This document shows positions 1 through 64,000 of a stretch of 64,000 nt of DNA, piece after piece. Source of the DNA: Candidatus Latescibacterota bacterium (GTDB lineage Bacteria > Latescibacterota > UBA2968). Numbering within the stretch: position 1 is the stretch's first letter; the number at the start of each line of letters is the position of its first letter. The notes under the pieces are model-generated. The model was not told where the DNA came from and searched no databases. It saw only the letters and a list, made by a program, of their open reading frames with translations. Position numbers and translations under genes: made by a program. The stretch covers positions 2,944,001 through 3,008,000 of the forward strand of contig OZ220741.1 of the NCBI GenBank assembly GCA_965116885.1, in the 5' to 3' direction.

Positions 1-2
1 AA

Positions 3-3000
3 AATGGGACGCAGGCGATCTTGTCCGCCGCGCAAGATCGCATCTCTGCGATATAGCCCCTGTTTGCGATAGCGATTGATGTGGTCGATTAATACAATGC
101 CGTTGTTGACCACAATGCCAAATAAAATGAGCAACCCATAAGTCGCATTGCTATCCAGCGCAATGCCGAATATGTAAAGTCCCAATGCGACGCCTATAAA
201 CGCGAAGCTGATAGAAAACATGATGGTAAATGGATGGATGTACGATTCAAATAGGGAAGCCATGATGAGATAAATGAGCAGGGCGGCAAATATCATGGTG
301 AAATTCGTTTCGCCCTCTTCTGAAGCCATATAGCGGAACCGCCGATCCATCTGCCAGCTATACCCATTGGGCAATGGGATGGCATCCATGCGGTCGCGCA
401 TTTCATAACCGACCGTTTGGACTTCGGATGCTTCCGTGTTTGCGAACACGGTTACGGTTGACATTCGGTCCTGACGCTCGATGGATCGGGGACCTTTGGT
501 CAATTCGAAATCCGCCAGGCTGGCAAATGCAATCATAGTGCCGCGGTTGTTTTCAAAGGAGAGGGTCTTGAGCTGATCCAGCGTGGCGCGGTCTTCCTCT
601 CGCAATTGCAGCGCGATATCAATTTCTCCATCTGGTGTCTTGAATTTGCTATTTCCACGAGAACCCAATGCCGTGGCAACAGTTGTGGCAATTTGCTGGG
701 GTGAAAGGCCGTATTGTTGCGCGCGTTCTCTCCTCACCGAGACCCTGATTTCTTCTGTGCCACTTTCCAGACTGGTTTCCACGTCGTGAATGCCTTCAAT
801 ATCGTCCATTCGCAGCCGAATATCTTCAGCCAGGATAGCCAGCACTTCGGGATTTCGCCCTTTGATTTCTACTCCGACGCCCGTGCCACTGCTGCCACCA
901 CGCCTGTAGCCAGCCTTAAAACGCACGCCCGGGATGTCTTTGGGCAGCAAAGCACTTACCTTTTTTTTCACATCGTCTGTGCTCAACGGACTTTCTTCGA
1001 CGGGTTTTAGGTACAAATAAATCGTATTGCCGCGTCGGGTGCTAAATCGCGTTTTTATCGCTTCGATATCCAGTTCTTCCTTTTGCGGGATGATAATGGC
1101 TTCAATCTGTTTAAAAAGCGCGAGGGCGTCGTCGATATCGTACGTTCGCGGCATTTCCACCATATAGCTCACCCTGCGGTCGGGTTGATAGCGATAGCGC
1201 TGTACTTCAATTTTGGTAAAGATGTATATGCCGCCAAAGAGGATAAATGTCGCGACGACAACGGTGGTCCAGCGATAGTGTAGCGTGGTGCTAATTACGC
1301 GCGTGTAAACACCTTTGAGGCCAAGATGTCGAAATCGGAAATAGAGATAGCCGATTGTGGCGACGAACGCCCCCAGCACGATCCACACGCCTATCGGCAC
1401 GGTTGAAAGTCCGCCCAAAATCCACAGGGTACTATCTTTGAGCCAGGTAGCCGATTCGACAATACCCTCCTGGTAAATGAGATACGCCGCGCCTGCGGCA
1501 AATAAAGTACCCAATCCAATTTTCAAAAAGAGATCGACGCGGGTACCCGCATTTGAAAATGCCCGAGAGCAGGCCAGGGGTATGAGTGTTAAAGCCACGC
1601 ATAGTGCGGCTACGACTGCAATGCATACGGTGATGGCAAAATCGCGCATCCACATTGTATTGTACGAGCCAGAAATGAAGATGAGGGGGACAAAGACACA
1701 TATTGTCGTCAGTGCCGCCGCCAGTACGGGTATGCCGATTTCACGGCTGCCCACAATCGCTGCGGTTCGCGTGCCATCGCCTACATCAAAACGCCTGCGA
1801 TAAATATTTTCCAGAGCCACGACCGCTGGATCGACCAGCATCCCAATGGCGACCATCAGCCCCATCATCGAGATCATGTTCAGCGTGATAGTCGATCCAA
1901 ACACTTGCCGCATCAGATACATGATCATAAAAACGCACAATACCGAAATGGGAATGGCGGACCCCACAATGAGCGTGCTGCGGAAGTTTCGCAAAAACAC
2001 AAAAATGATGCCAATAGCCAGCATGCCTCCCAACATGGCGGATTGCCCCAGGCTGGCAATGCCCCTTACCACTGCTTCTGATTGGTCTCGGCGCAAGTGC
2101 AATCGCAATTTGTCGTGCCCAATTTCATCTTGAAGAGCGTCTAACTCTGCCCGGACCAGGCGGCAGGTTTCTACCAGATTGGCTGCCGAGGTTTTGCGAA
2201 TTTCCATAGAGACCACATCGCGCCCGTCCATGCGTTCAAAATATCGCTTTTCCGGATAGTCGTAACTCACCTGCGCCACATCTTTTATTTCCAGACCATT
2301 GGGAAGCGTGAGATCGCGTATTTGATCCACTTCGTCAAATTCGCCCACTGCCCGCACCGCGAGGCGTTTGTCGCCTTCGGTGACGTAACCGCCAGAAATA
2401 TTGATGTTGTTGGAGCGTATCGTTCTGTTGAGGGTGCGGATGTCCAGGCCATGGGCGTGCATGCGATTTTTATCGACATCGACTCGGAGTATTCTTTCAT
2501 CGACACCTTCCATTTCGACATTGCCCACCCCGGGGATGCGCTGCAAGCGCGGCAAGATCGTGTTTTTATAGACTGTGGCGAGTTCAGATTGATCATCGCC
2601 CAGCCAGATCATGTTGTAGTCCAGAATTTCCCAATCCGACGAGTCCCATCGGCGCATCTCAATGCGTTCGAGGTCTTCGGGGAGTCTGCCGCGAACCTGA
2701 TCTATGCGATCTCGTACCTGAATAGATTTGAGATCCATGTCGGTACCGTAGTCAAATTCCATGAACACATAACCCCGACTGTCATAGGATCGCGCGCGGA
2801 GTGATTCAACGCCGGGAATCGTGCCCAGCATCTCTTCCATTGGCTTGGTAATTTTCTTTTGGATCTCTTCGGGCGATGACGAGGGATATGTATAGCTCAC
2901 ATACATTCTGGGATACTGCAAGTCGGGCGCGTATTCGAGGGGCAATCTGAATAGAGAAATAAAACCCATGACTATGAGACTGAGCGCTATCATTACAGCA

Positions 3001-3038
3001 GTAATGGGTTTTTTGATTGCGTATTCCGAGAGTTTCAT
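3..3038 (-). CDS. RND efflux transporter permease (AcrB/AcrD/AcrF family), 3' end runs off the window
   Basis: Not in the ORF track because there is no stop in the window. Manual translation from ATG 3038 gives MKLSEYAIKKPITAVMIALSL...LPLEYAP...GMLVDPAVVALENI...ASLFESYIHPFTIM...GIVVNNGIVLID...DRLRPI, and the frame is consistent at both ends. Confidence 0.93.
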   Translation of the reverse strand, partial: MKLSEYAIKKPITAVMIALSLIVMGFISLFRLPLEYAPDLQYPRMYVSYTYPSSSPEEIQKKITKPMEEMLGTIPGVESLRARSYDSRGYVFMEFDYGTDMDLKSIQVRDRIDQVRGRLPEDLERIEMRRWDSSDWEILDYNMIWLGDDQSELATVYKNTILPRLQRIPGVGNVEMEGVDERILRVDVDKNRMHAHGLDIRTLNRTIRSNNINISGGYVTEGDKRLAVRAVGEFDEVDQIRDLTLPNGLEIKDVAQVSYDYPEKRYFERMDGRDVVSMEIRKTSAANLVETCRLVRAELDALQDEIGHDKLRLHLRRDQSEAVVRGIASLGQSAMLGGMLAIGIIFVFLRNFRSTLIVGSAIPISVLCVFMIMYLMRQVFGSTITLNMISMMGLMVAIGMLVDPAVVALENIYRRRFDVGDGTRTAAIVGSREIGIPVLAAALTTICVFVPLIFISGSYNTMWMRDFAITVCIAVVAALCVALTLIPLACSRAFSNAGTRVDLFLKIGLGTLFAAGAAYLIYQEGIVESATWLKDSTLWILGGLSTVPIGVWIVLGAFVATIGYLYFRFRHLGLKGVYTRVISTTLHYRWTTVVVATFILFGGIYIFTKIEVQRYRYQPDRRVSYMVEMPRTYDIDDALALFKQIEAIIIPQKEELDIEAIKTRFSTRRGNTIYLYLKPVEESPLSTDDVKKKVSALLPKDIPGVRFKAGYRRGGSSGTGVGVEIKGRNPEVLAILAEDIRLRMDDIEGIHDVETSLESGTEEIRVSVRRERAQQYGLSPQQIATTVATALGSRGNSKFKTPDGEIDIALQLREEDRATLDQLKTLSFENNRGTMIAFASLADFELTKGPRSIERQDRMSTVTVFANTEASEVQTVGYEMRDRMDAIPLPNGYSWQMDRRFRYMASEEGETNFTMIFAALLIYLIMASLFESYIHPFTIMFSISFAFIGVALGLYIFGIALDSNATYGLLILFGIVVNNGIVLIDHINRYRKQGLYRRDAILRGGQDRLRPI

Positions 3039-3302
3039 AAATGGGCCTCAAAGGGGCAAAAATTGAAGGTTGAAGTAAGAAGTGAGACGCGAATCTCAGG
3101 GTGCGTCTATCAGTGACTGAGACAGATTTCGCTAAGTAACCATTTACTTACTTATGGATAATATACCACATTTTATCACAAAAGCAACCACAGTTTTAAA
3201 AAATTTCACCGTTACAGAAAAGACTTGCGATTTTGTTTTAATAGATATTTCATGCTGAAGTCTGGAACATAATCACATATTCACTTTTCAAAGGAGACTT
3301 CC

Positions 3303-4184
3303 ATGGGCAATCGCGTCAATCGCGCAGTTGAGTTGCTTTCAGAAGATCAACCGATCTATTACACGGGCGCACATACCGGGCATGTGCTTACGTTTGAACA
3401 GGGACAGAATGATGCCAGTACCTGGGCGGATTATATCAATGTTGGTATGGAACACGGGGCTTTTAATCTGGGAGGTCTCGACGATTATATGCGCGGTCTG
3501 GTGAGTGGAGGACCTACAAATAGTGGGCACAGGACGCCAGCCGTTATTGTCGAAGCGCCTGTGGAGGGCGCATCGGAAAATATTGTGCGCTACAATGCCT
3601 GGCAATTTCGACAGATTCTCGCGCGCGGTGTACACGGCGTTTTGCTCTGTCAGGCGGAATCGCCCGATGCGATACGCGCTTTTGTCGAATCGTGTCGCTA
3701 TCCCATTAACAAAAGCGGCGTTGGACACGGCCTCAGTACAGGTACTCGAGGCGTGGGGTCCGAATCATCGGCATCAGCGATATGGGGTGTTAGCCGCGAC
3801 GAGTATATTCAGAAGGCCGATCCCTATCCACTGAATCCCGATGGCGAACTGTTGCTGGGCATCAAGATTGAGAATGTGCGCGGTGCATCCAATATCGAAC
3901 AGATTCTCAAGGTGCCCGGTATTGGGTTTGCCGAAATGGGACCGGGCGATTTGAGTATGTCGATGGGGTATTTGCACCGTCCAACGCCTTTTCCTCCCGA
4001 AATGCAGGAGGTGAGGGATCGCGTGAAGGCCGCGTGTGCAGAAAACGGCGTTGCTTTTCTCGAGGGGGGTAGTCCCGAGACGGTTGCCGCAAAAATAGAC
4101 GAGGGCGTGCGCGTGATTTCCGGTGGCAGGGAAGAGATCGCGCGTATTGGACGCGAATATTCAGGCCGTCGCATGCCGGTTTAA
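3303..4184 (+). CDS. HpcH/HpaI aldolase/citrate lyase family protein
   Basis: MEHG, ILARGVHGV, CRYP..GTRG, KIEN, GPGDLSMSMG motifs; AGGAGA RBS. Confidence 0.8.
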   Translation: MGNRVNRAVELLSEDQPIYYTGAHTGHVLTFEQGQNDASTWADYINVGMEHGAFNLGGLDDYMRGLVSGGPTNSGHRTPAVIVEAPVEGASENIVRYNAWQFRQILARGVHGVLLCQAESPDAIRAFVESCRYPINKSGVGHGLSTGTRGVGSESSASAIWGVSRDEYIQKADPYPLNPDGELLLGIKIENVRGASNIEQILKVPGIGFAEMGPGDLSMSMGYLHRPTPFPPEMQEVRDRVKAACAENGVAFLEGGSPETVAAKIDEGVRVISGGREEIARIGREYSGRRMPV

Positions 4185-4230
4185 AGGCGAATCAGCGGAA
4201 CGGGGTACAACTGGTTCGGGACAGTTCATC

Positions 4231-4262
4231 AATGTAGGGGCGGTGCCCCTGTGCCCGCCCGT
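4231..4262 (+). repeat. GTAG-type REP-like palindrome, copy 1
   Basis: AATGTAGGGGCGGTGCCCCTGTGCCCGCCCGT, identical 32-mer at 37795-37826. Confidence 0.85.
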
Positions 4263-4279
4263 TGGGTGGTAGGGCGGGG

Positions 4280-4319
4280 TTCGTCTATTCGTCTATTCGT
4301 CTATTTGTCTATTTGTCTA
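4280..4319 (+). repeat. 8-bp tandem repeat (TTYGTCTA)x5
   Basis: Direct reading; related units near 30929 and in reverse near 39521. Confidence 0.85.
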
Positions 4320-4790
4320 AAATGGATTGCCCTGGCGGGCCAGCTCAAATTTTCGCCAGCCGACTTGTTTGCCATTTTCGAATACTTTTTCCAGTGTGTA
4401 AAAGGAGGACGGGTCGTATTCGCGCCAGACGCCCGTTTTTTTATCTTCCAGATATAGACCTTCCTCTTTTTTCACACCGCTTCTAAAATAGGAAGCCCAA
4501 TACCCGTCTTTTTTTCCGTTTGTCCAGTTGCTTTCTGTGTTTTTTTGTCCATTGCTGTAAAATGTGATTTCAAGCCCGTCTTGCATGACGCCATTTTTGT
4601 ATGTGCCCTGTCCGCGCACGTTGCCCGCAGCATCGTAATATGTCCAAATCCCAGTGCGATCACCGCTGTCGTATTGTCCTTTTGCCACTACGCGGCCGTA
4701 TTGTTTTATTTCTGTCTGTCCTTCAAATAGCGAGGGCATCTGACACCCGGCTGTGAGGATTGCCACGAGAAGAATTACAACTTTGATCAT
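4317..4790 (-). CDS. MORN-variant repeat (YwqK-like) lipoprotein
   Basis: Lipobox LTAGC after a hydrophobic signal (start moved to ATG 4790); repeats RTGIWTYY, KDGYWASYFRSG, KTGVWREY. Confidence 0.8.
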   Translation of the reverse strand: MIKVVILLVAILTAGCQMPSLFEGQTEIKQYGRVVAKGQYDSGDRTGIWTYYDAAGNVRGQGTYKNGVMQDGLEITFYSNGQKNTESNWTNGKKDGYWASYFRSGVKKEEGLYLEDKKTGVWREYDPSSFYTLEKVFENGKQVGWRKFELARQGNPF

Positions 4791-4947
4791 TTTTTTCTCC
4801 TGTTTCTTTGATGGATATTTTAATGTAATATAACTAATATACAAAACTGCTTTCATAAGGCAAAGATGAAATGACAAATGACTTGTTTAGTGTCTGTGCG
4901 TAAATTGGATCTCAACCAAAAAGCGATTGCACTCAACGATCTCTTTA

Positions 4948-4976
4948 TTGTTACCACCATCCTCTCATAGTATTTT
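4948..4976 (+). promoter_or_regulatory. Putative sigma70 promoter of the XRE-cyclase/ahcY/metF unit
   Basis: TTGTTA-17 bp-TATTTT. Confidence 0.4.
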
Positions 4977-5012
4977 GTAAACAGTTCGCCCATTGGGATA
5001 ACAAGTCCAAAT

Positions 5013-5738
5013 ATGTTACTCACCGAACTTGGCCAACGCCTTCGCGCTCAACGGGAACGCCTTGGCCTCAAGCAAAACGACGTTGCCAATGCCCTGCAGG
5101 TAAGCCCACAGGCCGTTTCCAAGTGGGAAAGGGGTGAAAACGGTCCCGACATCGCTACTCTGGGACCTCTTGCCAGATTGCTCGGCGTTTCTACGGACTG
5201 GCTTTTGGATGCACATGGCGAAAATCAAGATGTTTTTGATGCCACTATCTTCACATCCACAGTTGTCGGTGCATACCAAAAATCATTGCAAATGGAGGCG
5301 CGAGAGTTTGCAGCATGGGCAAATGGTATTTTGTTTCAATTGACCGAAGCTGTGTTGCGCCATGATGGCGTTCCGCTCAGATATATGGGAGACGCATTTT
5401 TGTGTTTTTTTTCCGGCGTTCACCATCAGCTTCGCGCTGCCCAGGCAGCGGCATTTTCCCAGCGGCTCATCAGCGAAGATCTGGTCATTGGCTTGAGCAG
5501 TGGTGAGATTTATTTGGGGGCAATGGGGCATCCCGATTACGCTCATCCGGATGTGACCGGAGAAGTGGTCAACATCGCATTTATTGTTCGAGAATGGGCA
5601 GAAACGAATGTCCGCAAAGGGATTGCAGCAACGACATCCGTGTCAAACAATCTCGATGAGGTTTTTGATATTTCCCAACCCACAGAAATCAATTTTCGAG
5701 GCATCGAAACGCCTATTTCAATTTGCGAGATCAGATAG
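5013..5738 (+). CDS. XRE-family HTH regulator fused to a degenerate class III adenylate/guanylate cyclase-like domain
   Basis: N-term LKQNDVANALQVSPQAVSKWERG...LARLLGVSTDWLL; C-term RYMGDAFLCFF, IGLSSGEIYLGAMG, GEVVNIA. Confidence 0.85.
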   Translation: MLLTELGQRLRAQRERLGLKQNDVANALQVSPQAVSKWERGENGPDIATLGPLARLLGVSTDWLLDAHGENQDVFDATIFTSTVVGAYQKSLQMEAREFAAWANGILFQLTEAVLRHDGVPLRYMGDAFLCFFSGVHHQLRAAQAAAFSQRLISEDLVIGLSSGEIYLGAMGHPDYAHPDVTGEVVNIAFIVREWAETNVRKGIAATTSVSNNLDEVFDISQPTEINFRGIETPISICEIR

Positions 5739-5768
5739 GGGTATGCCAACCGAGAGAAAGGATAAAAT

Positions 5769-7220
5769 ATGGCCGATGTAGTGTTGCCCGATAGCGCGAT
5801 TGATATTCAAATTCCCGATTATTCGCACCTGCCCTATAAAGTCGCCGATATGTCTCAGGCAGATTTTGGACGGAAAGAGATCACAATTGCCGAGCAGGAG
5901 ATGCCCGGTTTGATGGCTGTGCGCGAAAAATACGCAGACCAGAAACCTCTGAAGGGTGCCCGCATAACGGGCTCGCTTCACATGACGATTCAGACCGCTG
6001 TGTTGATTGAGTCGCTCAAAGTGCTGGGAGCCGATGTGCGTTGGGCGTCGTGTAATATTTTTTCAACACAAGACCACGCTGCTGCCGCGATTGCAGAAAC
6101 GGGTACGCCGGTCTATGCGTGGAAGGGCGAGTCGCTGGAAGAGTATTGGGAATGCACTTTGCAGGCACTCAATTTTGTGGAGGGCGGACCGACACTTATT
6201 GTCGATGATGGAGGAGATGCGACGTTGCTGGTTCATAGGGGGTATCAGGCAGAAGACGATCCTTCAATTCTCGATGAGCCGACCGATAATCGCGAATTGG
6301 AGATTGTCAATGCCGTGCTGAGGCGGCAACTCGAGCGCGATCCGCGTTTTTGGCATAATATGGCTGTGGATATTCAGGGCGTGTCAGAGGAGACTACAAC
6401 GGGTGTTCACCGCCTGTATCAGATGCGGGATGACGGCACGCTTCTCTTTCCCGCGATAAATGTCAATGATTCGGTGACCAAATCGAAATTCGATAATCTC
6501 TATGGCTGCCGCGAATCGCTCGCCGATGGTATTAAGCGCGCGACGGATGTTATGGTCGCTGGTAAGGTCGTTTGCGTGTGCGGTTACGGTGATGTGGGCA
6601 AGGGATGTGCCCAGTCTATGCGGGGATTTGGCGCGCGCGTGTTGGTGACGGAGATCGATCCGATATGTGCTTTGCAGGCGGCGATGGAGGGCTTTGAAGT
6701 GACGACTGTGGAAGATGCCCTTTCCGAAGCCAATATTTTTGTTACGACGACGGGAAATACAGATATTATCCGCATTGAGCACATGAAAAATATGCTCGAT
6801 CAATCCATTGTGTGCAATATCGGGCATTTCGACAATGAGATTCAGGTCGATAAGCTGGTCGATTATCCGGGTATTGAGCACGAAAATATCAAGCCGCAGG
6901 TCGATAAATACACGTTTCCAGATGGGCATGCGATTTTTTTGCTCGCAGAAGGCCGTCTGGTCAATCTCGGCTGTGCAACCGGGCATCCTTCTTTTGTGAT
7001 GTCCAATTCTTTTACGAATCAGGTGCTGGCGCAGATGGATCTGTGGGCACAACAGCGCGAAGTCGGCGTTTATACGTTGCCCAAACACCTCGACGAGGAG
7101 GTTGCGCGCCTTCATCTTGAAAAACTCGGTGTAAAGTTGACTCAACTCACGCAGAAGCAGGCCGATTATATTGGCGTGTCTGTCGAAGGTCCGTATAAAC
7201 CCGGTCATTACCGGTATTAA
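5769..7220 (+). CDS. ahcY: Adenosylhomocysteinase
   Basis: [59 protein letters not shown]. Confidence 0.99.
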
Positions 7221-7226
7221 CGCTCA

Positions 7227-7261
7227 GGGGCTGGGAGCTTATTCCCAGTCCCAACTTTTTT
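7227..7261 (+). terminator. Terminator-like hairpin between ahcY and metF
   Basis: GGGCTGGGA / TCCCAGTCC stem followed by a T run ending just before the metF ATG. Confidence 0.6.
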
Positions 7262-8140
7262 ATGCGATTTTTAGACTATTTTACCGGCAATCAACCGGTC
7301 ATTTCGTTTGAGATTTATCCGCCGCAGACGCCGGGTGGTATGCGCGCGCTCAAAGCGCGGATTGTGCCCAATTTGCTCAAGTTGAATCCCAGTTATATGA
7401 CGGTTACGTATGGCGCTGGTGGCTCTACTCGCGCTAAGACGCTGGAGATTGCCTCGCTTATCCAGAACGAATTTGGTCTGACTTCGGCGTGTCATCTCAC
7501 CTGTGTGGGATCGTCCCGAACGGATATCGATGATATTTTGAAGGCGATTCGCACAGAGGGTATTCGCAATATTGTCGCGCTTCGCGGCGATCCTCCGCGT
7601 GGCGAAGATACTTTTGTGCCTGCCAAGGATGGATTTGCTTATGGCAATGAGCTTGTGGCGCATATTCGCAGTACGGAACCGAAAGACGATGGGTTTGGGT
7701 TGGCTGTTGCGGGGTATCCCGAGAAACACCTCGAAGCGCCCGATTTCGATACGGATATTGCAAATTTGAAGCGGAAGGTTGAGTCTGGTGGAGATATTGT
7801 TATTACGCAGCTTTTTTATAATAACGATAACTTTTTTCGTTTTGTCGATCGCGTGCGTGCAGCCCGTATCACAGCACCTGTTGTTCCGGGTCTGATGCCG
7901 ATTCTCGCGGCGGGACAGATCCAGCGCATCGCATCTCTGTGCGGGGCTGAGATTCCTCAGGATTTGCAGGATCAACTCAGGGGGGCTGTGGATGATGAAG
8001 ACAAGGCGATGAAAATCGGTATTGATCAGTGTATCGCGCAGGCGACTGAATTGCTCGAACAGGGCGTGCCGGGTATTCACTTTTACGTGCTGAACAAATC
8101 CACTCACATGCGCCAGATTATCAAAGCACTTCCTCTCTAA
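7262..8140 (+). CDS. metF: Methylenetetrahydrofolate reductase
   Basis: SFEIYPP, VTYGAGG, HLTCV, ALRGDPP, AGYPEKH, ITQLF, GIHFYVLN. Confidence 0.98.
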   Translation: MRFLDYFTGNQPVISFEIYPPQTPGGMRALKARIVPNLLKLNPSYMTVTYGAGGSTRAKTLEIASLIQNEFGLTSACHLTCVGSSRTDIDDILKAIRTEGIRNIVALRGDPPRGEDTFVPAKDGFAYGNELVAHIRSTEPKDDGFGLAVAGYPEKHLEAPDFDTDIANLKRKVESGGDIVITQLFYNNDNFFRFVDRVRAARITAPVVPGLMPILAAGQIQRIASLCGAEIPQDLQDQLRGAVDDEDKAMKIGIDQCIAQATELLEQGVPGIHFYVLNKSTHMRQIIKALPL

Positions 8141-8738
8141 GTGGAAATTTTTCAGTGATCAGCATGATTGGCTTTTTATTGGCGAGCACTCTGTAGGTGC
8201 GGCAGAGAAGAGGTTCCCCTTCAAGGTGTGCGATGTTCTGTGGCATATCTCGTGCGGTTTCATAGCAGCACCACAACAATTCACGGCGGGTTTCCAGTCC
8301 GCTGTTTTGCAAGATCCCTCCCAGTCCCGCAGGATCTGATTCCAATTCGTCCAAGATGCCTTTGGGCAAGTGTTGTGGTACAATGAGAGATGTGGCATAT
8401 GCCTGAATTTTTGGCGTTTCTTTGCCGATTGAGGGGGTTTGTAGTACTACTTGTCGCGCGATGACTGGTGCCCCTGATGGCAGACAGAGCCAGATGTGCT
8501 CGGTGCAGAGTGTCTGTTCCTCCTGGTGGAGAATCGTGACTTCTACCGGTGCGAGTGTATAGGCTTCGATGAGCCTTGTGACGGTGCCGTCGGTGACGAT
8601 TAATGCCCGCTGAAAGGGCGTTAATTGCGCGATGTTGATTTCTCCAGACATTGCTGGCCTTTCGGCTTGTGCGATAAATATATTTTTTACGTGCGTGTCA
8701 GCAAAGGTTGCCGAATTGAAAATTGGATCTGTCTTCAT
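8121..8738 (-). CDS. Chorismate pyruvate-lyase-like (DUF98/UbiC-fold) protein
   Basis: QRALIVTDGTVTRLIEA, RQVVL, LGGIL...ETRRE, RTYRV...PIMLITEKFP; convergent 20-nt overlap with metF. Confidence 0.8.
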   Translation of the reverse strand: MKTDPIFNSATFADTHVKNIFIAQAERPAMSGEINIAQLTPFQRALIVTDGTVTRLIEAYTLAPVEVTILHQEEQTLCTEHIWLCLPSGAPVIARQVVLQTPSIGKETPKIQAYATSLIVPQHLPKGILDELESDPAGLGGILQNSGLETRRELLWCCYETARDMPQNIAHLEGEPLLCRTYRVLANKKPIMLITEKFPLREEVL

Positions 8739-8866
8739 CGAGCTATTGTCCTTTCATATATACAGTTGTTGTGTAACGCAATGCACTTTAGACACATAAG
8801 GACAAAAAAAGTTCTGAAACATTGCATGTGTGATTCTAATCCGTTATTTTGATGGGGAAGAGCGCA

Positions 8867-9631
8867 ATGAGAATAGTTACATGGAATGTAAATGGATTGC
8901 GGGCTGCACTTCGCAAGGGGTTTATGGATCATATTAAAACGCTAAACCCCGATGTGATCCTTTTGCAAGAAATTCGCGTTTTGCCCGAGCAACTATCTGC
9001 GAGAGAACGCAATCCCGAGGGATGGCATGTTATCTGGCATCCGGCCGAGCGCAAGGGCTATGCGGGTACAGCGGTATGGTCTCGCACGCCGTTAAGTGAG
9101 GAAGAGCGCGGTGTGGGAGAGGGCGATTCCGAAGGCCGGATTTTGCGGGTGAGCACTCTGGGGATTCAATTTGTCAGCGTGTACCTGCCTTCGGGATCTT
9201 CAGGCGATGAGCGCCAGGCGATCAAGGAATGCTGGATGGATCGCTTTCGCCTCTGGGCCGATGGCCTGGTCAAAAAACGGGTTCCCATAATTATGGGCGG
9301 TGATTTTAATATCGCGCATACCGAACGCGATATTTTTTATGCTAAAAGCAACGAAAAGAATTCGGGTTTTTTGCCGCATGAACGTGCGTGGATAGGCGAT
9401 CTCATCTCATCGGGCTGGCGCGATTTTACGCGAGAACACTACGGCGATATTCAGGGGCCGTATTCCTGGTGGTCCAATCGGGGAAGAGCGAGGGAATTGG
9501 ACCGCGGCTGGCGCATTGACTATTTGTTGGGCAATGCAGCAGCCGCAAAGCGCGTTCAATCTGCCCATGTTGACCGCGAAGGCGGTTTGACCATATCTGA
9601 TCACGCACCGGTTGTTGTAGATTTGAAATAG
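8867..9631 (+). CDS. xth: Exodeoxyribonuclease III
   Basis: TWNVNGLRA, LQE, EGR, GDFNIAH, YSWWSNR, GWRIDY, SDHAP. Confidence 0.97.
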   Translation: MRIVTWNVNGLRAALRKGFMDHIKTLNPDVILLQEIRVLPEQLSARERNPEGWHVIWHPAERKGYAGTAVWSRTPLSEEERGVGEGDSEGRILRVSTLGIQFVSVYLPSGSSGDERQAIKECWMDRFRLWADGLVKKRVPIIMGGDFNIAHTERDIFYAKSNEKNSGFLPHERAWIGDLISSGWRDFTREHYGDIQGPYSWWSNRGRARELDRGWRIDYLLGNAAAAKRVQSAHVDREGGLTISDHAPVVVDLK

Positions 9632-9653
9632 CTAATACACACAGGAGATTTCC

Positions 9654-11084
9654 ATGCACACTCTTGAAAAACATCCTTTTGCAGCGTTATTTGGCATTGA
9701 TGAAAGTGTGTCAGCGCAGGCATTGTCCGAAGCGATGTCCCGAGGTGCCGAATTTGCCGATCTGTATTTTCAGTATGTGCGTACGACGTCTCTCAGTTTA
9801 GAAGATGGCATTATTTCCAGTGCCAATACAGGTATTGATCAAGGCGTGGGGATTCGCGCGGTGATTGGAGATCAGGTTGGCTATGCTTTTTCCGAGAGTT
9901 TAGAAGCAGACGCGATTTATAAGGCTGCCCGGACAGCAGCTGCGATAGCAGAGGGTACAAAGAATATGCCGCCGCAACACTTGCAGGGTAGTGAGGTTGA
10001 TAATTATTACGCGATTGACCGCGATTGGGATGAGGTCAATATTACCGAACGTCTGCCATTGGTGCAAAGTGCAGAGACGATGACTCGCGCAATGGATCCC
10101 TCAATAGAAAAGGTGTCTGTAGGATGGATGGACAGGGATGAGCGCGTGCTCATTGTGACCAGCGATGGTGTTTTCAGTACGGATCGTCGGCCTATGGCGA
10201 CGCTGTATTGCTCGGTGACTGCGAACAAGAATGGCGTGCGGCAGAGCAATGGGGCTTCGGTCTCTCGGCGCGAGGGTATTGACTATTTCACTGGGGAAAA
10301 CATCAGAGCGGTCTGTCAAAAGGCAGTTGATCGCACGATGATTCTCTTTGAGGCGCAGCGCCCACCTGCTGGCGAAATGCCGGTGGTGCTTGCAGCAGGT
10401 GCTTCGGGTATTTTGCTCCACGAGGCGATTGGTCACGGTCTGGAAGCGGATTTCAATCGCAAGGGTACTTCTATTTACGCGACGATGATGAATGAGAAAG
10501 TCGCCCCGGATTTTGTGACGATTGTCGATGATGGTTTGCAGGAAAATGATCGCGGGGCTCTCAATGTAGATGACGAAGGCCAGGCTACTGCGTGTACGAC
10601 GCTTATTGAGAACGGCGTCTTAAAAAGCTATTTGCACGACCGCATTTCGGCAAAACACTACGGGGTTGCGCCCACGGGGTCGGGCCGCCGCGAGAGTTTT
10701 CGGCATGTTCCTATGCCGCGTATGCGATCTACGTATATGCTCGACGGACCCCACACCCGCGACGAGATTATCGGTGCTGTCGATTACGGCATTATTGCCG
10801 ATACCTTTACCAATGGACAGGTGCAAATTGGCGCGGGAGATTTTACTTTTTATATTAAGAATGGATGGCTTATCGAAGGCGGCAAAATTACTGCGCCGAT
10901 CAAGGATGTCAATATTATTGGCAATGGTCCCGAGGCTTTGAAAAATGTGGTTATGGCAGCAGGCGATGCCGTGCTGGACGATGGCAGCTGGACGTGTGGA
11001 AAAAATGGACAGGGTGTGCCCGTTTCGATGGGCGTTCCGACGATGCTGGTGGAAGAGAGTATGACTGTGGGTGGGGTGAACTAA
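9654..11084 (+). CDS. tldD: TldD metalloprotease
   Basis: HEAIGHGLEAD, DDEG, GRRES..PMPRM, CGKNGQ.VPV. Confidence 0.96.
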   Translation: MHTLEKHPFAALFGIDESVSAQALSEAMSRGAEFADLYFQYVRTTSLSLEDGIISSANTGIDQGVGIRAVIGDQVGYAFSESLEADAIYKAARTAAAIAEGTKNMPPQHLQGSEVDNYYAIDRDWDEVNITERLPLVQSAETMTRAMDPSIEKVSVGWMDRDERVLIVTSDGVFSTDRRPMATLYCSVTANKNGVRQSNGASVSRREGIDYFTGENIRAVCQKAVDRTMILFEAQRPPAGEMPVVLAAGASGILLHEAIGHGLEADFNRKGTSIYATMMNEKVAPDFVTIVDDGLQENDRGALNVDDEGQATACTTLIENGVLKSYLHDRISAKHYGVAPTGSGRRESFRHVPMPRMRSTYMLDGPHTRDEIIGAVDYGIIADTFTNGQVQIGAGDFTFYIKNGWLIEGGKITAPIKDVNIIGNGPEALKNVVMAAGDAVLDDGSWTCGKNGQGVPVSMGVPTMLVEESMTVGGVN

Positions 11085-12401
11085 ATGGAACGAGAACTTC
11101 TCCAACAGGCAGAACGAGCGATCGAGCAGGCGCGCAGGGCGGGGGCAAATGATGCGATAGCGCGGGTGCGGGATGAAAACAGCACGGAGTACACGTATCG
11201 CGATGGCAATATCGAGCAGGTTCAACAAAGTGCTACCCGCGGCTTGAGCATTCAATTGTATGTCAATGGGCGGTATTCGACACATCAGACCTCGGATTTG
11301 CGCGCGGCGTCAGTTGCCCGGTTTATCGAAGATGCGGTTGCGCTGACGCAACATCTGGCCGAAGATCCGCATCGCGTTATTCCCGATGCTGCGTTGTATG
11401 CAAATCGTCCGGATACCGATCTTCAATCCGATGATGCAGTGGTGCGCGATTTGCCCCGCGAAGCGTGTATTGATTGGCTAAAAAAGATGGATGCTGTCAC
11501 CCATATAGATGACCGCGTGGTGAGTGCTTCCGCTGGTGCCTACTATGGTTGGAATACGTCGGCTCGGGTGAGTTCAAATGGATTTTCGGGGATACAGAGC
11601 GGGACTTCGATAGGCTATGGTGCGAGTGTGACGCTCAAAGAGGGCGAGCATGGGCGTCCCGAAGATCATCGCTATGTGCGGGCACATCATTTGTCGGATT
11701 TGCCCGATCCTGAGACGGTTGCGCGCGAGGGCCTCGATCGCGCGATTTCCCGATTGGGCAGTGAAAAAGCACCGAGCGAGCGGGCGACTATGGTGGTTGA
11801 TCCCGAAGCGGGCGGGCGTTTGATTGGCGCGATATGGGGCGCGTTGCAGGCGCGCAGCGTTCAGCAGAACCGGTCTTTTCTCGCTGATAAAAAAGACGCG
11901 CAGATTGCCAGTTCGCTCCTGACGGTGACAGATGATCCTCTGATGGTGCGCGGTCTCGCATCTCGGCATTACGATGGCGAGGGCATTTCGACAAAGTGCA
12001 GATGCGTCATCGATCAGGGCGTTTTGCAAATGTATTACGTCGATACGTATTACGGGCGCAAACTCGGCTGGGAGCCTTCAACGGGAACGTCGTCCAATCT
12101 CGTTTTTGCGCCGGGCAATAAAGATCTCAATGGCCTGGTTTCAGAGATTAAAGACGGCTTTCACGTCACGTCGTGGCTCGGCGGCAATGCCGATACGACG
12201 ACTGGAGATTTTTCTTATGGTTTTCGCGGCTTTCGCATTGCCAACGGGCAGAAAACAGGTGCGGTATCGGAAATGAATATCGCTGGCAATTTTCTCGATC
12301 TGTTGCAAAATCTCGTCGCTGTGGGCAATGATCCCAATGTCTATTCCAGTATGCAGACGCCCACTTTGGTTTTTGACAATGTGGCGTTTAGCGGGAAGTA
12401 A
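11085..12401 (+). CDS. pmbA: TldE/PmbA protein
   Basis: Abuts tldD; DGEG, TGDFS, EMNIAGN; no HEXXH. Confidence 0.93.
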   Translation: MERELLQQAERAIEQARRAGANDAIARVRDENSTEYTYRDGNIEQVQQSATRGLSIQLYVNGRYSTHQTSDLRAASVARFIEDAVALTQHLAEDPHRVIPDAALYANRPDTDLQSDDAVVRDLPREACIDWLKKMDAVTHIDDRVVSASAGAYYGWNTSARVSSNGFSGIQSGTSIGYGASVTLKEGEHGRPEDHRYVRAHHLSDLPDPETVAREGLDRAISRLGSEKAPSERATMVVDPEAGGRLIGAIWGALQARSVQQNRSFLADKKDAQIASSLLTVTDDPLMVRGLASRHYDGEGISTKCRCVIDQGVLQMYYVDTYYGRKLGWEPSTGTSSNLVFAPGNKDLNGLVSEIKDGFHVTSWLGGNADTTTGDFSYGFRGFRIANGQKTGAVSEMNIAGNFLDLLQNLVAVGNDPNVYSSMQTPTLVFDNVAFSGK

Positions 12402-12429
12402 TAAAGAGTGGCATTAGAGAGGGAAAATA

Positions 12430-13710
12430 ATGTCTGCCGCAAAAACGCCGCGCCATATTGCATTGGATATTCTCTGCCGCGTTGAACGGGGCGCATATCT
12501 CGACCGCTTGCTCGACGCACAACGCGAGCATATTCGCGATCCCGATGGCGATTTGCTTCAACATCTCGTGCGGGGTACGCTGACCTATCGGGCGCGGCTC
12601 GACCATATTTTGACGCCCTATCTCAAAAAATCCCTGTCCAGACAGCACGCAAAACTCCGCAATCTCCTGCGCCTGGGGGTTTATCAACTCCAGTATCTCG
12701 ACCGCGTGCCGCCTTATGCGGTTGTTTCTGAATCTGTTATTCTCGCCCGTCACATTCTCGGGGAGCCGATTGCGAAATTGGTCAATGCCGTGTTGCGCGG
12801 TGTGGCCGAAAATCGCAAGCCTGTTGTTTTTCCCGATTTTGATCGCAATCCCGTCGAATATCTCGCCATCGCGACATCACATCCCCGGTGGCTCGTTGCG
12901 CGGTGGGTCAAACGCTATGGCGTGGATGAAACACGCGCCCTGTGTGAATTTGACAATGCCCAACCCGCCCTCACTGTTCGCCCCAATGCGTTGCGAACGA
13001 CGCCCGATGCCCTGCGCGAACAACTCGCGCTCGAAGGGATTGACACCGAATTTGCAGCGTCCGATCTTCTCACAGTATCTCAGGCGGGCCACCTTTTTCA
13101 GAGCAGGGCTTATTGCGATGGCCTCTTTAGCGTTCAAGGCGCGGGGGCTGCGATGGTTGTTCCCCTGCTCGATCCCCAACCCGGCGAGGCTGTTCTCGAT
13201 TTGTGTAGTGCGCCCGGTGGTAAAGCCACTGCTATGGCGGAGCGCATGAAGAATCGGGGTTTTATTTTCGCTATAGATCTCTATCCGCGCCGTCTCGAAA
13301 TATTAAAACAAAACACGCATCGGCTCGGAGTTAAATGTGTTTATCCACTCGCTGCCGATGCGCGTTATCTGGCTGTCAACCGCTTATTTGATCGGGTTCT
13401 GGTCGATGTGCCCTGTTCTTCGCTGGGTATTTTGAATCACCATCCCGACTTGCGCTGGCGGGAGTGTGATATTCACGGTCTTGCGCGTTTGCAGCGTGCC
13501 CTTATCGAACGCGCTGCCGATTACATGCGCCCGGGCGGTGTTCTCGTCTATAGTACTTGTACCCTTGAACCGGAGGAAAATGAGCGCGTTGTCGAAGGCT
13601 TTTTAAGCGATCATCCGGGCTTTCAGATTACCCATCCCTATCTGCAATTGCTACCCCATCAAACTGGTAATGACGGTGTTTTTGCCGCGCGGTTGGAGCG
13701 CTCCGTTTAG
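12430..13710 (+). CDS. rsmB: 16S rRNA m5C967 methyltransferase
   Basis: NusB-like N-terminus, SHPRW, DLCSAPGGK, DVPCS, YSTCT..PEENE. Confidence 0.95.
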   Translation: MSAAKTPRHIALDILCRVERGAYLDRLLDAQREHIRDPDGDLLQHLVRGTLTYRARLDHILTPYLKKSLSRQHAKLRNLLRLGVYQLQYLDRVPPYAVVSESVILARHILGEPIAKLVNAVLRGVAENRKPVVFPDFDRNPVEYLAIATSHPRWLVARWVKRYGVDETRALCEFDNAQPALTVRPNALRTTPDALREQLALEGIDTEFAASDLLTVSQAGHLFQSRAYCDGLFSVQGAGAAMVVPLLDPQPGEAVLDLCSAPGGKATAMAERMKNRGFIFAIDLYPRRLEILKQNTHRLGVKCVYPLAADARYLAVNRLFDRVLVDVPCSSLGILNHHPDLRWRECDIHGLARLQRALIERAADYMRPGGVLVYSTCTLEPEENERVVEGFLSDHPGFQITHPYLQLLPHQTGNDGVFAARLERSV

Positions 13711-15191
13711 GTCAACTCGTAGTGTCTGGAGTCAGGTCGAGGCACTGGCCGGGCATCTTCGGTGTTGATACTCCAGTCGGCCAGTCGCAGTCGCATGTCG
13801 GCGAGTTCGTCGCGATGTTGTTCTTCATCGATCACATTGACCAATTCGCCTGGATCGGCGACGAGGTCATAGAGTTCGTCGCGATCTCCCATGGGGTCGT
13901 GGACGTACTTCCACTGGCGGGTGCGGACCATCTTGCACCGACCGGCTGCCTCGCGCCACTGCAAGGTGTCAATCAGGGTCTTGCGGCCCCAGGGTTGGGG
14001 TAGCTTTTCCAGGTCGGCCGTGGTAAAGAGCGGTCCTCCACTTCCGTATTCGGAAAAAGTCGCGTCTCGAGGTGCGGCTTCGGTTACAGTGGGCAGCGGT
14101 ATTCCGTGCATGGAATGCGGCTGTGCCAGCCCTTGCAATTGTAACAGCGTGGGGACCACATCGATCAGATTGGCCATGCTCTGATCGCGTACCCCGGCGG
14201 TGACCTGTCCGGGCCAGGAGACGATTAGCGGCACCCGCGTCAGGCTGTCGTAGAAGACCCCACCCTTGCACTGCATGGCGTGTTCCCCCATAAAGTCGCC
14301 GTGGTCCGAACAAAAGACCACAATCGTCTGTTCTCGCAGCCCCAGTGCGTCGAGTTTGTCGAGTATTTGACCGAGCGCGTCGTCGATAAAGCGCACCATA
14401 CCAAAATACGAGGCCATAACGCCGTAGAGATCTTCAATCGAGTCGCGGCGCACCCCCAGCATTTGGTAAAGTGCTCGGTTGCGCTCGGGGGCGCGTTCAT
14501 CGTCAAATTCGTCGTCACGCCAGGGGGGAAGGTCAATGTTCTCGGGCGGAAACAAGGCCGCGTATTCGGCCGGGCACAGCCACGGTTCGTGTGGATCGGG
14601 AAAGGAAACCCACAGGGCAAAGGGCTGATCGCGATGCTTTTCGATAAAGCGCGTCGTCTGTCCAGCGATCAGGCCGGTGGAGTGATCCTCTAACGGCAGT
14701 TCGGAGGTGCCGTAGCTGAAGCGGGGGTTCTGATGGGGGAGTTGGCGATGTGCGGCGGCGACTTTGCGACGACCTTCTGCAGGCCGGAACCAGTCCATGC
14801 CCCGCGTCTCTTCGCCGCGACCGCCGTGGGTAAAGGGGTTCCACACGTCGAAGAGTGCCAAATCCTCCTCCTGCTGGAAGCAGTGGTTTTTGCCGATCAG
14901 GCCCGTGGCGTAGCCCGCCGCTTTCCAGAGTTGCCAGGCGTGTTCGGCACCGGCTGGCATCAAGGTCTGGTTGCGTCGGCCCCCGTGCGAGTGGGGAAAT
15001 TGCGAGGTCCAAAATGAGATGCGCGCCGGCACACAGAGCGGGTGTGGGGTGATGGCGTTTTCAAAGAGCACGCCGTCGGCTGATAGGCGTTCCATTGACG
15101 GGGTTTGGCAAAAGGTGTTGCCGTAGAGGTGGCTGGCCGTGGCGCGCTGTTGGTCGGTCATGATTACCAGGATGTTGGGGCGGTCAGTCAT
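13707..15191 (-). CDS. Formylglycine-dependent sulfatase (choline-sulfatase-like)
   Basis: PNILVIMTDQQR, CVPAR (CxPxR), GKNH, PHEP, SDHGD, ELYDL.ADP.E. Confidence 0.93.
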   Translation of the reverse strand: MTDRPNILVIMTDQQRATASHLYGNTFCQTPSMERLSADGVLFENAITPHPLCVPARISFWTSQFPHSHGGRRNQTLMPAGAEHAWQLWKAAGYATGLIGKNHCFQQEEDLALFDVWNPFTHGGRGEETRGMDWFRPAEGRRKVAAAHRQLPHQNPRFSYGTSELPLEDHSTGLIAGQTTRFIEKHRDQPFALWVSFPDPHEPWLCPAEYAALFPPENIDLPPWRDDEFDDERAPERNRALYQMLGVRRDSIEDLYGVMASYFGMVRFIDDALGQILDKLDALGLREQTIVVFCSDHGDFMGEHAMQCKGGVFYDSLTRVPLIVSWPGQVTAGVRDQSMANLIDVVPTLLQLQGLAQPHSMHGIPLPTVTEAAPRDATFSEYGSGGPLFTTADLEKLPQPWGRKTLIDTLQWREAAGRCKMVRTRQWKYVHDPMGDRDELYDLVADPGELVNVIDEEQHRDELADMRLRLADWSINTEDARPVPRPDSRHYELT

Positions 15192-15210
15192 GGTGTTCTG
15201 CCTCGTTTTT

Positions 15211-16473
15211 TTATGCGGTTGCCGACATGGCTTTGCTCAATATTTCCGATGTGCTCGGGCGCATGATTCGGGGATCGACTTGTTCGCCATTGCTGAGTGT
15301 GTCGCGCACTTGAGAGCCTGAGATAAAGACCGGTTGTTCATCGGGGTGATTTTCCATCAAATCCACGCGCCCGAGTGATTCGTAATAGGCGGCAAATCCC
15401 ACGTTTACGGGCTGAATTTGGAGGTCGCCATTCAGTTGCTCAAAAATTTCCTGTGCATCGAAGTCCCCCCAGATCGCGCTGCCGTCGTGATAGGGGGCAT
15501 CGGCGTGTTTGCGGCCGATAATGATGTCGGTAAATCCAAAGTTCTGGCGATAAATGGCGTGCATGACGGCTTCTTTGGGGCCAGCGTAGAACATTTTGAT
15601 ATCCAGTCCGAGCAAGATTACTCTGTCCGGTACGGATTCCCCGCGTTTTTGCCAGAGTTCCACATCGCTATCCCCTTCGCCCAGTCCCCGAGATGCGATG
15701 AGTGCTTCGTAAGTTTGCATGCGAATTTCTGCGTTCACGTCGTCCGATTTGGTTTCGCCCACGAGGGGATTTAAGCACGCACCTGCGTTGTGTCCCTGGC
15801 GCAGGAGGGTTTCCAGGCCATATACCAGCGCGTATTCGTGTGCCCGATGCAGGGCATTGCGCGTTTGAAATGCCACAACGCGGTTCCAGCCTTTCTGGAC
15901 CAGGAGGGGTCTGACTTCTCGCGGGCTGAGTACGTATTGTCCAAAATGTGGGTTTTTGGGTTGGGGAAGTACCTGAATTTCACCGCCTATGAGATGGGTT
16001 TTGTCGGCATCGCCATTCAGAACCATATCGGCACCTGGATGGTCTGTGCGGTCCGTTAAATATACGCGCTGGAGATATTTGGTTTTATCCCATTCGAAGA
16101 TGTCGCTGATGTCCAGTACCGCCACTATTTCGCCAGATGTGTTTTCCAATGCGACTTTCTGGCCAATCGAAAGTGTTTGGGCAAGATTGGGACTCACGGG
16201 TAGTGATATTGGGATCGTCCAGGCATAGCGCTTGCCATCTACTTCGATGACGGATTCGTCGAGCACTCGATGATATGTTTGTGCATCCATCGGTCCTGTA
16301 AGCGGACTCAATCCGCCGTCGCCAAAACGATAGACCGAGGATAGATCTGCATCGCTGACCGGGACGCGCGTCAGTCCGTTTGCTCTGGATAAAAATGTTT
16401 CAACATCTACTACCAGACGATTGACCGGTTCGGATAGACCACCGTGGGGTGCAATCAAGGGTGTGTCGGACAT
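15211..16473 (-). CDS. sat: Sulfate adenylyltransferase
   Basis: [53 protein letters not shown] before ATG 16473. Confidence 0.95.
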
Positions 16474-16576
16474 TTGGGTAAACCTCCAGTGTTGTTTTTG
16501 ATATTCTTGATTCACTAAGTAATGAATATATCTTTGACCTGTTTTCTGTCAAGAAAGAAAGCGGTTTTTGGCTTCT

Positions 16577-17632
16577 TCAACGCAATTCATCCCATTTGAA
16601 TTCCAGGCGGATGAGATCCGGGGGCGATTCGCGGAGGTGGAGAGATTTATAGGTTATGACGTTGAAATACACTTTTTGGGCGCGCGTTGTGAAATAAGGC
16701 ATCGCATAGTACCCGTCGGGTACAATCGCGCCTTCGTAATTATCCAATATGGCATAGGTGAGGATGCCGAGTGATTCGGGATCGAACTTGAAGAGACACA
16801 ATTTCATGCCGCGTATCGCTTCCATGTAATTTCTACCGATGAAGTAGTAGCCGCCATCTCGCTCGAAAAGTCGCGGTCTGCCTATCTGGGCGCGTATGAA
16901 TTTGTAGGTTTCCGTCAGGTTCACTTCTCTGATTAATCGGAACGATTCATCGGTAAAATGCATTCGCTGGATGCCGTCCAGCCCCCGCGTGTTGAAGATG
17001 TATCCGTCTTCATATCGCAGGAAGGATGTTTCGTTGATGGGGGCGTTACCAAAGGTTTGTGTGAGGTTTGCCACAAACTGCCAGCTTTTTCCATTGTCAT
17101 CGGATCGAATCACATCCACATTCGGACTGTTATTCCGATAATGCCGGTAGGGCGTCAGGAGCATATAGGTCGTTTCTCTTTCTGTCAGGGATTCAAACGC
17201 ATAGACATATTCCGTACCGTTGATGGGACCGAGTTTTTCGCCCCCTTCAAAATGCACGCCATTATCTGAAGACCGATACGCAAGTAGCCCGAATTTGTCT
17301 TTTGAATTTGGGAAATGGGGATCTACGTACAGGCCAATATCCCCATTGGCGAATCGGACAAATTCTCCGTTCTGGATCGTGAATCCATTCAGGTGTGCGA
17401 CAATTTTTCGATCTGAAATTGTTCCCGTGGTGGGATTGTAGCGAAACATCTCCCAGTCAGCCGCTGGTTCTGTGTTGTGCCGGGTGCCGCGTTTGTAGGC
17501 GATCAGGACATTATTCTCGTCCAGAAACAAGAGGTGTGGGGCTTTCACATAGGGTAGCGTTTTTTGTTCTGCTGCCCGTATCAGGATTTCCTGGGTTTTG
17601 TAATGAGGCAGGATGGGGATATGAGGTCTCAT
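16577..17632 (-). CDS. Sialidase-fold / BNR (Asp-box) beta-propeller protein
   Basis: Asp-boxes SSDNGVHF and SDDNGKSW; NETS motif. Confidence 0.65.
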   Translation of the reverse strand: MRPHIPILPHYKTQEILIRAAEQKTLPYVKAPHLLFLDENNVLIAYKRGTRHNTEPAADWEMFRYNPTTGTISDRKIVAHLNGFTIQNGEFVRFANGDIGLYVDPHFPNSKDKFGLLAYRSSDNGVHFEGGEKLGPINGTEYVYAFESLTERETTYMLLTPYRHYRNNSPNVDVIRSDDNGKSWQFVANLTQTFGNAPINETSFLRYEDGYIFNTRGLDGIQRMHFTDESFRLIREVNLTETYKFIRAQIGRPRLFERDGGYYFIGRNYMEAIRGMKLCLFKFDPESLGILTYAILDNYEGAIVPDGYYAMPYFTTRAQKVYFNVITYKSLHLRESPPDLIRLEFKWDELR

Positions 17633-17641
17633 AGTATTTTT

Positions 17642-18250
17642 CTACTGACAGTTGTCGCCCGCAAAAAAGGGGATGCCCTGAAGCCACGCCTGAAAGGCAG
17701 TATTGAGCGGCGCGCATAGCTCCGTGTCTTGAAAGATGAATTCCTTCAGGTTCGTCAGGTTTGTCAGGCTCTGCGGGAGTGGACCTGTCAGGCCATTCTG
17801 GTCGAGATACAGTCCCGTGAGGTTGGATAGGTTGCTCAATTCAGAGGGGACTGATCCGCTCAATGCATTTTGGGAAAGATACAGGTCCGTGAGGTTGGCC
17901 AGATTGCCCAATTCGGATGGGATCGGGCCGTGCAACTGATTGTCGGAAAGATTCAGTGTTTTGAGGTTGGACAGGTTGCCCAATGCCCCGGGGAGTTCGC
18001 CCGTCAGGTTATTGTTGGCGAGGTCCAGGGATATGATCTGTTCGTTAGAAATTGTGATGCCATGCCAGGTCGAAAGGTCGCTGTCGCTCAGCCAATTTGT
18101 CCTGTTCGTCCAGTTTGCTCCATCGGTGGCATTATACAGGACCACCAGTACATCGCGGTCTGCCGCCAATGATTGTTCTGGTCCCGTGCTGTTATTTTTA
18201 CAACTGAAAAGGAGAAATACCAGCATAATGTAAGTGGGGAATGGTCGCAT
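17642..18250 (-). CDS. Leucine-rich repeat lipoprotein (plant-type 24-aa LRRs)
   Basis: Lipobox LFSC; cap DRDVLVVLYNATDGANW..W..W.G; repeats LxxNxLxGxIPxxLGNLxNLxxL. Confidence 0.93.
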   Translation of the reverse strand: MRPFPTYIMLVFLLFSCKNNSTGPEQSLAADRDVLVVLYNATDGANWTNRTNWLSDSDLSTWHGITISNEQIISLDLANNNLTGELPGALGNLSNLKTLNLSDNQLHGPIPSELGNLANLTDLYLSQNALSGSVPSELSNLSNLTGLYLDQNGLTGPLPQSLTNLTNLKEFIFQDTELCAPLNTAFQAWLQGIPFFAGDNCQ

Positions 18251-18271
18251 TATGCCATCCTAATATAAGAA

Positions 18272-18307
18272 AACAGGCACTTGCGAGAATATGCGTAAGT
18301 GCCTGTT
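18272..18307 (-). terminator. Hairpin terminator downstream of tRNA-Lys
   Basis: AACAGGCACTT...AAGTGCCTGTT inverted repeat, with a T run on the minus strand. Confidence 0.7.
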
Positions 18308-18313
18308 GGATTA

Positions 18314-18389
<76 letters not shown>

Positions 18390-18410
18390 GTTTTTTTATG
18401 TGCGATTGGA

Positions 18411-18439
18411 AATGTAAAGAAGCCTTTGCGCGATGTCAA
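18411..18439 (-). promoter_or_regulatory. Sigma70 promoter of tRNA-Lys
   Basis: TTGACA-17 bp-TACATT on the minus strand. Confidence 0.75.
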
Positions 18440-18909
18440 GTCTTGCGAATGTAAGTTCCGCTGCGTCCACCGCTTTTTTGCAAGAGACAGATTTCTCCGA
18501 TGACCATGTTGCGATCTACTGCTTTGCACATGTCGTATATGGTCAATAGGGCGACACTTACCGCGGTGAGCGCTTCCATTTCGACACCTGTGCGGTCGGG
18601 TACGCGCACGGTTGCACGCGCTGTAATGCTCATGTCCTCGATTTCAAAATTGAGTTCGACGCCCGTAATGCCCAGTGGATGACACATTGGAATGAGTTCA
18701 GAGGTGCGTTTGGCGGCCATGATGCCCGCAATGCGCGCGGTTTCCAGCACATTGCCTTTGGGTATGTTTCCCCCAGTGACGAGTTGCAGGGTTTCGGGCT
18801 GCATTTCAATTTTTCCCGATGCGATTGCTTCGCGGTCTGTCACATCTTTGTCTGTGACATCCACCATCTTTACGGATCCCTTTTCGTCAATATGTGTCAA
18901 TTTTGCCAT
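18436..18909 (-). CDS. moaC: Cyclic pyranopterin monophosphate synthase
   Basis: LTH, MVDV, LIPMCHP, TGVEMEAL, YDMCKA, KSGG. Confidence 0.98.
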   Translation of the reverse strand: MAKLTHIDEKGSVKMVDVTDKDVTDREAIASGKIEMQPETLQLVTGGNIPKGNVLETARIAGIMAAKRTSELIPMCHPLGITGVELNFEIEDMSITARATVRVPDRTGVEMEALTAVSVALLTIYDMCKAVDRNMVIGEICLLQKSGGRSGTYIRKT

Positions 18910-18915
18910 GATCTT

Positions 18916-20139
18916 TTACCAGCTATTCAGTAAAATGAGGGCTAATTCGGTTCCCGCAGGTACATGGGCATCTTCGGCATTGACTACGAATAAGCTGTTT
19001 GCGCGGGCCATTGAGAACAGGTCCGCCGAGCCGTGGTGCCCGACCCAGGTGCTTTTCCAAATGCCATTTTTGCCCTGAACACTGTGCGCGGGTACAAATT
19101 GCTTTCGCCCGGGCGTTTGTCGAAAGTCAGCATTGAGTACTGTACGGACGATGGGGAGGTGCAGATCCGTCATGCACTGCATTTTTCTGATCGCAGGGCG
19201 CATGAGCAATTCCAGGCCGACTACGGAAGATACCGGATTGCCGGGTAGGCCAAAGACCTGTCGCGCGCCTTTTACGCCAAATGTCAGGGGTTTGCCGGGT
19301 TTCATGCGGATGCGGTCAAAGAGTACTTCGACGCCCAGATCTCGCATGCCGTCTTGTACCAGATCGTATTCGCCAGCAGAGGCACCACCAGATAGGGCGA
19401 CGATATCACAGGTCTCCAGACCTTCGCCGATGGTTTGTATCAAGGCATGGATGTCGTCTTCTACAATGCCGAGATAACGCGCCTGTGCCCCCGAGCGCAG
19501 GACTTGAGCTACCATCGAGTACCCATTGCTGTTTCGAATTTGTCCGGGTTTGGGTTTGTGCTGGGGTTCGACCACTTCGCTGCCGGTTGCCACAATGCCG
19601 ACTATTGGTTGGCGATAGGTCTCGACATGGACATGCCCCACAGCGGCGAGAATGCCAACTTCGGGAGGGCGTATGACTGTGTTGGCTTGCAATACGACCT
19701 GATTGACGCGCACATCTTCGCCGAGGCGGGCGATATTTCTGCCTGTTTCCGTGGTGTCGAGCACGCGCACCTTTTGGGCATCTGTGTGTGGTTCTGTGTC
19801 TTCGATCATAATTACCGTGTCTGCGCCATCGGGTACAGGTGCGCCCGTCATAATTTGAGCGGCTTGCCCGCATTCCACGCGCTTTTGCGGTACTGTGCCC
19901 GCAGGGATCTCTTCGATCACATCGAGTATGATGGGTGTATTATTGGACGCGGATGCGATATCTGCTCCCTGAAGGGCATAACCATCCATGAGGGCTTTGT
20001 CAAAGGGTGGCATGTCGATATCTGATCGCACGTCTTCGGATAAAACGCGCCCGAGCACGTCGTCCAATCCAACGCGGATTTTGTCAATTGGCCGGGTATT
20101 TTCCATTACAATGCGAATGGCATCGTCCATTTCAATCAT
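18916..20139 (-). CDS. moeA: Molybdopterin molybdotransferase
   Basis: PPFDKALMDGYA, IMTGAP.P.GAD, SGG.S.G.YD, KPGKP, LPGNP. Confidence 0.97.
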   Translation of the reverse strand: MIEMDDAIRIVMENTRPIDKIRVGLDDVLGRVLSEDVRSDIDMPPFDKALMDGYALQGADIASASNNTPIILDVIEEIPAGTVPQKRVECGQAAQIMTGAPVPDGADTVIMIEDTEPHTDAQKVRVLDTTETGRNIARLGEDVRVNQVVLQANTVIRPPEVGILAAVGHVHVETYRQPIVGIVATGSEVVEPQHKPKPGQIRNSNGYSMVAQVLRSGAQARYLGIVEDDIHALIQTIGEGLETCDIVALSGGASAGEYDLVQDGMRDLGVEVLFDRIRMKPGKPLTFGVKGARQVFGLPGNPVSSVVGLELLMRPAIRKMQCMTDLHLPIVRTVLNADFRQTPGRKQFVPAHSVQGKNGIWKSTWVGHHGSADLFSMARANSLFVVNAEDAHVPAGTELALILLNSW

Positions 20140-20228
20140 AACTTTACTCCTTGTCTATTTTCCTCATCGCGCATAATATACGCAAACGGGTCAAAACATC
20201 TGCGATTTTTTTCTTGTATTTTTTGTAT

Positions 20229-20255
20229 AGTATGTCGATATTTCTTCGACATACT
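20229..20255. promoter_or_regulatory. Inverted repeat, probable AbiEi autoregulatory operator
   Basis: AGTATGTCGA-N7-TCGACATACT perfect IR just upstream of abiEi. Confidence 0.7.
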
Positions 20256-20291
20256 GTGTTAAAAATGACAATATTTTTGACGGGAAAAATC

Positions 20292-20951
20292 GTGATAGAG
20301 TGTATCAGGCGACAGATTCCACACGAAGAGTTTGATTATCTGGCTCTTTTGGACTGTTTGAAATGTTATGCCCACCCTCGGGACAAGATCACGGACTTGC
20401 TGCGGAAGGGGTGGATCATTCGCGTGAAAAAGGGGTTATACGTCTTTGGCGATTCTTATGCACGCGGTGCTTACGCAAGAGAAGTGCTGGCCAATTTGAT
20501 CTATGGACCTTCTTATATTTCAATGGACTACGCCCTGTATTATTACGGTCTGATTCCCGAGCGCGTTGAAACGGTCACTTCGGTTACGTGCGGTTACAAC
20601 AGGACGTTTTCCACACCTGTGGGAAAATTTACGTACCGCGGAGTGCCCCTTTTGGCCTATCAGACGGGGGTGCAGCGCATTGAATTGGAATCCAAACGCG
20701 CCTTTTTGATAGCAACACCAGAAAAAACTCTTGCGGATAAAGTGCGCAATCAACGCGGGTACGCGATTCGCTCGCAGCGCGATATGAAAATCTATTTGTT
20801 TGACGACCTGCGCGTTGACGAAGATCGGTTCTACCGTCTCGATGCAGACAAATTGCGCGATATTGTCGAGCGCTATCGCTCTCAAAAACTTCGACTGTTG
20901 CAGGCTCTGCTCTATCGACACCAGCGTTCAGAGGATGTTGTTTATGCATGA
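20292..20951 (+). CDS. Type IV TA antitoxin, AbiEi family (start uncertain: 20265 or 20292)
   Basis: IRVKKGLY, PSYISMDYALYYYGLIPE..TVTSVT, ATPEKTLAD; overlaps the toxin start (ATGCATGA). Confidence 0.88.
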   Translation: MIECIRRQIPHEEFDYLALLDCLKCYAHPRDKITDLLRKGWIIRVKKGLYVFGDSYARGAYAREVLANLIYGPSYISMDYALYYYGLIPERVETVTSVTCGYNRTFSTPVGKFTYRGVPLLAYQTGVQRIELESKRAFLIATPEKTLADKVRNQRGYAIRSQRDMKIYLFDDLRVDEDRFYRLDADKLRDIVERYRSQKLRLLQALLYRHQRSEDVVYA

Positions 20952-21801
20952 GGCTATCCGTCAAATGTTGGAAAAATACGATTGCCGACGGCTCGAGGAT
21001 TATGTGCAGGCACTGCGAGAAATATTGCAGGAAATTGCCTTACTCGGGTTGTGGCGCAGCAAATTTTTTGAGCGGGCAGCTTTTTATGGCGGCACATCAC
21101 TGCGAATTTTGCATGGGTTAGACCGTTTTTCAGAAGATATGGATTTTTCGCTTTTAAGTTCAAAAAAAAATTTCAATTTGGGCAGGTATGGCGATGCGTT
21201 ACAGCGGGAAATGCGTGCTTATGGCTTTGATGTTTGGGCGGAAACAAAAAGCAAGCGAACCACGAGTGCGATACAATCGGCATTTCTCAAAGCAAATACG
21301 CTCAAACAACTCCTGATTATTGAAGCAGGGGAAGAAATTGTGCGCGAACTGCCCAAAGGACAACAGGTGAAAATCAAAGTGGAAGTGGATACCGATCCTC
21401 CCGGGGGATTTGAAACAGAAATCGCGTATTTGTTACAGCCTATTCCCTTTTCTGTGCGCGTCTATACTCTACCCGATTTGTTTGCTGGAAAAATGCACGC
21501 TTTGTTGTGCAGAAAGTGGAAGCAAAGGGTCAAGGGACGCGACTGGTATGATCTGATCTGGTATGTGACGCATCACCCTACATTGCATTTATCGCACCTG
21601 GAGCAGCGCTTGCGACAAAGCGGTGACCGGGATGTTATAACGCCGCAAATATTCAGAAAAGACTTGCATGATGCCATTGATGCGTTAGATGTCGATCAAG
21701 CCAAAAGAGATATAGAACCTTTTGTCAAAAATCCCGAAACACTGGGCGTCTGGTCTCACACTTTTTTTCACACGCTTGTAGATCGCATTCAACTTATATG
21801 A
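20944..21801 (+). CDS. Type IV TA toxin, AbiEii nucleotidyltransferase
   Basis: FYGGTSLR..HGLDRFSEDMDF, GKMHA, KGRDWYD. Confidence 0.93.
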   Translation: MHEAIRQMLEKYDCRRLEDYVQALREILQEIALLGLWRSKFFERAAFYGGTSLRILHGLDRFSEDMDFSLLSSKKNFNLGRYGDALQREMRAYGFDVWAETKSKRTTSAIQSAFLKANTLKQLLIIEAGEEIVRELPKGQQVKIKVEVDTDPPGGFETEIAYLLQPIPFSVRVYTLPDLFAGKMHALLCRKWKQRVKGRDWYDLIWYVTHHPTLHLSHLEQRLRQSGDRDVITPQIFRKDLHDAIDALDVDQAKRDIEPFVKNPETLGVWSHTFFHTLVDRIQLI

Positions 21802-21809
21802 GGAGCAAT

Positions 21810-22529
21810 ATGTCCAAGACAGCAATTATTACTGGCGCAGGCACCGGAATTGGTGCGGGTATTGCCATTGCATTTGCCGAAGCGGGCTATAATCTCGCGC
21901 TCGCGGGGCGGCGCGTAGAACCGCTTGAAGAGACAGCGCGGCAATGCGGCTCTGCCAATATTGAGATCTGCGCTGCCGATGTTGGTGACCGCCAGGCGGT
22001 TCAATTGCTTGCCGAACAAACAGTCGCGACATTTGGTCGCATCGATATTTTAGTGAACAACGCGGGTATCAATACCAAAAAACGCCACTTGATCGATATT
22101 GCGGATGAAGACTGGGACCGCGTTATGGAGATCAATCTCACGGGTGCTTTTAATGCGTTTCGCGCTGTTTTGCCGCAAATGAAAGTGCAAAATGACGGTC
22201 TGGTTATCAATATTTCATCTATGGCCGGCAAAAGAGCGGGTATGATCAGTGGTGTGGCTTATTGCGCGTCCAAATTTGGCATGGCCGCACTGAATCAATC
22301 GATCAATGTCGAGTTTCGAGAGGCGGGCATTCGCGCCTGCTGTATTTATCCCGGTGAAGTCGATACACCTATCTTAGACCACCGTCCCAATCCCGTCTCT
22401 GATGAAAAACGCGCCGCCGCTCTTTTGCCCGAAGACATTGCCGCCGCCGCACTTATGGTCGCTCAGATGCCAGACCGCGTCATTGTCGAAGATATTACCA
22501 TTTTTCCACGCCGGGTGGTTGGGAGATAG
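21810..22529 (+). CDS. SDR family oxidoreductase
   Basis: TGAGTGIG, NNAG, YCASK. Confidence 0.95.
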   Translation: MSKTAIITGAGTGIGAGIAIAFAEAGYNLALAGRRVEPLEETARQCGSANIEICAADVGDRQAVQLLAEQTVATFGRIDILVNNAGINTKKRHLIDIADEDWDRVMEINLTGAFNAFRAVLPQMKVQNDGLVINISSMAGKRAGMISGVAYCASKFGMAALNQSINVEFREAGIRACCIYPGEVDTPILDHRPNPVSDEKRAAALLPEDIAAAALMVAQMPDRVIVEDITIFPRRVVGR

Positions 22530-22581
22530 TCTGTTATCTGTCCGCTTATGTGCGTGTGTTAGAATTAGTAAGGAAAATAAA

Positions 22582-24123
22582 ATGAAAACGGAAATCATTA
22601 TCAATGTCGCTTCACACGAGTCGAGAATTGCCATTCTCGAAGATGGTCGGCTCGCGGAGATTCTCGTTGAACGCGCTGAAAAAGAACGCATGGTTGGCGA
22701 TGTTTATCAGGGTGTTGTAACCGCTGTTCTGCCTGGCTTACAGGCAGGTTTTGTCGATATTGGGCAGGAAAAAGCGGCTTTTTTGCACGTTTCTGATATG
22801 CCTGGCTCGCCCGGCTCAATGGTCGAACTCGACTCGGAAATTCTCGATGATATCCGGGATCAGACCAATGGACAGGGCAAATTCTCTATTGATGAGCTGT
22901 TGCATAAAGGCCAGGAGATCATTGTGCAGATTAAAAAAGAGTCTATCAACACAAAAGGACCGCGCATTACTGCCGTGCCATCACTCGCCGGTCGATTTAT
23001 GGTGCTGGTACCCGATGGCGATAAAGTGGGGGTCTCGCGCAAAATTACCAATTGGCGCGAAAAACGGCGCCTTCGGGATATCGGGGGCAATATCAAGCCC
23101 GAGGGTTTTGGCCTTATTGTGCGTACCGAAGCCCGTGGCAAGGGCGAGCGGGAACTCAGGCGCGATCTCAAGCAGCTTTTGACAACGTGGAGAAGAATTC
23201 AGAAACAAGGGATGAAAAACAGCGGCCCCAAATTGCTGCACAAAGAAGTGGGCATGACATCTGGCCTTATCCGCGATTTGTTCACGGAGGATGTTCATCG
23301 TCTCGTCGTTGATTCGAAACGCGAATACAAGGAAATTCAGGCATATCTCAAGGGGGTCTCGCCGGAGTTGCGCCAGACTGTCGAATACTATGGCGATACG
23401 CGACCGATTTTCGATGCTTTTGGCATTGAAGCCGAAATTGAAAAATTCACGGAACGCAAAATCTGGTTCAGGGGCGGTGGTTATCTGGTTATTGATCCGA
23501 CAGAAGCGCTGGTTGCCATCGATGTCAACAGCGGGCGCAGCGTGGGCAAAGGGCGTGCCAGGCAGGATGAGACCGTGTTGAAGACCAATTTGGAGGCTGC
23601 CCGAGAGGTTGCCCGACAACTCCGTTTGCGCGATATGGGCGGGCTTGTGGTTGTCGATTTTATCGATATGGATCATGCGCGAGATCGCAAGCGCGTTGAA
23701 GAAGAAATGCGCCAGGCTATTCGCCGCGACCGGTCCAGGATCCGGTATTCGCGTATTACGGAGTTTGGTCTGATGGAGATGACTCGCCAGCGGGTGCGTC
23801 CCAGTTTGATGTCCACTTATTCTGCGCCCTGTCCGCAGTGCCATGGTACGGGTCACATTCCGAGCCAGGAAACCGTGCTGTCGCGCATCGAACGCTGGCT
23901 CAAACGCTCTCGCGCAGCCGCGCTCGAACGACGTCTCACCGTGCAGGTTCACCCCACACTCGGTTTCTATTTGCTCGAAAACCGCAGAGAACGCCTCAAA
24001 GCTATTCGCAAATCCACGCGCGTTTGGCTCGATGTCGAATCGGCTCCGGATTTGAGTGAGGAAGATTATCGCGTTTTTTCTCGGAAGCGCAAGATCGATG
24101 TGACAAATGAAGTTCAAACTTGA
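22582..24123 (+). CDS. rng: Ribonuclease E/G family
   Basis: S1 domain, IDVNSG, TNLEAA.EVARQLRLRD.GG..VVDFIDM, CPQC.GTG. Confidence 0.93.
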   Translation: MKTEIIINVASHESRIAILEDGRLAEILVERAEKERMVGDVYQGVVTAVLPGLQAGFVDIGQEKAAFLHVSDMPGSPGSMVELDSEILDDIRDQTNGQGKFSIDELLHKGQEIIVQIKKESINTKGPRITAVPSLAGRFMVLVPDGDKVGVSRKITNWREKRRLRDIGGNIKPEGFGLIVRTEARGKGERELRRDLKQLLTTWRRIQKQGMKNSGPKLLHKEVGMTSGLIRDLFTEDVHRLVVDSKREYKEIQAYLKGVSPELRQTVEYYGDTRPIFDAFGIEAEIEKFTERKIWFRGGGYLVIDPTEALVAIDVNSGRSVGKGRARQDETVLKTNLEAAREVARQLRLRDMGGLVVVDFIDMDHARDRKRVEEEMRQAIRRDRSRIRYSRITEFGLMEMTRQRVRPSLMSTYSAPCPQCHGTGHIPSQETVLSRIERWLKRSRAAALERRLTVQVHPTLGFYLLENRRERLKAIRKSTRVWLDVESAPDLSEEDYRVFSRKRKIDVTNEVQT

Positions 24124-24148
24124 CATAAAGCGATACTTCGGATAAATT
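24120..24148 (+). promoter_or_regulatory. Sigma70 promoter of rplU-rpmA-mdh
   Basis: TTGACA-17 bp-TAAATT. Confidence 0.75.
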
Positions 24149-24260
24149 TAGCCCTCTTTGGATTTCTCGATCCACGCCGGGTCGGGAAGTTTGTTTGTAA
24201 ATCAAAAGTGGGGTGGGGACTGGGCGTTGGGGACTGGAACAGTTTCTGGAGGTTTTGAGT

Positions 24261-24578
24261 ATGTATGCAGTGGTCGATATCGCTGGTAGCCAATACAAGG
24301 TGGAAGAGGGCGATCATATCCGCGTGGCCCGGCTCGATGCGGAGGAGGGGGATTCACTTACTTTTCCCCAGGTGTTGCTCGTAGGTGACAGCGATGAAAT
24401 TAAGGTGGGTACGCCTCAAGTTGAAGGGGCTGCCGTCGAAGTGAGTGTTAAAGGACATGGTCTCGCAGACAAAATTACGGTTTTTAAGATGAAGCGCCGC
24501 AAAAATTATCGCCGAAAAAATGGGCATCGACAATCCTATACCGAACTTCAGGTTGAAAAAATTGTAGCGGAAAGCTAA
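24261..24578 (+). CDS. rplU: 50S ribosomal protein L21
   Basis: [32 protein letters not shown]. Confidence 0.98.
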
Positions 24579-24595
24579 AATCAAGGAGGCTTTTC

Positions 24596-25791
<1,196 letters not shown>

Positions 25792-25826
25792 ATGTTGATA
25801 TAAAAAGATAAAAGCGATTTCACAAT

Positions 25827-25861
25827 CAGCCCGTCCAGAAAGTTGGATGGGTTATTTTTTT
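25827..25861 (+). terminator. Intrinsic terminator after mdh, near-duplicated at 30425-30457
   Basis: CAGCCCGTCCAGAAAGTTGGATGGGTTA plus T run. Confidence 0.75.
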
Positions 25862-25871
25862 ATTCGCAGTC

Positions 25872-25900
25872 TTGAATATGCGGACAAAGTTGGCTATACT
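25872..25900 (+). promoter_or_regulatory. Putative sigma70 promoter upstream of the Schlafen genes
   Basis: TTGAAT-17 bp-TATACT. Confidence 0.6.
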
Positions 25901-26015
25901 AAATGCAGTCTTGAAGCCGGTGTGCTGGTAGTTTTCATTTGAAATGTTACGCGAACTTAAGGCCCGTTTTCACTGGGGGCATTCTCCAGGACCACTTTGC
26001 CATGAGTTTTCATCC

Positions 26016-26242
26016 GGTAATTGACGGGTAATTGATAGGTAATTGATATAAAGCGGGTTAAGAAGTTGTAAATTTTACTTAACTTATTTATTTTATTGAA
26101 ATTATGTTAATTGACGGTCATTTGCTTGACGGTTGTTTGATAGAAGACCAGAAAAATGATTCGGCGGGACAGGTTTAATTTCGTAAATTTTTGTTATACA
26201 AATACTTACTGTATTTCAATTTGTTTGATGGAAACCAAATGA
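26016..26242 (+). repeat. 11-bp-period repeat leader of the first Schlafen gene
   Basis: GGTAATTGA x3 at 11-bp period (26016-26046); TTGYTTGAYRG units at 26122-26143 and 26221-26231. Confidence 0.8.
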
Positions 26243-26333
26243 GCACCGACACCACCGAACACAGTTTGGAAGTTTGTATCGGCGATATGAGGATGTAGAA
26301 AAGCCTGATTTTGACGAAAGCGAGCACGTTAAC

Positions 26334-28022
26334 ATGAGTGAAAGCCAGGACATCGCGCTCATTGACGAGTTGCGCAGTCTGCCGACAGAAACCGAATGGT
26401 TAGAGTTCAAGCGCAATCGCTATGAATCTGAACAGATCGGGGAATACCTGTCCGCGCTTGCGAATTCGGCCTGCATCGCTGCCAAGACGGCTGGCTATCT
26501 TGTCTTCGGTATTGACGATGAGACACATGAGGTCGTCGGCACAAATTTTGATCCTTATAATACCAAAGCGAAGGGCAATCAAGACCTGCTGCCCTGGGTT
26601 GGGGCGGGGTTGCATCCGAATGCAGGATTCGAGCCACGTATTGTTAATCATCCGGATGGTCGGGTCGTTGTCTTCGAGGTTGGCCCCGCGAGAGATCAAC
26701 CTGTTAGCTTTCGCGGAAAAGCTTATGTTCGCGTAGGTTCCAGCAAGACCGAACTTAGCAAGCATCCCGAGAAGGCTCGCGTGATTTGGACGCGCGGGAG
26801 CGACTGGTCCGCAGAGGTGTGTGAACAGGCGCGGCTTGATGATCTTGACCCCAATGCCCTGGTCAAGGCGCGCGAGCAGTTCGTCGTCAAGCATCCGGCG
26901 CAGGCGGATGAGGTCAAGGAGTGGGACGATGCGACGTTTCTCAACAAAGCCCGGGTTTTAAGACAGGGTGCTGTGACGAATACGGCACTGCTTTTGCTGG
27001 GACGGCCGGAATCGTCGGCTCTACTCTCGCCGATGGTGGCTAAAATTTCCTGGATACTCAAGGACGATCACAATATCGAGTTAGATTACGAGCACATTGG
27101 GCCGCCGTTCTTGCTTGCAGGAGACCGCCTTCTGAAGCGCGTCCGCAACCTCACTGTGCGCGCCCTGCCGAGTGGGACACTGTTCCCTCAAGAAATTACT
27201 CAGTACGACCCCTGGGTAATCCGCGAAGCCCTGCACAACAGCATCGCACATCAGGACTATCGTCTGCACGGACGGATTGTTGTCGTCGAATTTCCCGACC
27301 GCATTTTGCTGACCAATGTTGGGGATTTTCTGCCCGGCGATGTCGAGACGGTCATTCAACAGGACGCCCCCCAGGCCATCTACCGCAATCCATTCCTTGC
27401 TGATGCCATGGTTGAATTGAACCTGATTGACACACAGGGCGGCGGTATTAAGCGCATGTTCGATACACAGAGGAAGCGTTTCTTTGCGCTTCCAGACTAC
27501 GATTTGACGCGGACAAATAGCGTGGCCGTGAGCATCCACGGCCGCATTCTTGATGAGCGCTATACTCGGCTCCTGATGGAACGAACTGATCTGAACCTCA
27601 GTCAGGTTATGCTCCTTGACCAGATGCAAAAGGGAATGCGTATCAGCCGGGAAGATCATCGCGACCTGAAGGCCAGTGGCCTTGTTGAGGGCCGTTATCC
27701 TAACTTAATGGTCGCTGAATCGATTGCTAAGGTGACGGATGACACTGACCGTTACCTCATAGAACGCGGATTCGACAAGCAGTACTACCTGGATATGATT
27801 TTAACCTTGATCCGCGAACATGGCTCGGTCAGTCGCAAAGAAATCGATCAGGCCCTGATTTCGAAGCTACCTGATCGGTTGACAGAGGAGCAGAAGCGGT
27901 GGAGGGCTCAGAATCTCATACAGGATCTGCGTCGCTCCGGTTTGATCGTCAACCAGGGGACCCGTGCCCAACCTGCATGGATGCTCTCAGACACACATCA
28001 GGGAAGGACATTTCATACATAA
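26334..28022 (+). CDS. Schlafen/AlbA_2 + RecG C-terminal-like (HATPase_c_4) + wHTH protein
   Basis: ETEWLEFK, SALAN, YLVFGIDD, YVRVGS, REALHNSIAHQDY, RNPFLA, DTQGGGI. Confidence 0.88.
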   Translation: MSESQDIALIDELRSLPTETEWLEFKRNRYESEQIGEYLSALANSACIAAKTAGYLVFGIDDETHEVVGTNFDPYNTKAKGNQDLLPWVGAGLHPNAGFEPRIVNHPDGRVVVFEVGPARDQPVSFRGKAYVRVGSSKTELSKHPEKARVIWTRGSDWSAEVCEQARLDDLDPNALVKAREQFVVKHPAQADEVKEWDDATFLNKARVLRQGAVTNTALLLLGRPESSALLSPMVAKISWILKDDHNIELDYEHIGPPFLLAGDRLLKRVRNLTVRALPSGTLFPQEITQYDPWVIREALHNSIAHQDYRLHGRIVVVEFPDRILLTNVGDFLPGDVETVIQQDAPQAIYRNPFLADAMVELNLIDTQGGGIKRMFDTQRKRFFALPDYDLTRTNSVAVSIHGRILDERYTRLLMERTDLNLSQVMLLDQMQKGMRISREDHRDLKASGLVEGRYPNLMVAESIAKVTDDTDRYLIERGFDKQYYLDMILTLIREHGSVSRKEIDQALISKLPDRLTEEQKRWRAQNLIQDLRRSGLIVNQGTRAQPAWMLSDTHQGRTFHT

Positions 28023-28099
28023 AAATTAAAGAAAACGAGTCTAAAAAAGGGTAGTATATAAAAGAATAAATATATAAATATTTGTTTTAAAAAGATTTG

Positions 28100-28457
28100 T
28101 CCTTTAATAAATTTTAGAATATTTTGAGAGTTTATTAAAGGATTTATTAAAGGATTTATTAAAGGATTTAGCAAAGCCGCGTTGTTTTTCAAGCTCTCAA
28201 TTGACTATGAGCCTGAATCTTTTAACTTTGTTTGACGGTTGTTTGATGGTTGTTTGATGGAAAACCCGAAAAATGACACGGTAGAGCAGATTTGATGGCG
28301 AGCGACGAATTGATCCGGCCTTCGGTAGCTGGTGGATGGGACATCACCAATCTTTGATTTTCGAACCTAAATTATTGTTATTAAGATGCTTACTGTTTTG
28401 TAATTTGTTTGATGGTTGCTTGATGGTTGTTTGATGGAAAACCCACAAAATGACTTG
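28100..28457 (+). repeat. Intergenic repeat cluster
   Basis: TTTATTAAAGGA x3 (28131-28166) with an inverted copy at 28100-28111; TTGYTTGAYGG x3 at 28228-28260 and again at 28405-28437. Confidence 0.85.
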
Positions 28458-28478
28458 GTGAGATAGGGTAGTTTATAA

Positions 28479-30353
28479 ATGGTAGAATTACGATTCGACA
28501 TCACGCCGTTTCTGGATCAAGACGAAGGCCAGCACTTTGATCGCAAGTCGTTGTATGAGGGAGAAGATGGTGCCAAACGGTCACGTAACCGCCGCGCCGT
28601 GCGGGATCAGGTCGCGGAATATGTGGCGGGCTTCGCCAATGCCGAAGGTGGTGTGCTTGTCCTGGGCATAGAGGATGACCGCACCATTACTGGGCACCAG
28701 CTACCTCAGGATGCTTTGAACAGTATCCTGAAGACCCCGAGTACTCGCTTGAAGCCCGTACAGCCCGATGGCTTTGTTATGCCGATTGAAGGGTGCGAAC
28801 TGATTGTTTTTGATGTTCCGGCTTCAGATGTTCCCGTTCAGGTAATCGGGGATGGCTTCCCGTTGCGAATGGGCGATCAGACAGTGCAATCCAGCGAGAG
28901 CCAAATCAATACGCTCAAGTTTGAAGGCATGGCGGAGAGTTGGGAAAGCCGACGATCATCAATGACTTTGGCTGATCTGGATGAGCGACTGTTAGAACGT
29001 GCACGACAAGGAGCGGGTTTATCCGCTTTGACTGATGAAGAGTATTTGCTCAAGCGCAAATTGGCCGATCGCCGAGGGCGAGGGATCGTGCTTCGAAATG
29101 CTGCGGAGTTGCTCTTTGCCCGTTATGGTCCGGACCATCCCAATGCCGGCGTCCGTCTATTTCGCGTTATTGGCACCGAGCGCTATACCGGCCCCGAACA
29201 CAATGTCGAAGAACGCCCACGCTGTGAAGGCAACTTGCCTGCGGTCATATCGGAAATTCGCAGTGTCATCAGCAGTTTGCTGCGACGTCCTATGCGACTC
29301 GTGGGGAGTCGCTTTCAGGAATCCGCCGAATATCCGGATTTCGCATGGCTGGAGGCGTTGCTCAATGCCATCGCGCACCGCGATTACAGGGTTGAAGGCA
29401 CCTGCATAGAGGTCTGGCTATTCGATGATCGCATGGAAGTGGTCAGCCCGGGCGGGCTGGTCGGCAACTTGACCACAGAAGCGTTGCTCACGCTCAAGCG
29501 CGTCCATCACAGCCGCAATCCCCGCATGATCCGGGTGCTTGTGGATCTCGGTCTCGCACGCGACCAGGGCGAGGGTATTCCGCGGATGTTTGCTGAGATG
29601 GAAGACGCTTTTTTGCCAAGGCCAGATATAGATGCGACCAACCGCAATGTCACGGTCACGCTTCGGAATACGCTTACCCTGAATGCGATGGATCGAGAAT
29701 TTATCTCGGCTCTCGGTGATATTGAGCTTTCCCGCAATGAGTTTCGGGCATTGCTTTACACGTATCGCCACGGTCAGATAGACAATGCGAGGTTGCGTGC
29801 TTTATCCGGTCTGGATACCTTAAATGCCAGTTATCTTTTGCGCGGCCTCCGTGACCGGGATTTGTTGGCACTTCATTCTCATGGCCCCAACAGCTACTAC
29901 ACATTGACTTCTGTACTGACATCGCGAGTTGGAGAGTACAAACTGGAAACCGGGGAGTCCAGAGCAAAAGATGGGGAGTTCGACACGGATGGGAGGGAGT
30001 TCGATACGGATACAGGTAAGCTTAGTGCGGATGAGGGGGAGCTCTGCGTGGATGGGAGGGAGTTCGATGCGGATGGGGGGGAGCTTCCAGGTTATATCAG
30101 AGCGCGTATTGCAAAACTTGGAAAGCGACCGCGTCGTGTGCGTGTACGTCCCATTATCTATTTAATATGCAATCAAGGAAAATGGGTAACTTCCGCTGAA
30201 CTTGCCGGTTTCCTCAACATCGGTCAAGAGAAACTAACGGCGGGTCATATTACTCCTATGATGCATAGCGGAGAACTTGTGTCACGCTTTCCAGACAAGC
30301 CCAACCACCCTCGCCAGGCTTACCGAGCCGTTGCATCCCAACGCCCGGAGTAG
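28479..30353 (+). CDS. Second Schlafen/AlbA_2 + RecG C-terminal-like + wHTH protein
   Basis: EGQHFDRK, FANAEGGVLVLGIEDD, EALLNAIAHRDY, SPGG, SRNP, GEGIPRM, PDKPNHPRQAY. Confidence 0.88.
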   Translation: MVELRFDITPFLDQDEGQHFDRKSLYEGEDGAKRSRNRRAVRDQVAEYVAGFANAEGGVLVLGIEDDRTITGHQLPQDALNSILKTPSTRLKPVQPDGFVMPIEGCELIVFDVPASDVPVQVIGDGFPLRMGDQTVQSSESQINTLKFEGMAESWESRRSSMTLADLDERLLERARQGAGLSALTDEEYLLKRKLADRRGRGIVLRNAAELLFARYGPDHPNAGVRLFRVIGTERYTGPEHNVEERPRCEGNLPAVISEIRSVISSLLRRPMRLVGSRFQESAEYPDFAWLEALLNAIAHRDYRVEGTCIEVWLFDDRMEVVSPGGLVGNLTTEALLTLKRVHHSRNPRMIRVLVDLGLARDQGEGIPRMFAEMEDAFLPRPDIDATNRNVTVTLRNTLTLNAMDREFISALGDIELSRNEFRALLYTYRHGQIDNARLRALSGLDTLNASYLLRGLRDRDLLALHSHGPNSYYTLTSVLTSRVGEYKLETGESRAKDGEFDTDGREFDTDTGKLSADEGELCVDGREFDADGGELPGYIRARIAKLGKRPRRVRVRPIIYLICNQGKWVTSAELAGFLNIGQEKLTAGHITPMMHSGELVSRFPDKPNHPRQAYRAVASQRPE

Positions 30354-30424
30354 CCCTTAGTTTTCTTTTCCACGGCTGCAAATAGCGTGTTTGAACTAAG
30401 CCAGGTACTCAGCGTACTAAAAAA

Positions 30425-30457
30425 CAGCCCGTCCTGAAAATGGATGGGCTATTTTTT
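30425..30457. terminator. Terminator between convergent genes; near-copy of 25827-25861
   Basis: CAGCCCGTCCTGAAAATGGATGGGCTA plus T run, with an A run upstream. Confidence 0.75.
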
Positions 30458-30847
30458 GTCAAACCCGCCTTCACGCGCCTGGCGGGTCATTTCTTTTATG
30501 AGTTTGGGCGCGGGGTCTTCCCATCCTTCGGGTTTGAGTATTTTGCCGTCTTCCCGGCGAATGACTTTTCCGTTTACGACTTTTTGCATGTTTGCATTGT
30601 GGACGATGTCGAAGAGCGGGTCGAGGTTGATGCCGTTGCGTACGGCGAAGTCGCAGATGTAGTAGATCGCATCGACGAGCGCGTCAGCCTGTTCTGTGAC
30701 GGTCTGCGCGGCCATTAACTCGTCCATTTCATCGTTGACCATTTCTCGTATGAATGCGATGCCTTCTGCGGTCATGTTTTGCGGATGCGCTGGCAGGTCG
30801 TCGTTACAGGCCATTGTAAATTCGCGCACTTGAGCTGTGTATCCCAT
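30449..30847 (-). CDS. MazG-like all-alpha NTP pyrophosphohydrolase (DR2231/PRA-PH-like)
   Basis: DEMDE, DALVDAIY, VHNANMQK, REDGKILKPEGW. Confidence 0.85.
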   Translation of the reverse strand: MGYTAQVREFTMACNDDLPAHPQNMTAEGIAFIREMVNDEMDELMAAQTVTEQADALVDAIYYICDFAVRNGINLDPLFDIVHNANMQKVVNGKVIRREDGKILKPEGWEDPAPKLIKEMTRQAREGGFDKK

Positions 30848-31032
30848 GCGTACTCCTGGTGAATGGTAAGATACAAGATGTGTACATTAGAAATTACTAA
30901 AGTACAAGATCAAAAACAAATGCAATGGTTCGTCTATTCGTTTTTGGTCTTTGACTTTTGGGCGTTGCGTCTATATTTTTGGCGCGATATGTTGTTGATT
31001 GGTGAACTATGACGCGAAAGGATTTAGATTAT

Positions 31033-32259
31033 ATGGCGAGTATTAATGCAAATTATGACAAATTGGCTGCGGGATATTTGTTTCCCGAGATTGCGCGGAG
31101 GACGCAGGTTTTTCTCGATGCACATCCAGAGGTGTCCGTGATGCGGTTGGGCATTGGCAATACGACCGAGCCGCTGACGAGGAGCGTGATTGCCGGTTTG
31201 CACGATGCGGTGGACCAGATGGCGCGTGTGGAGACGTATCGCGGCTATGCCGATGGTGGAGAGGGCGAGCCTGAGATGCGGGAGGCTCTGGCGAAGCGCT
31301 ATGCAAAGTACGGGGTTGATCTCGATGCGTCTGAGGTTTTTGTGAGCGATGGCGCCAAGTCAGATTCGGCGAATATCCAGTCGATTTTTGGTATGGATAA
31401 TGTGATTGCTGTGCAGGATCCGGCATATCCGGTATATGTCGATAGCAATGTGATTTCCGGACGGACGGGCGAGGCGGTGAACGATCAGTATGCAGGACTG
31501 GTTTATATGCCGTGTACGGAAGAGAATGGTTTTATGCCCGAGGTGCCAGATGAAAAAGTGGATTTGATCTATATTTGCAGCCCGAATAATCCAACGGGTG
31601 CTGTGGCAACCCGAGCGCAGCTTCAGGCGTTTGTGGATTATGCGATAGAACACAGGGCGGTGATTATTTATGATGCGGCTTATGCCGGGTATATCTCCGA
31701 TGCGGATTTGCCGCGAACGATTTACGAGGTTGAGGGGGCAAAGTCCTGCGCGATTGAGATCAATAGTTTTTCCAAAGATACCGGGTTTACGGGTGTGCGC
31801 CTGGGATGGACAGTTGTGCCGATGGATCTGGTGGTGGAAGACGCGGAGGCGGGCAAATTGAATACGCTGTGGGGCAGGCGTCAAAATACGTTTTTTAATG
31901 GTGCTTCTAATATTGTGCAATTGGGTGCTTTGTCGGTGTTTACCGAAGAAGGCGAACGCGAATGCCAGGAGATGATTGCGTATTATATGGAGAATGCGCG
32001 CATTATTCGGGCGGGTCTGAGAAGTATTGGGCTGACGGTTTTCGGCGGTGTACACGCGCCTTATTTGTGGCTCAAGACTCCGAATGGTATGTCGTCGTGG
32101 GACTTTTTTGACAAGTTGTTGTCAGAAGCCTATGTCGTGGGTACGCCGGGTTCGGGTTTTGGTCCTGCTGGCGAAGGTTATTTTCGCTTGAGTTCGTTTG
32201 GACATCGAGAAGATGTCGAACGGGCAGTGGCGAGTATTCAGGCGAATTTGAAGATTTGA
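31033..32259 (+). CDS. dapL: LL-diaminopimelate aminotransferase
   Basis: YLFPEI, LGIG, FVSDGAK, CSPNNPTG, SFSK.GFTGVR, PGSGFG. Confidence 0.97.
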   Translation: MASINANYDKLAAGYLFPEIARRTQVFLDAHPEVSVMRLGIGNTTEPLTRSVIAGLHDAVDQMARVETYRGYADGGEGEPEMREALAKRYAKYGVDLDASEVFVSDGAKSDSANIQSIFGMDNVIAVQDPAYPVYVDSNVISGRTGEAVNDQYAGLVYMPCTEENGFMPEVPDEKVDLIYICSPNNPTGAVATRAQLQAFVDYAIEHRAVIIYDAAYAGYISDADLPRTIYEVEGAKSCAIEINSFSKDTGFTGVRLGWTVVPMDLVVEDAEAGKLNTLWGRRQNTFFNGASNIVQLGALSVFTEEGERECQEMIAYYMENARIIRAGLRSIGLTVFGGVHAPYLWLKTPNGMSSWDFFDKLLSEAYVVGTPGSGFGPAGEGYFRLSSFGHREDVERAVASIQANLKI

Positions 32260-32268
32260 GGTGAACAG

Positions 32269-33714
32269 ATGACGCAGTCCAATCCAAACATCATTTTTAT
32301 TCTGGCTGATGATATGGGCTATGGGGATCTGGCGTGCCAGAATAGAGAGTCTAAAATTCCAACGCCGAATCTGGACCGGTTGGCGTCGCAGGGGGTTCGT
32401 TTTACCGATGCCCACGCGCCGTCCAGCGTTTGTACGCCGTCGCGCTATGCGATTCTTACGGGGCGGTATTCGTGGCGAACCCGGTTGCAAGGCGGCGTGT
32501 TGTGGCCCTGGGATCCGCCTTTGATTGATCCGGGGCGAACGACAGTGGCTGCATTGCTGCGAGATCAGGGGTATCGCACGGCTTGTATTGGGAAGTGGCA
32601 TTTGGGATGGCACTGGGAGACAAAGGATGGGCGTGCGGCTTATGAAGGCGCAGAATACGGGGTGTTGGGTAGAGATCATCGGTATGAATTGGGCAAGAAT
32701 ATCGATTTTAGTAAGCCGGTCACAGGCGGTCCTGTAGAATGTGGATTTGATTATTATTTTGGCGATGATGTGCCCAATTTTCCGCCTTATACCTGGTTTG
32801 AAAACGATCGGTTGGTGGATGCGCCAGTTGAAGAGAAGCCCGAGGAGATGTTTGGATCGCCCGGGGCTATGGCGCCGGGATGGTCTCTCGAAGCGGTGAT
32901 GCCCGAGTTGACCCATCGCGCGGTTCAATATATTGAGGCGGCGGATGATCAACCGTTTTTTTTGTATTTTCCACTGACTGCGCCGCATACGCCGATCGTG
33001 CCAATAGATGAATTTAAGGGTATGAGCGAGGCGGGTGAATACGGAGATTTTGTGTGTGAAGTAGATTGGACTGTGGGAGAGGTGATGGCGGCACTTGATC
33101 GAAAAGGGATTGCCGAGAATACGCTCATTATTTTTACCAGTGATAATGGGCCGGAAAATTTTGCGTATAGACGGATTCAGGAATACGGTCATTACAGTAT
33201 GGATGGTTTGCGGGGGTTGAAACGCGATGTGTGGGAAGGCGGGCATCGGGTTCCGTTTGTTGCCAGATGGCCCGGTCAGATTGAGGCGGGCAGGGTTTGC
33301 GATGAGGTGATTTGTATGTCCGATTTTATGGCTACGGTGGCGGCGATAAGCGGCGCGTCTTTGTCGGAAGATATGGGTGAAGATAGTTATAATATACTGC
33401 CCGCGCTTTTAGATGAGCCTTTTGATGCGCCTATCCGGGAGGCGACTGTGCATCACAGCATTCGAGGGAAGTTCGCCATTCGGAAGGGCCGCTGGGTGTT
33501 GATTGATGCACCGAGTGGGGATGATAATAAAGAACCGGATTGGTTTGTGGAAGAACGCGGGTATGTGCCCCACGATCATCCGGGCGAACTCTTTGATCTC
33601 GAACGCGATCGGATTGAGCGATTTAACCGTTATGCAGAATATCCCGAGGTCGTTGAAGAACTCAAGACTTTGCTCGAAAAGTATAAGCGAGAGGGCCGAA
33701 GTGTTTCGCGCTGA
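32269..33714 (+). CDS. Arylsulfatase A-like sulfatase
   Basis: PNIIFILADDMGYGD, CTPSR, GKWHLG, SDNG, WEGGHRVP. Confidence 0.95.
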   Translation: MTQSNPNIIFILADDMGYGDLACQNRESKIPTPNLDRLASQGVRFTDAHAPSSVCTPSRYAILTGRYSWRTRLQGGVLWPWDPPLIDPGRTTVAALLRDQGYRTACIGKWHLGWHWETKDGRAAYEGAEYGVLGRDHRYELGKNIDFSKPVTGGPVECGFDYYFGDDVPNFPPYTWFENDRLVDAPVEEKPEEMFGSPGAMAPGWSLEAVMPELTHRAVQYIEAADDQPFFLYFPLTAPHTPIVPIDEFKGMSEAGEYGDFVCEVDWTVGEVMAALDRKGIAENTLIIFTSDNGPENFAYRRIQEYGHYSMDGLRGLKRDVWEGGHRVPFVARWPGQIEAGRVCDEVICMSDFMATVAAISGASLSEDMGEDSYNILPALLDEPFDAPIREATVHHSIRGKFAIRKGRWVLIDAPSGDDNKEPDWFVEERGYVPHDHPGELFDLERDRIERFNRYAEYPEVVEELKTLLEKYKREGRSVSR

Positions 33715-33725
33715 GCGGTAGAGGG

Positions 33726-34667
33726 ATGAATTTTATGAGACGTATTTTTTGCATCCTGATTGTATTTGTATGGGTTGGCACGGTTGGGGCAGAGGTGCAG
33801 GTCGCATTTCGCTTTGAGGCTGTTTTTGGCGAAATAGGGGGTGGCGATGGACAGTTTCTCGATCCCGAGGGATTGACTCTGGATACGTCGGGCAATGTGT
33901 TTGTGGTCGATACCGGGAATGATCGCGTCCAAAAGTTGTCTCCAACCGGAACTTTTTTGAGGGCAGTGGGGGGACCGGGGTGGGAAGATGGGCAATTTAA
34001 TAAACCGGGTGGTATTGCCGCGAGCAAGGGGCTGGAGATTTATGTGGCCGATGGCCGGAATCACCGCATTCAGGTGTTTAATCTCAATTTGCGTCTTCTG
34101 GCAGTGATTGGTGGGGCGGATGCCGGTGGTTCTATAGATCTGGGTACGCTCAGTGGTATTGCGGTGTCGGATGCAGATGAGATTTTGGTGGGCGATATCG
34201 ATGCCGATCAACTGGTGCAGATCGATACGTATAGCCGCGTTGACCGCAGTTTTGGCGGGTTTGGGTATGGGGCTGGCAATTTGCGGCGGCCTTTGGGGAT
34301 TGCAGTAGAAGGGCGTGAGGTAGTTTATGTTTGCGATAGTGAGAATGATCGAATCGCGGTGTTCGACAGGTTTGGCAATTTCCAAAAGGGAATGGGCGAA
34401 GATGTTTTATTGCAGCCCGCGGCGCTGTGTGTGGGTCCTGAGCGGACGCTGATTGTGGCGGATACGGGGCACCATCGCATTGTGGTGTTTGATCTCGATT
34501 CTGGCGGTGTTGCAGGCTCTTTGGGTGGTCCCGATCCGGGAAAGGGGGCGATGGCGTTTCAGTTTCCCCGGGGTGTCGCACTTGGACGCGCTGGCAGGTT
34601 GTTCGTTCTGGATTCGGGCAATGGGCGCATTCAGAAGTTGCAAATACAGGTTTCAAGGGGGAAGTAG
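33726..34667 (+). CDS. Secreted NHL-repeat (6-bladed propeller) protein
   Basis: Signal-like N-terminus; repeats F..P.G......V.D.GN.R.Q. Confidence 0.9.
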   Translation: MNFMRRIFCILIVFVWVGTVGAEVQVAFRFEAVFGEIGGGDGQFLDPEGLTLDTSGNVFVVDTGNDRVQKLSPTGTFLRAVGGPGWEDGQFNKPGGIAASKGLEIYVADGRNHRIQVFNLNLRLLAVIGGADAGGSIDLGTLSGIAVSDADEILVGDIDADQLVQIDTYSRVDRSFGGFGYGAGNLRRPLGIAVEGREVVYVCDSENDRIAVFDRFGNFQKGMGEDVLLQPAALCVGPERTLIVADTGHHRIVVFDLDSGGVAGSLGGPDPGKGAMAFQFPRGVALGRAGRLFVLDSGNGRIQKLQIQVSRGK

Positions 34668-34755
34668 GAGGTGGGAAGTAGGAAGTAGGAAGTGTAAGGC
34701 CGGGATGTTCCGCGGGGCGGGATGTCCTATTTTTTTTAGATGCGAGACGCGAGAG

Positions 34756-37700
34756 ATGAGTTTTAGCACCCTTCATATTGCTCGGGGCATTGTATTTTTT
34801 TTCTTGTGCGTTGTGACGGCACATGCACAGGTTCCCGTGCCAGAGAAGTTTACGCTGTTCGATGGGGAACGGGTGTTTCAAGCGGATGGTAGCCGCGGGC
34901 CTTTTTCGATTTCCGATCGCGCTATTGAGGCGGCGAGTGAACGGGTGTGGGTGGATGGGGTGTTGCTCGTTCGGGACCGGGATTATGTGGTGGATGCCAA
35001 TCGCGCGTTGCTGACGCTTTTGCGGGATGTTGCGCGGGGTGTGGAGATTGTGGTGCGTTTTAGGCAGCGTCCTCTGGTGACTGCACCTGTGGTTCAGCGT
35101 CGTCAGTTTCAACCGGGGGAAGGCGATGGAGATCAACCGATTGTGCGCGTGTTTTCTCCGCCTGTTGTGCGAGAAAGGGATGAAGAGCAGAAGTTGACGA
35201 TTGGCGGTCATAAGAGTATTTCTGTGACCGCGGGATCTCAACACGCGGTTCATCAGGCTTTGCAGTTGCGTATTTCGGGCGAGGTTGCCGAGGGGGTCAA
35301 TTTATTGACCGTGCTGTCCGATCGCAATTTGCCAATAGGCGAGCAGGGTGGATCGAAGCGGTTACAGGAATTGGATCGCGTGTTTTTTCAGGTTAATGCC
35401 AATCAGGTATCGGCTACGCTCGGCGATCTCGATGTGGCGTTTGACGGGACTGTGTTTGGGCGCTATCGGAGGCAGTTGCAGGGCGCGCGCGTGTTTGCCC
35501 ATCGGGAGAAGGGGCAAGTCGCGGCTTTTGGGGCGGTATCGCGGGGGCGTTGGGAAACGCGGCGGCTGGTGACGGTTGAGGGTTTTCAGGGACCTTATTC
35601 ATTGTCCGGTGGTGGGTTGAGGGGGCAAATTGTGCCGGAGTCCGAGCGGGTGTATCTGAATGGGCGATTGCTCAGACGTGGGGATGGGGCAGATTATACG
35701 ATTGATTACGAGCGCGGGCATGTGGCGTTTATGCCTGAGATACCAATTGGGGTGGAGAGCCGCGTTACAGTGGAGTATCAGGTGATTGATGCCGATATGA
35801 GAAGCCGGCTGATGGGTATAGAGTCCCGCGTGTCCCTCGCTGAGGGGATGTCTGTGGGAACAACGCTGATTCGAGAGTCTGATCGTCCGGCATTGTCGCC
35901 TGGAATAGCTTCAGTGCATCGGCAGTTGGGGGTGGTGTACGCGACGTACACGCCGTGGTCAAATGCGCGTATTTCTGGGGAGTTCGCTTTGAGTGATCGG
36001 AATTTGGGAAGTGGACGCGGGTTTCGCATGGATGGCGCGTGGAAAGCGCGCAATTTTGAAGTCACGGGCCGGTTTCGCCAGGTTGGGGCCAATTTTGAAG
36101 CATTTGAGCGATTGGATAGAGGGCGGGCAGCCGGGCGGTGGGGGTGGCAAGCCGATACTGCGCGAACTGCCCAACGCGAGGGTGAGGTGGCTGTGCGTTG
36201 GGATTTGGGCAAGGCGTTTTCTGTTGTCGGGGAATACGGACAGCATTTGGGGGCTGTGCTAACGGATCGGAAAAGTGTGGGGATTCACGCGCCTGTAGGG
36301 ATGTATCGCTATGAGTCACTCGGGCGCGGTAGCGGCGAGATGCGCCGGCACGAGGGTCAAGTTGAAGTGTCGATGGGAGGTGTTGTGCCGGGGTTTCGTT
36401 TTTCGCTGGAAAATGGGATGGGTGATGGGGTGGGTAGCAGTTCGCTTTTTTATGCCATACGTCCGCGTGTTTTGCCCCAGGGTGTTGACAAACAGGAGTT
36501 GGTGTGGCACATAGGTGTTGGCGAAGGGCGAAATTGGTCGTGGGTATCGGAGTTGAAATATCGGAAGTTCAGGCAGCGAGAAGCGGTGTGGCAGGATAGT
36601 TTGCGCGGGTGGTTGCACACCCACAGGGCGCAGATGACAAATTGGAAGGGTTGGATTTTTGCGGGTTCTTATACGCACGGAGAAATCCAGATTGGGCGCG
36701 AACATCAGCAGACGACGACGCATCTGGGACGCGTGCGGTTGGGACATAATCGTCCCGGCTCATCACATCAGATAACGTATCGCGTTTCGAGTACGCGGGT
36801 CAGCCAGCCCATTTTTGTCGAAGTGGCATCCGGGCTGGGGGAATATATCTGGGAGGATGCCAATGGCGATGGTTTGCGCGATGTGGAAGAGTTTGTACCC
36901 GATGTCGATGGCAATTATGTACGGGTTTATGATTACGGGCAGTTTGCACCTGCTCGCGATGGCGCACTGGGCATGCGCGTGGAGATTGATTTTCGGCGTT
37001 TGATTGACGATGAGCACTTTTTGTCCGCTGTCGCGCTGGATGCATCGTTGCGTGCAGAGCGGCAGATTGCGACTGGGGCGAAGCAGGCGGCTCCCTGGGA
37101 TCTGTTGGGTTTTGATGCGGATGCCGGGATTTTGGGCGCTCGCAGAGATGGGCTGGTGCGTCTTTATTTGTTTCGGTATCACAGGCGGGGATCGCTGCGT
37201 TTAACTGCGCGCGTGCGCGATCTGGTTAATCAGGCGTTTTACGGGGGGGCTGCCGAATTTTTTGTGCAGGGTGGTTTGTTGGGAAAATTGAGGCCTGTCA
37301 ATCGTCTTGAATTGGAGACGGAATTTGATCTCGGACATAGAGCGCGCGAGGGCGCAGGTGCTTTTGCCTATCGCATTGATGGGGCGAGCGGTGCGCTGCG
37401 CTGTGCCTTCAGGTCCGGGCATAAATGGTATTTGCGTTTGGGCATTTTGGGCGGGCGAGATTGGGAGGGGATCCGGGCGTTGCGCGTGTGGCATATCGGT
37501 GTTCAGCCAGAGGTGATTTACGCTTTGCCCGGTCGCGGGCGATTGCGCGGGCGGTTGGATTGGACGCGGGTTTGGGCGACGGATGTGGCGCCCTTATTTT
37601 TGGGGTTGGCAAGGGGTAATCGTCAGGGGCAGAACTGGGGATGGCGATTGGGGATGGATTACCGCTTTGGCAAATATGTATCGGCGCGTGTGATGTACGA

Positions 37701-37767
37701 TGGGCGCGTAAGACCTGCTCGTCAGACGATACATCTCGGGCGCGTGGAGATGCGGGCGGTGTTTTGA
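34756..37767 (+). CDS. Large outer-membrane beta-barrel protein of unknown function
   Basis: Signal peptide ending AHA-Q; two SERV..G.LL.R..DY.(V/I)D modules; amphipathic strands; C-terminal Phe (MRAVF). Confidence 0.7.
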   Translation: MSFSTLHIARGIVFFFLCVVTAHAQVPVPEKFTLFDGERVFQADGSRGPFSISDRAIEAASERVWVDGVLLVRDRDYVVDANRALLTLLRDVARGVEIVVRFRQRPLVTAPVVQRRQFQPGEGDGDQPIVRVFSPPVVRERDEEQKLTIGGHKSISVTAGSQHAVHQALQLRISGEVAEGVNLLTVLSDRNLPIGEQGGSKRLQELDRVFFQVNANQVSATLGDLDVAFDGTVFGRYRRQLQGARVFAHREKGQVAAFGAVSRGRWETRRLVTVEGFQGPYSLSGGGLRGQIVPESERVYLNGRLLRRGDGADYTIDYERGHVAFMPEIPIGVESRVTVEYQVIDADMRSRLMGIESRVSLAEGMSVGTTLIRESDRPALSPGIASVHRQLGVVYATYTPWSNARISGEFALSDRNLGSGRGFRMDGAWKARNFEVTGRFRQVGANFEAFERLDRGRAAGRWGWQADTARTAQREGEVAVRWDLGKAFSVVGEYGQHLGAVLTDRKSVGIHAPVGMYRYESLGRGSGEMRRHEGQVEVSMGGVVPGFRFSLENGMGDGVGSSSLFYAIRPRVLPQGVDKQELVWHIGVGEGRNWSWVSELKYRKFRQREAVWQDSLRGWLHTHRAQMTNWKGWIFAGSYTHGEIQIGREHQQTTTHLGRVRLGHNRPGSSHQITYRVSSTRVSQPIFVEVASGLGEYIWEDANGDGLRDVEEFVPDVDGNYVRVYDYGQFAPARDGALGMRVEIDFRRLIDDEHFLSAVALDASLRAERQIATGAKQAAPWDLLGFDADAGILGARRDGLVRLYLFRYHRRGSLRLTARVRDLVNQAFYGGAAEFFVQGGLLGKLRPVNRLELETEFDLGHRAREGAGAFAYRIDGASGALRCAFRSGHKWYLRLGILGGRDWEGIRALRVWHIGVQPEVIYALPGRGRLRGRLDWTRVWATDVAPLFLGLARGNRQGQNWGWRLGMDYRFGKYVSARVMYDGRVRPARQTIHLGRVEMRAVF

Positions 37768-37794
37768 GAATTAAAAATTAAAAATTGAGAATTA

Positions 37795-37826
37795 AATGTA
37801 GGGGCGGTGCCCCTGTGCCCGCCCGT
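37795..37826 (+). repeat. GTAG-type REP-like palindrome, copy 2
   Basis: Identical to 4231-4262. Confidence 0.85.
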
Positions 37827-37865
37827 CGTGCAAAGGTGCAGATGAATACGGATCAATACATAAAA

Positions 37866-39503
37866 ATGTGGCGGTATTTGTTTTTTGCGTTGTGGATAGT
37901 CTGTGTCGCGTCCAGCGCGGAGGGAGAGGTGCGTGTGATTGTGAAGCGCGTGCAGGTTGAAGGTGCGCGGTCTGTACGTGTGGGCGATGTGCGGGGTTGG
38001 CTGGTTACGCGGGTGGGCGTTGCGGTGGATTCGGCGTTGTTGCGAAAGGATGTTCACCGCATTTTGAAGGGGTATCAGGCGCGTGGGTTCTGGCGGGTGG
38101 CGGTGGCTTTTCCCAGGATTGCAATGCGGGGGGGCGACGCGACGGTGACTTTTGGAGTTACTGAAGGTGTGCGAACGCGGGTTGCGTCTGTGGAGGTGCG
38201 CGGCGATCTGGTCTTTGATCAATCGGAGGCTTTTGGTCTCACGCGGGGTATGGTGTTGCTCGAAAGTGATTTGGAACAGCGGTTGGATCGTTTGTTGCGT
38301 TTTTATGAAGACCGGGGCTATCCGTTTTGTGCATTGCGCCCAGATGTGCAATTTGATAGTGATAGCGCGCGCGTGCAGGTGGTGGTGTCGCCCGGTCCTC
38401 TGGTGCATGTCGATGTGGTGCGTTTTGAGGGCAATGAAACGACGCGGGAAGATGTTTTGTTGCGGCATATTTCGTTTGTTGCGGGCGAGGTCTATGACCA
38501 GCGGCGCGTGGATACTTTTGTGCGGCAGTTGCAAAGTTTGCCATTTATCGACCGGGTTTATACGCCTGAACTCGTATCTACCGGTGATGAGATGGCGCTT
38601 GTGATCGGTGTAGAGGAATCGCGTCACACGCGCATTGAAGGGGTGCTTGGGGTGGGGTCTGGACAGAGTTTGACCGGGGAGATCGCGCTCGATGTTCTGA
38701 ATTTTTCTGGTGGAGGACGAGAGGGGTACGCGCTGTGGTCGCGGCAAGGGGTGGGGTTGTCGAATTTGCGGGTTTCGTATCGCGAGCCCTATGTGTTAAA
38801 TAGTCCGCTTTCAGGTTGGGGTGCAGTGGAGATGGTTGCGCGCACGGGGTATGTGACGCATAGGTTTGGGGGCGGCGCAGATGTTGCTGTGGGTGAGGGT
38901 GCGCGGTTTTTTGGCGGTGTTGCACACAGGCGCGTTTTGCCCGATTCCGCAGGGCTAGGGTTTTATGAGACCGAGAGGATGTGGTCTCTCGATTCGGGTG
39001 TTCGATTTGATCGGCGAGGGCAGGCCCTGGGCGGTTGGAAAGCGGAGATCAGAGGAGAGATCGGCGAGGTTTCAGATGGGGTCCGGCGGGTGCAGTGGGG
39101 TGTTGATGGACAGGTGTTTTTGCCGGTGGGCAGGCAGTCTGTTATCGTGGGACGGGCGCGCGCTTTTTGGGTGGGACAAGAGGGGGATGTGCCGCAGTCT
39201 GCCGGTATCTGGCTGGGGGGCGCACAATCGCTGCGGGGCTATCGAGAAGAGATGTTCTGGGGAACAAATGCGGGGTGGGTCAATGTGGAATGGCGGTGGT
39301 TGTTGGGGCCGAAAGCGCGACTTTTTGCCTTTGTCGATGCGGGAAGGATCGCGGGGGCAGGGTCGCGTTCATGGCCCGTGTCCTACGGCCTGGGGCTTTT
39401 GGCAAATGGACGGATGGGCGCGGTTGGGATAGATTATGGATTGCCACGGGGCGAGAGTTTGGGGCAGGGTATGGTGCATGTGCGGATGGTCAGTGCGTTT
39501 TAG
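37866..39503 (+). CDS. Omp85 (BamA/TamA) family protein with POTRA domains
   Basis: POTRA-like segments (FEGNETTREDVLLR), LGG.QSLRGY lid motif, FVDAG, C-terminal Phe. Confidence 0.88.
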   Translation: MWRYLFFALWIVCVASSAEGEVRVIVKRVQVEGARSVRVGDVRGWLVTRVGVAVDSALLRKDVHRILKGYQARGFWRVAVAFPRIAMRGGDATVTFGVTEGVRTRVASVEVRGDLVFDQSEAFGLTRGMVLLESDLEQRLDRLLRFYEDRGYPFCALRPDVQFDSDSARVQVVVSPGPLVHVDVVRFEGNETTREDVLLRHISFVAGEVYDQRRVDTFVRQLQSLPFIDRVYTPELVSTGDEMALVIGVEESRHTRIEGVLGVGSGQSLTGEIALDVLNFSGGGREGYALWSRQGVGLSNLRVSYREPYVLNSPLSGWGAVEMVARTGYVTHRFGGGADVAVGEGARFFGGVAHRRVLPDSAGLGFYETERMWSLDSGVRFDRRGQALGGWKAEIRGEIGEVSDGVRRVQWGVDGQVFLPVGRQSVIVGRARAFWVGQEGDVPQSAGIWLGGAQSLRGYREEMFWGTNAGWVNVEWRWLLGPKARLFAFVDAGRIAGAGSRSWPVSYGLGLLANGRMGAVGIDYGLPRGESLGQGMVHVRMVSAF

Positions 39504-39695
39504 TTTGCAAAAGAAAGCGCGAATAGACGAATAGACGAACCCCGCTCAACCACCCAAAGCATGTGCTGACATGATGTAAGTCAGTATTGCTGCGAACTCA
39601 GTAGCTGATAAACTGCTGGCGCAGTTGTACCCTATTCCGTAGATTCGCTGATTCGCTGATTCGTAGATTCGCTGATTCGTAGAAAGGAGAGTTTT

Positions 39696-41621
39696 ATGTT
39701 GAGCAGGATTCGCAGTATCATGTTGGTAACACTTGCCGCAGGTCTCATGTGGGGCTGTGGCGGCGAGCGCGGGATGGAGCCTTCCGGAGTAGATGAGCCG
39801 ATTGGACGTCCGCTGAGTAAAATGGCTGTAGCGGGTGGTGGTATGTCTCAAGCGACGGTGGTGGCGACTGTGTCGCAAGATGATGCGCCTGTGGCAGGTG
39901 CGATGGTCGAGTTTGCGCGTTCTGTTGCCGGGCAGGCTCCGGATTATCGGTGGTCGGGTATGACCGATGATATGGGGCGCGTTACGGTGGAGATATCCGG
40001 TCAGGTGAGTGGATATTATCAGGCGCGTGCGTCTCGGGATGGCTCTGTGATGGGGCGTTGGTCGAGTATCCCCATCAATGGAGGCTATACGTCAACAGTT
40101 GCGTTGCCCATTGGTGGACAGGCACAGGTGACGGGTACGTCTGAGCTCATATCAGTTGGTGTTGTTGTGTCTCAAACGGGGCGATTTTCATCAATTGGAC
40201 AAGGGTATATCAATGGCTTTGAAATGGCTCTTGAAGAAGTGAATTCACAACTGAGTGATGCGACTTTGAGGTTTATTGTTGAGGATGATCAGAGCACGAT
40301 AGAAGGCGCTACTGCGGCGTATAATAAACTCATTCATGAAGATGGCGTGCCAGCCATTCTCGGTGTTTATACTTCTACTATGGTGCGCGCGGTATTTCCC
40401 ATTGCACAGGAAAATGAGGTTGTGGCGATCAGTCCTACCTCGGCCGCACGCGGTCTCAGCGCGATTGGCGATTTTGTCTTTCGCGTCGCCCTTACCGTTG
40501 ATGCGTTAATTCCGGGCAGTGTAAAATTGACCCGGGAAAAACTGGGCTATGAGCGCGTGGCCACAATGTATCAAAGCATGGATGTTTTTTCGCAGAGTAG
40601 CGATGAGGTGCTAAAGCAGGCCTTCAGTGAGAATGGGGTCGAGGTTCTGACTACTGAGACTTTTGAAACTGGCGCTATGGATCTTTCCACGCAATTTTCC
40701 CGGATTGTGGCACTGAATCCAGATGCGATTTTTGTTTCGGCTATATCAGCAGGGCGGACACAGGCTCTGATCGATGGGGGACAACACGGCATTCCTATAT
40801 TGATGCCTCTGCTCACTATGGATGAGGTAGAACGCGCCGGGGAGGCAGCCGAGGGGGCAATTAGTTTTACGTATTGGAGCAGTACGGGCAATGTACCGGC
40901 CAATCGCGCCTTTGTTGAGAATTATATGGCGAAATACGACGGTGCCGAGCCGGGCCGATTCGCCGCCGTGTCCTACGCGACGGTTCATATTTTGGCAAAG
41001 GCTATTGCAGATGCCGGGTCCTCTGATTCGCGAGCGATTCGGAACGCATTGGCTCAGATCGAGAATTTGGATACGGTTTTGGGTGCGTTTTCGTTTGATG
41101 CCAATGGAGACGCGGTTTACGATCCGGCTGTTCTGATTGTCAAGGATGGGAAGTTTGAGGTGTTTGATACAAAAACTGCCTTGGCGACAATCGGCGAGAC
41201 GAACGAAAGCGGTGTGACCGGAAAAGCGGTTTTCACACAAATCGGCGATAATATCAAGCTCGTCGTCTCGCTCGCTAATGCGTCTGCAGGCGAACACGCT
41301 GTCCATATCCACGCAACTGGCGATTGCAGTGCGCCAGACGGGACATCGGCTGGCGGGCATTGGAATCCTACTGGCGTTGCACACGGAAAATGGGGAGAAG
41401 GTGAATTTCATCTCGGCGACATTGGCAATATGACTGTCGATGAGCAAGGCATGGGGAAGATTGAACTGACGACAAATCTGTGGGAGATGAACACTGGCTC
41501 AGACATAGATATTGTTGGAAAAGCGATCATCGTCCATGCGGGTGCTGATGATTTTGTCTCACAACCTTCGGGCAATGCTGGCGCACGCATCGGTTGCGGC
41601 GTGATTGAGTTAGGGCAGTAA
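39696..41621 (+). CDS. Lipoprotein: N-terminal beta domain + LivK-type solute-binding domain + Cu/Zn superoxide dismutase domain
   Basis: Lipobox LMWGC; TG...G, EDD, FRV, G.FSFDANGD (Peripla_BP_6-like); HAVHIH, C..SAGGHWNP, HG, HLGD.GN, VHAGADD, GNAGARIGCG (SodC). Confidence 0.9.
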   Translation: MLSRIRSIMLVTLAAGLMWGCGGERGMEPSGVDEPIGRPLSKMAVAGGGMSQATVVATVSQDDAPVAGAMVEFARSVAGQAPDYRWSGMTDDMGRVTVEISGQVSGYYQARASRDGSVMGRWSSIPINGGYTSTVALPIGGQAQVTGTSELISVGVVVSQTGRFSSIGQGYINGFEMALEEVNSQLSDATLRFIVEDDQSTIEGATAAYNKLIHEDGVPAILGVYTSTMVRAVFPIAQENEVVAISPTSAARGLSAIGDFVFRVALTVDALIPGSVKLTREKLGYERVATMYQSMDVFSQSSDEVLKQAFSENGVEVLTTETFETGAMDLSTQFSRIVALNPDAIFVSAISAGRTQALIDGGQHGIPILMPLLTMDEVERAGEAAEGAISFTYWSSTGNVPANRAFVENYMAKYDGAEPGRFAAVSYATVHILAKAIADAGSSDSRAIRNALAQIENLDTVLGAFSFDANGDAVYDPAVLIVKDGKFEVFDTKTALATIGETNESGVTGKAVFTQIGDNIKLVVSLANASAGEHAVHIHATGDCSAPDGTSAGGHWNPTGVAHGKWGEGEFHLGDIGNMTVDEQGMGKIELTTNLWEMNTGSDIDIVGKAIIVHAGADDFVSQPSGNAGARIGCGVIELGQ

Positions 41622-41700
41622 TAGAAAAAGTTTTGTTAAACGGTGTGAGCGCAAATTAGTGTGCAAAATGGTTCAAATTTTGGGTCACAAATTGGGCCTT

Positions 41701-44700
41701 TTAAGGGCGTTTGATCCCCAGTTTTTTCATTTTGCTATACAGGGTAGAGGGCGGTAATCTTAGCAGTGCCGCTGCTCCTCTATCTCCACTTATCTGATAG
41801 TTGGTGATTTTGAGTACTTCGAGAATATAGTGTCGCTCATATTCGTCCAAAGGCACGACTTCGCGGTCTTGAGAAACTGTCACGGTGTTCTTTTTAAGAT
41901 CGGGAGCCGGGCCTCCGATTCGGAAACCATACAGTCCCAGATCACCCACTTCGATTTGCGAACCGCGACACACGATTACGGCTCGCTGTATCGTATGCTC
42001 CAATTCTCGCACGTTTCCAGGCCAATCGCAGGTTTGTAACGCCTCGATTACCTCTGGCGTCAAAGGAGCTATTTGCTTGCCCAGGTGTGTGGCCATGCGA
42101 TTTTTGAAAAACTCGGCAAGGTGCGGGATGTCTTCCTTGCGCTCGCGCAAGGGGGGGAGATAGATTGGAAAAACCTGGAAACGATAATACAGGTCCTCGC
42201 GGAATGCACCTGAACTGACCAGTTCCTCAAGATTGCGATTGGTCGCTGCCACAATGCGCGCCTGCACCTTCAGCGTCTCGCTACCTCCAACGCGCTCATA
42301 AGTGCCCTCTTCCAGCAAGCGCAACATCCTGACCTGTGTTTGCGGAGCCATATCGCTGACCTCATCCAAAAAGAGCGTGCCGCCCTTCGCCAATTCTACC
42401 TTGCCCAGCCTGCGAGACACTGCGCTGGTAAACGCGCCCTTTTCGTGACCAAACAGTTCACTGTCGATCAGCGTTGCTGGCAACGCTCCGCAGTTGACCT
42501 GTATAAAAGGGCCATCGCTATTGGGACTCTGCGCGTGTAATACCCGCGCAGCCAATCCCTTGCCTACACCCGTTTCGCCTATAAACAGCACCGACAGATC
42601 AGTGGGTACTACCTTTCTGAGCTGGAATTGAAACTGTTGCAAAACCTCGCTGTGACCGATAAACTCGTTATCCCCCTGAGTATTGAGTGTCGCAGTCAGG
42701 CCCTCAATACGCGGATCTGGCTCTACCGAGAGTTGAATCTGCGCGATCCCTGAGTAATTGAGGTCGCGATCTATCGCTCTGACCTGAAACGTGTACTCGC
42801 CCGGTGGCAAGTTCTGATAATGCGCCCTCATTTCTCGTGTCGCAGGCTGCCAGTCGGGGTCGTATCCCTTCAGGCGATAGATGTAGAGCATGTCGCGGGG
42901 ATGGGTAGAAAAACTCAGGCTTTTGTATTCAAAAATTACATCTTGATCCATCGTAGATACGATGTCTTCCTTCAGGTTCTCATAGACCTGACCAGCGATA
43001 ACTTGAATCAGGCGAATCAGGGGCGGCGTCTGTCGCTGGCGGTAGCGCACCAGAGTGTTTTGGGCTGTACCGAAATAGAAGGCGCCATCGCGGTCTTCGA
43101 GTATTTTGAGCACCGGTCCTATATGCGGTGATTTGATGGTCTGGAAAAGCTGGCCATCGTAGTGAACTACGCCGCCGTCTGTGCCGAGCCAGAGGCGACC
43201 TTGAGAGTCCTCAAGCAAGCAATGGATGCGGTTGTTCGGTAAACCGTCTTCAGTCGTGAAGGTCTGGAAGGTGCTACCATTAAAACAGGCAAGACCGCCC
43301 TGGGTAGCCACCCACAGGTTGCCATGGCGGTCTAATAGCAGGTCACTGACCCTGTCGTCGATCAGCCCGTCTTCAACCCCGTAAAATTTGAGGTCATCTT
43401 TGGGATGCCAGCGTGCGAAGCCCTTGTCGATGTCAGAGAAATGTTGATGAGCGAGATAAAAATAAACCTCGCCATTGCGCCCGGTAATCACAGTACCAAT
43501 GTAGCTGAAAGGATCCTTATTTTTATCTTTAACAAAAATGGTTTGGAACTCTTCGCCCCGCTGCCAAGTGAGTCTCAAAGGACTGGCAAAAAGTGCTTTT
43601 TTTTCTTTGTCTTTTTTATTTTCCCAATGACCAAAAAAAAATTGCCCTTCCCCATCCTGGGCAATTGCACAAATACTGCTTGAACCTGCGGTTGTTTCTA
43701 TTTTTTCTATCTTCTGCCCATCGTAGCGGAATAAGCCATTGACGCCGCCAAACCACAGATACCCGTCGTGGTCTTCGTAGATGGCAAAACAGTTGTTGAT
43801 ATCAAAGCCATTCTCAGGGCCTGCAAAGTCAAGGTCCTCTCCATCAAAGCGAAAGACGCTATTGCTTTGATATTTAAAAACAGGCGACACAGACCCCACC
43901 CATATATCACCGCGACTATCTTGTACGATCTGCGAGATCTCGCTCACGCTTTCAGAGGCCCTTGCACGAAAGTCGAAAATGCTGATACTATGCGCATCGT
44001 AAAGGCCGACGCCTCCCCAGGTGGCAAACCAATACTGATGCTCGCGATCCTGGAACACGGCTTTGACTGCGGGATGGGGCAGACCATCGGCAGGGGTAAA
44101 CCTGCTGAACCCATCACCGTCTTGATAGAGCACCCCGTCTGAAGTGCTAAACCACATCCGACCTGTACCGTCGCACTGAATTTTGCGCAGGTCACTATCC
44201 AAATCGACTTGAACAGGCTGGAAGGTACCATCGGTATAGCACCAGAGTCCGTTCTGAGGTCCACGCTGACCAACCCACACCTTGCCGGTATTGTCCCGAC
44301 TCACCGCATAGCTTATATCGACTGTAGGAAACCCCTCTTTCTCTTCGTAGCGGTGGAAAGATGTGCCATCAAAGCGAATGAGGTGGCTAAAGCCAAACCA
44401 CAGATAACCTTCCAGGTCCTGGGCAATGCCCCGACACTGTTTACGACGAAGCAGCGGCTCGTAGTGCTTAAGGTAGAGCGGCATCAGGTCGTGGAACACA
44501 GTCCCGTCGTAATATCCCATAGTCCTGTGACCACCACACCATATACGCCCTTCGCGGTCTTCGTAGATGAACTGGACAGCACGGCCTGCTATCCCGTCGT
44601 CTTCCAAATGATGGAAGTTTGTACCGTCGTACCAGCAGACGCCATTTAATGTGCCGAACCACAACCGATTCTGACTGTCCTTTTGAATAAAATAAACGCG

Positions 44701-44895
44701 TTCGCTAATAAGACCGTCCTGTCGCGTAAAATTTCGAAACACATCTCCATCAAAGCGACTAACGCCGTTATCACAGGTGGCGAACCAGAGATAGCCCGCG
44801 CTGTCTTCGGCGATGTGTTCAATGCGCATCCCAGCCAGACCATCGGCTATAGAATAAGTCCGCCAGGTGCCTTTGTGGTTAAGTGATTTGAGCAT
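41701..44895 (-). CDS. Beta-propeller (Reg_prop) + Y_Y_Y + sigma54 enhancer-binding AAA+/HTH protein, copy 1
   Basis: DGL..I.ED..G.LW..T..G repeats; YIYRLKGYD..W...Y.NLPPGEYTFQVRA; GETGVGK, GAFTSA, LFLDE, WPGNVREL, Fis-type HTH. Confidence 0.93.
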   Translation of the reverse strand: MLKSLNHKGTWRTYSIADGLAGMRIEHIAEDSAGYLWFATCDNGVSRFDGDVFRNFTRQDGLISERVYFIQKDSQNRLWFGTLNGVCWYDGTNFHHLEDDGIAGRAVQFIYEDREGRIWCGGHRTMGYYDGTVFHDLMPLYLKHYEPLLRRKQCRGIAQDLEGYLWFGFSHLIRFDGTSFHRYEEKEGFPTVDISYAVSRDNTGKVWVGQRGPQNGLWCYTDGTFQPVQVDLDSDLRKIQCDGTGRMWFSTSDGVLYQDGDGFSRFTPADGLPHPAVKAVFQDREHQYWFATWGGVGLYDAHSISIFDFRARASESVSEISQIVQDSRGDIWVGSVSPVFKYQSNSVFRFDGEDLDFAGPENGFDINNCFAIYEDHDGYLWFGGVNGLFRYDGQKIEKIETTAGSSSICAIAQDGEGQFFFGHWENKKDKEKKALFASPLRLTWQRGEEFQTIFVKDKNKDPFSYIGTVITGRNGEVYFYLAHQHFSDIDKGFARWHPKDDLKFYGVEDGLIDDRVSDLLLDRHGNLWVATQGGLACFNGSTFQTFTTEDGLPNNRIHCLLEDSQGRLWLGTDGGVVHYDGQLFQTIKSPHIGPVLKILEDRDGAFYFGTAQNTLVRYRQRQTPPLIRLIQVIAGQVYENLKEDIVSTMDQDVIFEYKSLSFSTHPRDMLYIYRLKGYDPDWQPATREMRAHYQNLPPGEYTFQVRAIDRDLNYSGIAQIQLSVEPDPRIEGLTATLNTQGDNEFIGHSEVLQQFQFQLRKVVPTDLSVLFIGETGVGKGLAARVLHAQSPNSDGPFIQVNCGALPATLIDSELFGHEKGAFTSAVSRRLGKVELAKGGTLFLDEVSDMAPQTQVRMLRLLEEGTYERVGGSETLKVQARIVAATNRNLEELVSSGAFREDLYYRFQVFPIYLPPLRERKEDIPHLAEFFKNRMATHLGKQIAPLTPEVIEALQTCDWPGNVRELEHTIQRAVIVCRGSQIEVGDLGLYGFRIGGPAPDLKKNTVTVSQDREVVPLDEYERHYILEVLKITNYQISGDRGAAALLRLPPSTLYSKMKKLGIKRP

Positions 44896-44992
44896 AAAAC
44901 CTCATGATACAGGTAAAAATTTTAGTTCATAGTGGGGCTCCTTTCTAACTCCTGAGAAGGTAACCGCCAAAACGAGTCTAGTCCACTAACAC

Positions 44993-45316
44993 TTACAAGT
45001 CCTCGACTCTTTCGTACTCATTACGGGCACGACGTAATAGTCCCGTCTTCTTAGTATCAACGACAGGACGAGCTTCCACATTATTCGTAACGGACATTGC
45101 CAAAGCCACAACCCATCCGATAAACGTCCATCCAAGAAATAAATTGATTACCAGAATGGAGGCTCGGTTTCTATGGTATCGAAAAAATGCAGTAATTGCC
45201 GGAGCGAAGTAAAGTGCCAGTAAGAGCACCAGAATAAACTGACCCATCCCGGTATTTAATAAAGTGTCCCTGAGATCTAACAACGCTAAATACAGCATTA
45301 ATAAGTTATCATACAT
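44993..45316 (-). CDS. Superinfection immunity protein (T4 Imm-like)
   Basis: LYFAPAITAFFRYHRNRASILVINLFLGWTFIGWVVALAMS matches the Imm signature YF.P..A..R.H.N...I..NL.LGWT.IGW..AL; start 45316 or 45247. Confidence 0.85.
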   Translation of the reverse strand: MYDNLLMLYLALLDLRDTLLNTGMGQFILVLLLALYFAPAITAFFRYHRNRASILVINLFLGWTFIGWVVALAMSVTNNVEARPVVDTKKTGLLRRARNEYERVEDL

Positions 45317-45419
45317 ATCTAATTTCTCATCGTGTAGTTTGACAAGAAATAAACCGACAAGCCTCAAAACAGTTCAAATTTTGGGTCACATATTCTTCTT
45401 TGCGAAAAAACTTTAAACT

Positions 45420-45437
45420 AAGCAATATCCGTGCCAA
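45420..45437 (-). promoter_or_regulatory. Sigma54 (-24/-12) promoter
   Basis: Minus strand TTGGCACGGATATTGCTT, with exact GG-N10-GC spacing. Confidence 0.88.
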
Positions 45438-45539
45438 CGTGAACTTTTTACAAGACTTTTTTAATTATAAAGTATTATTTATATTGAATTAATTAGAGAA
45501 TAGTATATAAAAGTTAGTCTGAAATTTTATATTTCTAAT

Positions 45540-45573
45540 CACTATATATCGTGGTATTTAACCATATATCGTG
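45540..45573. promoter_or_regulatory. Paired enhancer (UAS)-like sites
   Basis: ATATATCGTG at 45544 and 45564 (20-bp period), near-palindrome CACGATATATCGTG, about 105-140 bp upstream of the -24 box. Confidence 0.7.
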
Positions 45574-45605
45574 ATTGCCAATATTAAGAATATATGATGC
45601 ACAAT

Positions 45606-48600
45606 TTAAGGAAGTTTGATGCCCAGTTTTCTCATTTTGCCATACAGGGTAGAAGGCGGTAATCTCAGCAGTGCCGCTGCGCCCCTATCCCCACTTATCT
45701 GATAATTGGTGATCTTGAGCACTTCGAGAATATAGTGTCGCTCATATTCGTCCAAAGGTACGACTTCGCGGTCTTGAGAAACTGTCACGGTGCGCCTCTT
45801 TAGATCAGGAGCCGTGCCTTCGATTCGAGAACCATGCAGTCCCAGATCCTCCGCTTTGATTTGAGAACCGCGACACACGATTACGGCTCGCTGTATCGTA
45901 TGCTCTAATTCCCGCACATTGCCTGGCCAATCGCAGGTTTGCAACACCTCGATAACCTCTGGCGTCAAGGGAACTATTTGCTTGCCCAAATGTGTGGCCA
46001 TGCGATTTTTGAAAAACTCAGCGAGGTGCGGGATATCCTCTCTGCGCTCGCGCAAGGGAGGGAGAAGAATCGGAAAAACCTGGAAACGATAATACAGATC
46101 CTCGCGGAAAGTACCTGAACTGACCATCTCCTCCAGATTGCGATTGGTCGCAGCCACAATGCGCGCCTGTATCGATAGCGTCTCACTACCCCCAACGCGC
46201 TCATAAGTGCCCTCTTCCAGCAAGCGCAACATCCTGGCTTGTGTTCCCACAGCCATATCGCTGACCTCATCCAAAAAGAGCGTACCACCCTTAGCCAGTT
46301 CCACCTTGCCTAACCTGCGGGACTCTGCGCTGGTAAACGACCCTTTCTCGTGACCAAACAGTTCACTGTCGATCAGCGTTTCAGACAGTGCTCCGCAGTT
46401 GACCTGTATAAAAGGTCCATTACAATAGGGACTCTGCGCGTGTAACACCCGCGCAGCCAATCCCTTGCCTACACCCGTCTCGCCTATAATCAGCACGGAT
46501 AGATCAGTGGATGCTACCTTTCTGAGTTTGCTTTGAAACTGTTGCAAAACCTCGCTTTGACCGATAAACTCGTTATCCCCCTGGTTATTGAGTGTTGCAG
46601 TCAGGCCCTCAATACGCGGATCTGGCTCTACCGAGAGTTGAATCTGCGTGATCTCTGAGTAATTGAGGTCGCGATCTATCGCTCTGACCTGAAAGGTGTA
46701 TTCGCCCGGCGACAAGTTCCGGTAGTAGGCCCGCATCTCTCGGGTCGCTGGTTGCCAGTCAGCATCGTAGCCCTTCAGGCGATAGATGTAGAGCATGTCG
46801 CGGGGATGGGTGGAAAAACTCAGGCCCTTATACTCGAAAATCACCTGCTGATCTGTGGTAGATACAATGCCTTCCTGCAGGTCCTCATAGACCTGATCGG
46901 CGACAACTTGAAGCAGGCGAACCCTGGGCGTAGTCTGTCGTTGGCGATAGCGCACCAAAGAATTTTGGGCTGTGCCGAAATAGAAGTTTCCGTCACGAGC
47001 TTCGAGTATTTTGAGCACCGGTCCTATATGGGGTGACTTGATGGTCTGGAAAAGCTGGCCATCGTAGTGAGCCACACCGCCGTCTGTACCAAGCCAGAGG
47101 TGGCCTCGCCGATCTTCAAGCAAGCAACGGATGCGGTTGCTCGGCAGACCGTCTTCAGTAGTGAAGCTCTGGAAGGTATTGCCATCAAAGCAACAAAGAC
47201 CGCCCTGAGTAGCCGCCCACAGGTTGCCATTGCGGTCTAATAGCAGGTCATTGACGTTGTGGTCTATCAGTCCATTTTCAATTCCATAAAACTTAAGCCC
47301 ATCTTCGGGATGCCAGCGTGCGAAACCCTTAGCGTTGTCGGAAAAATTTTGGTGAATGAGATGAAAATAGACCTCGCCATTGCGCCCGGTAATCACAGTA
47401 CCAATGTAGCTGAAAGGGTCCTTATTTTTATCTTCTACAAAAATGGCTTGGAACTGCTCACCCCGCTGATAAATGATCTTCAAAGGACTGACAAGAAGAT
47501 CTTTTTTTTCGATTATGTTGTTTCTTTCCCAATGGCCAAAAATGAATCGCCCTTGCGAGTCCTGGGTAATTGCACTGACACTTCTTTTTCCTAAACCTGC
47601 GATTGTTTGCATTTTTTTTATCTTCTTCCCATTGTAGCGGAACAAGCCATTGTGACCACCAAACCACAGGTCCCCATCGCAGTCCTCGTAGATAGCGAAA
47701 CAGTTGTCGATATCAAAGCCATCCTCAATGCCTACAAAGTCAAAGTCCTCGCCATCAAAGCGAAAAACGCTTTTCTCCAGCCGGTTGAGAGCGGGAGCTA
47801 CATACCCGACCCACATATCACCTCGCCGATCTTGTGCGATCTGGGAGATCTCGCTCACTCTTTTAGAACCCCTTGAGCTGAAGTCGAAAACGCTGATACT
47901 ATGTGCATCGTAAAGCCCGACGCCACCCCAGGTGGCGAACCAGAACTGATGATCGCGATCCTGCAACACAGCTTTGACTGCGGGATGGGGCAGGCCATCG
48001 TCAGGGGTAAATCTGCAGAATCCATCACCGTCTTGATAGAGTGCCCCTTCTGAAGTGCTAAACCACATTCGACCTTCCCGGTCACACTGGATTTTGCGCA
48101 GTGGGCTACCCAAATTTATCTCAACCGGCTCAAAGGTGCCATGGGTATAGCACCAGAGTTCGTTTTTGCTTTCGTGCTGCCCCACCCACACCTTACCGGT
48201 ATTGTCCTGCCCCACAGCATAGTTTATCTTGCCTCGCGGAAACCCCTCTTTCTCTTCATAGCGGTGGAAGGATTGACCATCGAAACGGATGAGGTAGTTA
48301 AAGCCAAACCACATGTGGCCTTCTGGGTCCTCGACAATGCCCCGGCACTGGTTGGGCCACTCAGGAGAAGGTGGTTCCTGATACTGCTGAAGGTAGAGCG
48401 GAATCATGTCTCGGAACACAGTACCGTCGTAATATCCCAGGGTCCTGTGACCGCCACACCATATACGCCCTTCATTATCTTCGTAGATGAACTGGACAGG
48501 TCGGCGTGCGATCCCGGTATCTTCCAAATGGCGGAACTCTGATCCGTCATACCAGCAGACACCACTTAATGTACCGAACCACAACCGCTTCTGACTGTCC

Positions 48601-48815
48601 TTTGAAATAAAATAAACGTGGTCGTTAACAAGACCATTCTGTTTGGTAAAATTCTGAAACTCGTCTCCATCGAAGCGACTAACACCGTTGTCCCATGTGG
48701 CGAACCAGAGATAACCTTCGCTATCCTCGGCGATGTGTTCAATGCGCATCCCGGCCAGGCCATCGGCTATAGAATACGTCCGATAGGTGCCTTTGCGGTT
48801 AAGTGATTTGACCAT
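45606..48815 (-). CDS. Beta-propeller (Reg_prop) + Y_Y_Y + sigma54 enhancer-binding protein, copy 2
   Basis: Collinear paralog of copy 1; GETGVGK, GSFTSA, WPGNVREL; start set at ATG 48815 by the GAGGT RBS and by homology. Confidence 0.93.
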   Translation of the reverse strand: MVKSLNRKGTYRTYSIADGLAGMRIEHIAEDSEGYLWFATWDNGVSRFDGDEFQNFTKQNGLVNDHVYFISKDSQKRLWFGTLSGVCWYDGSEFRHLEDTGIARRPVQFIYEDNEGRIWCGGHRTLGYYDGTVFRDMIPLYLQQYQEPPSPEWPNQCRGIVEDPEGHMWFGFNYLIRFDGQSFHRYEEKEGFPRGKINYAVGQDNTGKVWVGQHESKNELWCYTHGTFEPVEINLGSPLRKIQCDREGRMWFSTSEGALYQDGDGFCRFTPDDGLPHPAVKAVLQDRDHQFWFATWGGVGLYDAHSISVFDFSSRGSKRVSEISQIAQDRRGDMWVGYVAPALNRLEKSVFRFDGEDFDFVGIEDGFDIDNCFAIYEDCDGDLWFGGHNGLFRYNGKKIKKMQTIAGLGKRSVSAITQDSQGRFIFGHWERNNIIEKKDLLVSPLKIIYQRGEQFQAIFVEDKNKDPFSYIGTVITGRNGEVYFHLIHQNFSDNAKGFARWHPEDGLKFYGIENGLIDHNVNDLLLDRNGNLWAATQGGLCCFDGNTFQSFTTEDGLPSNRIRCLLEDRRGHLWLGTDGGVAHYDGQLFQTIKSPHIGPVLKILEARDGNFYFGTAQNSLVRYRQRQTTPRVRLLQVVADQVYEDLQEGIVSTTDQQVIFEYKGLSFSTHPRDMLYIYRLKGYDADWQPATREMRAYYRNLSPGEYTFQVRAIDRDLNYSEITQIQLSVEPDPRIEGLTATLNNQGDNEFIGQSEVLQQFQSKLRKVASTDLSVLIIGETGVGKGLAARVLHAQSPYCNGPFIQVNCGALSETLIDSELFGHEKGSFTSAESRRLGKVELAKGGTLFLDEVSDMAVGTQARMLRLLEEGTYERVGGSETLSIQARIVAATNRNLEEMVSSGTFREDLYYRFQVFPILLPPLRERREDIPHLAEFFKNRMATHLGKQIVPLTPEVIEVLQTCDWPGNVRELEHTIQRAVIVCRGSQIKAEDLGLHGSRIEGTAPDLKRRTVTVSQDREVVPLDEYERHYILEVLKITNYQISGDRGAAALLRLPPSTLYGKMRKLGIKLP

Positions 48816-49031
48816 AAAAAACCTCATGATACAGGTAAAATTTTAGTTCACATCGGATAATAAATCGCGAATATAAAACCCTTCTTAATCTGTGTATTAT
48901 TATAACGAAATTTCAAGGAAACAGTTGTGGTTCACGAGCCTTCTTATCTGAAGGGTTGAACTGAAACAAGCTGGTTTTTCACTACATTATTCCCACTTGA
49001 TTTTTGAATTTTAAAACTATACATTTAGCAA

Positions 49032-49129
49032 TAGAGTGGGTTATGGTTTGTTGGACCATTCCTGTTCTGTATGTTGCGGCAGGGGGCCATAGGCTGACTA
49101 CCAATCCGACCTGGCCTTCTGCCGTTTTT
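49032..49129 (+). ncRNA. Candidate small RNA, cis-antisense to the leader of activator copy 2
   Basis: TTGATT-17-TACATT promoter (48997-49025), long GC stem 49077-49124, T5 tail. Confidence 0.45.
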
Positions 49130-49231
49130 GCTGCAATTAAAAATAAATTTCTGTTTTTTTAATCTGATATTAAAGAAAGCAAAAGTCAAGATTTTCTATT
49201 ATATGTAGAATGATTCAACACATATAACATG

Positions 49232-49268
49232 AGAAAAAGGCGCGTTTTGAACGCGCCTTTTTCTTTTT
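49232..49268. terminator. Bidirectional intrinsic terminator
   Basis: AGAAAAAGGCGCGTT-TTG-AACGCGCCTTTTTCT. Confidence 0.85.
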
Positions 49269-49279
49269 CGTCAGGAGGT

Positions 49280-50098
49280 TTAGAAAAAGGGAAAAAGTTT
49301 TGGGATGTTGTCATCTGTGAGCGCGCTGCCGTATTCGCAGCCTTCATAAGCTTCGGCATATTGGATTTTTGAGCCGCGTTCTTGTCCGTAGTATTTGATC
49401 AGTAGGTCGCGATAGCGATCCGCTATCGCGCGAGATTGATTGAGGCGATGCCGCAACCATTTGCGGCGGTTTTGTGGCGATTCGGGTACCTGGTCGAGGT
49501 GGCCCGCGTTAAAGGGTAGCCATTCGTACATTTGCGATGTGTGGCAGTGTAGCATGTCGAGTTTTTTGTCGATGACATCGTCTATGGCTATGACGACATC
49601 GGGAGAGAAAGGTTGAGGCTTTTGGAAGTTGTCGCTCAGGTACGCAATGACGGGGTTGTACGACAGGGCGGGTGTGTCTGTGCAGATGTTGGGCACGGTG
49701 ACCATGTATGCCGAGTCTTGCACGAGGATGGATGTGTAGCGGTGATCGGGATGGTAATCGTTGGGGCGATGGGTCAGGATGAGGTCTGGCGTGTAGTTGC
49801 GAATCTGGCGGATGATTTTTTTGCGATTTTCAAGGGTGGGTTCAAGTTCGCCGTCGTGGTTGTCGAGTACGTGGTATTCGATGCCCGCGACTGCACCTGC
49901 TGCCTGGGCTTCGGCGCGGCGACGACGGGCGAGTTCAACGCCGCCAATTTCGTGATGGCCCGCGTCGCCGTTGGTGACAGAGACAAATTTTACCTCGTGC
50001 CCGAGGCTTGCGTATTTGATGGCGATGCCGCCCGCTTTGATATCGCAATCGTCGGGATGGGCGCCAAAGACGATGATTTTCAGGGAATGGTTGTTCAT
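49280..50098 (-). CDS. PIG-L/LmbE family deacetylase
   Basis: AHPDD, T.GD.G, R..EA, YHPDH. Confidence 0.93.
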   Translation of the reverse strand: MNNHSLKIIVFGAHPDDCDIKAGGIAIKYASLGHEVKFVSVTNGDAGHHEIGGVELARRRRAEAQAAGAVAGIEYHVLDNHDGELEPTLENRKKIIRQIRNYTPDLILTHRPNDYHPDHRYTSILVQDSAYMVTVPNICTDTPALSYNPVIAYLSDNFQKPQPFSPDVVIAIDDVIDKKLDMLHCHTSQMYEWLPFNAGHLDQVPESPQNRRKWLRHRLNQSRAIADRYRDLLIKYYGQERGSKIQYAEAYEGCEYGSALTDDNIPKLFPFF

Positions 50099-50107
50099 AG
50101 TGGTTCC

Positions 50108-51292
50108 TCAATTTAATGGGTTTTCTTGTTTTCCATATAGGCGATAGAGGCCCACACCGCAGGCGAGTGCGCCGATACAAAATAAGACGGAGATGCCAAA
50201 GGGCCAGATGGGACCCCAGTCGATGAGTTTTCCACCGCCGAGGCTACCGGAGAGCATGCCCAGGCTCCAGGCGAGGTGGGCTGCGCCGACGACGCGGCCT
50301 TTTTCGTCTTCGCGGGCGATTAATTGTATGAGGCCCGGCATGGTGGTCGATAGAGACCAGGCCGAGGCAGTTGCGAGAATGCCAAAGGCATAAATACCAG
50401 TAAGGGTGTGCGCGGTCAGGGCAAGGCCGAGGGCGCTGATGGCGACGAGTGATGCGGAGACGAGGATGGGACGCCAGCGCCCAATGCGGTCGCAAAGCCG
50501 ACCGGTGAGGACCTGAAAACAAGCTGCGATGATCAGGCTGATGGCACTGTAATTCGTGGCTGCGGTGCTGGTGCCCGCGATGCGAAAGATGAGCAGGGGC
50601 AGGAGCAGGGTGACGGCGCCCCAATAGCTGGTGGGCAGGTAGCGGATGCCCAACAGGAGGCATACGTCGAGACGGCGGAATAGTTGAATGAGTGCGGATA
50701 GGTTGCGGCTATTGTCGGCAGATTTTGGCGAGGGGATCGCAGGGAGGGTCAGGATGCTCATCAGGACGAGCACTACCCCTGCGAGTGTGATGCAAAAACC
50801 GAGGGTTTGAAATCCATACGCATCGGCGATGGGGCCAGAGAGAAAATTTCCCGAAGCCGAGCCGAGGGTGTTGCCGAGAAAATAACCTGCTGATGCGATG
50901 CCGATGACAGAGGATGGGGCTGCGCTGATGAGATAGCTTTGTCCTCCGGCGCTGTTAAATCCGGATGAGATGCCGATGCCGGTACACAGGGCAGTCAGGA
51001 GGAGAGGGTCGCCGCTGTAAAAAATAACGCCGGCGAGAATAGGGCCCAAAGTGCCGAGGATGTAAACGGGTTTGACACCCCAGGTATCGGCAAGGCGGCC
51101 CGCAGGTACGGCAAAGACACCGCCTAAAATGAGAAATGCTGCGCGCAATCCCCCGGAAAAGAGGGGTGTGCCGAGGAGGTCTGCTTCGACATATACGGGG
51201 AGGAGGGTGTTGAGGGGGGCAGAGACAAAGCTGCTGAAAAAGGAGACAATGAGCAGGGCGATGAAACGGCGATTGAGGAGTTCGGAATACAT
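50108..51292 (-). CDS. MFS transporter
   Basis: About 12 hydrophobic segments; motif A GRLADTWG and GRLCDRIGR. Confidence 0.93.
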   Translation of the reverse strand: MYSELLNRRFIALLIVSFFSSFVSAPLNTLLPVYVEADLLGTPLFSGGLRAAFLILGGVFAVPAGRLADTWGVKPVYILGTLGPILAGVIFYSGDPLLLTALCTGIGISSGFNSAGGQSYLISAAPSSVIGIASAGYFLGNTLGSASGNFLSGPIADAYGFQTLGFCITLAGVVLVLMSILTLPAIPSPKSADNSRNLSALIQLFRRLDVCLLLGIRYLPTSYWGAVTLLLPLLIFRIAGTSTAATNYSAISLIIAACFQVLTGRLCDRIGRWRPILVSASLVAISALGLALTAHTLTGIYAFGILATASAWSLSTTMPGLIQLIAREDEKGRVVGAAHLAWSLGMLSGSLGGGKLIDWGPIWPFGISVLFCIGALACGVGLYRLYGKQENPLN

Positions 51293-51317
51293 TTTTTAAT
51301 TTTTTTTATTTTCGCCC

Positions 51318-51348
51318 TTGACTCTCCAGTTACTGGAAGGTGTATATT
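51318..51348 (+). promoter_or_regulatory. MerR-type promoter/operator
   Basis: TTGACT-19 bp-TATATT with the dyad TCCAGT-T-ACTGGA in the spacer. Confidence 0.85.
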
Positions 51349-51393
51349 GTCGGTTGAAGGCCTTCACACACCCGTATCACATGGAGAGAATCC

Positions 51394-52197
51394 ATGCTCA
51401 AAATAGGAGAATTTTCCAGGCTTGTCAACGTGCCGGTCAAGACGTTGCGTTACTACGATGAAATCGGTTTGTTCAAATCCGATTATATCGATGAGCAAAC
51501 CGGCTATCGCTTTTACTCATTCGAGCAACTTCCGCGGCTCAATCGCCTGCTGGCGCTCAAAGACCTGGGGATGTCGCTGAGCCAGATTGATCAAATGTTG
51601 AAAGAAAATCTTTCGGCTGATCAACTGCGCGATATGCTTTCGCAGAAACAGGTCGAACTCGAAGATCTTGCCAGAGATATACGGGAACGCATTGCCCGCG
51701 TGGAAGCCCGACTGAGTCTTATCGAAATGGAGGATAAAATGCCAGATTATGAAGTTGTCACCAAAACAGTTGATCCGGTTCTGGTCGCTTCCAAACAGGG
51801 GGCCGTTCCACACTTTGCTGCCATCGGCTCTGTGATGGACCGCCTGTACAATGGGGTTGTCGCCCATGTTGTGAAACACAAGGGACAATTTGCGGGCCCG
51901 GGCATTACGGTATGGCATGAAAATTTTAAACCCGAGGCAAACATACCGATTAAAAAAGCCATACCAGAAGGTGATGATGTCAAGGTCCACGAGTTGCCGG
52001 GTGATCAAATGGCGTGCCTGGTGCATCACGGAGGTTTTGAAGGTTTTCCTCTGGCCTATCAAGCGGGCGTTCAGTGGATTGAGGCCAATGGCTATGAGAT
52101 CACCGGACCGAGCCGGGAAGTGTATTTGCAATTTAGACCCGATGGCAATCCAAAGGATTATGTGACGGAGATACAGTTTCCCGTGGCAAAAGTATGA
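51394..52197 (+). CDS. MerR family regulator with GyrI-like effector domain (BmrR/BltR-like)
   Basis: IGEFS, TLRYYDEIGL, TGYRFY; C-term REVY...TEIQFPV. Confidence 0.95.
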   Translation: MLKIGEFSRLVNVPVKTLRYYDEIGLFKSDYIDEQTGYRFYSFEQLPRLNRLLALKDLGMSLSQIDQMLKENLSADQLRDMLSQKQVELEDLARDIRERIARVEARLSLIEMEDKMPDYEVVTKTVDPVLVASKQGAVPHFAAIGSVMDRLYNGVVAHVVKHKGQFAGPGITVWHENFKPEANIPIKKAIPEGDDVKVHELPGDQMACLVHHGGFEGFPLAYQAGVQWIEANGYEITGPSREVYLQFRPDGNPKDYVTEIQFPVAKV

Positions 52198-52219
52198 GTT
52201 TGAAAGTGCAACATTAGAG

Positions 52220-52254
52220 AAATACCGGGATGGTTTTGTGTCCCGGTATTTTTT
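52220..52254 (+). terminator. Terminator after the merR-family gene
   Basis: AAATACCGGGA...TCCCGGTATTT plus T run. Confidence 0.8.
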
Positions 52255-52282
52255 GTAGGGGTGGGTTTTAAACCCGCCCGTA
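52255..52282 (+). repeat. GTAG-type REP-like palindrome
   Basis: GTAGGGGTGGGTTTTAAACCCGCCCGTA. Confidence 0.65.
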
Positions 52283-53005
52283 TATGAAGTCCGATTTAAA
52301 TTTTTCGATGCAGTCGTGGCGGCTGCCTTCAAAGAGGTAGATTTTGCCGCGTATGGTCGCGGTTTCTTCGGGCGCGAGGGCGCCTGCGCGAATCGATTGG
52401 TGCATGCAGCGCCAGGGGTTGTGACCCTGAACGGAGAGAAAGTCTGCCCAGGCTATGCCCGCCACCCATGTGCGATCTGTGGATTCGCGTATCAGAATGC
52501 CGCCTGTGGCATTGATGGGCGATGTGGGCCATTTGTCAGACCAGACGGTTTCGGTATCTATTGCGTTGCGATAGGTGTGGTTGTAGTGTATGTCGCGATG
52601 GATGAGGGGGACCAGGCCTTCTTCGGCGAGGAAATAGGTGCGCTCGTGGTCGTCGTCAAAAAATGCCGGGGTTTCGGAGACTTCGGGCTGTTTGCCAGGG
52701 TTAAAGCAGGGAATGATCGCGGCAATTTCGGGCCATGTGCGGTCGGTTTTGTTGGTGATGGAGAGTAGTAGATCCGCTCCATTTTCACGCCCTGTGACGT
52801 TGAGGCGCAGGCCGAGGTTGGGGTGTTCGAGGACACCCGCATTGTCGTCCAGTGTTTTTTGCGGTACATGCGCGCCACCTGTGTGCTGGCCCAGATGTAC
52901 GGCTTCAAACATGTTCCATTCGTAGAACCAGAGGTACATGGTCAGATCATCTCGTCCATCGGGCGCGAATGAAAATCCGCGTCGCCATTTATTTAATGTG
53001 ATCAT
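52268..53005 (-). CDS. Hypothetical protein (Trp-rich, beta-rich)
   Basis: 245-aa ORF filling the gap and co-oriented with the Nudix gene; no family recognised. Confidence 0.7.
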   Translation of the reverse strand: MITLNKWRRGFSFAPDGRDDLTMYLWFYEWNMFEAVHLGQHTGGAHVPQKTLDDNAGVLEHPNLGLRLNVTGRENGADLLLSITNKTDRTWPEIAAIIPCFNPGKQPEVSETPAFFDDDHERTYFLAEEGLVPLIHRDIHYNHTYRNAIDTETVWSDKWPTSPINATGGILIRESTDRTWVAGIAWADFLSVQGHNPWRCMHQSIRAGALAPEETATIRGKIYLFEGSRHDCIEKFKSDFIYGRV

Positions 53006-53193
53006 TTTTTTAGTTTTTAGTAGTCAGTAGTCAGTAGTCAGTTGGCCCACTCAACCGTCCAACCTACCAGCCCCCAGTCCCTTGCCTTTCATCCTGCCTA
53101 TTTCCCTATCTGCAACTTTTCCAACCGACACAGCTTATTTTTGCTCCAATTCTCTGCCCTACGGGTTTTATCCTGCTTATCCTTTCATCCTGC

Positions 53194-53973
53194 CTATCCT
53201 GATTCAGACGATATTTTTGCCATGTCATTGGGCATGAAAATTTCGTGGCGCTCGGGGTCGGAGTAGCCTTCGATTTCCATGTGGGTGACGCCGGGGCTTT
53301 CGATAGCGGCTTTGACAATGTGTTTGTTAAATGTGCTGACAATTTCGCTGGAGAGATACTCTGAGACGGGCAACCAGAGGCATTCTTCGATTTCTTCAGC
53401 CTGTATGGAAATGTTTTCGCTCAGGGGCGAGAGGCGGCAGACAAAGTAGATGTCCGATTTGTCGTAGCGGTAGCCGTGCCAGTGCCGGAAGCAGACCAGT
53501 TTTTCAAATTTTGTACGCACGCCGGTTTCTTCAAAGACTTCGCGCTGGACGCAGTCGGCAATGTGTTCGCCCGGATGCAGAGCGCCTCCGGGTAGTTTGT
53601 AATATGGCGATTCAGAGCGGCGGTGCAATTCGCTGACGACCAGGAGTTCTGCGCGCTCGTTGATGACGACTCCACCAGCGCCAATGTAATGCGTGGCGTA
53701 TTCGGGTATGAGGGCGTTGGGTTCGAGGCGTTTGGTGAGTAAAAGATAATCTGTTCCCGAGTGGTGAAATGTGAATCCCGATTGTGTTGCCACTGGAATG
53801 AGCGCGGCCCGTTCAATGGGGATGTTGATCCAGACGACCTTAAATGCCTCGCGTTTCCACTCCTGGAGAGATGCTGAGAGGCGCGTGCGAAATTCCTCGG
53901 GATCAGGTGGCAGTGCTGATGGATCGAGTTCAATGCCCTGAAAGCGATTTGGCGTGGCTTCGAGTATTTGCAT
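53194..53973 (-). CDS. Nudix hydrolase, NUDT6-like
   Basis: Nudix box GGALHPGE....VQREVFEETG; pre-Nudix domain W..IP...GF.FHH; SDIYF. Confidence 0.9.
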   Translation of the reverse strand: MQILEATPNRFQGIELDPSALPPDPEEFRTRLSASLQEWKREAFKVVWINIPIERAALIPVATQSGFTFHHSGTDYLLLTKRLEPNALIPEYATHYIGAGGVVINERAELLVVSELHRRSESPYYKLPGGALHPGEHIADCVQREVFEETGVRTKFEKLVCFRHWHGYRYDKSDIYFVCRLSPLSENISIQAEEIEECLWLPVSEYLSSEIVSTFNKHIVKAAIESPGVTHMEIEGYSDPERHEIFMPNDMAKISSESG

Positions 53974-54232
53974 AGATACCTCGTTCAAAAGTATCCGCAG
54001 ATGACGCAGATGGAAAATCAAAATATGTGCTGTGTAAGCCAGTTACACAATAGGGGAGTGTGAACCGGCACATGGTAAGGAACATCACAAAATCGGGCAA
54101 GGGATTTGCGGTGGGCAGTTCTACTTGACAGCGGTTATGGGGACAATCATATTGAATGAAGTACAAAATGATGCGCGAGGTTGAAACAGTTGATGGGGTG
54201 AAGGCGTTAAAAGGCAACCGAGGAGGGGTAAC

Positions 54233-55429
54233 ATGGTGTCTATTTTTGAACAGTTGGGCGTAAGAACCATTATCAATGCTGCCGGGCCAGTTACGCGCTT
54301 GAGCGGGGCGCGCATGGATGAGGATGTGATCGATGCTATGCGCGAGGCATCGCAGGTGTGCGTGGATATTGCAGAGCTACAGGCAGGGGCAGGACAGTTG
54401 ATTGCCAGGGTGACAGGTGCCGAAGCCGGATATGTGACATCGGGTGCTGCGGCGGGCCTGGTGCTCGCAACGGCGGCATGTGTTACGGGTATGGATCCGG
54501 GAAAGATGAACCGATTGCCCGATACGTCGGGGATGAAAAATGAGGTGATTATGCCCCGGTCACATCGCAATTTTTACGATCACGCGGTGCGTTCGGTGGG
54601 TGTGACACTCATTGAGGTGGGTATTCCAGACCGATTTAGCGGCGCGGGGCTGCGCGATACAGAAGCTTGGGAAATTGCCGATGCGATAACCGATCAGACC
54701 GCGGCGATTGTCTATGTGGCGCAGTCTTTCGCGCAGCCGCCTTTGCCACAGGTGACGGCTGTGGCGCACAAATGCGGTGTGCCCGTCATTGTCGATGCTG
54801 CAGGACAGTTGCCGCCAGCGGCAAATTTGAAGCGGTTTATCAGCGAGGGTGCCGATGCGGTTTGTTTTAGCGGCGGAAAAACTATTGGCGGGCCTCAAGG
54901 GGCGGGCATTTTGTGCGGTCGCCGCGATCTGATTTCCTCGGCGGCATTGCAGCATCTGGATCTGGATGTGCATTATGATTTGTGGGACCCACCCCCTGAA
55001 TTGATCGATATATCCGCGCTGCCAGGTGCACCGCAGCACGGGATTGGGCGACCGTGCAAGGTGGGAAAAGAGCAGATTGCGGGGCTGATGGTTGCACTGC
55101 AAAAGTTCGTCGCAGAAAGCGACGAGGCGCGGCAGGCACGCTGGTCGCAGTGCCTTCAGAATTTGGCAGATGAGATAAGTGATTTGCCGGGGTGCGATAT
55201 TAGCATGGATGCCTACCGCACAATACCCATTTTGCGGCTCGCGCTTTCTCCGGAGGAAAGAGGCGTGGAAGTGGCGCGGCAGTTAATGGAAGGTGATCCG
55301 AGTATTCATGTTGGTACATCAGGCGTTTACGATGGCGTGTTGATTTTTAATCCCATGTGTTTGTCAGGAGATATGATCAAACCGATTGCCGATCGGTTAA
55401 AAGAGTTAATTACGAGTTGCGATTCGTGA
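54233..55429 (+). CDS. SelA-like PLP-dependent enzyme (DgaE-like)
   Basis: INAAG..T.L.G, VTSGAAAG, VDAA, FSGGK.IGGPQ, IGRP.KVGKE. Confidence 0.85.
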   Translation: MVSIFEQLGVRTIINAAGPVTRLSGARMDEDVIDAMREASQVCVDIAELQAGAGQLIARVTGAEAGYVTSGAAAGLVLATAACVTGMDPGKMNRLPDTSGMKNEVIMPRSHRNFYDHAVRSVGVTLIEVGIPDRFSGAGLRDTEAWEIADAITDQTAAIVYVAQSFAQPPLPQVTAVAHKCGVPVIVDAAGQLPPAANLKRFISEGADAVCFSGGKTIGGPQGAGILCGRRDLISSAALQHLDLDVHYDLWDPPPELIDISALPGAPQHGIGRPCKVGKEQIAGLMVALQKFVAESDEARQARWSQCLQNLADEISDLPGCDISMDAYRTIPILRLALSPEERGVEVARQLMEGDPSIHVGTSGVYDGVLIFNPMCLSGDMIKPIADRLKELITSCDS

Positions 55430-55497
55430 GATTCCCAACCATTGTACGCAGGCTTTGCCTGAGCACTAATTCCCCCATTTTACAAAGGAGGCGTGCC

Positions 55498-56178
55498 ATG
55501 GGTGTTATCACTATTTCAAGGGAATACGGTAGTGATGGCCGTACGGTTGCCCGGAAGGTTGCCGAGGTACTGTCTTATCACAATATAGATAAAGAGTTAC
55601 TCGTTGAGGTGGCGCAAAAAGCCCAGGTGCCCGTGTCAGAAGTCGAACGCTATGACGAACTACCCGAACATCCCGCTCTGAGAATTTTGCGAAAATTTCT
55701 CACGCCCGGATACGCAGATACCCTGACGGGGTTGTCGGAATACGAGTGGTGGGCTGCGGCGACTGTGCCCGAGTTGTCCGACCACCGAGATCAGGCACTG
55801 ATAACCATGGATGAAGAGGTGTACGCGAAGTTGACCGCGGAGGTGGAGATGCAGATGGCCGATCAGGGCGATGTGGTTATATTGGGGAGGGGTGGGCAGG
55901 CTGTCTTGAAAGACCGTGACGATACGTTGCATGTGCGCGTGGTGGCGACGCAGGATTTTAAGCTGGATGTGGTGAAAGACCGCGATCAGTTGACTAATGA
56001 CGAGGATGCAATAAGGCGAATGAGAGGGGTAGATGAACGCCGCAGGACGTACATCAAACGCCATTATAAGGTGAATTGGGATAATCCACATCTATACTCT
56101 GTCATAGTGAATACCGGCTTTCTCGGCGTTGATGGAGCCGTAGATGCGATTGTTTGCGCTGCGCAGAAGGTGTTGTGA
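55498..56178 (+). CDS. Cytidylate kinase-like family protein
   Basis: ITISREYGS.G, VVILGRG, D..R..Y..HY..W..P.LY...NT. Confidence 0.88.
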   Translation: MGVITISREYGSDGRTVARKVAEVLSYHNIDKELLVEVAQKAQVPVSEVERYDELPEHPALRILRKFLTPGYADTLTGLSEYEWWAAATVPELSDHRDQALITMDEEVYAKLTAEVEMQMADQGDVVILGRGGQAVLKDRDDTLHVRVVATQDFKLDVVKDRDQLTNDEDAIRRMRGVDERRRTYIKRHYKVNWDNPHLYSVIVNTGFLGVDGAVDAIVCAAQKVL

Positions 56179-56183
56179 AGCTA

Positions 56184-57596
56184 TCAAAGTCCCATTTCGA
56201 TATACGCCCGTGCGATTTTTTCTATGGCTATGACAAATGCAGCGGTGCGTAAATCCGGCACATTGTCGCGCGATTTGTGGATTTCACTCATGGTTTGATA
56301 GGCGATGCTCATGGTGTCTTCGAGGCCAGAGCGCACGAGGTCCAGTTCATCTGATCCGTAAGAGAGTCTTGCTTTGAGGTGGTCGGGGACGGGTTTGCCG
56401 ACCATTTCTTCCAGGGCGGTGATGATTTGCGCGCCGCGATGTGCTTCGTGGCGTCTGTCGAGGCGTCCAAAGCGGATGTGCGAGAGGTTCTTGATCCATT
56501 CAAAATAAGAAACTGTGACGCCGCCCGCATTGAGGTAGGCGTCGGGGATGATGGTTTTTCCCGCTTTGCACAATACGTTGTCTGCCATGTAAGTGACGGG
56601 ACCGTTGGCCGCTTCTGCAATTACTGGCGCTTTGATGCGTTTGGCATTTTCCAGTGTGATCTGGCCTTCAATGGCGGCTGGTATGAGTACGTCGCATTCT
56701 GCTTCGAGCAGGCTTTTGCCATTTGCAATATAGGTGGCTCCTGGAAAGTGTTTTAATGAACCGCGTTCCGCGCGGTAAGTAGCGGCTTCTTCAACTGAAA
56801 ATCCCTTATCTGACAAAATTGCCCCTTCGCGTTCAATAATGCCGATGATGCGCGCGCCACCTTCTTCTTCGAGATATTTGGTCGCGTGAAAGCCCACATT
56901 GCCCAATCCCTGCACGATTATGCGTTTGCCTTCCAAATTGCCTTCCAGTCCCGCGTTTTTGACGTCTTCCGGGTTGTTAAAAAATTCTTTGATGCCGTAA
57001 AATACACCGCGTCCGGTTGCTTCGACGCGTCCCTGAATGCCACCCTGGGAAAAGGGCTTGCCCGTTGTACAGGCAATGGCGTTGATGTCTTCGGGGTGCA
57101 GGCTGCGATATGTGTCTGCAATCCAGGCCATTTCTCGTTCTCCAGTTCCCATGTCGGGTGCTGGGACGTTGAGAGCCGGATTGATATATCCCTTTTTGAT
57201 CAATTCCTGTGCAAAACGTCGGGTAATGAGTTCGAGTTCATGCTCGTTGTATTCTCGGGGATCAATGCATAGACCACCTTTGGCACCGCCAAAGGGCACA
57301 TCGACGATCGCGCATTTATACGTCATGAGTGCGGCGAGTGCTTCCACGTCATCCTGGCTGACTGTGGGCGCGTAACGGATGCCTCCTTTGACGGGCAAGC
57401 GATGCTCGCTGTGAACCGAGCGCCATCCCGTGAAGATGCGATAGCTGTCGCGGAGTTTGACAAAGAAGCGCACGAGGTAAATGTTGTTGTTGATTTTGAT
57501 CTGGTCGGCCAGTCCCGGGGGCAAATCGAGCGTTGCTACTGCGCGATTAAACATGAGGTCAACGCTTTCTTTAAAGCTGGGTTCAGGTGAGGACAT
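56184..57596 (-). CDS. gdhA: Glu/Leu/Phe/Val dehydrogenase (glutamate dehydrogenase)
   Basis: KGGIRY, MTYKCA, PFGGAKGG, VPAPD, QGLGNVG, NAGGVTVSYFEW. Confidence 0.95.
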   Translation of the reverse strand: MSSPEPSFKESVDLMFNRAVATLDLPPGLADQIKINNNIYLVRFFVKLRDSYRIFTGWRSVHSEHRLPVKGGIRYAPTVSQDDVEALAALMTYKCAIVDVPFGGAKGGLCIDPREYNEHELELITRRFAQELIKKGYINPALNVPAPDMGTGEREMAWIADTYRSLHPEDINAIACTTGKPFSQGGIQGRVEATGRGVFYGIKEFFNNPEDVKNAGLEGNLEGKRIIVQGLGNVGFHATKYLEEEGGARIIGIIEREGAILSDKGFSVEEAATYRAERGSLKHFPGATYIANGKSLLEAECDVLIPAAIEGQITLENAKRIKAPVIAEAANGPVTYMADNVLCKAGKTIIPDAYLNAGGVTVSYFEWIKNLSHIRFGRLDRRHEAHRGAQIITALEEMVGKPVPDHLKARLSYGSDELDLVRSGLEDTMSIAYQTMSEIHKSRDNVPDLRTAAFVIAIEKIARAYIEMGL

Positions 57597-57631
57597 AAGT
57601 ATTTCTCCGGAAATGGTAAGATGAAGTGTTC

Positions 57632-58522
57632 TTATAATAGATGACGCAGGGCAGGCTCAAGGTGGGGATGGGCAAAGGAAAAGCTGGTTTTTTCGAGGCG
57701 TGAAGAGATAACGCGGGTGCTTGCGAGCAGGAGGGCGTCGGCCATTTCGCCCAGTGCGAGTTTGGCGGCAAATGCGGGTAGCGGAAAAATTGTCGGGCGA
57801 GATAAGACGCGACCGAGGGTTTTGGTAAATTCGCGGTTGGTGACAGGTGTTGGAGATACGGCGTTGATTGCGCCGTTGATGGATTCGTTGTCTATTGCAA
57901 AGAGGAATAGAGAGACCAGGTCGTCGAGGGTGATCCAGCTCATGTACTGATTGCCCGATCCGACGATGCCGCCCAATCCCAATTTGAAGGGCAAGAGCAT
58001 TTTGCCGAGTGCCCCGCCTTTGGGGGATAAAACTATGCCAATGCGCGGGTGAACGGTTCGTATGCTGGCTTCTGTGGCGGGTTTGGCGGCGTTTTCCCAG
58101 GCGATGGATACGTCGGGGAGAAAGCCTTCTCCTGGTTGGCTGTCTTCGGTGAGGATTTCGTCGTGGCGGTTGCCGTAATAACCTATGGCAGAAGCGGAGA
58201 TGAAGACTTTTGGCGGCGGAGACATAGATGCGAGTGTTTGGGCGAGCAATGCGGTGCCCTGTACGCGGCTGTCGCGGATGCGCGCCTTTTGCGCTGTAGT
58301 CCATCGTCGAGAGGCGATGTTTTCCCCGGCGAGATGTATGACGCCATCTATGTTGGTGAGGCGCGAGGGATCGAGGGTATTAGAAGATGGATCCCAGGTG
58401 ATTTCATCGTCGTTGTGGGTATTGCGTCGGGTGAGAGATAAGATGCTGTCACCCCGTGTACTCAGTGCGGTTTTGAGTGCCGAGCCGATGAGGCCAGAAG
58501 CACCGGATATCAGGATTTTCAT
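57632..58522 (-). CDS. TIGR01777/YfcH-like NAD-dependent epimerase
   Basis: GASGLIG, HLAGENI..RW, SASAIGYYG, G.G.QYMSWI. Confidence 0.92.
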   Translation of the reverse strand: MKILISGASGLIGSALKTALSTRGDSILSLTRRNTHNDDEITWDPSSNTLDPSRLTNIDGVIHLAGENIASRRWTTAQKARIRDSRVQGTALLAQTLASMSPPPKVFISASAIGYYGNRHDEILTEDSQPGEGFLPDVSIAWENAAKPATEASIRTVHPRIGIVLSPKGGALGKMLLPFKLGLGGIVGSGNQYMSWITLDDLVSLFLFAIDNESINGAINAVSPTPVTNREFTKTLGRVLSRPTIFPLPAFAAKLALGEMADALLLASTRVISSRLEKTSFSFAHPHLEPALRHLL

Positions 58523-58535
58523 AATTTTCAACTTT

Positions 58536-58628
58536 CGGGACGGCACAGGGGCCGTCCCCTACGATGATATTGTGGTTTGTTGTAGGGACAACCCCCTGTG
58601 GTTGTCCTGCGACCCCCTGTGGTCGCCC
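58536..58628. repeat. Cluster of divergent GTAG REP-like palindromes
   Basis: Minus GTAGGGGACGGCCCCTGTGCCGTCCCG (58536-58562); plus GTAGGGACAACCCCCTGTGGTTGTCC (58582-58607); partial GCGACCCCCTGTGGTCGCCC. Confidence 0.8.
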
Positions 58629-58633
58629 GCTGA

Positions 58634-59047
58634 CTACTGTTGATAGAGCATCAGGTAGATGATGACGCCGGTAATTGAGACAAATATCCAACTGGGCCAA
58701 ACCCATCGGGCCAGGCGGCGGTGGCGATTAAATTCGCCTTTGTAGGCTCGCCAGACAAGCGCGATGATGAAGGGCACATTGACAGCGGCGAGGATGATGT
58801 GCGGGATGAGTATGGCAAAGTAGATCGGGCGCGTCCAATCATGGTGTGGATAGGGCACAGAGCCGACCTGACTGTGATAGATGAGGTATGAGGTCAGAAA
58901 GAGAGCCGATAAGATCAACGCTGTGACCATGCATTTCTGGTGCGTTTGGATGTCGCCGCGTTTGATATAGATGAATCCCAACAGAAGAAAGATGGTGCAA
59001 AGTCCGTTGAGAAAGGCGTTTGTTGCGGGCAAGTCTGTGATGGACAT
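58634..59047 (-). CDS. DUF420 (YozB-like) membrane protein
   Basis: LP..NA.LN, H...M, FL.SYL.YH, HIILA, HRRLAR, VS.TG...Y. Confidence 0.9.
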   Translation of the reverse strand: MSITDLPATNAFLNGLCTIFLLLGFIYIKRGDIQTHQKCMVTALILSALFLTSYLIYHSQVGSVPYPHHDWTRPIYFAILIPHIILAAVNVPFIIALVWRAYKGEFNRHRRLARWVWPSWIFVSITGVIIYLMLYQQ

Positions 59048-59055
59048 ATTTTTGT

Positions 59056-61629
59056 CTAACGTTTATCCAGTGCCTGTTCAATCAGGTGGAGGATGTAGCC
59101 GGTGTGCGCTTCGGTGCTCGCATCGGTTGTTTTTTTCGTTTTGAGCATGTTTTGAATGGCTTTGAGGTTGTGCAAGGCGATGGCGCGAGATGCATGGATC
59201 CGCTTGCTTTCGGGGTCGGTGATGCTGATGAGTCGATTGACGTATTCAGCCTGCAAGTTCTGGCGGAAAGAATTGACCGTGCCTTCGGCGTCTGCTGCAA
59301 AGACGGCATCGGTCAAGTCGGTCATCATATCGGACAGTGCGTATTCGTTGCCATAGAGCGCGGTGTCGAGCAGGCGGGCCTGGACCGTGGGGTGTAAGAG
59401 ATGGCTGAAGACGCGTTGTTGAATGCCGATTACGCGGTCGTGAATTTTGGGGTCTTCTGGGGCACGGGAGAAGCCGAATCCGCGTCGTTGTTCCTGCAAA
59501 TGGTTATAGAGTTCGGGCGGCATATCAAATGCTTTGGGCGATAAGACGTATTTGGCGAGTGCGTCCATCGCGCGTTTCTGGTCGGCGAGAGCTACTGGCG
59601 TGAATGGACGGGTTGCGCCGGGTTGACCGATGACCGCGCGATCGACGTAAATGCCGCCGATATAACGGGAGAGGACGGTTGCGGCATTGCGATGTTGCGC
59701 CGTGAGAATGAGGTAGGCCGTTTTCAGTTCGTGATAGGTGTTGCCCGGGGTGTTGTATTTTGCGAGGATTTTATTTTTGACGTCGTTTGCCAGTTCAATC
59801 CGACCCGTGGCGTGGGCAATGGCATCGCTGCTGAGGTCGTAGATCATCACGCGCGGGTCGATGCCGCGATTCGACGAGCGCATGTCGTCGGCGTCATTGC
59901 CAAACATGAGTTCGGGTTCTGTGGAGCGCGCGAGTATTTTTTCGAGGCGTTTTTGTTCATCTTTGATATTGTTCCGCCCCGGTGAATACCCAAATTCAAT
60001 AGCCCAAATATCATAGGGACCCGGGCGTGTGGTGTAGTAATGCCCCTGTTTTTGACCGGGCAATGCGAGGTTAACGCCTGGATAGTCCATGACCGAACCG
60101 GTGAGGCCCATTTTGCCGGTTCGGCTTTTATCGTGCAGTTGTGCTGGGGTGTGAAGTTGACTGGATTTCATGTTGTGGTTGAGACCGAGGGTGTGGCCGA
60201 TTTCGTGCAGGATGAGATAGTAGATGCTCTCTTTGAGCAGTGCGTCAACTTCAATTTTGGACGCGCCAGAAACGCGCAGGGTCTGGGCGCCAAAGAGGTT
60301 GGATGCATGTAGCTCGTGGCCCAGGGAACAGTATTGCGGCATGTCCGAATCGGCGTTGGGTATTGCGTTGTCAAAGAGCTTGTCATAGCGCAGGCTGCTC
60401 GTGAGAAATGCAAATTCGAGCATGATGTCGGCACCCAATATTTGCCCGGTTCGCGGGTTGACAAAGCTCGGCCCATACCCGCCAAATGGTGGATTGGGTG
60501 ACGAGGTCCAGCGCAGGACATTGTATCGGATATCGCCAGCTTCCCAATCGGCATCATCGGGTTGTTCTTTGATCTGTACGGCATTTTTGAAGCCAGCGGC
60601 TTCAAAGGCGATATTCCAGGCAAGAGCCGCTTTTTTGATGGTTGGACGCAATTCGTGCGGGGTGGTGTTTTCGATCCAATAGGTGATAGGTACGACTGGT
60701 TCGGAGCGTTTGGCTTTGGGATCCCTTTTTTTGAGGTGCCAGCGGTGAATCAAATCGCGATAAGGCGTCGCGCTTTTGGAGGTCAGGTCGGTCACTTGCG
60801 TGCTGAAGTAACCGACGCGCGGGTCGTCAAATCGCGGTTGGTAATCATTTTTGGGCATTTCGATTAGTGTGTGTTGCAGGGTAATCGTGACATTGCGGGC
60901 ATCGGTTATGCCGTCGCCACCGCCTTTGGGGTTGGGATTTTCATAGGTGTAGGCGATGATGAAATCCGTGTTTTTGGGATAATTTTTGATGGATAGACAT
61001 TTGGTTTTGGTTTTGCTGAGTCTCCCCAGTGAAAAGTTTTTGCGGTTCTGCGTTCGGTTGACGCGATGGAGTGCTTCTGTGAGGAAAATACCGTCGGCTT
61101 TGATGAGGATGTTGCCGGTGGAGTCATTGCGCGCCGCGATTTTTTCCGATACGAGAATAGAAGGGCTGATGTTGGCTTTGGCTGCGCGACTCAAGGCGTT
61201 TTTGGGATCGAAATAGTACGCGGTGTTTTCAGAGATGATTTCGATTTTGTCAAAGTGCTTCTGAATGGAAAGCACGCGGCTGCCGCGATAGTTCCCCATG
61301 TATGTTCCCGCTGATACGGGGGCGTTAACGGTGTGGGTGAAGTAGATGTATTCTTTGCCGATTTGCGATTCGCGGATTTGCAATTGCAACGCGCCTGTGG
61401 TCGTGTCTTCATAAACGGTGAAGAGACCGGGATACTTGCGGCTGGATTTGGTGAGGTCGGCTATGGTTTTCTTGGGTGTGTCTTTTTTAGGCGTTCCCTT
61501 TTTTTGAGTTTTTGCGGAGTCTTGTTTGGCGACCTTTGTCGAATCCGCAGGTTGTTTTTCCTGCGCCTGAACGGAGAAAGCGATTCCAAATACAAGGGCG
61601 ACTGCGATTAATAGGCGTTGAATATTCAC
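59056..61629 (-). CDS. Secreted zinc metalloprotease (DUF5117/DUF4953, EcxA-like metzincin)
   Basis: Signal peptide; DPRVGYF, WNIAFE.AGF, HEIGHTLGLNHN, Met-turn SVMDY, YD.WAIEFGY. Confidence 0.92.
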   Translation of the reverse strand: MNIQRLLIAVALVFGIAFSVQAQEKQPADSTKVAKQDSAKTQKKGTPKKDTPKKTIADLTKSSRKYPGLFTVYEDTTTGALQLQIRESQIGKEYIYFTHTVNAPVSAGTYMGNYRGSRVLSIQKHFDKIEIISENTAYYFDPKNALSRAAKANISPSILVSEKIAARNDSTGNILIKADGIFLTEALHRVNRTQNRKNFSLGRLSKTKTKCLSIKNYPKNTDFIIAYTYENPNPKGGGDGITDARNVTITLQHTLIEMPKNDYQPRFDDPRVGYFSTQVTDLTSKSATPYRDLIHRWHLKKRDPKAKRSEPVVPITYWIENTTPHELRPTIKKAALAWNIAFEAAGFKNAVQIKEQPDDADWEAGDIRYNVLRWTSSPNPPFGGYGPSFVNPRTGQILGADIMLEFAFLTSSLRYDKLFDNAIPNADSDMPQYCSLGHELHASNLFGAQTLRVSGASKIEVDALLKESIYYLILHEIGHTLGLNHNMKSSQLHTPAQLHDKSRTGKMGLTGSVMDYPGVNLALPGQKQGHYYTTRPGPYDIWAIEFGYSPGRNNIKDEQKRLEKILARSTEPELMFGNDADDMRSSNRGIDPRVMIYDLSSDAIAHATGRIELANDVKNKILAKYNTPGNTYHELKTAYLILTAQHRNAATVLSRYIGGIYVDRAVIGQPGATRPFTPVALADQKRAMDALAKYVLSPKAFDMPPELYNHLQEQRRGFGFSRAPEDPKIHDRVIGIQQRVFSHLLHPTVQARLLDTALYGNEYALSDMMTDLTDAVFAADAEGTVNSFRQNLQAEYVNRLISITDPESKRIHASRAIALHNLKAIQNMLKTKKTTDASTEAHTGYILHLIEQALDKR

Positions 61630-61815
61630 GGTCGGATCTCCTTTCTGTTTTAGTCATTAGAGGTATCTTCTACGCAAAATTACCCAATTGTTTTAATATT
61701 TTCAAGTGTGTATTGTATATCGACTATATAAGCTATCAATTGACTTTATGTTTTTTTTTCTTATCTTTTGCGTTCAATTTTTTGAAGGATTGGATTACTA
61801 TCGCGAGGTATGACA

Positions 61816-62010
61816 ATGGCAGAGGAGGGAAGCGCGTGGTTGACGCCTAAGGAGATCGCGGATCGGTTGAGTAGTCGAAAAGCGCGAGAAGTGCAAGAAG
61901 ATTTGCTCTATGGGCGCCGAACACGGCGTGAGATATTGGATCTGGTGATGGAAGCTGTGGGCTGCAATGAATATTCGGCGGAAGATTTTTTGCGTGAAAT
62001 TGTGAAGTGA
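61816..62010 (+). CDS. Small hypothetical protein
   Basis: GAGGT RBS, helical charged 64-aa ORF, coding-like composition. Confidence 0.6.
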   Translation: MAEEGSAWLTPKEIADRLSSRKAREVQEDLLYGRRTRREILDLVMEAVGCNEYSAEDFLREIVK

Positions 62011-62108
62011 GTAAAAACGAGAAGCGATCACAGCCTGATTTTAGTATGTTTGCCGCGTATGAGATTTTCAATACGCGGCTCAATATTTTTTGACCTGTAG
62101 GGTTCGCC

Positions 62109-63770
62109 ATGTCTGAGGTTTCTAAATCTGATTATCTGGTCATTGGCAGTGGTATTGCTGGCCTCTCATTTGCGCTTAAAGCGGCAGAGACCGGGTCTGT
62201 CACCCTGATTACAAAAAAAGAGTTTCAGGAATCCAATACCAATTACGCACAGGGCGGTATTGCTTCTGTTTTGCATCCAGACGATTCGTTTGCGCTTCAC
62301 AGGGGAGATACGATTCAGGCAGGCGCGGGGTTGTGTCGTGAAGATGTGGTGGATATGGTGGTACAGGCAGGCCCCGATATGGTTAAGGCGCTCATTGCGT
62401 GGGGGGCAGAGTTTACGCGCGGGAGCGAGCGGTGTACAACTGAGTCAGACATTCCAAATCTCGCGCTTGGGCGCGAGGGCGGGCATTCAAAGAATCGCAT
62501 TGTGTATGCCGCCGATCTGACCGGGCGAGAGATTGAGCGGGCGTTGTCCGAAGCGGCGATAGCCCATCCCAATATCGCGTTGTACGAGCATCACATGGCG
62601 ATTGATTTGATCACGGAACACCATGTATATGGTTCGAAGGTCTCAACGCCGGGGAAAATTCAGTGTTGGGGTGTTTACGCATTAGATGCCGTACATGGAC
62701 AGGTGAAGACTTTTTTGGCAAAATTTACGCTGTTGTGTAGCGGTGGGAGTGGTCAGATTTATTTGCATTCGACCAATCCGCCCATTGCAACGGGCGATGG
62801 TATTGCCATGGCGTATCGCGCAGGCGCAAGCGTGGGCAATTTGGAGTTTATGCAGTTTCATCCCACGACGCTTTACCATCGGGATGCAGATTCATTTTTG
62901 ATTTCTGAAGCGGTGCGCGGGCATGGTGGCATTCTGGTGGATCGGGCGGGGCGGGCGTTTATGGCTGATTATCACGAGATGGGGCCTCTTGCACCTCGGG
63001 ATGTGGTTGCGCGGGCGATTGATAGCGAGTTGAAAAAGAGCGGTGATCCCTGTGTGTTTCTCGATATTACGCATTGTCCAGGTGCAGAACTTCAGGAACG
63101 TTTTCCCACGATTTATGAACGGTGTTTGCAATTTGGCATTGATATAACGCAGCAGCCCATTCCGGTTGTGCCCGCGGCGCACTATATGTGTGGTGGCGTG
63201 TTTACAGATACGGAGGGGCGCACGGATATCGAGAGGCTTTACGCTTCGGGTGAGGTCGCCTGTACGGGGTTACACGGGGCGAATCGCCTGGCGAGTAATT
63301 CGCTGTTAGAAGCTCTGGTTTTTTCAGATCGCGCGTTTTCCGATATCCAGCAGCACATCGATACACGGCTCGATTTTCCCGATGTGCCGACTTGGCAAGA
63401 CGATGATGTGTTTAATACTGAAGAATGGGTGTTGCTATCCCATGATCGGCAAGAAGTACAGCGTTTGATGTGGGATTATGTGGGGATTGTGCGGTCGGAT
63501 TTTCGCTTGAAACGCGCAGCCCGTCGCATTGGCGTGATTGTGCAGGAGGTCGAAGAATTTTATAAGCGCACACAAGTTACCGAGGCATTGCTGGAGTTGC
63601 GCAATATGACGACTGTTGCCGCGCTGACTGTGCGCTGTGCATTGTCCCGGCGCGAAAGCCGGGGGTTGCATTATACACTCGATTGTCCTGCGTCGTTCAA
63701 ATCTCCAGGAGATACGGTGGTGTCTGCCTGGGAGACGTGGGGCGCGGGACTGCCGGTGATTGAAGTGTAA
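62109..63770 (+). CDS. nadB: L-aspartate oxidase
   Basis: GSGIAGL, YAQGGIA, REGGHS..RI, QFHPT, SEAVRG, LHGANRLASNSLLE, ESRGLH. Confidence 0.98.
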   Translation: MSEVSKSDYLVIGSGIAGLSFALKAAETGSVTLITKKEFQESNTNYAQGGIASVLHPDDSFALHRGDTIQAGAGLCREDVVDMVVQAGPDMVKALIAWGAEFTRGSERCTTESDIPNLALGREGGHSKNRIVYAADLTGREIERALSEAAIAHPNIALYEHHMAIDLITEHHVYGSKVSTPGKIQCWGVYALDAVHGQVKTFLAKFTLLCSGGSGQIYLHSTNPPIATGDGIAMAYRAGASVGNLEFMQFHPTTLYHRDADSFLISEAVRGHGGILVDRAGRAFMADYHEMGPLAPRDVVARAIDSELKKSGDPCVFLDITHCPGAELQERFPTIYERCLQFGIDITQQPIPVVPAAHYMCGGVFTDTEGRTDIERLYASGEVACTGLHGANRLASNSLLEALVFSDRAFSDIQQHIDTRLDFPDVPTWQDDDVFNTEEWVLLSHDRQEVQRLMWDYVGIVRSDFRLKRAARRIGVIVQEVEEFYKRTQVTEALLELRNMTTVAALTVRCALSRRESRGLHYTLDCPASFKSPGDTVVSAWETWGAGLPVIEV

Positions 63771-63897
63771 TCCGCAGAAAAAAACGCGAGTGAGCGGTGT
63801 ACAACTGGCCGCCTGTCAGGCCAGTTCATTTGAGCGTTTTTCGCAGATGAACGCAGATTGACAACTGACTACTGACTACAGAATTTCAGGAGTTTTT

Positions 63898-64000
63898 ATG
63901 CGCGACGGCATTGCCGTGATTGATTTTGGCGGGCAATATGCCCATTTGATTGCCAATCGGATTCGCAGGTTGCGGGTTTATTCCGAAATTTTCCCGCCGG
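63898..64000 (+). CDS. guaA: GMP synthase, 5' part (runs off the window)
   Basis: [39 protein letters not shown]. Confidence 0.9.

Follow-up and report, generated by a model that had tools for sequence, protein, structure and literature searches.

A helix-turn-helix protein with a degenerate class III cyclase domain is a candidate regulator of S-adenosylhomocysteine hydrolase genes in several bacterial phyla

How might a bacterium of the phylum Latescibacterota adjust the expression of ahcY, the gene for S-adenosyl-L-homocysteine hydrolase, when the gene immediately upstream encodes a helix-turn-helix (HTH) protein fused to what resembles an adenylate cyclase? This arrangement is found in a stretch of 64,000 nucleotides (hereafter the window) from contig OZ220741.1 of a Candidatus Latescibacterota genome. 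The known solutions for control by S-adenosylhomocysteine (SAH), which are SahR, McbR and SAH riboswitches, have been studied mainly in Proteobacteria and Actinobacteria, and we know of no description of methyl-cycle regulation for Latescibacterota, Hydrogenedentota, Planctomycetota, Nitrospinota or Armatimonadota. Because SAH strongly inhibits SAM-dependent methyltransferases (PMC4239095), any cell that uses AhcY must match the level of this enzyme to methylation flux.

All features discussed here lie on the forward strand and are numbered from the first nucleotide of the window. The regulator gene (5013-5738), an ORF of 241 amino acids, is followed after a gap of 30 nucleotides (5739-5768) by ahcY (5769-7220; 483 amino acids), as assigned by model TIGR00936 with 629 bits against a cut-off of 497.6. 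Next comes metF, the gene for methylenetetrahydrofolate reductase (7262-8140; 292 amino acids; TIGR00676, 315.5 bits against a cut-off of 293.7), which is the last gene of the putative operon. The ORF coordinates and the TIGR models thus confirm the co-oriented gene order given in a preliminary description of this locus. The same placement of metF 3′ of ahcY is evident in close relatives (L001, L002, L003 and L022), and also in sister genomes that lack the regulator. A terminator-like hairpin of 11 base pairs followed by AACTTTTTTA is present between ahcY and metF (7227-7252), and possibly serves as a partial terminator. Contigs from RNA libraries bridge the junction between the regulator gene and ahcY in four of four runs and the hairpin in three of four, although DNA carry-over may contribute to both counts. 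One of these runs (X5) has zero cover over 6818-7433 and an empty bin at 4816-4969, gaps to which we give no evidential weight.

The amino-terminal part of the regulator (amino acids 10-64; 5040-5204) matches HTH_3 (PF01381) with 59.4 bits against a cut-off of 23, which places the protein in the XRE family. Scans with Pfam and NCBIfam models yielded XRE-type HTH models only, with no match to an ArsR model. The remainder of the protein (amino acids ~73-240; 5229-5732) is a degenerate class III cyclase-homology domain. Its match to Guanylate_cyc (PF00211; amino acids 79-230) reaches 16.0 bits with an E value of 0.0095, which is below the cut-off of 21.9. However, an AlphaFold2 model of the regulator (mean pLDDT 87.9) retrieves solved class III cyclases in Foldseek searches with E values of about 1e-12 to 1e-11, and among the top matches are Cya2 (2w01, E 1.2e-12), CyaC of S. 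platensis (1wc1) and CyaB of P. aeruginosa (3r5g). The target-normalised TM scores of 0.7-0.8 indicate the fold of a cyclase catalytic domain. A profile built from this domain alone matches the same PDB cyclases (E 3.7e-15), and relatives with the same architecture exceed the Guanylate_cyc threshold (L011, 28.4 bits; P0126, 44.3 bits; P0138, 75 bits). The fold match, the domain profile and these above-threshold sister proteins together settle the cyclase homology, and the fusion of an XRE HTH to a pseudo-cyclase that had been proposed for this protein is borne out. Nor is the ORF a chance reading frame, since database searches return 868 relatives at E ≤ 1e-3, and the best 120 of these 868 are all 240-316 amino acids long and 56-97% identical to the regulator.

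A HMMER alignment of the regulator to Cya2 and CyaB was used to locate the residues of the active site. The first of the two metal-binding Asp residues is replaced by Thr (T83), and Ile (I191) occupies the position of the Arg in the VNxAxR motif, such that neither the pair of metal-binding Asp residues nor the Asn and Arg pair is complete. The GD Asp (D127) and the transition-state Asn (N187) are both kept. These four assignments agree with those proposed earlier from the sequence. With the first metal Asp and the transition-state Arg missing, cAMP synthesis is presumed to be gone, and the domain is predicted to be non-catalytic. The positions that specify the purine in class III cyclases carry R123 and D180. 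Replacement of the purine Lys by Arg had also been proposed and is correct for the window protein, but it is not a trait of the family, since Arg at this position is peculiar to the genus (K in 136, S in 8 and R in 4 of 149 family members). The regulator therefore resembles class III cyclases in retaining the GD Asp, the Asn and the positions of the Lys/Asp purine pair, and differs from them in its missing catalytic residues and in its fusion to a DNA-binding head.

If this protein serves the methyl cycle, then its homologues should keep company with genes of that pathway, as the preliminary description had anticipated. This expectation holds for most of the 82 distinct loci: the gene directly 3′ of the regulator gene is ahcY in 58, always on the same strand, metH in three, a ThrC/MetM-like gene in five and an adenosine deaminase gene in one (L006). 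The others comprise 12 loci with different genes and three that reach a contig end, so that unrelated neighbours, for example acrB, a HEAT-repeat gene or ispG, are seen in 12 of 79 informative loci. Regulator loci span Latescibacterota, Hydrogenedentota, Planctomycetota, Nitrospinota and Armatimonadota, and linkage to ahcY is present across both main clades of a regulator tree with 62 rows.

Phylogenetic footprinting of positions 4880-5012, the region that had been singled out upstream of the regulator gene, reveals a conserved tandem operator that runs directly into a promoter. A distal unit resembling TCAAC-N5-GTTGA (TCAACCAAAAAGCGA; 4912-4926) is followed at a distance of 21 bp by a proximal unit (TCAACGATCTCTTTA; 4933-4947), which abuts a predicted −35 hexamer, TTGTTA (4948-4953). 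A spacer of 17 nucleotides leads to a predicted −10 hexamer, TATTTT (4971-4976), which places the predicted transcription start near 4983 and yields a leader of ~30 nucleotides before the ATG. The control region, from the operator units through the −10 element (4912-4976), therefore occupies 65 bp. One RNA-library contig, from run X5, starts at exactly 4983, which is only a faint hint in favor of this start site. Because three other contigs, from runs X1, X2 and X4, start elsewhere (at 4857, 4806 and 4884, respectively), no transcription start can be claimed from these libraries.

The spacing of the two boxes is unlikely to be fortuitous, as evident by the occurrence of CAAC-N17-CAAC in 14 of 23 upstream regions, at −71 to −115, compared with a mean of 0.09 and a maximum of 1 in 1000 shuffles. 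The CAAC box of the distal unit is invariant across a 16-sequence footprint. A position weight matrix (PWM) was built from the 14 CAAC-N17-CAAC sites, and its composite match at 4910-4954 (35.1) is the best score in the 5.56-Mb window genome, where just seven other positions on either strand reach at least 19 bits. The next-best composite match (23.0 bits; genome position 1783609) lies near small ORFs of no known family, and other matches of at least 18.4 bits fall inside long ORFs or before unrelated genes. Given this distribution, we take the regulon of the window genome to consist, in all likelihood, of a single operon. The unrelated genes that follow such matches include a STAS-domain ORF and genes for an MFS transporter and an aldehyde dehydrogenase.

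The 15-bp unit was found in 70 distinct sites, with TTG directly 3′ of the proximal unit in 63 and TAnnnT at a spacer of 16-18 nucleotides in 57 (shuffles: mean 4.1, maximum 12). The −35 hexamers are weak, with a mean of 3.8 of 6 matches to TTGACA and with A at position 4 in 7 of the 70. A consensus promoter scan that applies a 9-of-12 rule did not list the proposed promoter, whose hexamers score below this rule, and the promoter is for this reason deduced from conservation. In its right arm the operator unit fits the palindrome poorly (mean 2.2-2.4 of 5 matches to GTTGA), which makes a half-site model insecure. Perfect TCAAC-N5-GTTGA palindromes occur in G244, G604, G314, L148 and L149, and on their account an alternative register, CAAC-N9-ATTG, was dropped. 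The two TCAAC-N5-GTTGA-like boxes 21 bp apart are likely to be the operator of the regulator. An inverted repeat (TTGTTACCACCAT at 4948-4960 and ATTGGGATAACAA at 4992-5004) was also considered as an operator, but it is unconserved in relatives and was set aside.

An operator of this kind should accompany the genes under control, and its occurrence indeed goes with the target gene rather than with the regulator gene. The highest PWM score anywhere else in any of 44 loci is 15.2. Of 36 additional loci in which ahcY or metH follows the regulator gene, 34 exceed this value upstream of the regulator gene (31 of 32 when four duplicates of earlier loci are removed), whereas none of the eight loci that have neither gene downstream does so. 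No operator is present upstream of the regulator gene in L006, where the adenosine deaminase gene follows, or in L011, L013, L019 and L021. When ahcY is not linked to the regulator gene, it carries the operator in its own upstream region in 7 of 12 informative genomes (G314, G604, G244, G245, G372, G460 and G634; 18.8-28.9 bits). No clear operator precedes ahcY in the regulator-bearing genomes G326, G708, G709 and G341 by PWM, and the corresponding region of G482 scores just 11.6. Genome G707, with 159 nucleotides upstream of ahcY, was left out as uninformative.

Genomes that lack the regulator also lack the operator (0 of 5 from the same genus and 0 of 5 from Hydrogenedentota). In the closest of these, which shares 92% nucleotide identity, the 852-bp cassette of regulator plus operator (4889-5740 in the window) is replaced by 91 bp that carry an ordinary promoter, TTGACT-17-TAACTT. 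The metK gene was considered as a further member of the regulon, and no operator precedes it in five of five genomes. No SAH or SAM riboswitch is present: searches with Rfam models found no match at E ≤ 1 in positions 3000-9000 of the window, no match at gathering scores in 20 regulator loci, and no match in five loci without the regulator. Those expectations of the preliminary description that computation can address were thus all borne out.

From the conservation of these sequences and their co-occurrence with the regulator, we consider it highly probable that an HTH dimer binds the tandem units at 4912-4926 and 4933-4947, and that the adjoining promoter drives expression of regulator, ahcY and metF. 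The explanation that we favor overall, with moderate confidence, is that the protein serves the SAH branch of the methyl cycle as a dedicated one-component transcription factor. The two HTH heads of the dimer, joined by the cyclase-homology domain, would bind a 15-bp unit, and tandem units 21 bp apart would be occupied immediately 5′ of the −35 element. The cyclase-homology domain would act as the receptor for an adenosyl compound by using its adenine-pairing Lys/Asp positions, the ribose-binding Asn and the one remaining acidic residue. When SAH rises, the liganded regulator would activate transcription from about −43 and −64 by contacting RNA polymerase. More AhcY would then be made, or at other loci more MetH, MetF, ThrC/MetM-like enzyme or adenosine deaminase, and SAH hydrolysis would be pulled forward. 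The genus of the window genome has Arg where the family has the adenine-pairing Lys, which is a caveat for this description of the pocket.

The placement of the predicted sites resembles that exploited by XRE regulators of the lambda cI and 434 type. Those proteins bind as dimers to tandem operators, of which the promoter-proximal one abuts the −35 element, and cI activates PRM from this position. They differ in having a LexA/S24-like carboxy-terminal region for oligomerisation and cleavage rather than a cyclase fold, and lambda cI is a phage gene whereas the regulator gene is chromosomal and metabolic. If the core of our proposal is correct, then activation upon a rise in SAH is a reasonable expectation, and we prefer an activator over a SahR-like repressor because the operators, at about −71 to −36, keep a constant register relative to the −35 element. 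A site that abuts a −35 element could equally serve repression.

Under the repressor alternative, the unliganded regulator would occupy both sites and block the −35 element until released by SAH, which would amount to negative autoregulation in the manner of SahR. This is possible, though we hold it to be rather unlikely. The proximal unit touches the −35 element and might occlude it, the regulator gene heads its own operon as expected for negative feedback, and the known SAH-responsive regulators SahR and McbR appear as repressors where they are treated in PMC4239095. However, the two sites are confined to DNA upstream of the −35 element and leave the −10 element and the transcription start uncovered. 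Moreover, 63 of 70 sites from various phyla keep precisely the same register with the −35 element, a pattern characteristic of activators in contact with RNA polymerase, and the −35 hexamers are weak here compared with TTGACT or TTGACG in regulator-less sister genomes of the genus.

The identity of the ligand can be approached by the content of the regulon, by the same logic with which Leyn et al. (2014; PMC4239095) distinguished SahR from SamR in the account given there. Provided that the core of the proposal holds, we lean towards SAH as the compound sensed, and we favor it over SAM because ahcY is the core target and because metK lacks the operator. A ThrC-like target is not readily explained by an SAH signal. 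The same regulator and regulon might instead respond to SAM, adenosine, methylthioadenosine, ATP or cAMP, a prospect that we regard as real but the less probable one. The conserved Lys/Asp pair, Asn and Asp would specify the adenine-ribose moiety alone, an adenosine deaminase gene is downstream at one locus, and metH, metF and a possible MetM-type homocysteine synthase would suit a methionine regulon responsive to SAM. Set against these points are the dominance of ahcY among the targets (58 of 82 loci) and the position of metK outside the regulon in all five genomes. For ATP in particular, the residues for metals and for the triphosphate transition state are precisely those that have been lost.

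The cyclase-like domain could also be no more than a dimerisation scaffold in a ligand-free autoregulator, since class III cyclase domains dimerise. We find this improbable, as evident by the fact that K123, D127, D180 and N187 are each conserved in 91-99% of 149 sequences (D127 in 144, D180 as Asp in 148 and N187 in 142) despite the loss of catalysis. Beyond the pocket, H173, Y176, R141, H138, W102 and N104 are family-specific and almost invariant, which a scaffold would not need, and ligand-free control of ahcY has no evident purpose. Less probable still, and very much so, is a functional adenylate or guanylate cyclase with an incidental HTH. In its favor, the protein retains the fold and some of the motif residues, and divergent sister proteins (e.g. 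P0138 and P0144) carry the full D-K-D-D-N-R set. However, the window protein has Thr and Ile at the two decisive positions, and position 83 in the 149 family members is S in 75, T in 40, G in 16, A in 8 and D in only 9, whereas position 191 is L in 125, R in 13 and I in 4. The commonest patterns are S-K-D-D-N-L (67 of 149) and T-K-D-D-N-L (27 of 149). Finally, a generic XRE protein, such as a phage repressor or antitoxin that sits beside ahcY by accident, is scarcely credible when both the linkage and the operator recur in at least five phyla and a Pfam scan reveals no phage or toxin genes in the immediate neighbourhood, even though the HTH bears a weak similarity to RstR, DicA and HipB-type models. 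These are NCBIfam models, and all of the matches are far under the cut-offs.

A one-component activator tuned to SAH would be a functional counterpart of SahR, the SAH-responsive SAM-cycle regulator of the ArsR family that is described for Alpha- and Deltaproteobacteria and some Gammaproteobacteria (Leyn et al., 2014; PMC4239095). Both regulons have ahcY with metH and metF at their core (a likeness of function, not of family membership), both regulator genes adjoin and precede their targets with apparent autoregulation, and both regulators occur patchily within AhcY-using lineages. SahR is a winged-helix protein of the ArsR family that recognizes a 20-bp palindrome and has metK in its core regulon, whereas here an XRE HTH is joined to a cyclase-homology domain, the putative operator consists of tandem 15-bp units, metK is not a target in five of five genomes, and the position of the sites suggests activation. 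Therefore, the analogy to SahR drawn in the preliminary description stands for the regulon and probably for the signal, but not for the family or, given operators at about −71 to −36, the mechanism. McbR of Corynebacterium, which the same source mentions, is likewise a protein that regulates sulfur amino-acid metabolism and is said to respond to SAH. It is a TetR-type repressor, and thus belongs to another family, with a far wider regulon that includes methionine and cysteine synthesis. The SAH riboswitch, which is noted there to occur upstream of ahcY-metF operons (PMC4239095), shares the operon type and presumably the metabolic signal, but it is an RNA element, of which none was found in the window region or related loci, and the leader here is only ~30 nucleotides.

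A search of the literature, with subscription journals and supplements outside its scope, yielded no description of an XRE/pseudo-cyclase regulator family. If our interpretation is correct, these proteins constitute a previously undescribed mode of core-pathway regulation in several little-studied bacterial phyla, and provide Latescibacterota, Hydrogenedentota, Planctomycetota, Nitrospinota and Armatimonadota with a counterpart regulator for the SAH branch. A 'pseudo-cyclase' would thereby gain a function, with the adenine pocket of class III enzymes turned into a metabolite sensor that is coupled to DNA. A more elaborate version, to which we attach only tentative belief, is that the cyclase domain is a direct SAH receptor in a class-II-type activator, that regulator and operator-promoter have moved between phyla as a cassette replacing a constitutive promoter before ahcY, and that sister proteins whose catalytic residues are intact mark an evolutionary route from a DNA-bound adenylate cyclase to a metabolite sensor. 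Were the domain to bind SAH directly, this would be the first known case of a transcription factor that senses a small molecule through a cyclase-homology domain. The system is also small, with a protein of 241 amino acids and 65 bp of control DNA, and a response to SAH could allow its use as a compact SAH biosensor.

The regulator gene (5013-5738, + strand; 241 amino acids, with an HTH_3 domain at residues 10-64 scoring 59.4 bits) is followed in the same orientation by ahcY, encoding adenosylhomocysteinase (5769-7220; 483 amino acids; TIGR00936, 629 bits), and by metF, encoding methylenetetrahydrofolate reductase (7262-8140; 292 amino acids; TIGR00676, 315.5 bits). With both ORFs identified by these models, the arrangement given in the preliminary description, in which the regulator lies 30 nucleotides from ahcY with metF next, is borne out by a stop-to-start gap of that length. 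A MORN-repeat gene (4317-4877) lies upstream on the - strand. The predicted target genes resemble those of SahR, the ArsR-family regulator responsive to S-adenosylhomocysteine (SAH), but Pfam and NCBIfam models find no ArsR domain in the regulator. They also resemble those of SAH riboswitches, but no Rfam-type RNA family match occurs between 3000 and 9000 of the window or in 20 related loci.

The C-terminal domain is a real, and degenerate, class III cyclase homologue. Residues 79-230 score 16.0 bits with the Pfam class III cyclase model, which is below its 21.9 threshold. An AlphaFold2 model of the regulator, made with 36 homologues as input, has a mean pLDDT of 87.9, and its C-terminal part resembles the solved class III cyclases Cya2 (2w01, E 1.2e-12), CyaC (1wc1) and CyaB (3r5g); a domain-only profile recovers the same PDB entries (E 3.7e-15). 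HMMER alignment of the regulator to Cya2 and CyaB places T83 at the first metal Asp, R123 at the purine Lys, D127 at the second metal Asp, D180 at the second purine-specifying position, N187 at the Asn, I191 at the transition-state Arg and R229 at the C-terminal Lys. This mapping agrees with the earlier reading that the first metal Asp had become Thr, that the transition-state Arg was lost, that the GD Asp and the Asn were kept, and that the purine-selecting Lys had become Arg.

Searches with the regulator yielded 868 relatives at E <= 1e-3, of which the best 120 share 56-97% identity with it along almost their entire length. We counted residues in 149 family members, comprising the query, these best 120 of the 868 relatives, and 28 cluster-profile matches of 230-290 amino acids. 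Position 83 is S in 75, T in 40, G in 16, D in 9 and A in 8, and position 191 is L in 125, R in 13 and I in 4. The pocket is conserved, as evident by K123 in 136, D127 in 144, D180 in 148 and N187 in 142 members. Therefore, the residues for chemistry have been lost and those that hold adenine and ribose have been retained. Arg at position 123 is peculiar to the window's genus.

The domain profile matched 50 clusters at E <= 1e-30 among 1.84 billion cluster representatives, nearly all of them either proteins of ~245 amino acids with the domain at residues 70-240 or fragments. Weaker matches blend into the cyclase superfamily at large (52,172 at E <= 1e-3). A few divergent clusters of ~245 amino acids with the same architecture retain the complete catalytic set, for example the representatives P0138 and P0144 (D-K-D-D-N-R), the former scoring 75 bits on Pfam Guanylate_cyc. 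These two may be active adenylate cyclases that bind DNA, and because of such clusters the regulator family seems to have descended from HTH-fused, possibly still functional cyclases. Despite its structural place in the class III superfamily, we do not file the regulator as a cyclase because it lacks the defining catalytic features.

Homologous loci were drawn by four routes from one-genome-per-species collections. A pattern scan gave 80 loci, of which 22 reach the cyclase-like domain and 58 with the HTH only were dropped. Domain-profile searches found family-level matches of at least 175 bits in 28 of 168 Latescibacterota genomes (next best 77.5 bits), and matches in 34 of 135 Hydrogenedentota genomes and in 14 of 401 sampled Planctomycetota genomes, with eight candidates per genome scored. 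After identical regulator genes were discarded, 82 distinct loci remained. The expectation that homologues sit consistently beside methyl-cycle genes holds: the same-strand gene directly downstream is ahcY in 58 of the 82, although these counts are not independent because many loci are close kin. Others have metH (3 loci; TIGR02082, 1155 bits), a threonine-synthase-scoring gene (5; TIGR00260, 217 bits), adenosine deaminase (1; TIGR01430, 310 bits) or other genes (12), and three end with the contig. Linkage to ahcY is present, by record titles, in Latescibacterota, Hydrogenedentota, Planctomycetota, Nitrospinota and Armatimonadota, and in a maximum-likelihood regulator tree of 62 rows it occurs in each of the two main clades.

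Two further contexts were observed. In another Latescibacterota family (loci L016 and L099-L104) the regulator heads a 472-amino-acid threonine-synthase-scoring gene, which could be a MetM-type homocysteine synthase; the operator at L016 scores 42.5 bits, and the genome of this locus (G709) carries none before ahcY. In four Hydrogenedentota loci (L013, L121, L140 and L021) the homologue begins ~20 nucleotides after an AcrB-type RND pump gene, with no operator upstream, and two of these genomes (G244 and G245) have an operator before a distant ahcY.

Comparison of the upstream regions reveals a recurring pair of CAAC boxes. CAAC-N17-CAAC is present in 14 of 23 non-redundant 250-nucleotide upstream regions, always 71-115 nucleotides before the start codon, compared with a mean of 0.09 and a maximum of 1 in 1000 shuffles. 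A 45-nucleotide weight matrix built from these 14 sites was then run on 44 further loci. Scores upstream of the regulator exceed 15.2 bits, the top score elsewhere in those loci on both strands, in 34 of 36 loci whose downstream gene is ahcY or metH (31 of 32 after removal of four duplicates), the misses being L115 (10.8) and L123 (8.7). The eight loci without ahcY or metH after the regulator reach at most 0.4.

The consensus of 70 distinct sites is TCAACC-N4-CG-N-gA-(6 nt)-TCAAC-gA-N2-gCgTCA-TTG, in which each unit reads TCAAC-N5-(C/G)(G/T)T(C/G)A. Several genomes carry a perfect TCAAC-N5-GTTGA palindrome, and across sites the right arm matches GTTGA at a mean of 2.2-2.4 of 5 positions. TTG immediately follows the proximal unit in 63 of the 70 sites, and TAnnnT lies 16-18 nucleotides further on in 57 (exactly 17 in 43; shuffles, mean 4.1, maximum 12). 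The -35 is weak, with a mean of 3.8 of 6 and A at position 4 in 7 of 70. In the window, footprint and matrix conservation place the predicted distal and proximal units at 4912-4926 and 4933-4947 on the + strand, the register with the proximal unit gives a predicted -35 (TTGTTA, 4948-4953), and spacing from it a predicted -10 (TATTTT, 4971-4976). From this promoter, transcription is predicted to start near 4983, upstream of the ORF start at the ATG at 5013. The proposed footprinting of 4880-5012 was carried out by aligning 16 upstream regions drawn from the genus and family; the invariant blocks are the TCAAC pair, the ATTG and the -10, and the rest is variable and rich in indels.

The key test against mere autoregulation of a neighbour came from 13 genomes that lack ahcY at the position directly after the regulator. 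In seven of these, the unlinked ahcY carries the composite operator in its own upstream region at 18.8-28.9 bits (G314, 20.2; G604, 22.9; G244, 21.2; G245, 18.8; G372, 28.1; G460, 28.1; G634, 28.9). The corresponding region scores 11.6 bits in G482 and 2.8 bits in G341, though an ACAAC-N5-GTTGA unit is visible in the latter; no operator was found before ahcY in G326, G708 and G709, and G707 offers too little upstream sequence to score. The predicted operator travels with the target gene, not with the regulator gene. G372 and G460 have the regulator ahead of metH and an operator before a separate ahcY, and therefore a regulon of at least two operons. The composite operator is absent before metK in five of five genomes, the window's included. 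The predicted regulon is ahcY as core, plus metH, metF and once adenosine deaminase, with metK excluded.

Across both strands of the window's 5.56-Mb genome, only seven scores of at least 19 bits occur apart from that of the true site. The second-best match in the genome (23.0 bits; 1783609-1783653, or 2110-2154 of locus L111) lies within a 1.1-kb stretch whose only ORFs are small and belong to no known family. It is closely followed by a TTGACA-17-TATAAT promoter and a 72-amino-acid ORF, and may be fortuitous or mark a second target.

Of the other 20 genomes in the window's genus, 6 lack the regulator. Five complete ones keep the order MORN gene-ahcY-metF with no operator (best 13.0 bits, within metF) and no Rfam match at these loci. 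In the closest (92% nucleotide identity), homology to the window ends at 4888 and restarts at 5741, such that 852 bp with the operators and regulator correspond to 91 bp with TTGACT-17 nt-TAACTT. The operator is also absent before ahcY in five regulator-less Hydrogenedentota genomes (best score 2.8). These controls and the natural indel indicate that regulator and operator are gained or lost together as a cassette. Transfer between phyla is suggested by two placements in the regulator tree: the window's clade is nested beside Hydrogenedentota sequences, and the two Hydrogenedentota regulators that follow acrB cluster with sequences of Planctomycetota type.

Class III cyclase domains dimerise obligately, and their nucleotide pockets lie at the dimer interface. 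In a regulator dimer, both HTH heads would face a single 15-bp unit, and the tandem sites would be filled by a pair of dimers. The pocket would receive an adenosyl ligand with no triphosphate chemistry required, as expected because adenine and ribose residues are kept and metal and transition-state residues are lost. The predicted operator sites span about -71 to -36, never over the -10, in nucleotide-exact register with a weak -35, and regulator-less sister genomes have a better -35 than regulator-bearing promoters. For these reasons we favor activation, in which the regulator would probably contact RNA polymerase, with a geometry like that of lambda cI, which activates PRM by touching the polymerase. 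Repression by occlusion of the -35, which the proximal unit abuts, is the less likely alternative. Regulon content points to SAH rather than SAM as the effector, by analogy with the regulon reasoning used by Leyn et al. (PMC4239095) to tell SahR from SamR. We rate the protein as a putative one-component metabolite-responsive regulator whose sensor domain would be new in that role, and among the papers searched none concerned an XRE-cyclase regulator of ahcY.

Metatranscriptome contigs from libraries labelled sponge metagenome contain 58-75% of sampled words of 4800-8200. When contigs from four runs of two studies were aligned to the window, the regulator-ahcY junction was bridged in all four runs and the ahcY-metF gap in three. 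This fits a single regulator-ahcY-metF transcription unit, though such contigs are no proof of a single transcript, and DNA carry-over is possible. The bridged gap includes a terminator-like hairpin at 7227-7252 (11 base pairs, including 7 G-C, followed by a run of T), which may act as a partial terminator and thereby set how much metF is made relative to ahcY.

Downstream, a chorismate pyruvate-lyase-like gene (8121-8738, - strand; Rv2949c-like, E 5e-16) converges on metF and, by ORF coordinates, shares its last 20 nucleotides. Ordinary genes follow, namely a TldD/PmbA metallopeptidase pair (9654-11084 and 11085-12401) and an RsmB-type 16S rRNA methyltransferase with a NusB domain (12430-13710). 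On the other side, a ~130-nucleotide intergenic element (4190-4319) finishes with TTCGTCTA repeated five times in tandem (4280-4319). It resembles a repeat of the REP/MITE type, with 182 blastn-short matches in the window's genome, at least 10 of which are nearly full length (91-98% identity), and RNA-library contigs stack over it to a depth of 160-400 with many loose ends.

Follow-up and report, generated by a model that had tools for sequence, protein, structure and literature searches.

A tandemly duplicated propeller-sensor sigma-54 activator with a candidate enhancer-promoter cassette next to an Imm-family gene in a Latescibacterota bacterium

A 64,000-nt stretch of Candidatus Latescibacterota DNA (the window) carries a small Imm-like gene between two copies of a large regulatory gene. 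We consider it likely that a unit from a lineage-expanded group of one-component, cytoplasmic sigma-54 activators has been duplicated in tandem here, that every activator of the group has a modular enhancer-promoter cassette of its own in cis, and that the locus operates by the mechanism proposed below. A first-pass annotation had read the locus as an inducible anti-phage circuit, in which the two activators act on a sigma-54 promoter that drives the Imm-like gene. Re-examination of the sequence found all of the elements that it claimed, at or within 1-2 nt of the positions given. Because related loci could be compared, there is good support at the sequence level that the flanking activators control the promoter through sigma-54, with copy 1 likely providing feedback. 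An anti-phage role, for which the family name is the only ground, is possible but unsupported.

Copy 1 of the activator lies at 41701-44895 and encodes 1064 aa. Copy 2 occupies 45606-48827 as the longest open reading frame, and comparison of the start regions places its likely true start at the ATG at 48815, which is homologous to the copy 1 start. Both genes are on the minus strand, and a convergent gene beyond copy 1 ends at 41621. Pfam matches and translation give the two proteins the same architecture, in copy 2 in the order Reg_prop double propeller, Y_Y_Y, sigma-54 AAA+ domain, lid and putative Fis-type HTH. In the Pfam scan, Reg_prop was matched in both copies with an E of about 3e-50, Y_Y_Y with 4e-13 (copy 1) and 1e-13 (copy 2), and Sigma54_activat (PF00158) with 4e-63 and 8e-64, respectively; AAA_lid_14 and the Walker A motif GETGVGKG are also present in both. 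The HTH_8 matches are weak (20.4 and 17.9 bits for copies 1 and 2 versus the 22-bit Pfam cut-off); NCBIfam alignments extend to the C-terminus and the HTH segment is kept across paralogues. Since every NCBIfam equivalog model scored far under its cut-off, the activators are none of the named regulators. The duplication covers about 44935-41701 and 48857-45606 with ~84% nucleotide identity. The propellers of the two copies are 73-76% identical and the Y_Y_Y, AAA+ and HTH regions 88-89%, the HTH differing at four positions near the C-terminus. Orthologues of copy 2 were found in two related loci, L001 (3820-7023) and L004 (4079-7291).

The highest 19-residue Kyte-Doolittle mean is 1.05 in copy 1 and 1.14 in copy 2. 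It is at most 1.59 in all 37 activators examined, and the peak always falls in soluble-domain sequence, mostly near Walker A. As hydropathy revealed no TM-like segment or signal peptide in these 37 proteins, the activators are predicted to be soluble and the sensor cytoplasmic. Two paralogous soluble Reg_prop/Y_Y_Y/sigma-54 activators, as the first-pass annotation had described them, are thus borne out by Pfam matches and low hydropathy, with the HTH match below cut-off. Related sigma-54 versions that are membrane-bound make up 4 of 71 bEBP-like representatives. The sensor is homologous to periplasmic domain structures of the Bacteroides hybrid two-component sensors (4a2l/4a2m, 3v9f, 3ott), with E from 5e-40 (4a2l) and 4e-38 (3v9f) to 1e-21. 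Both groups combine Reg_prop with Y_Y_Y, lead from sensor to DNA-binding output in a single polypeptide, and have many paralogues per genome, each adjoining its targets. The Bacteroides hybrid sensors bind glycan fragments in the periplasm. In contrast, the proteins described here are cytoplasmic, without signal peptide or TM segment, the Pfam scan found no HisKA, HATPase, REC or AraC domains in them, and their output is a sigma-54 AAA+ domain. This domain is homologous to the NtrC, NifA, FleQ and PspF structures. With these bEBPs the activators share the Sigma54_activat AAA+ core and the lid, with a putative C-terminal Fis-type HTH, as well as a candidate enhancer >100 bp upstream of a -24/-12 promoter and a bendable spacer. 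They differ in their input, a ~740-aa double propeller plus Y_Y_Y instead of REC, GAF, PAS or V4R, and in the sigma-54 contact loop, which reads GAFTSA in the first copy and GSFTSA in the second versus the canonical GAFTGA, with F and T retained. Among the 37 activators, GAFTSA occurs in 24, GAFTGA in 9 and GAFTNA in 3; GSFTSA is confined to copy 2 of the window.

Candidate operator sites start 33 bp past the copy 2 stop codon. They consist of two copies of CACGATATAT(G/A)GT, 20 bp apart, which form a putative enhancer (UAS; 45540-45574, minus strand). The 13-nt repeats read CACGATATATGGT (45573-45561) and CACGATATATAGT (45553-45541), the second being a 12/14 palindrome, and they are the only two such sites within the 64-kb window. 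Their centres lie ~137 and ~157 bp upstream of the transcription start, which we infer to be near 45410. The spacer between operators and promoter (45438-45539) has a GC content of 16.7%, versus about 46-57% when the window is divided into 2-kb blocks. It holds a conserved box, TAAATAATACTTTATAATTAA (family consensus AAAAYAAYNCTTTAYGARTAT; 45461-45481, minus strand), 45 nt upstream of TGGCAC, which is a candidate site for a bending (IHF-like) protein. The sigma-54 promoter TTGGCACGGATATTGCT lies at 45421-45437 (minus strand), 170 bp downstream of the copy 2 stop codon, and matches the consensus exactly (TGGCACG-N4-TTGCT; GG at 45435-45434, GC at 45423-45422). The paired operator repeats and the AT-rich spacer of the first-pass annotation are present; the IHF-like label for the box is an inference only. 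The exact pattern TGGCAC-N5-TTGC has two matches in the window, the other being antisense within an RNase E/G gene. With up to one mismatch there are 8 matches versus 6.3 expected, a window statistic that is weak by itself, and it is the comparative evidence across related loci that makes the promoter more than a chance match.

The comparison set comprised 32 related loci of Latescibacterota-type genomes with 35 activator genes. A sigma-54 consensus (≤1 mismatch) was found within 700 bp of 32 of these 35 genes, with 24 promoters downstream and co-directional, 10 upstream and divergent, and 3 upstream on the same strand. In the 24 downstream cases the promoter lies 156-439 bp past the stop codon. 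We counted 38 matches to the strict pattern over 675 kb, versus a mean of 1.16 and a maximum of 5 in 100 shuffles, and the box (≤4 mismatches, offsets -41 to -54) accompanies 32 of the 38 strict promoters versus 7 of 5000 random 65-nt windows. In the cassettes, paralogue-specific palindromes come first, the conserved box follows ~45 nt ahead of TGGCAC, and the -24/-12 elements come last. Operator palindromes vary between cassettes, recur within a cassette and track the HTH variant. HTH STLYT is paired with GACGTTATAACGTC (3/3 cases) and HTH STLFN with GGCCATTTATGGCC (2/2), and the type-A operator goes with NYQISG...STLY(S/G)KM in the window, L001, L004 and L005. This co-variation could reflect co-inheritance of gene and cassette rather than binding. 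The UAS is conserved in L001 and L004, L005 and a second cassette of L001 have the same type of site, and in 9 other cassettes this offset (-113 to -117 from TGGCAC) is occupied by a palindrome of different sequence. Taken together, the promoter frequency and the operators tracking the HTH support, on comparative grounds, the earlier claim that the sigma-54 promoter is real and that the flanking activators act on it.

It seems very improbable that the duplication left promoter and repeats behind as inert remnants, with the Imm-like gene transcribed by read-through or from an unrecognised housekeeping promoter. The window cassette is a shortened form in which the long inverted repeat of most other cassettes has no left arm, so that transcripts from copy 2 could run on into the Imm-like gene; no terminator was predicted between these two genes, a sigma-70-like match (9/12) overlaps the site, and the GSFTSA loop of copy 2 is odd. 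However, the exact TGGCAC-N5-TTGC core is invariant in three genomes (the next base is A in L001 and L004, and T in the window) despite 8-12% divergence of the flanks, the geometry is the same as in 24 other downstream cassettes, and the conserved box is present.

The Imm-like gene (44993-45316, minus strand) encodes 107 aa and matches Imm_superinfect (PF14373) with an E of 2.6e-16 and 59.7 bits versus a cut-off of 27.9; T4 Imm itself scores 58.2. The protein also matches phrog_1039, 'immunity to superinfection' (4.8e-24), and is 26% identical to T4 Imm over 57 aa (BLASTP, E 5e-7). Sequence evidence therefore supports true membership of the family, as the first-pass annotation had assigned it, and the HMM search proposed there returned Imm_superinfect, Reg_prop, Y_Y_Y and Sigma54_activat alike. 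TM helices are predicted at about residues 24-46 and 52-77 by hydropathy and at 23-44 and 51-77 in the AF2 model (pLDDT 71.8), which adds terminal helices at residues 2-21 and 88-106, the C-terminal one charged. The product would thus be a small inner-membrane protein. With T4 Imm and phage Imm-like proteins (PF14373, phrog_1039) it shares a 42-aa core with Y..P...A..R and LGW..IGW and the two TM helices; it differs in being chromosomal without a prophage, in its extra N- and C-terminal helices, which are confined to 4 close clusters, and in its sigma-54 promoter. To our knowledge, blocking of phage DNA entry is the sole activity known for the Imm family.

The inferred 5′ leader of ~94 nt (45317-45410, minus strand) is highly conserved in L001 and L004; the L001 leader carries a ~143-bp insertion of a repeated leader element. 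In the window this element (~120 nt; 49017-49138, minus strand) lies about 200-280 nt upstream of the copy 2 start. Searching with a covariance model yielded 13 copies, each of them on the gene strand, and no Rfam family was found for it; it is a candidate structured 5′ leader or small mobile element. A terminator-like hairpin with a T-run (49232-49264, minus strand), after the upstream PIG-L gene, bounds the unit on its 5′ side. No terminator-like site was found in 44895-45606, including the gaps on both sides of the Imm-like gene, and the intergenic RNA fold has a z of -0.10. As the 97-bp gap before copy 1 (44896-44992, minus strand) has no predicted terminator and GAGG stands 5 nt before the copy 1 ATG, co-transcription of the two genes is likely, and the promoter probably serves copy 1 as well.

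In the mechanism that we favour, copy 2 would be made from its own non-sigma-54 promoter, as no sigma-54 promoter match was found upstream of it. Its double-propeller/Y_Y_Y domain would sense a cytoplasmic ligand and free the AAA+ domain to oligomerise, while its Fis-type HTH would bind the two operator sites. The 17% GC spacer with its conserved box may bend the DNA, and the AAA+ ring would open the sigma-54 holoenzyme at -24/-12, a step suggested by the exact consensus, the geometry and the conservation in orthologues. The transcript would encode the two-TM Imm-family protein and, as no terminator intervenes, copy 1. Since the HTH of copy 1 is near-identical and its sensor diverged, copy 1 would supply positive feedback, a second input to that enhancer, or both.

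A different role for the Imm-like protein, as a Psp-like partner or modulator that tethers or tunes the soluble activators rather than as an effector, appears improbable. The gene does sit between the two activator copies and under their promoter, and the product has lineage-specific cytoplasmic helices at both ends that are missing in other family members. The gene is also more conserved than the activators, with 12 of 324 nt changed versus 226 of 3195 nt in the comparison with L001; 8 codon changes are synonymous and 4 non-synonymous, and the protein is 96-97% identical in L001 and L004. However, among 33 loci it was found only in these two syntenic orthologous ones. As 30 of 32 related activator loci are without it, it is not a general partner of the activators.

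What the sister promoters drive bears on the claimed anti-phage circuit. The neighbourhood comparison that the first-pass annotation had proposed gave consensus promoters, and the downstream genes are diverse and encode LRR, WD40, fn3/cadherin, FGE-sulfatase and PL8 lyase proteins, among others. The same operator type precedes an LRR protein in L005, a 794-aa protein without assigned function in L001, and unassigned exported proteins in relatives. The cargo of the other cassettes examined is not of a defence type, and no Imm-like protein is among its 37 members. We found no phage structure, packaging or integration Pfam families in the scanned ORFs of the window (all but one of 51 non-overlapping ORFs ≥80 aa, the exception at 51517-52332, minus strand, overlapping a scanned MerR gene), in line with the noted absence of prophage genes nearby. 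The nearest defence-like genes, AbiEii and an SLFN/AlbA_2 pair, are 15-25 kb away. The Imm-like protein matched no PADLOC family, and the activators matched only RtcR/PspF-type AAA-HTH models, through their AAA+ region. With diverse cargo, two syntenic loci and no PADLOC match, the anti-phage part of the earlier reading is not supported. A host-domesticated, inducible superinfection exclusion, in which the activators detect infection or a phage cue and induce an Imm-type block of DNA entry, is therefore rather unlikely. This is so even though the protein is a genuine family member with relatives in 1092 phage records (tblastn), and, by its annotation in the T4 record, Imm makes superinfecting DNA stay in the periplasm; what the protein has in common with the phage proteins is the 42-aa core only. 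There is also precedent for such genes outside prophages. In Acidobacteria, Imm_superinfect genes that lie apart from intact prophages have been read as immunity genes that were kept (PMC5900883). In C. jejuni, the chromosomal non-prophage Imm_superinfect gene cj0423 belongs to the operon most upregulated on infection by a T4-like phage (PMC6024767). This softens the claim that no description of the combination is known. The cj0423-cj0425 operon is likewise strongly inducible, but it occurs in another organism with other partners, and neither an adjacent activator nor involvement of sigma-54 is stated in the available portions of PMC6024767 and PMC11595200. On the other hand, erythromycin induces this operon too, which has moreover been linked to biofilm (PMC11595200).

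A more speculative extension, which we think unlikely, is that sponge- and marine-type Latescibacterota possess a large paralogous set of cytoplasmic propeller sensor-sigma-54 activators, each with a portable cassette and its own operator code, and that here one such unit has captured a T4-Imm-family protein along with a second sensor that has diverged, giving a two-input switch that amplifies itself and acts against phage DNA entry upon a host or environmental cue. If true, this would be a regulated, host-owned superinfection-exclusion system, with the conserved ~120-nt leader element contributing control at the post-transcriptional level. What the regulon contains in relatives speaks instead for a signal that induces the cell to remodel its surface or exterior, rather than for a dedicated phage sensor, and the locus belongs as one unit to a large and apparently undescribed family of regulators in Latescibacterota.

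On the minus strand between positions 41701 and 48827 of the window, an activator gene (copy 2) is followed by a regulatory gap, a small gene and then the other activator gene (copy 1). The longest open reading frame of copy 2 spans 45606-48827, with an ATG at 48815 as the start homologous to that of copy 1 (41701-44895). The small gene (44993-45316), separated from copy 2 by 289 bp and from copy 1 by 97 bp, encodes a protein of 107 aa that matches Pfam Imm_superinfect (E 2.6e-16). The first-pass annotation had described the activators as two copies of a soluble propeller-Y_Y_Y sigma-54 activator, and this was borne out: both carry Reg_prop repeats, Y_Y_Y, Sigma54_activat and AAA_lid_14 as well as a sub-threshold HTH_8 match, and a TM-like segment was not found in any activator. 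All four families named for an HMM search (Imm_superinfect, Reg_prop, Y_Y_Y and Sigma54_activat) were thus matched in the Pfam scan. The copies represent a tandem duplication of ~3.2 kb with roughly 84% nucleotide identity, bordered some 40 bp 5′ of the start codons and by the stop codons. Their propellers are 73-76% identical, their output domains 88-89%, and the HTH is nearly the same. At the position of the GAFTGA loop, copy 1 has GAFTSA and copy 2 has GSFTSA; the orthologues of copy 2 carry GAFTGA.

The window is ordinary chromosome, with genes for RNase E/G, ribosomal proteins L21 and L27, malate/lactate dehydrogenase, sulfatases, glutamate dehydrogenase, a succinate-dehydrogenase-type flavoprotein and molybdenum-cofactor genes. 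In agreement with the claim that prophage genes are not nearby, the Pfam scan of window ORFs found no phage structural or integration families. Convergent with copy 1, the plus strand (39696-41621) encodes an unusual fusion protein that has a Cu/Zn superoxide dismutase domain at its C-terminus and also carries a Peripla_BP_6 ligand-binding domain and a weak match to Big_1. Elsewhere on the plus strand, 20800-21801 encodes an AbiEii-type nucleotidyltransferase toxin (Pfam 2.3e-36; PADLOC AbiEii 6.4e-110), and an overlapping ORF just upstream (20151-20951) could be its partner. A tandem pair at 26274-28022 and 28479-30353 (plus strand) encodes two proteins that each combine SLFN_AlbA_2 with HATPase_c_4, and the N-terminal 400 aa of the second protein also match a PADLOC pAgo model (5.8e-26).

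The paired palindromes, AT-rich spacer and consensus sigma-54 promoter ascribed to the interval that separates copy 2 from the small gene are all present. Two copies of CACGATATAT(G/A)GT occur with a spacing of 20 bp, the spacer has a GC content of 16.7%, and the promoter TTGGCACGGATATTGCT (45437-45421, minus strand) is an exact consensus followed by a leader of ~94 nt 5′ of the small gene. The second exact TGGCAC-N5-TTGC in the window lies antisense within the RNase E/G gene, and there is no third. Taken for the window alone and allowing one mismatch or fewer, promoter matches are not significantly enriched (8 versus 6.3 expected). Scans of the window for sigma-70 promoters (9 versus 9.7) and for terminators (10 versus 8.1) gave background levels, and RNA folding of this intergenic region revealed no terminator (z = -0.10).

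Copy 1 was used to retrieve relatives, which yielded 33 loci: 31 are labelled as Latescibacterota or Latescibacteria MAGs, one as Rhodothermaceae, and the remaining locus is a weak propeller match in Chitinophagales. The scan, which used six words from the copy-1 peptide that are specific to this copy, located five loci on a single chromosome (OX638329.1), a lower bound for the number of paralogues per genome. Locus L004 is syntenic with window positions 33754-52847 at 89-92% nucleotide identity, and L001 is syntenic as far as the end of copy 1 and divergent beyond. Across the loci and the window (675 kb), TGGCA[CT]-N5-TTGC[AT] occurs 38 times, compared with a mean of 1.16 and a maximum of 5 in 100 block shuffles. 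The neighbourhoods of homologous activators, whose inspection the first-pass annotation had suggested, contain a sigma-54 consensus match beside 32 of 35 activator genes (L001-L032; within 700 bp with at most one mismatch, GG and GC fixed) and diverse cargo. The match lies on the same strand 156-439 bp 3′ of the stop codon at 24 of the 35 genes, divergently 257-353 bp upstream at 10 and upstream on the same strand at 3, some genes having more than one match. The window promoter, 170 bp 3′ of the copy-2 stop codon, shows the commonest arrangement.

When aligned in register, the upstream regions reveal a modular cassette. It has two or three palindromes of the form NNNN-ATAT-NNNN, which are alike within a cassette and unlike between cassettes. 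A conserved box, AAAAYAAYNCTTTAYGARTAT, is located 41-54 nt 5′ of TGGCAC and was found with up to four mismatches at 32 of 38 promoters versus 7 of 5000 random windows; the cassette also holds the flank TCACATTGGCAC. In most cassettes there is also a long inverted repeat with a T-run behind it. This repeat is 16 bp long (GAGCCAATCCGACTAT ... ATAGTCAGATTGGCTC), separates the distal palindromes from the conserved box, and is carried by the cassettes of L007, L009, L012-L015, L017, L018 and L028-L031. It is oriented as the promoter, in cassettes downstream of the activator and divergent from it alike, and together with the T-run may act as an insulating terminator. Because the window cassette retains only the right arm, it may be poorly insulated from read-through out of copy 2.

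In 10 cassettes, including that of the window, a strict palindrome is positioned at -113 to -117, and its sequence differs by type. The C-terminal HTH of the activator varies with the palindrome type. STLYTKMKK is associated with GACGTTATAACGTC (L008, L011, L026), STLFNKIKR with GGCCATTTATGGCC (L003, L019), STLFS(K/R)IKR with GGGCG-type sites (L002, L010, L025), and NYQISG...STLY(S/G)KM with the site type of the window (window, L001, L004, L005). This co-variation is consistent with activators and operators that are paired in cis. It supports such pairing rather than proving it, since co-inheritance of gene and cassette predicts an identical pattern.

A repeated element of ~120 nt with the invariant core GTCGGATTGGTAGTCAGCC ... 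GCAACATA ... GAATGGTCCA was found in 13 copies, all on the gene strand: in the window at 49017-49138 (minus strand), in L001 at 3492, 7272, 11257, 14900 and 17540, in L004 at 3752 and 11171, in L005 at 7674 and 11421, and in L015 at 11663, 13914 and 17345. Copies are located 78-158 nt 3′ of sigma-54 promoters, between genes of the same operon or upstream of an activator, often immediately 5′ of an AAGGAG ribosome-binding site. Orthologous sites differ in its presence: it occurs in the imm leader of L001 and not in that of the window, and 3′ of copy 1 in L004 and not in the window. No Rfam family was found for it and its single-sequence fold is unremarkable (z = -1.56). In a model-fitted alignment, compensatory changes were seen in 4 of 18 pairs, a value reached by 1 of 500 shuffles. 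Two readings fit the element, a structured leader RNA and a small mobile element. Separately, L001 contains an insertion of ~130 bp (7793-7919) between the imm-like gene and activator copy B that is missing from the window and L004. Its ends are inverted over roughly 17 bp (GATGCTGTTGCCGAATT / AATTCGGCAACAGCATC) and CGTTTTGG is repeated at both borders, so that it looks like a MITE.

The likeness of the small gene to T4 Imm, proposed in the first-pass annotation, is well founded, and its product is a true member of this family. It scores 59.7 bits with Imm_superinfect (58.2 for T4 Imm itself), aligns with T4 Imm in BLASTP (26% identity over 57 aa, E 5e-7) and matches phrog_1039 ‘immunity to superinfection’ (4.8e-24); relatives occur in 1092 phage records. 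The protein has two TM helices flanked by an N-terminal and a C-terminal helix. These terminal helices are common to four close clusters only. Beyond these clusters, 176 further relatives in the database, spread over many bacterial phyla and mostly about 60-80 aa long, share only the 42-aa core. One homologue (P0126, 83% identical) lies on a 5.94-Mb contig (OX638317.1). PADLOC and NCBIfam models gave no match to the Imm-like protein, and NCBIfam gave no equivalog for the activators. A Foldseek search of BFVD with the predicted structure (pLDDT 71.8, pTM 0.27) found nothing at E <= 0.001, and the best of the weaker matches, phage immunity proteins, add nothing independent. With tblastn the gene was detected in only 2 of the 33 loci, L001 and L004, both orthologous to the window locus. 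Judged by nucleotide comparison with L001, it is more conserved than its neighbours (3.7% differences versus 7.1% in copy 1; 8 synonymous and 4 non-synonymous codons).

The cargo of the related cassettes was surveyed by a Pfam scan of ORFs 3′ of the promoters (37 proteins in a first set, with further ones added). It comprises LRR, FGE-sulfatase, giant fn3/cadherin/Calx-beta/PKD and WD40 proteins, a PL8 polysaccharide lyase, a TonB-type receptor, a multicopper oxidase, AhpC/redoxin and HAD proteins, and several proteins without any Pfam family. The window operator type follows a single activator in L005 and drives two genes there, for an unknown protein of 341 aa and an LRR protein of 765 aa. 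A second cassette of this type in L001 (14648-14876, 80% identical to that of the window) drives a 794-aa protein whose family is not clear, and a 1111-aa cadherin-like/fn3/Calx-beta protein is encoded directly 3′ of L001 copy B. We therefore assign the activator type of the window to regulons of exported surface proteins that are eukaryote-like. Such protein classes are reported to abound in sponge-associated Latescibacterota (PMC12993501). Small eukaryote-like repeat proteins (LRR, MORN) are also encoded in the window at 17642-18250 and 4317-4877 (minus strand), with no adjoining sigma-54 consensus match. In L013, an IS605 OrfB/Cas12f-like TnpB gene (1954-3078, minus strand) sits within a sigma-54-driven operon, right behind an AhpC-like gene.

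These data also bear on the proposal that the locus is an inducible anti-phage circuit. Exclusion of superinfecting DNA is the sole known activity of the Imm family (note in the T4 record), and in C. jejuni the host operon with the strongest induction upon infection by a T4-like phage is reported to include cj0423, a chromosomal Imm homologue (PMC6024767). However, the same operon is also erythromycin-induced and linked to biofilms (PMC11595200), pointers to phage were seen neither in the window locus nor in its relatives, and none of the scanned proteins downstream of related promoters is Imm-like. We consider a dedicated anti-phage role of the locus unlikely and treat the label as a hypothesis, not as a finding.

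What the sequence itself establishes is the set of parts with their geometry and conservation, and the pairing of activators with cassettes throughout the family. In the mechanism that we propose, copy 2 would bind the two repeats, and a cytoplasmic ligand on the propeller/Y_Y_Y sensor would license assembly of the AAA+ domain. The AT-rich spacer and the conserved box would bend the DNA, and the sigma-54 holoenzyme would open it near 45410. One transcript would comprise the Imm-like gene and also copy 1, because no terminator is predicted. Copy 1 should act at the same enhancer, providing positive feedback or a second input, since the HTH is nearly the same in both copies and the propellers are more diverged than the output domains.

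A word-indexed search returned 4870 proteins at E <= 0.001 among 8000 candidates scored; among the 120 listed, sensor identity is never below 69%, and several are encoded on one contig. Searching the 50%-identity representatives exhaustively yielded 291,987 matches at E <= 0.001, mostly other propeller or AAA+ proteins. Among the best 150 of these, 71 have both Walker A and GAFTGA-type motifs (67 soluble with no TM-like segment, 4 with a membrane-bound layout), and Reg_prop together with Sigma54_activat was found in 16 of 16 sampled representatives. From these motif and domain counts, the propeller-sensor sigma-54 activator architecture is therefore common in sequence databases, and it is undescribed as far as our literature searches reach. 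The searches found no paper on Latescibacteria and sigma-54, none joining Reg_prop or Y_Y_Y with Sigma54_activat and, among 12 of the 35 papers found for the last pairing, none joining a beta-propeller with an enhancer-binding protein; in two Latescibacterota/PAUC34f genome papers, no mention of sigma factors or propeller-sensor activators was found.

We regard the locus as a genuine sigma-54 regulatory unit for which candidate enhancer, promoter and regulators are all well defined. Its cargo is an Imm-family membrane protein, and the unit belongs to an expanded family. For phage biology, it gives a chromosomal Imm homologue a defined candidate promoter and regulator, both of which are lacking for cj0423 in the available text of the C. 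jejuni reports. The family presents an unusually readable regulatory code, in which the operator palindromes keep a fixed offset and co-vary in sequence with the HTH. For a symbiont phylum that is uncultured, it also offers a direct route to the regulons controlling surface proteins of eukaryote-like type.
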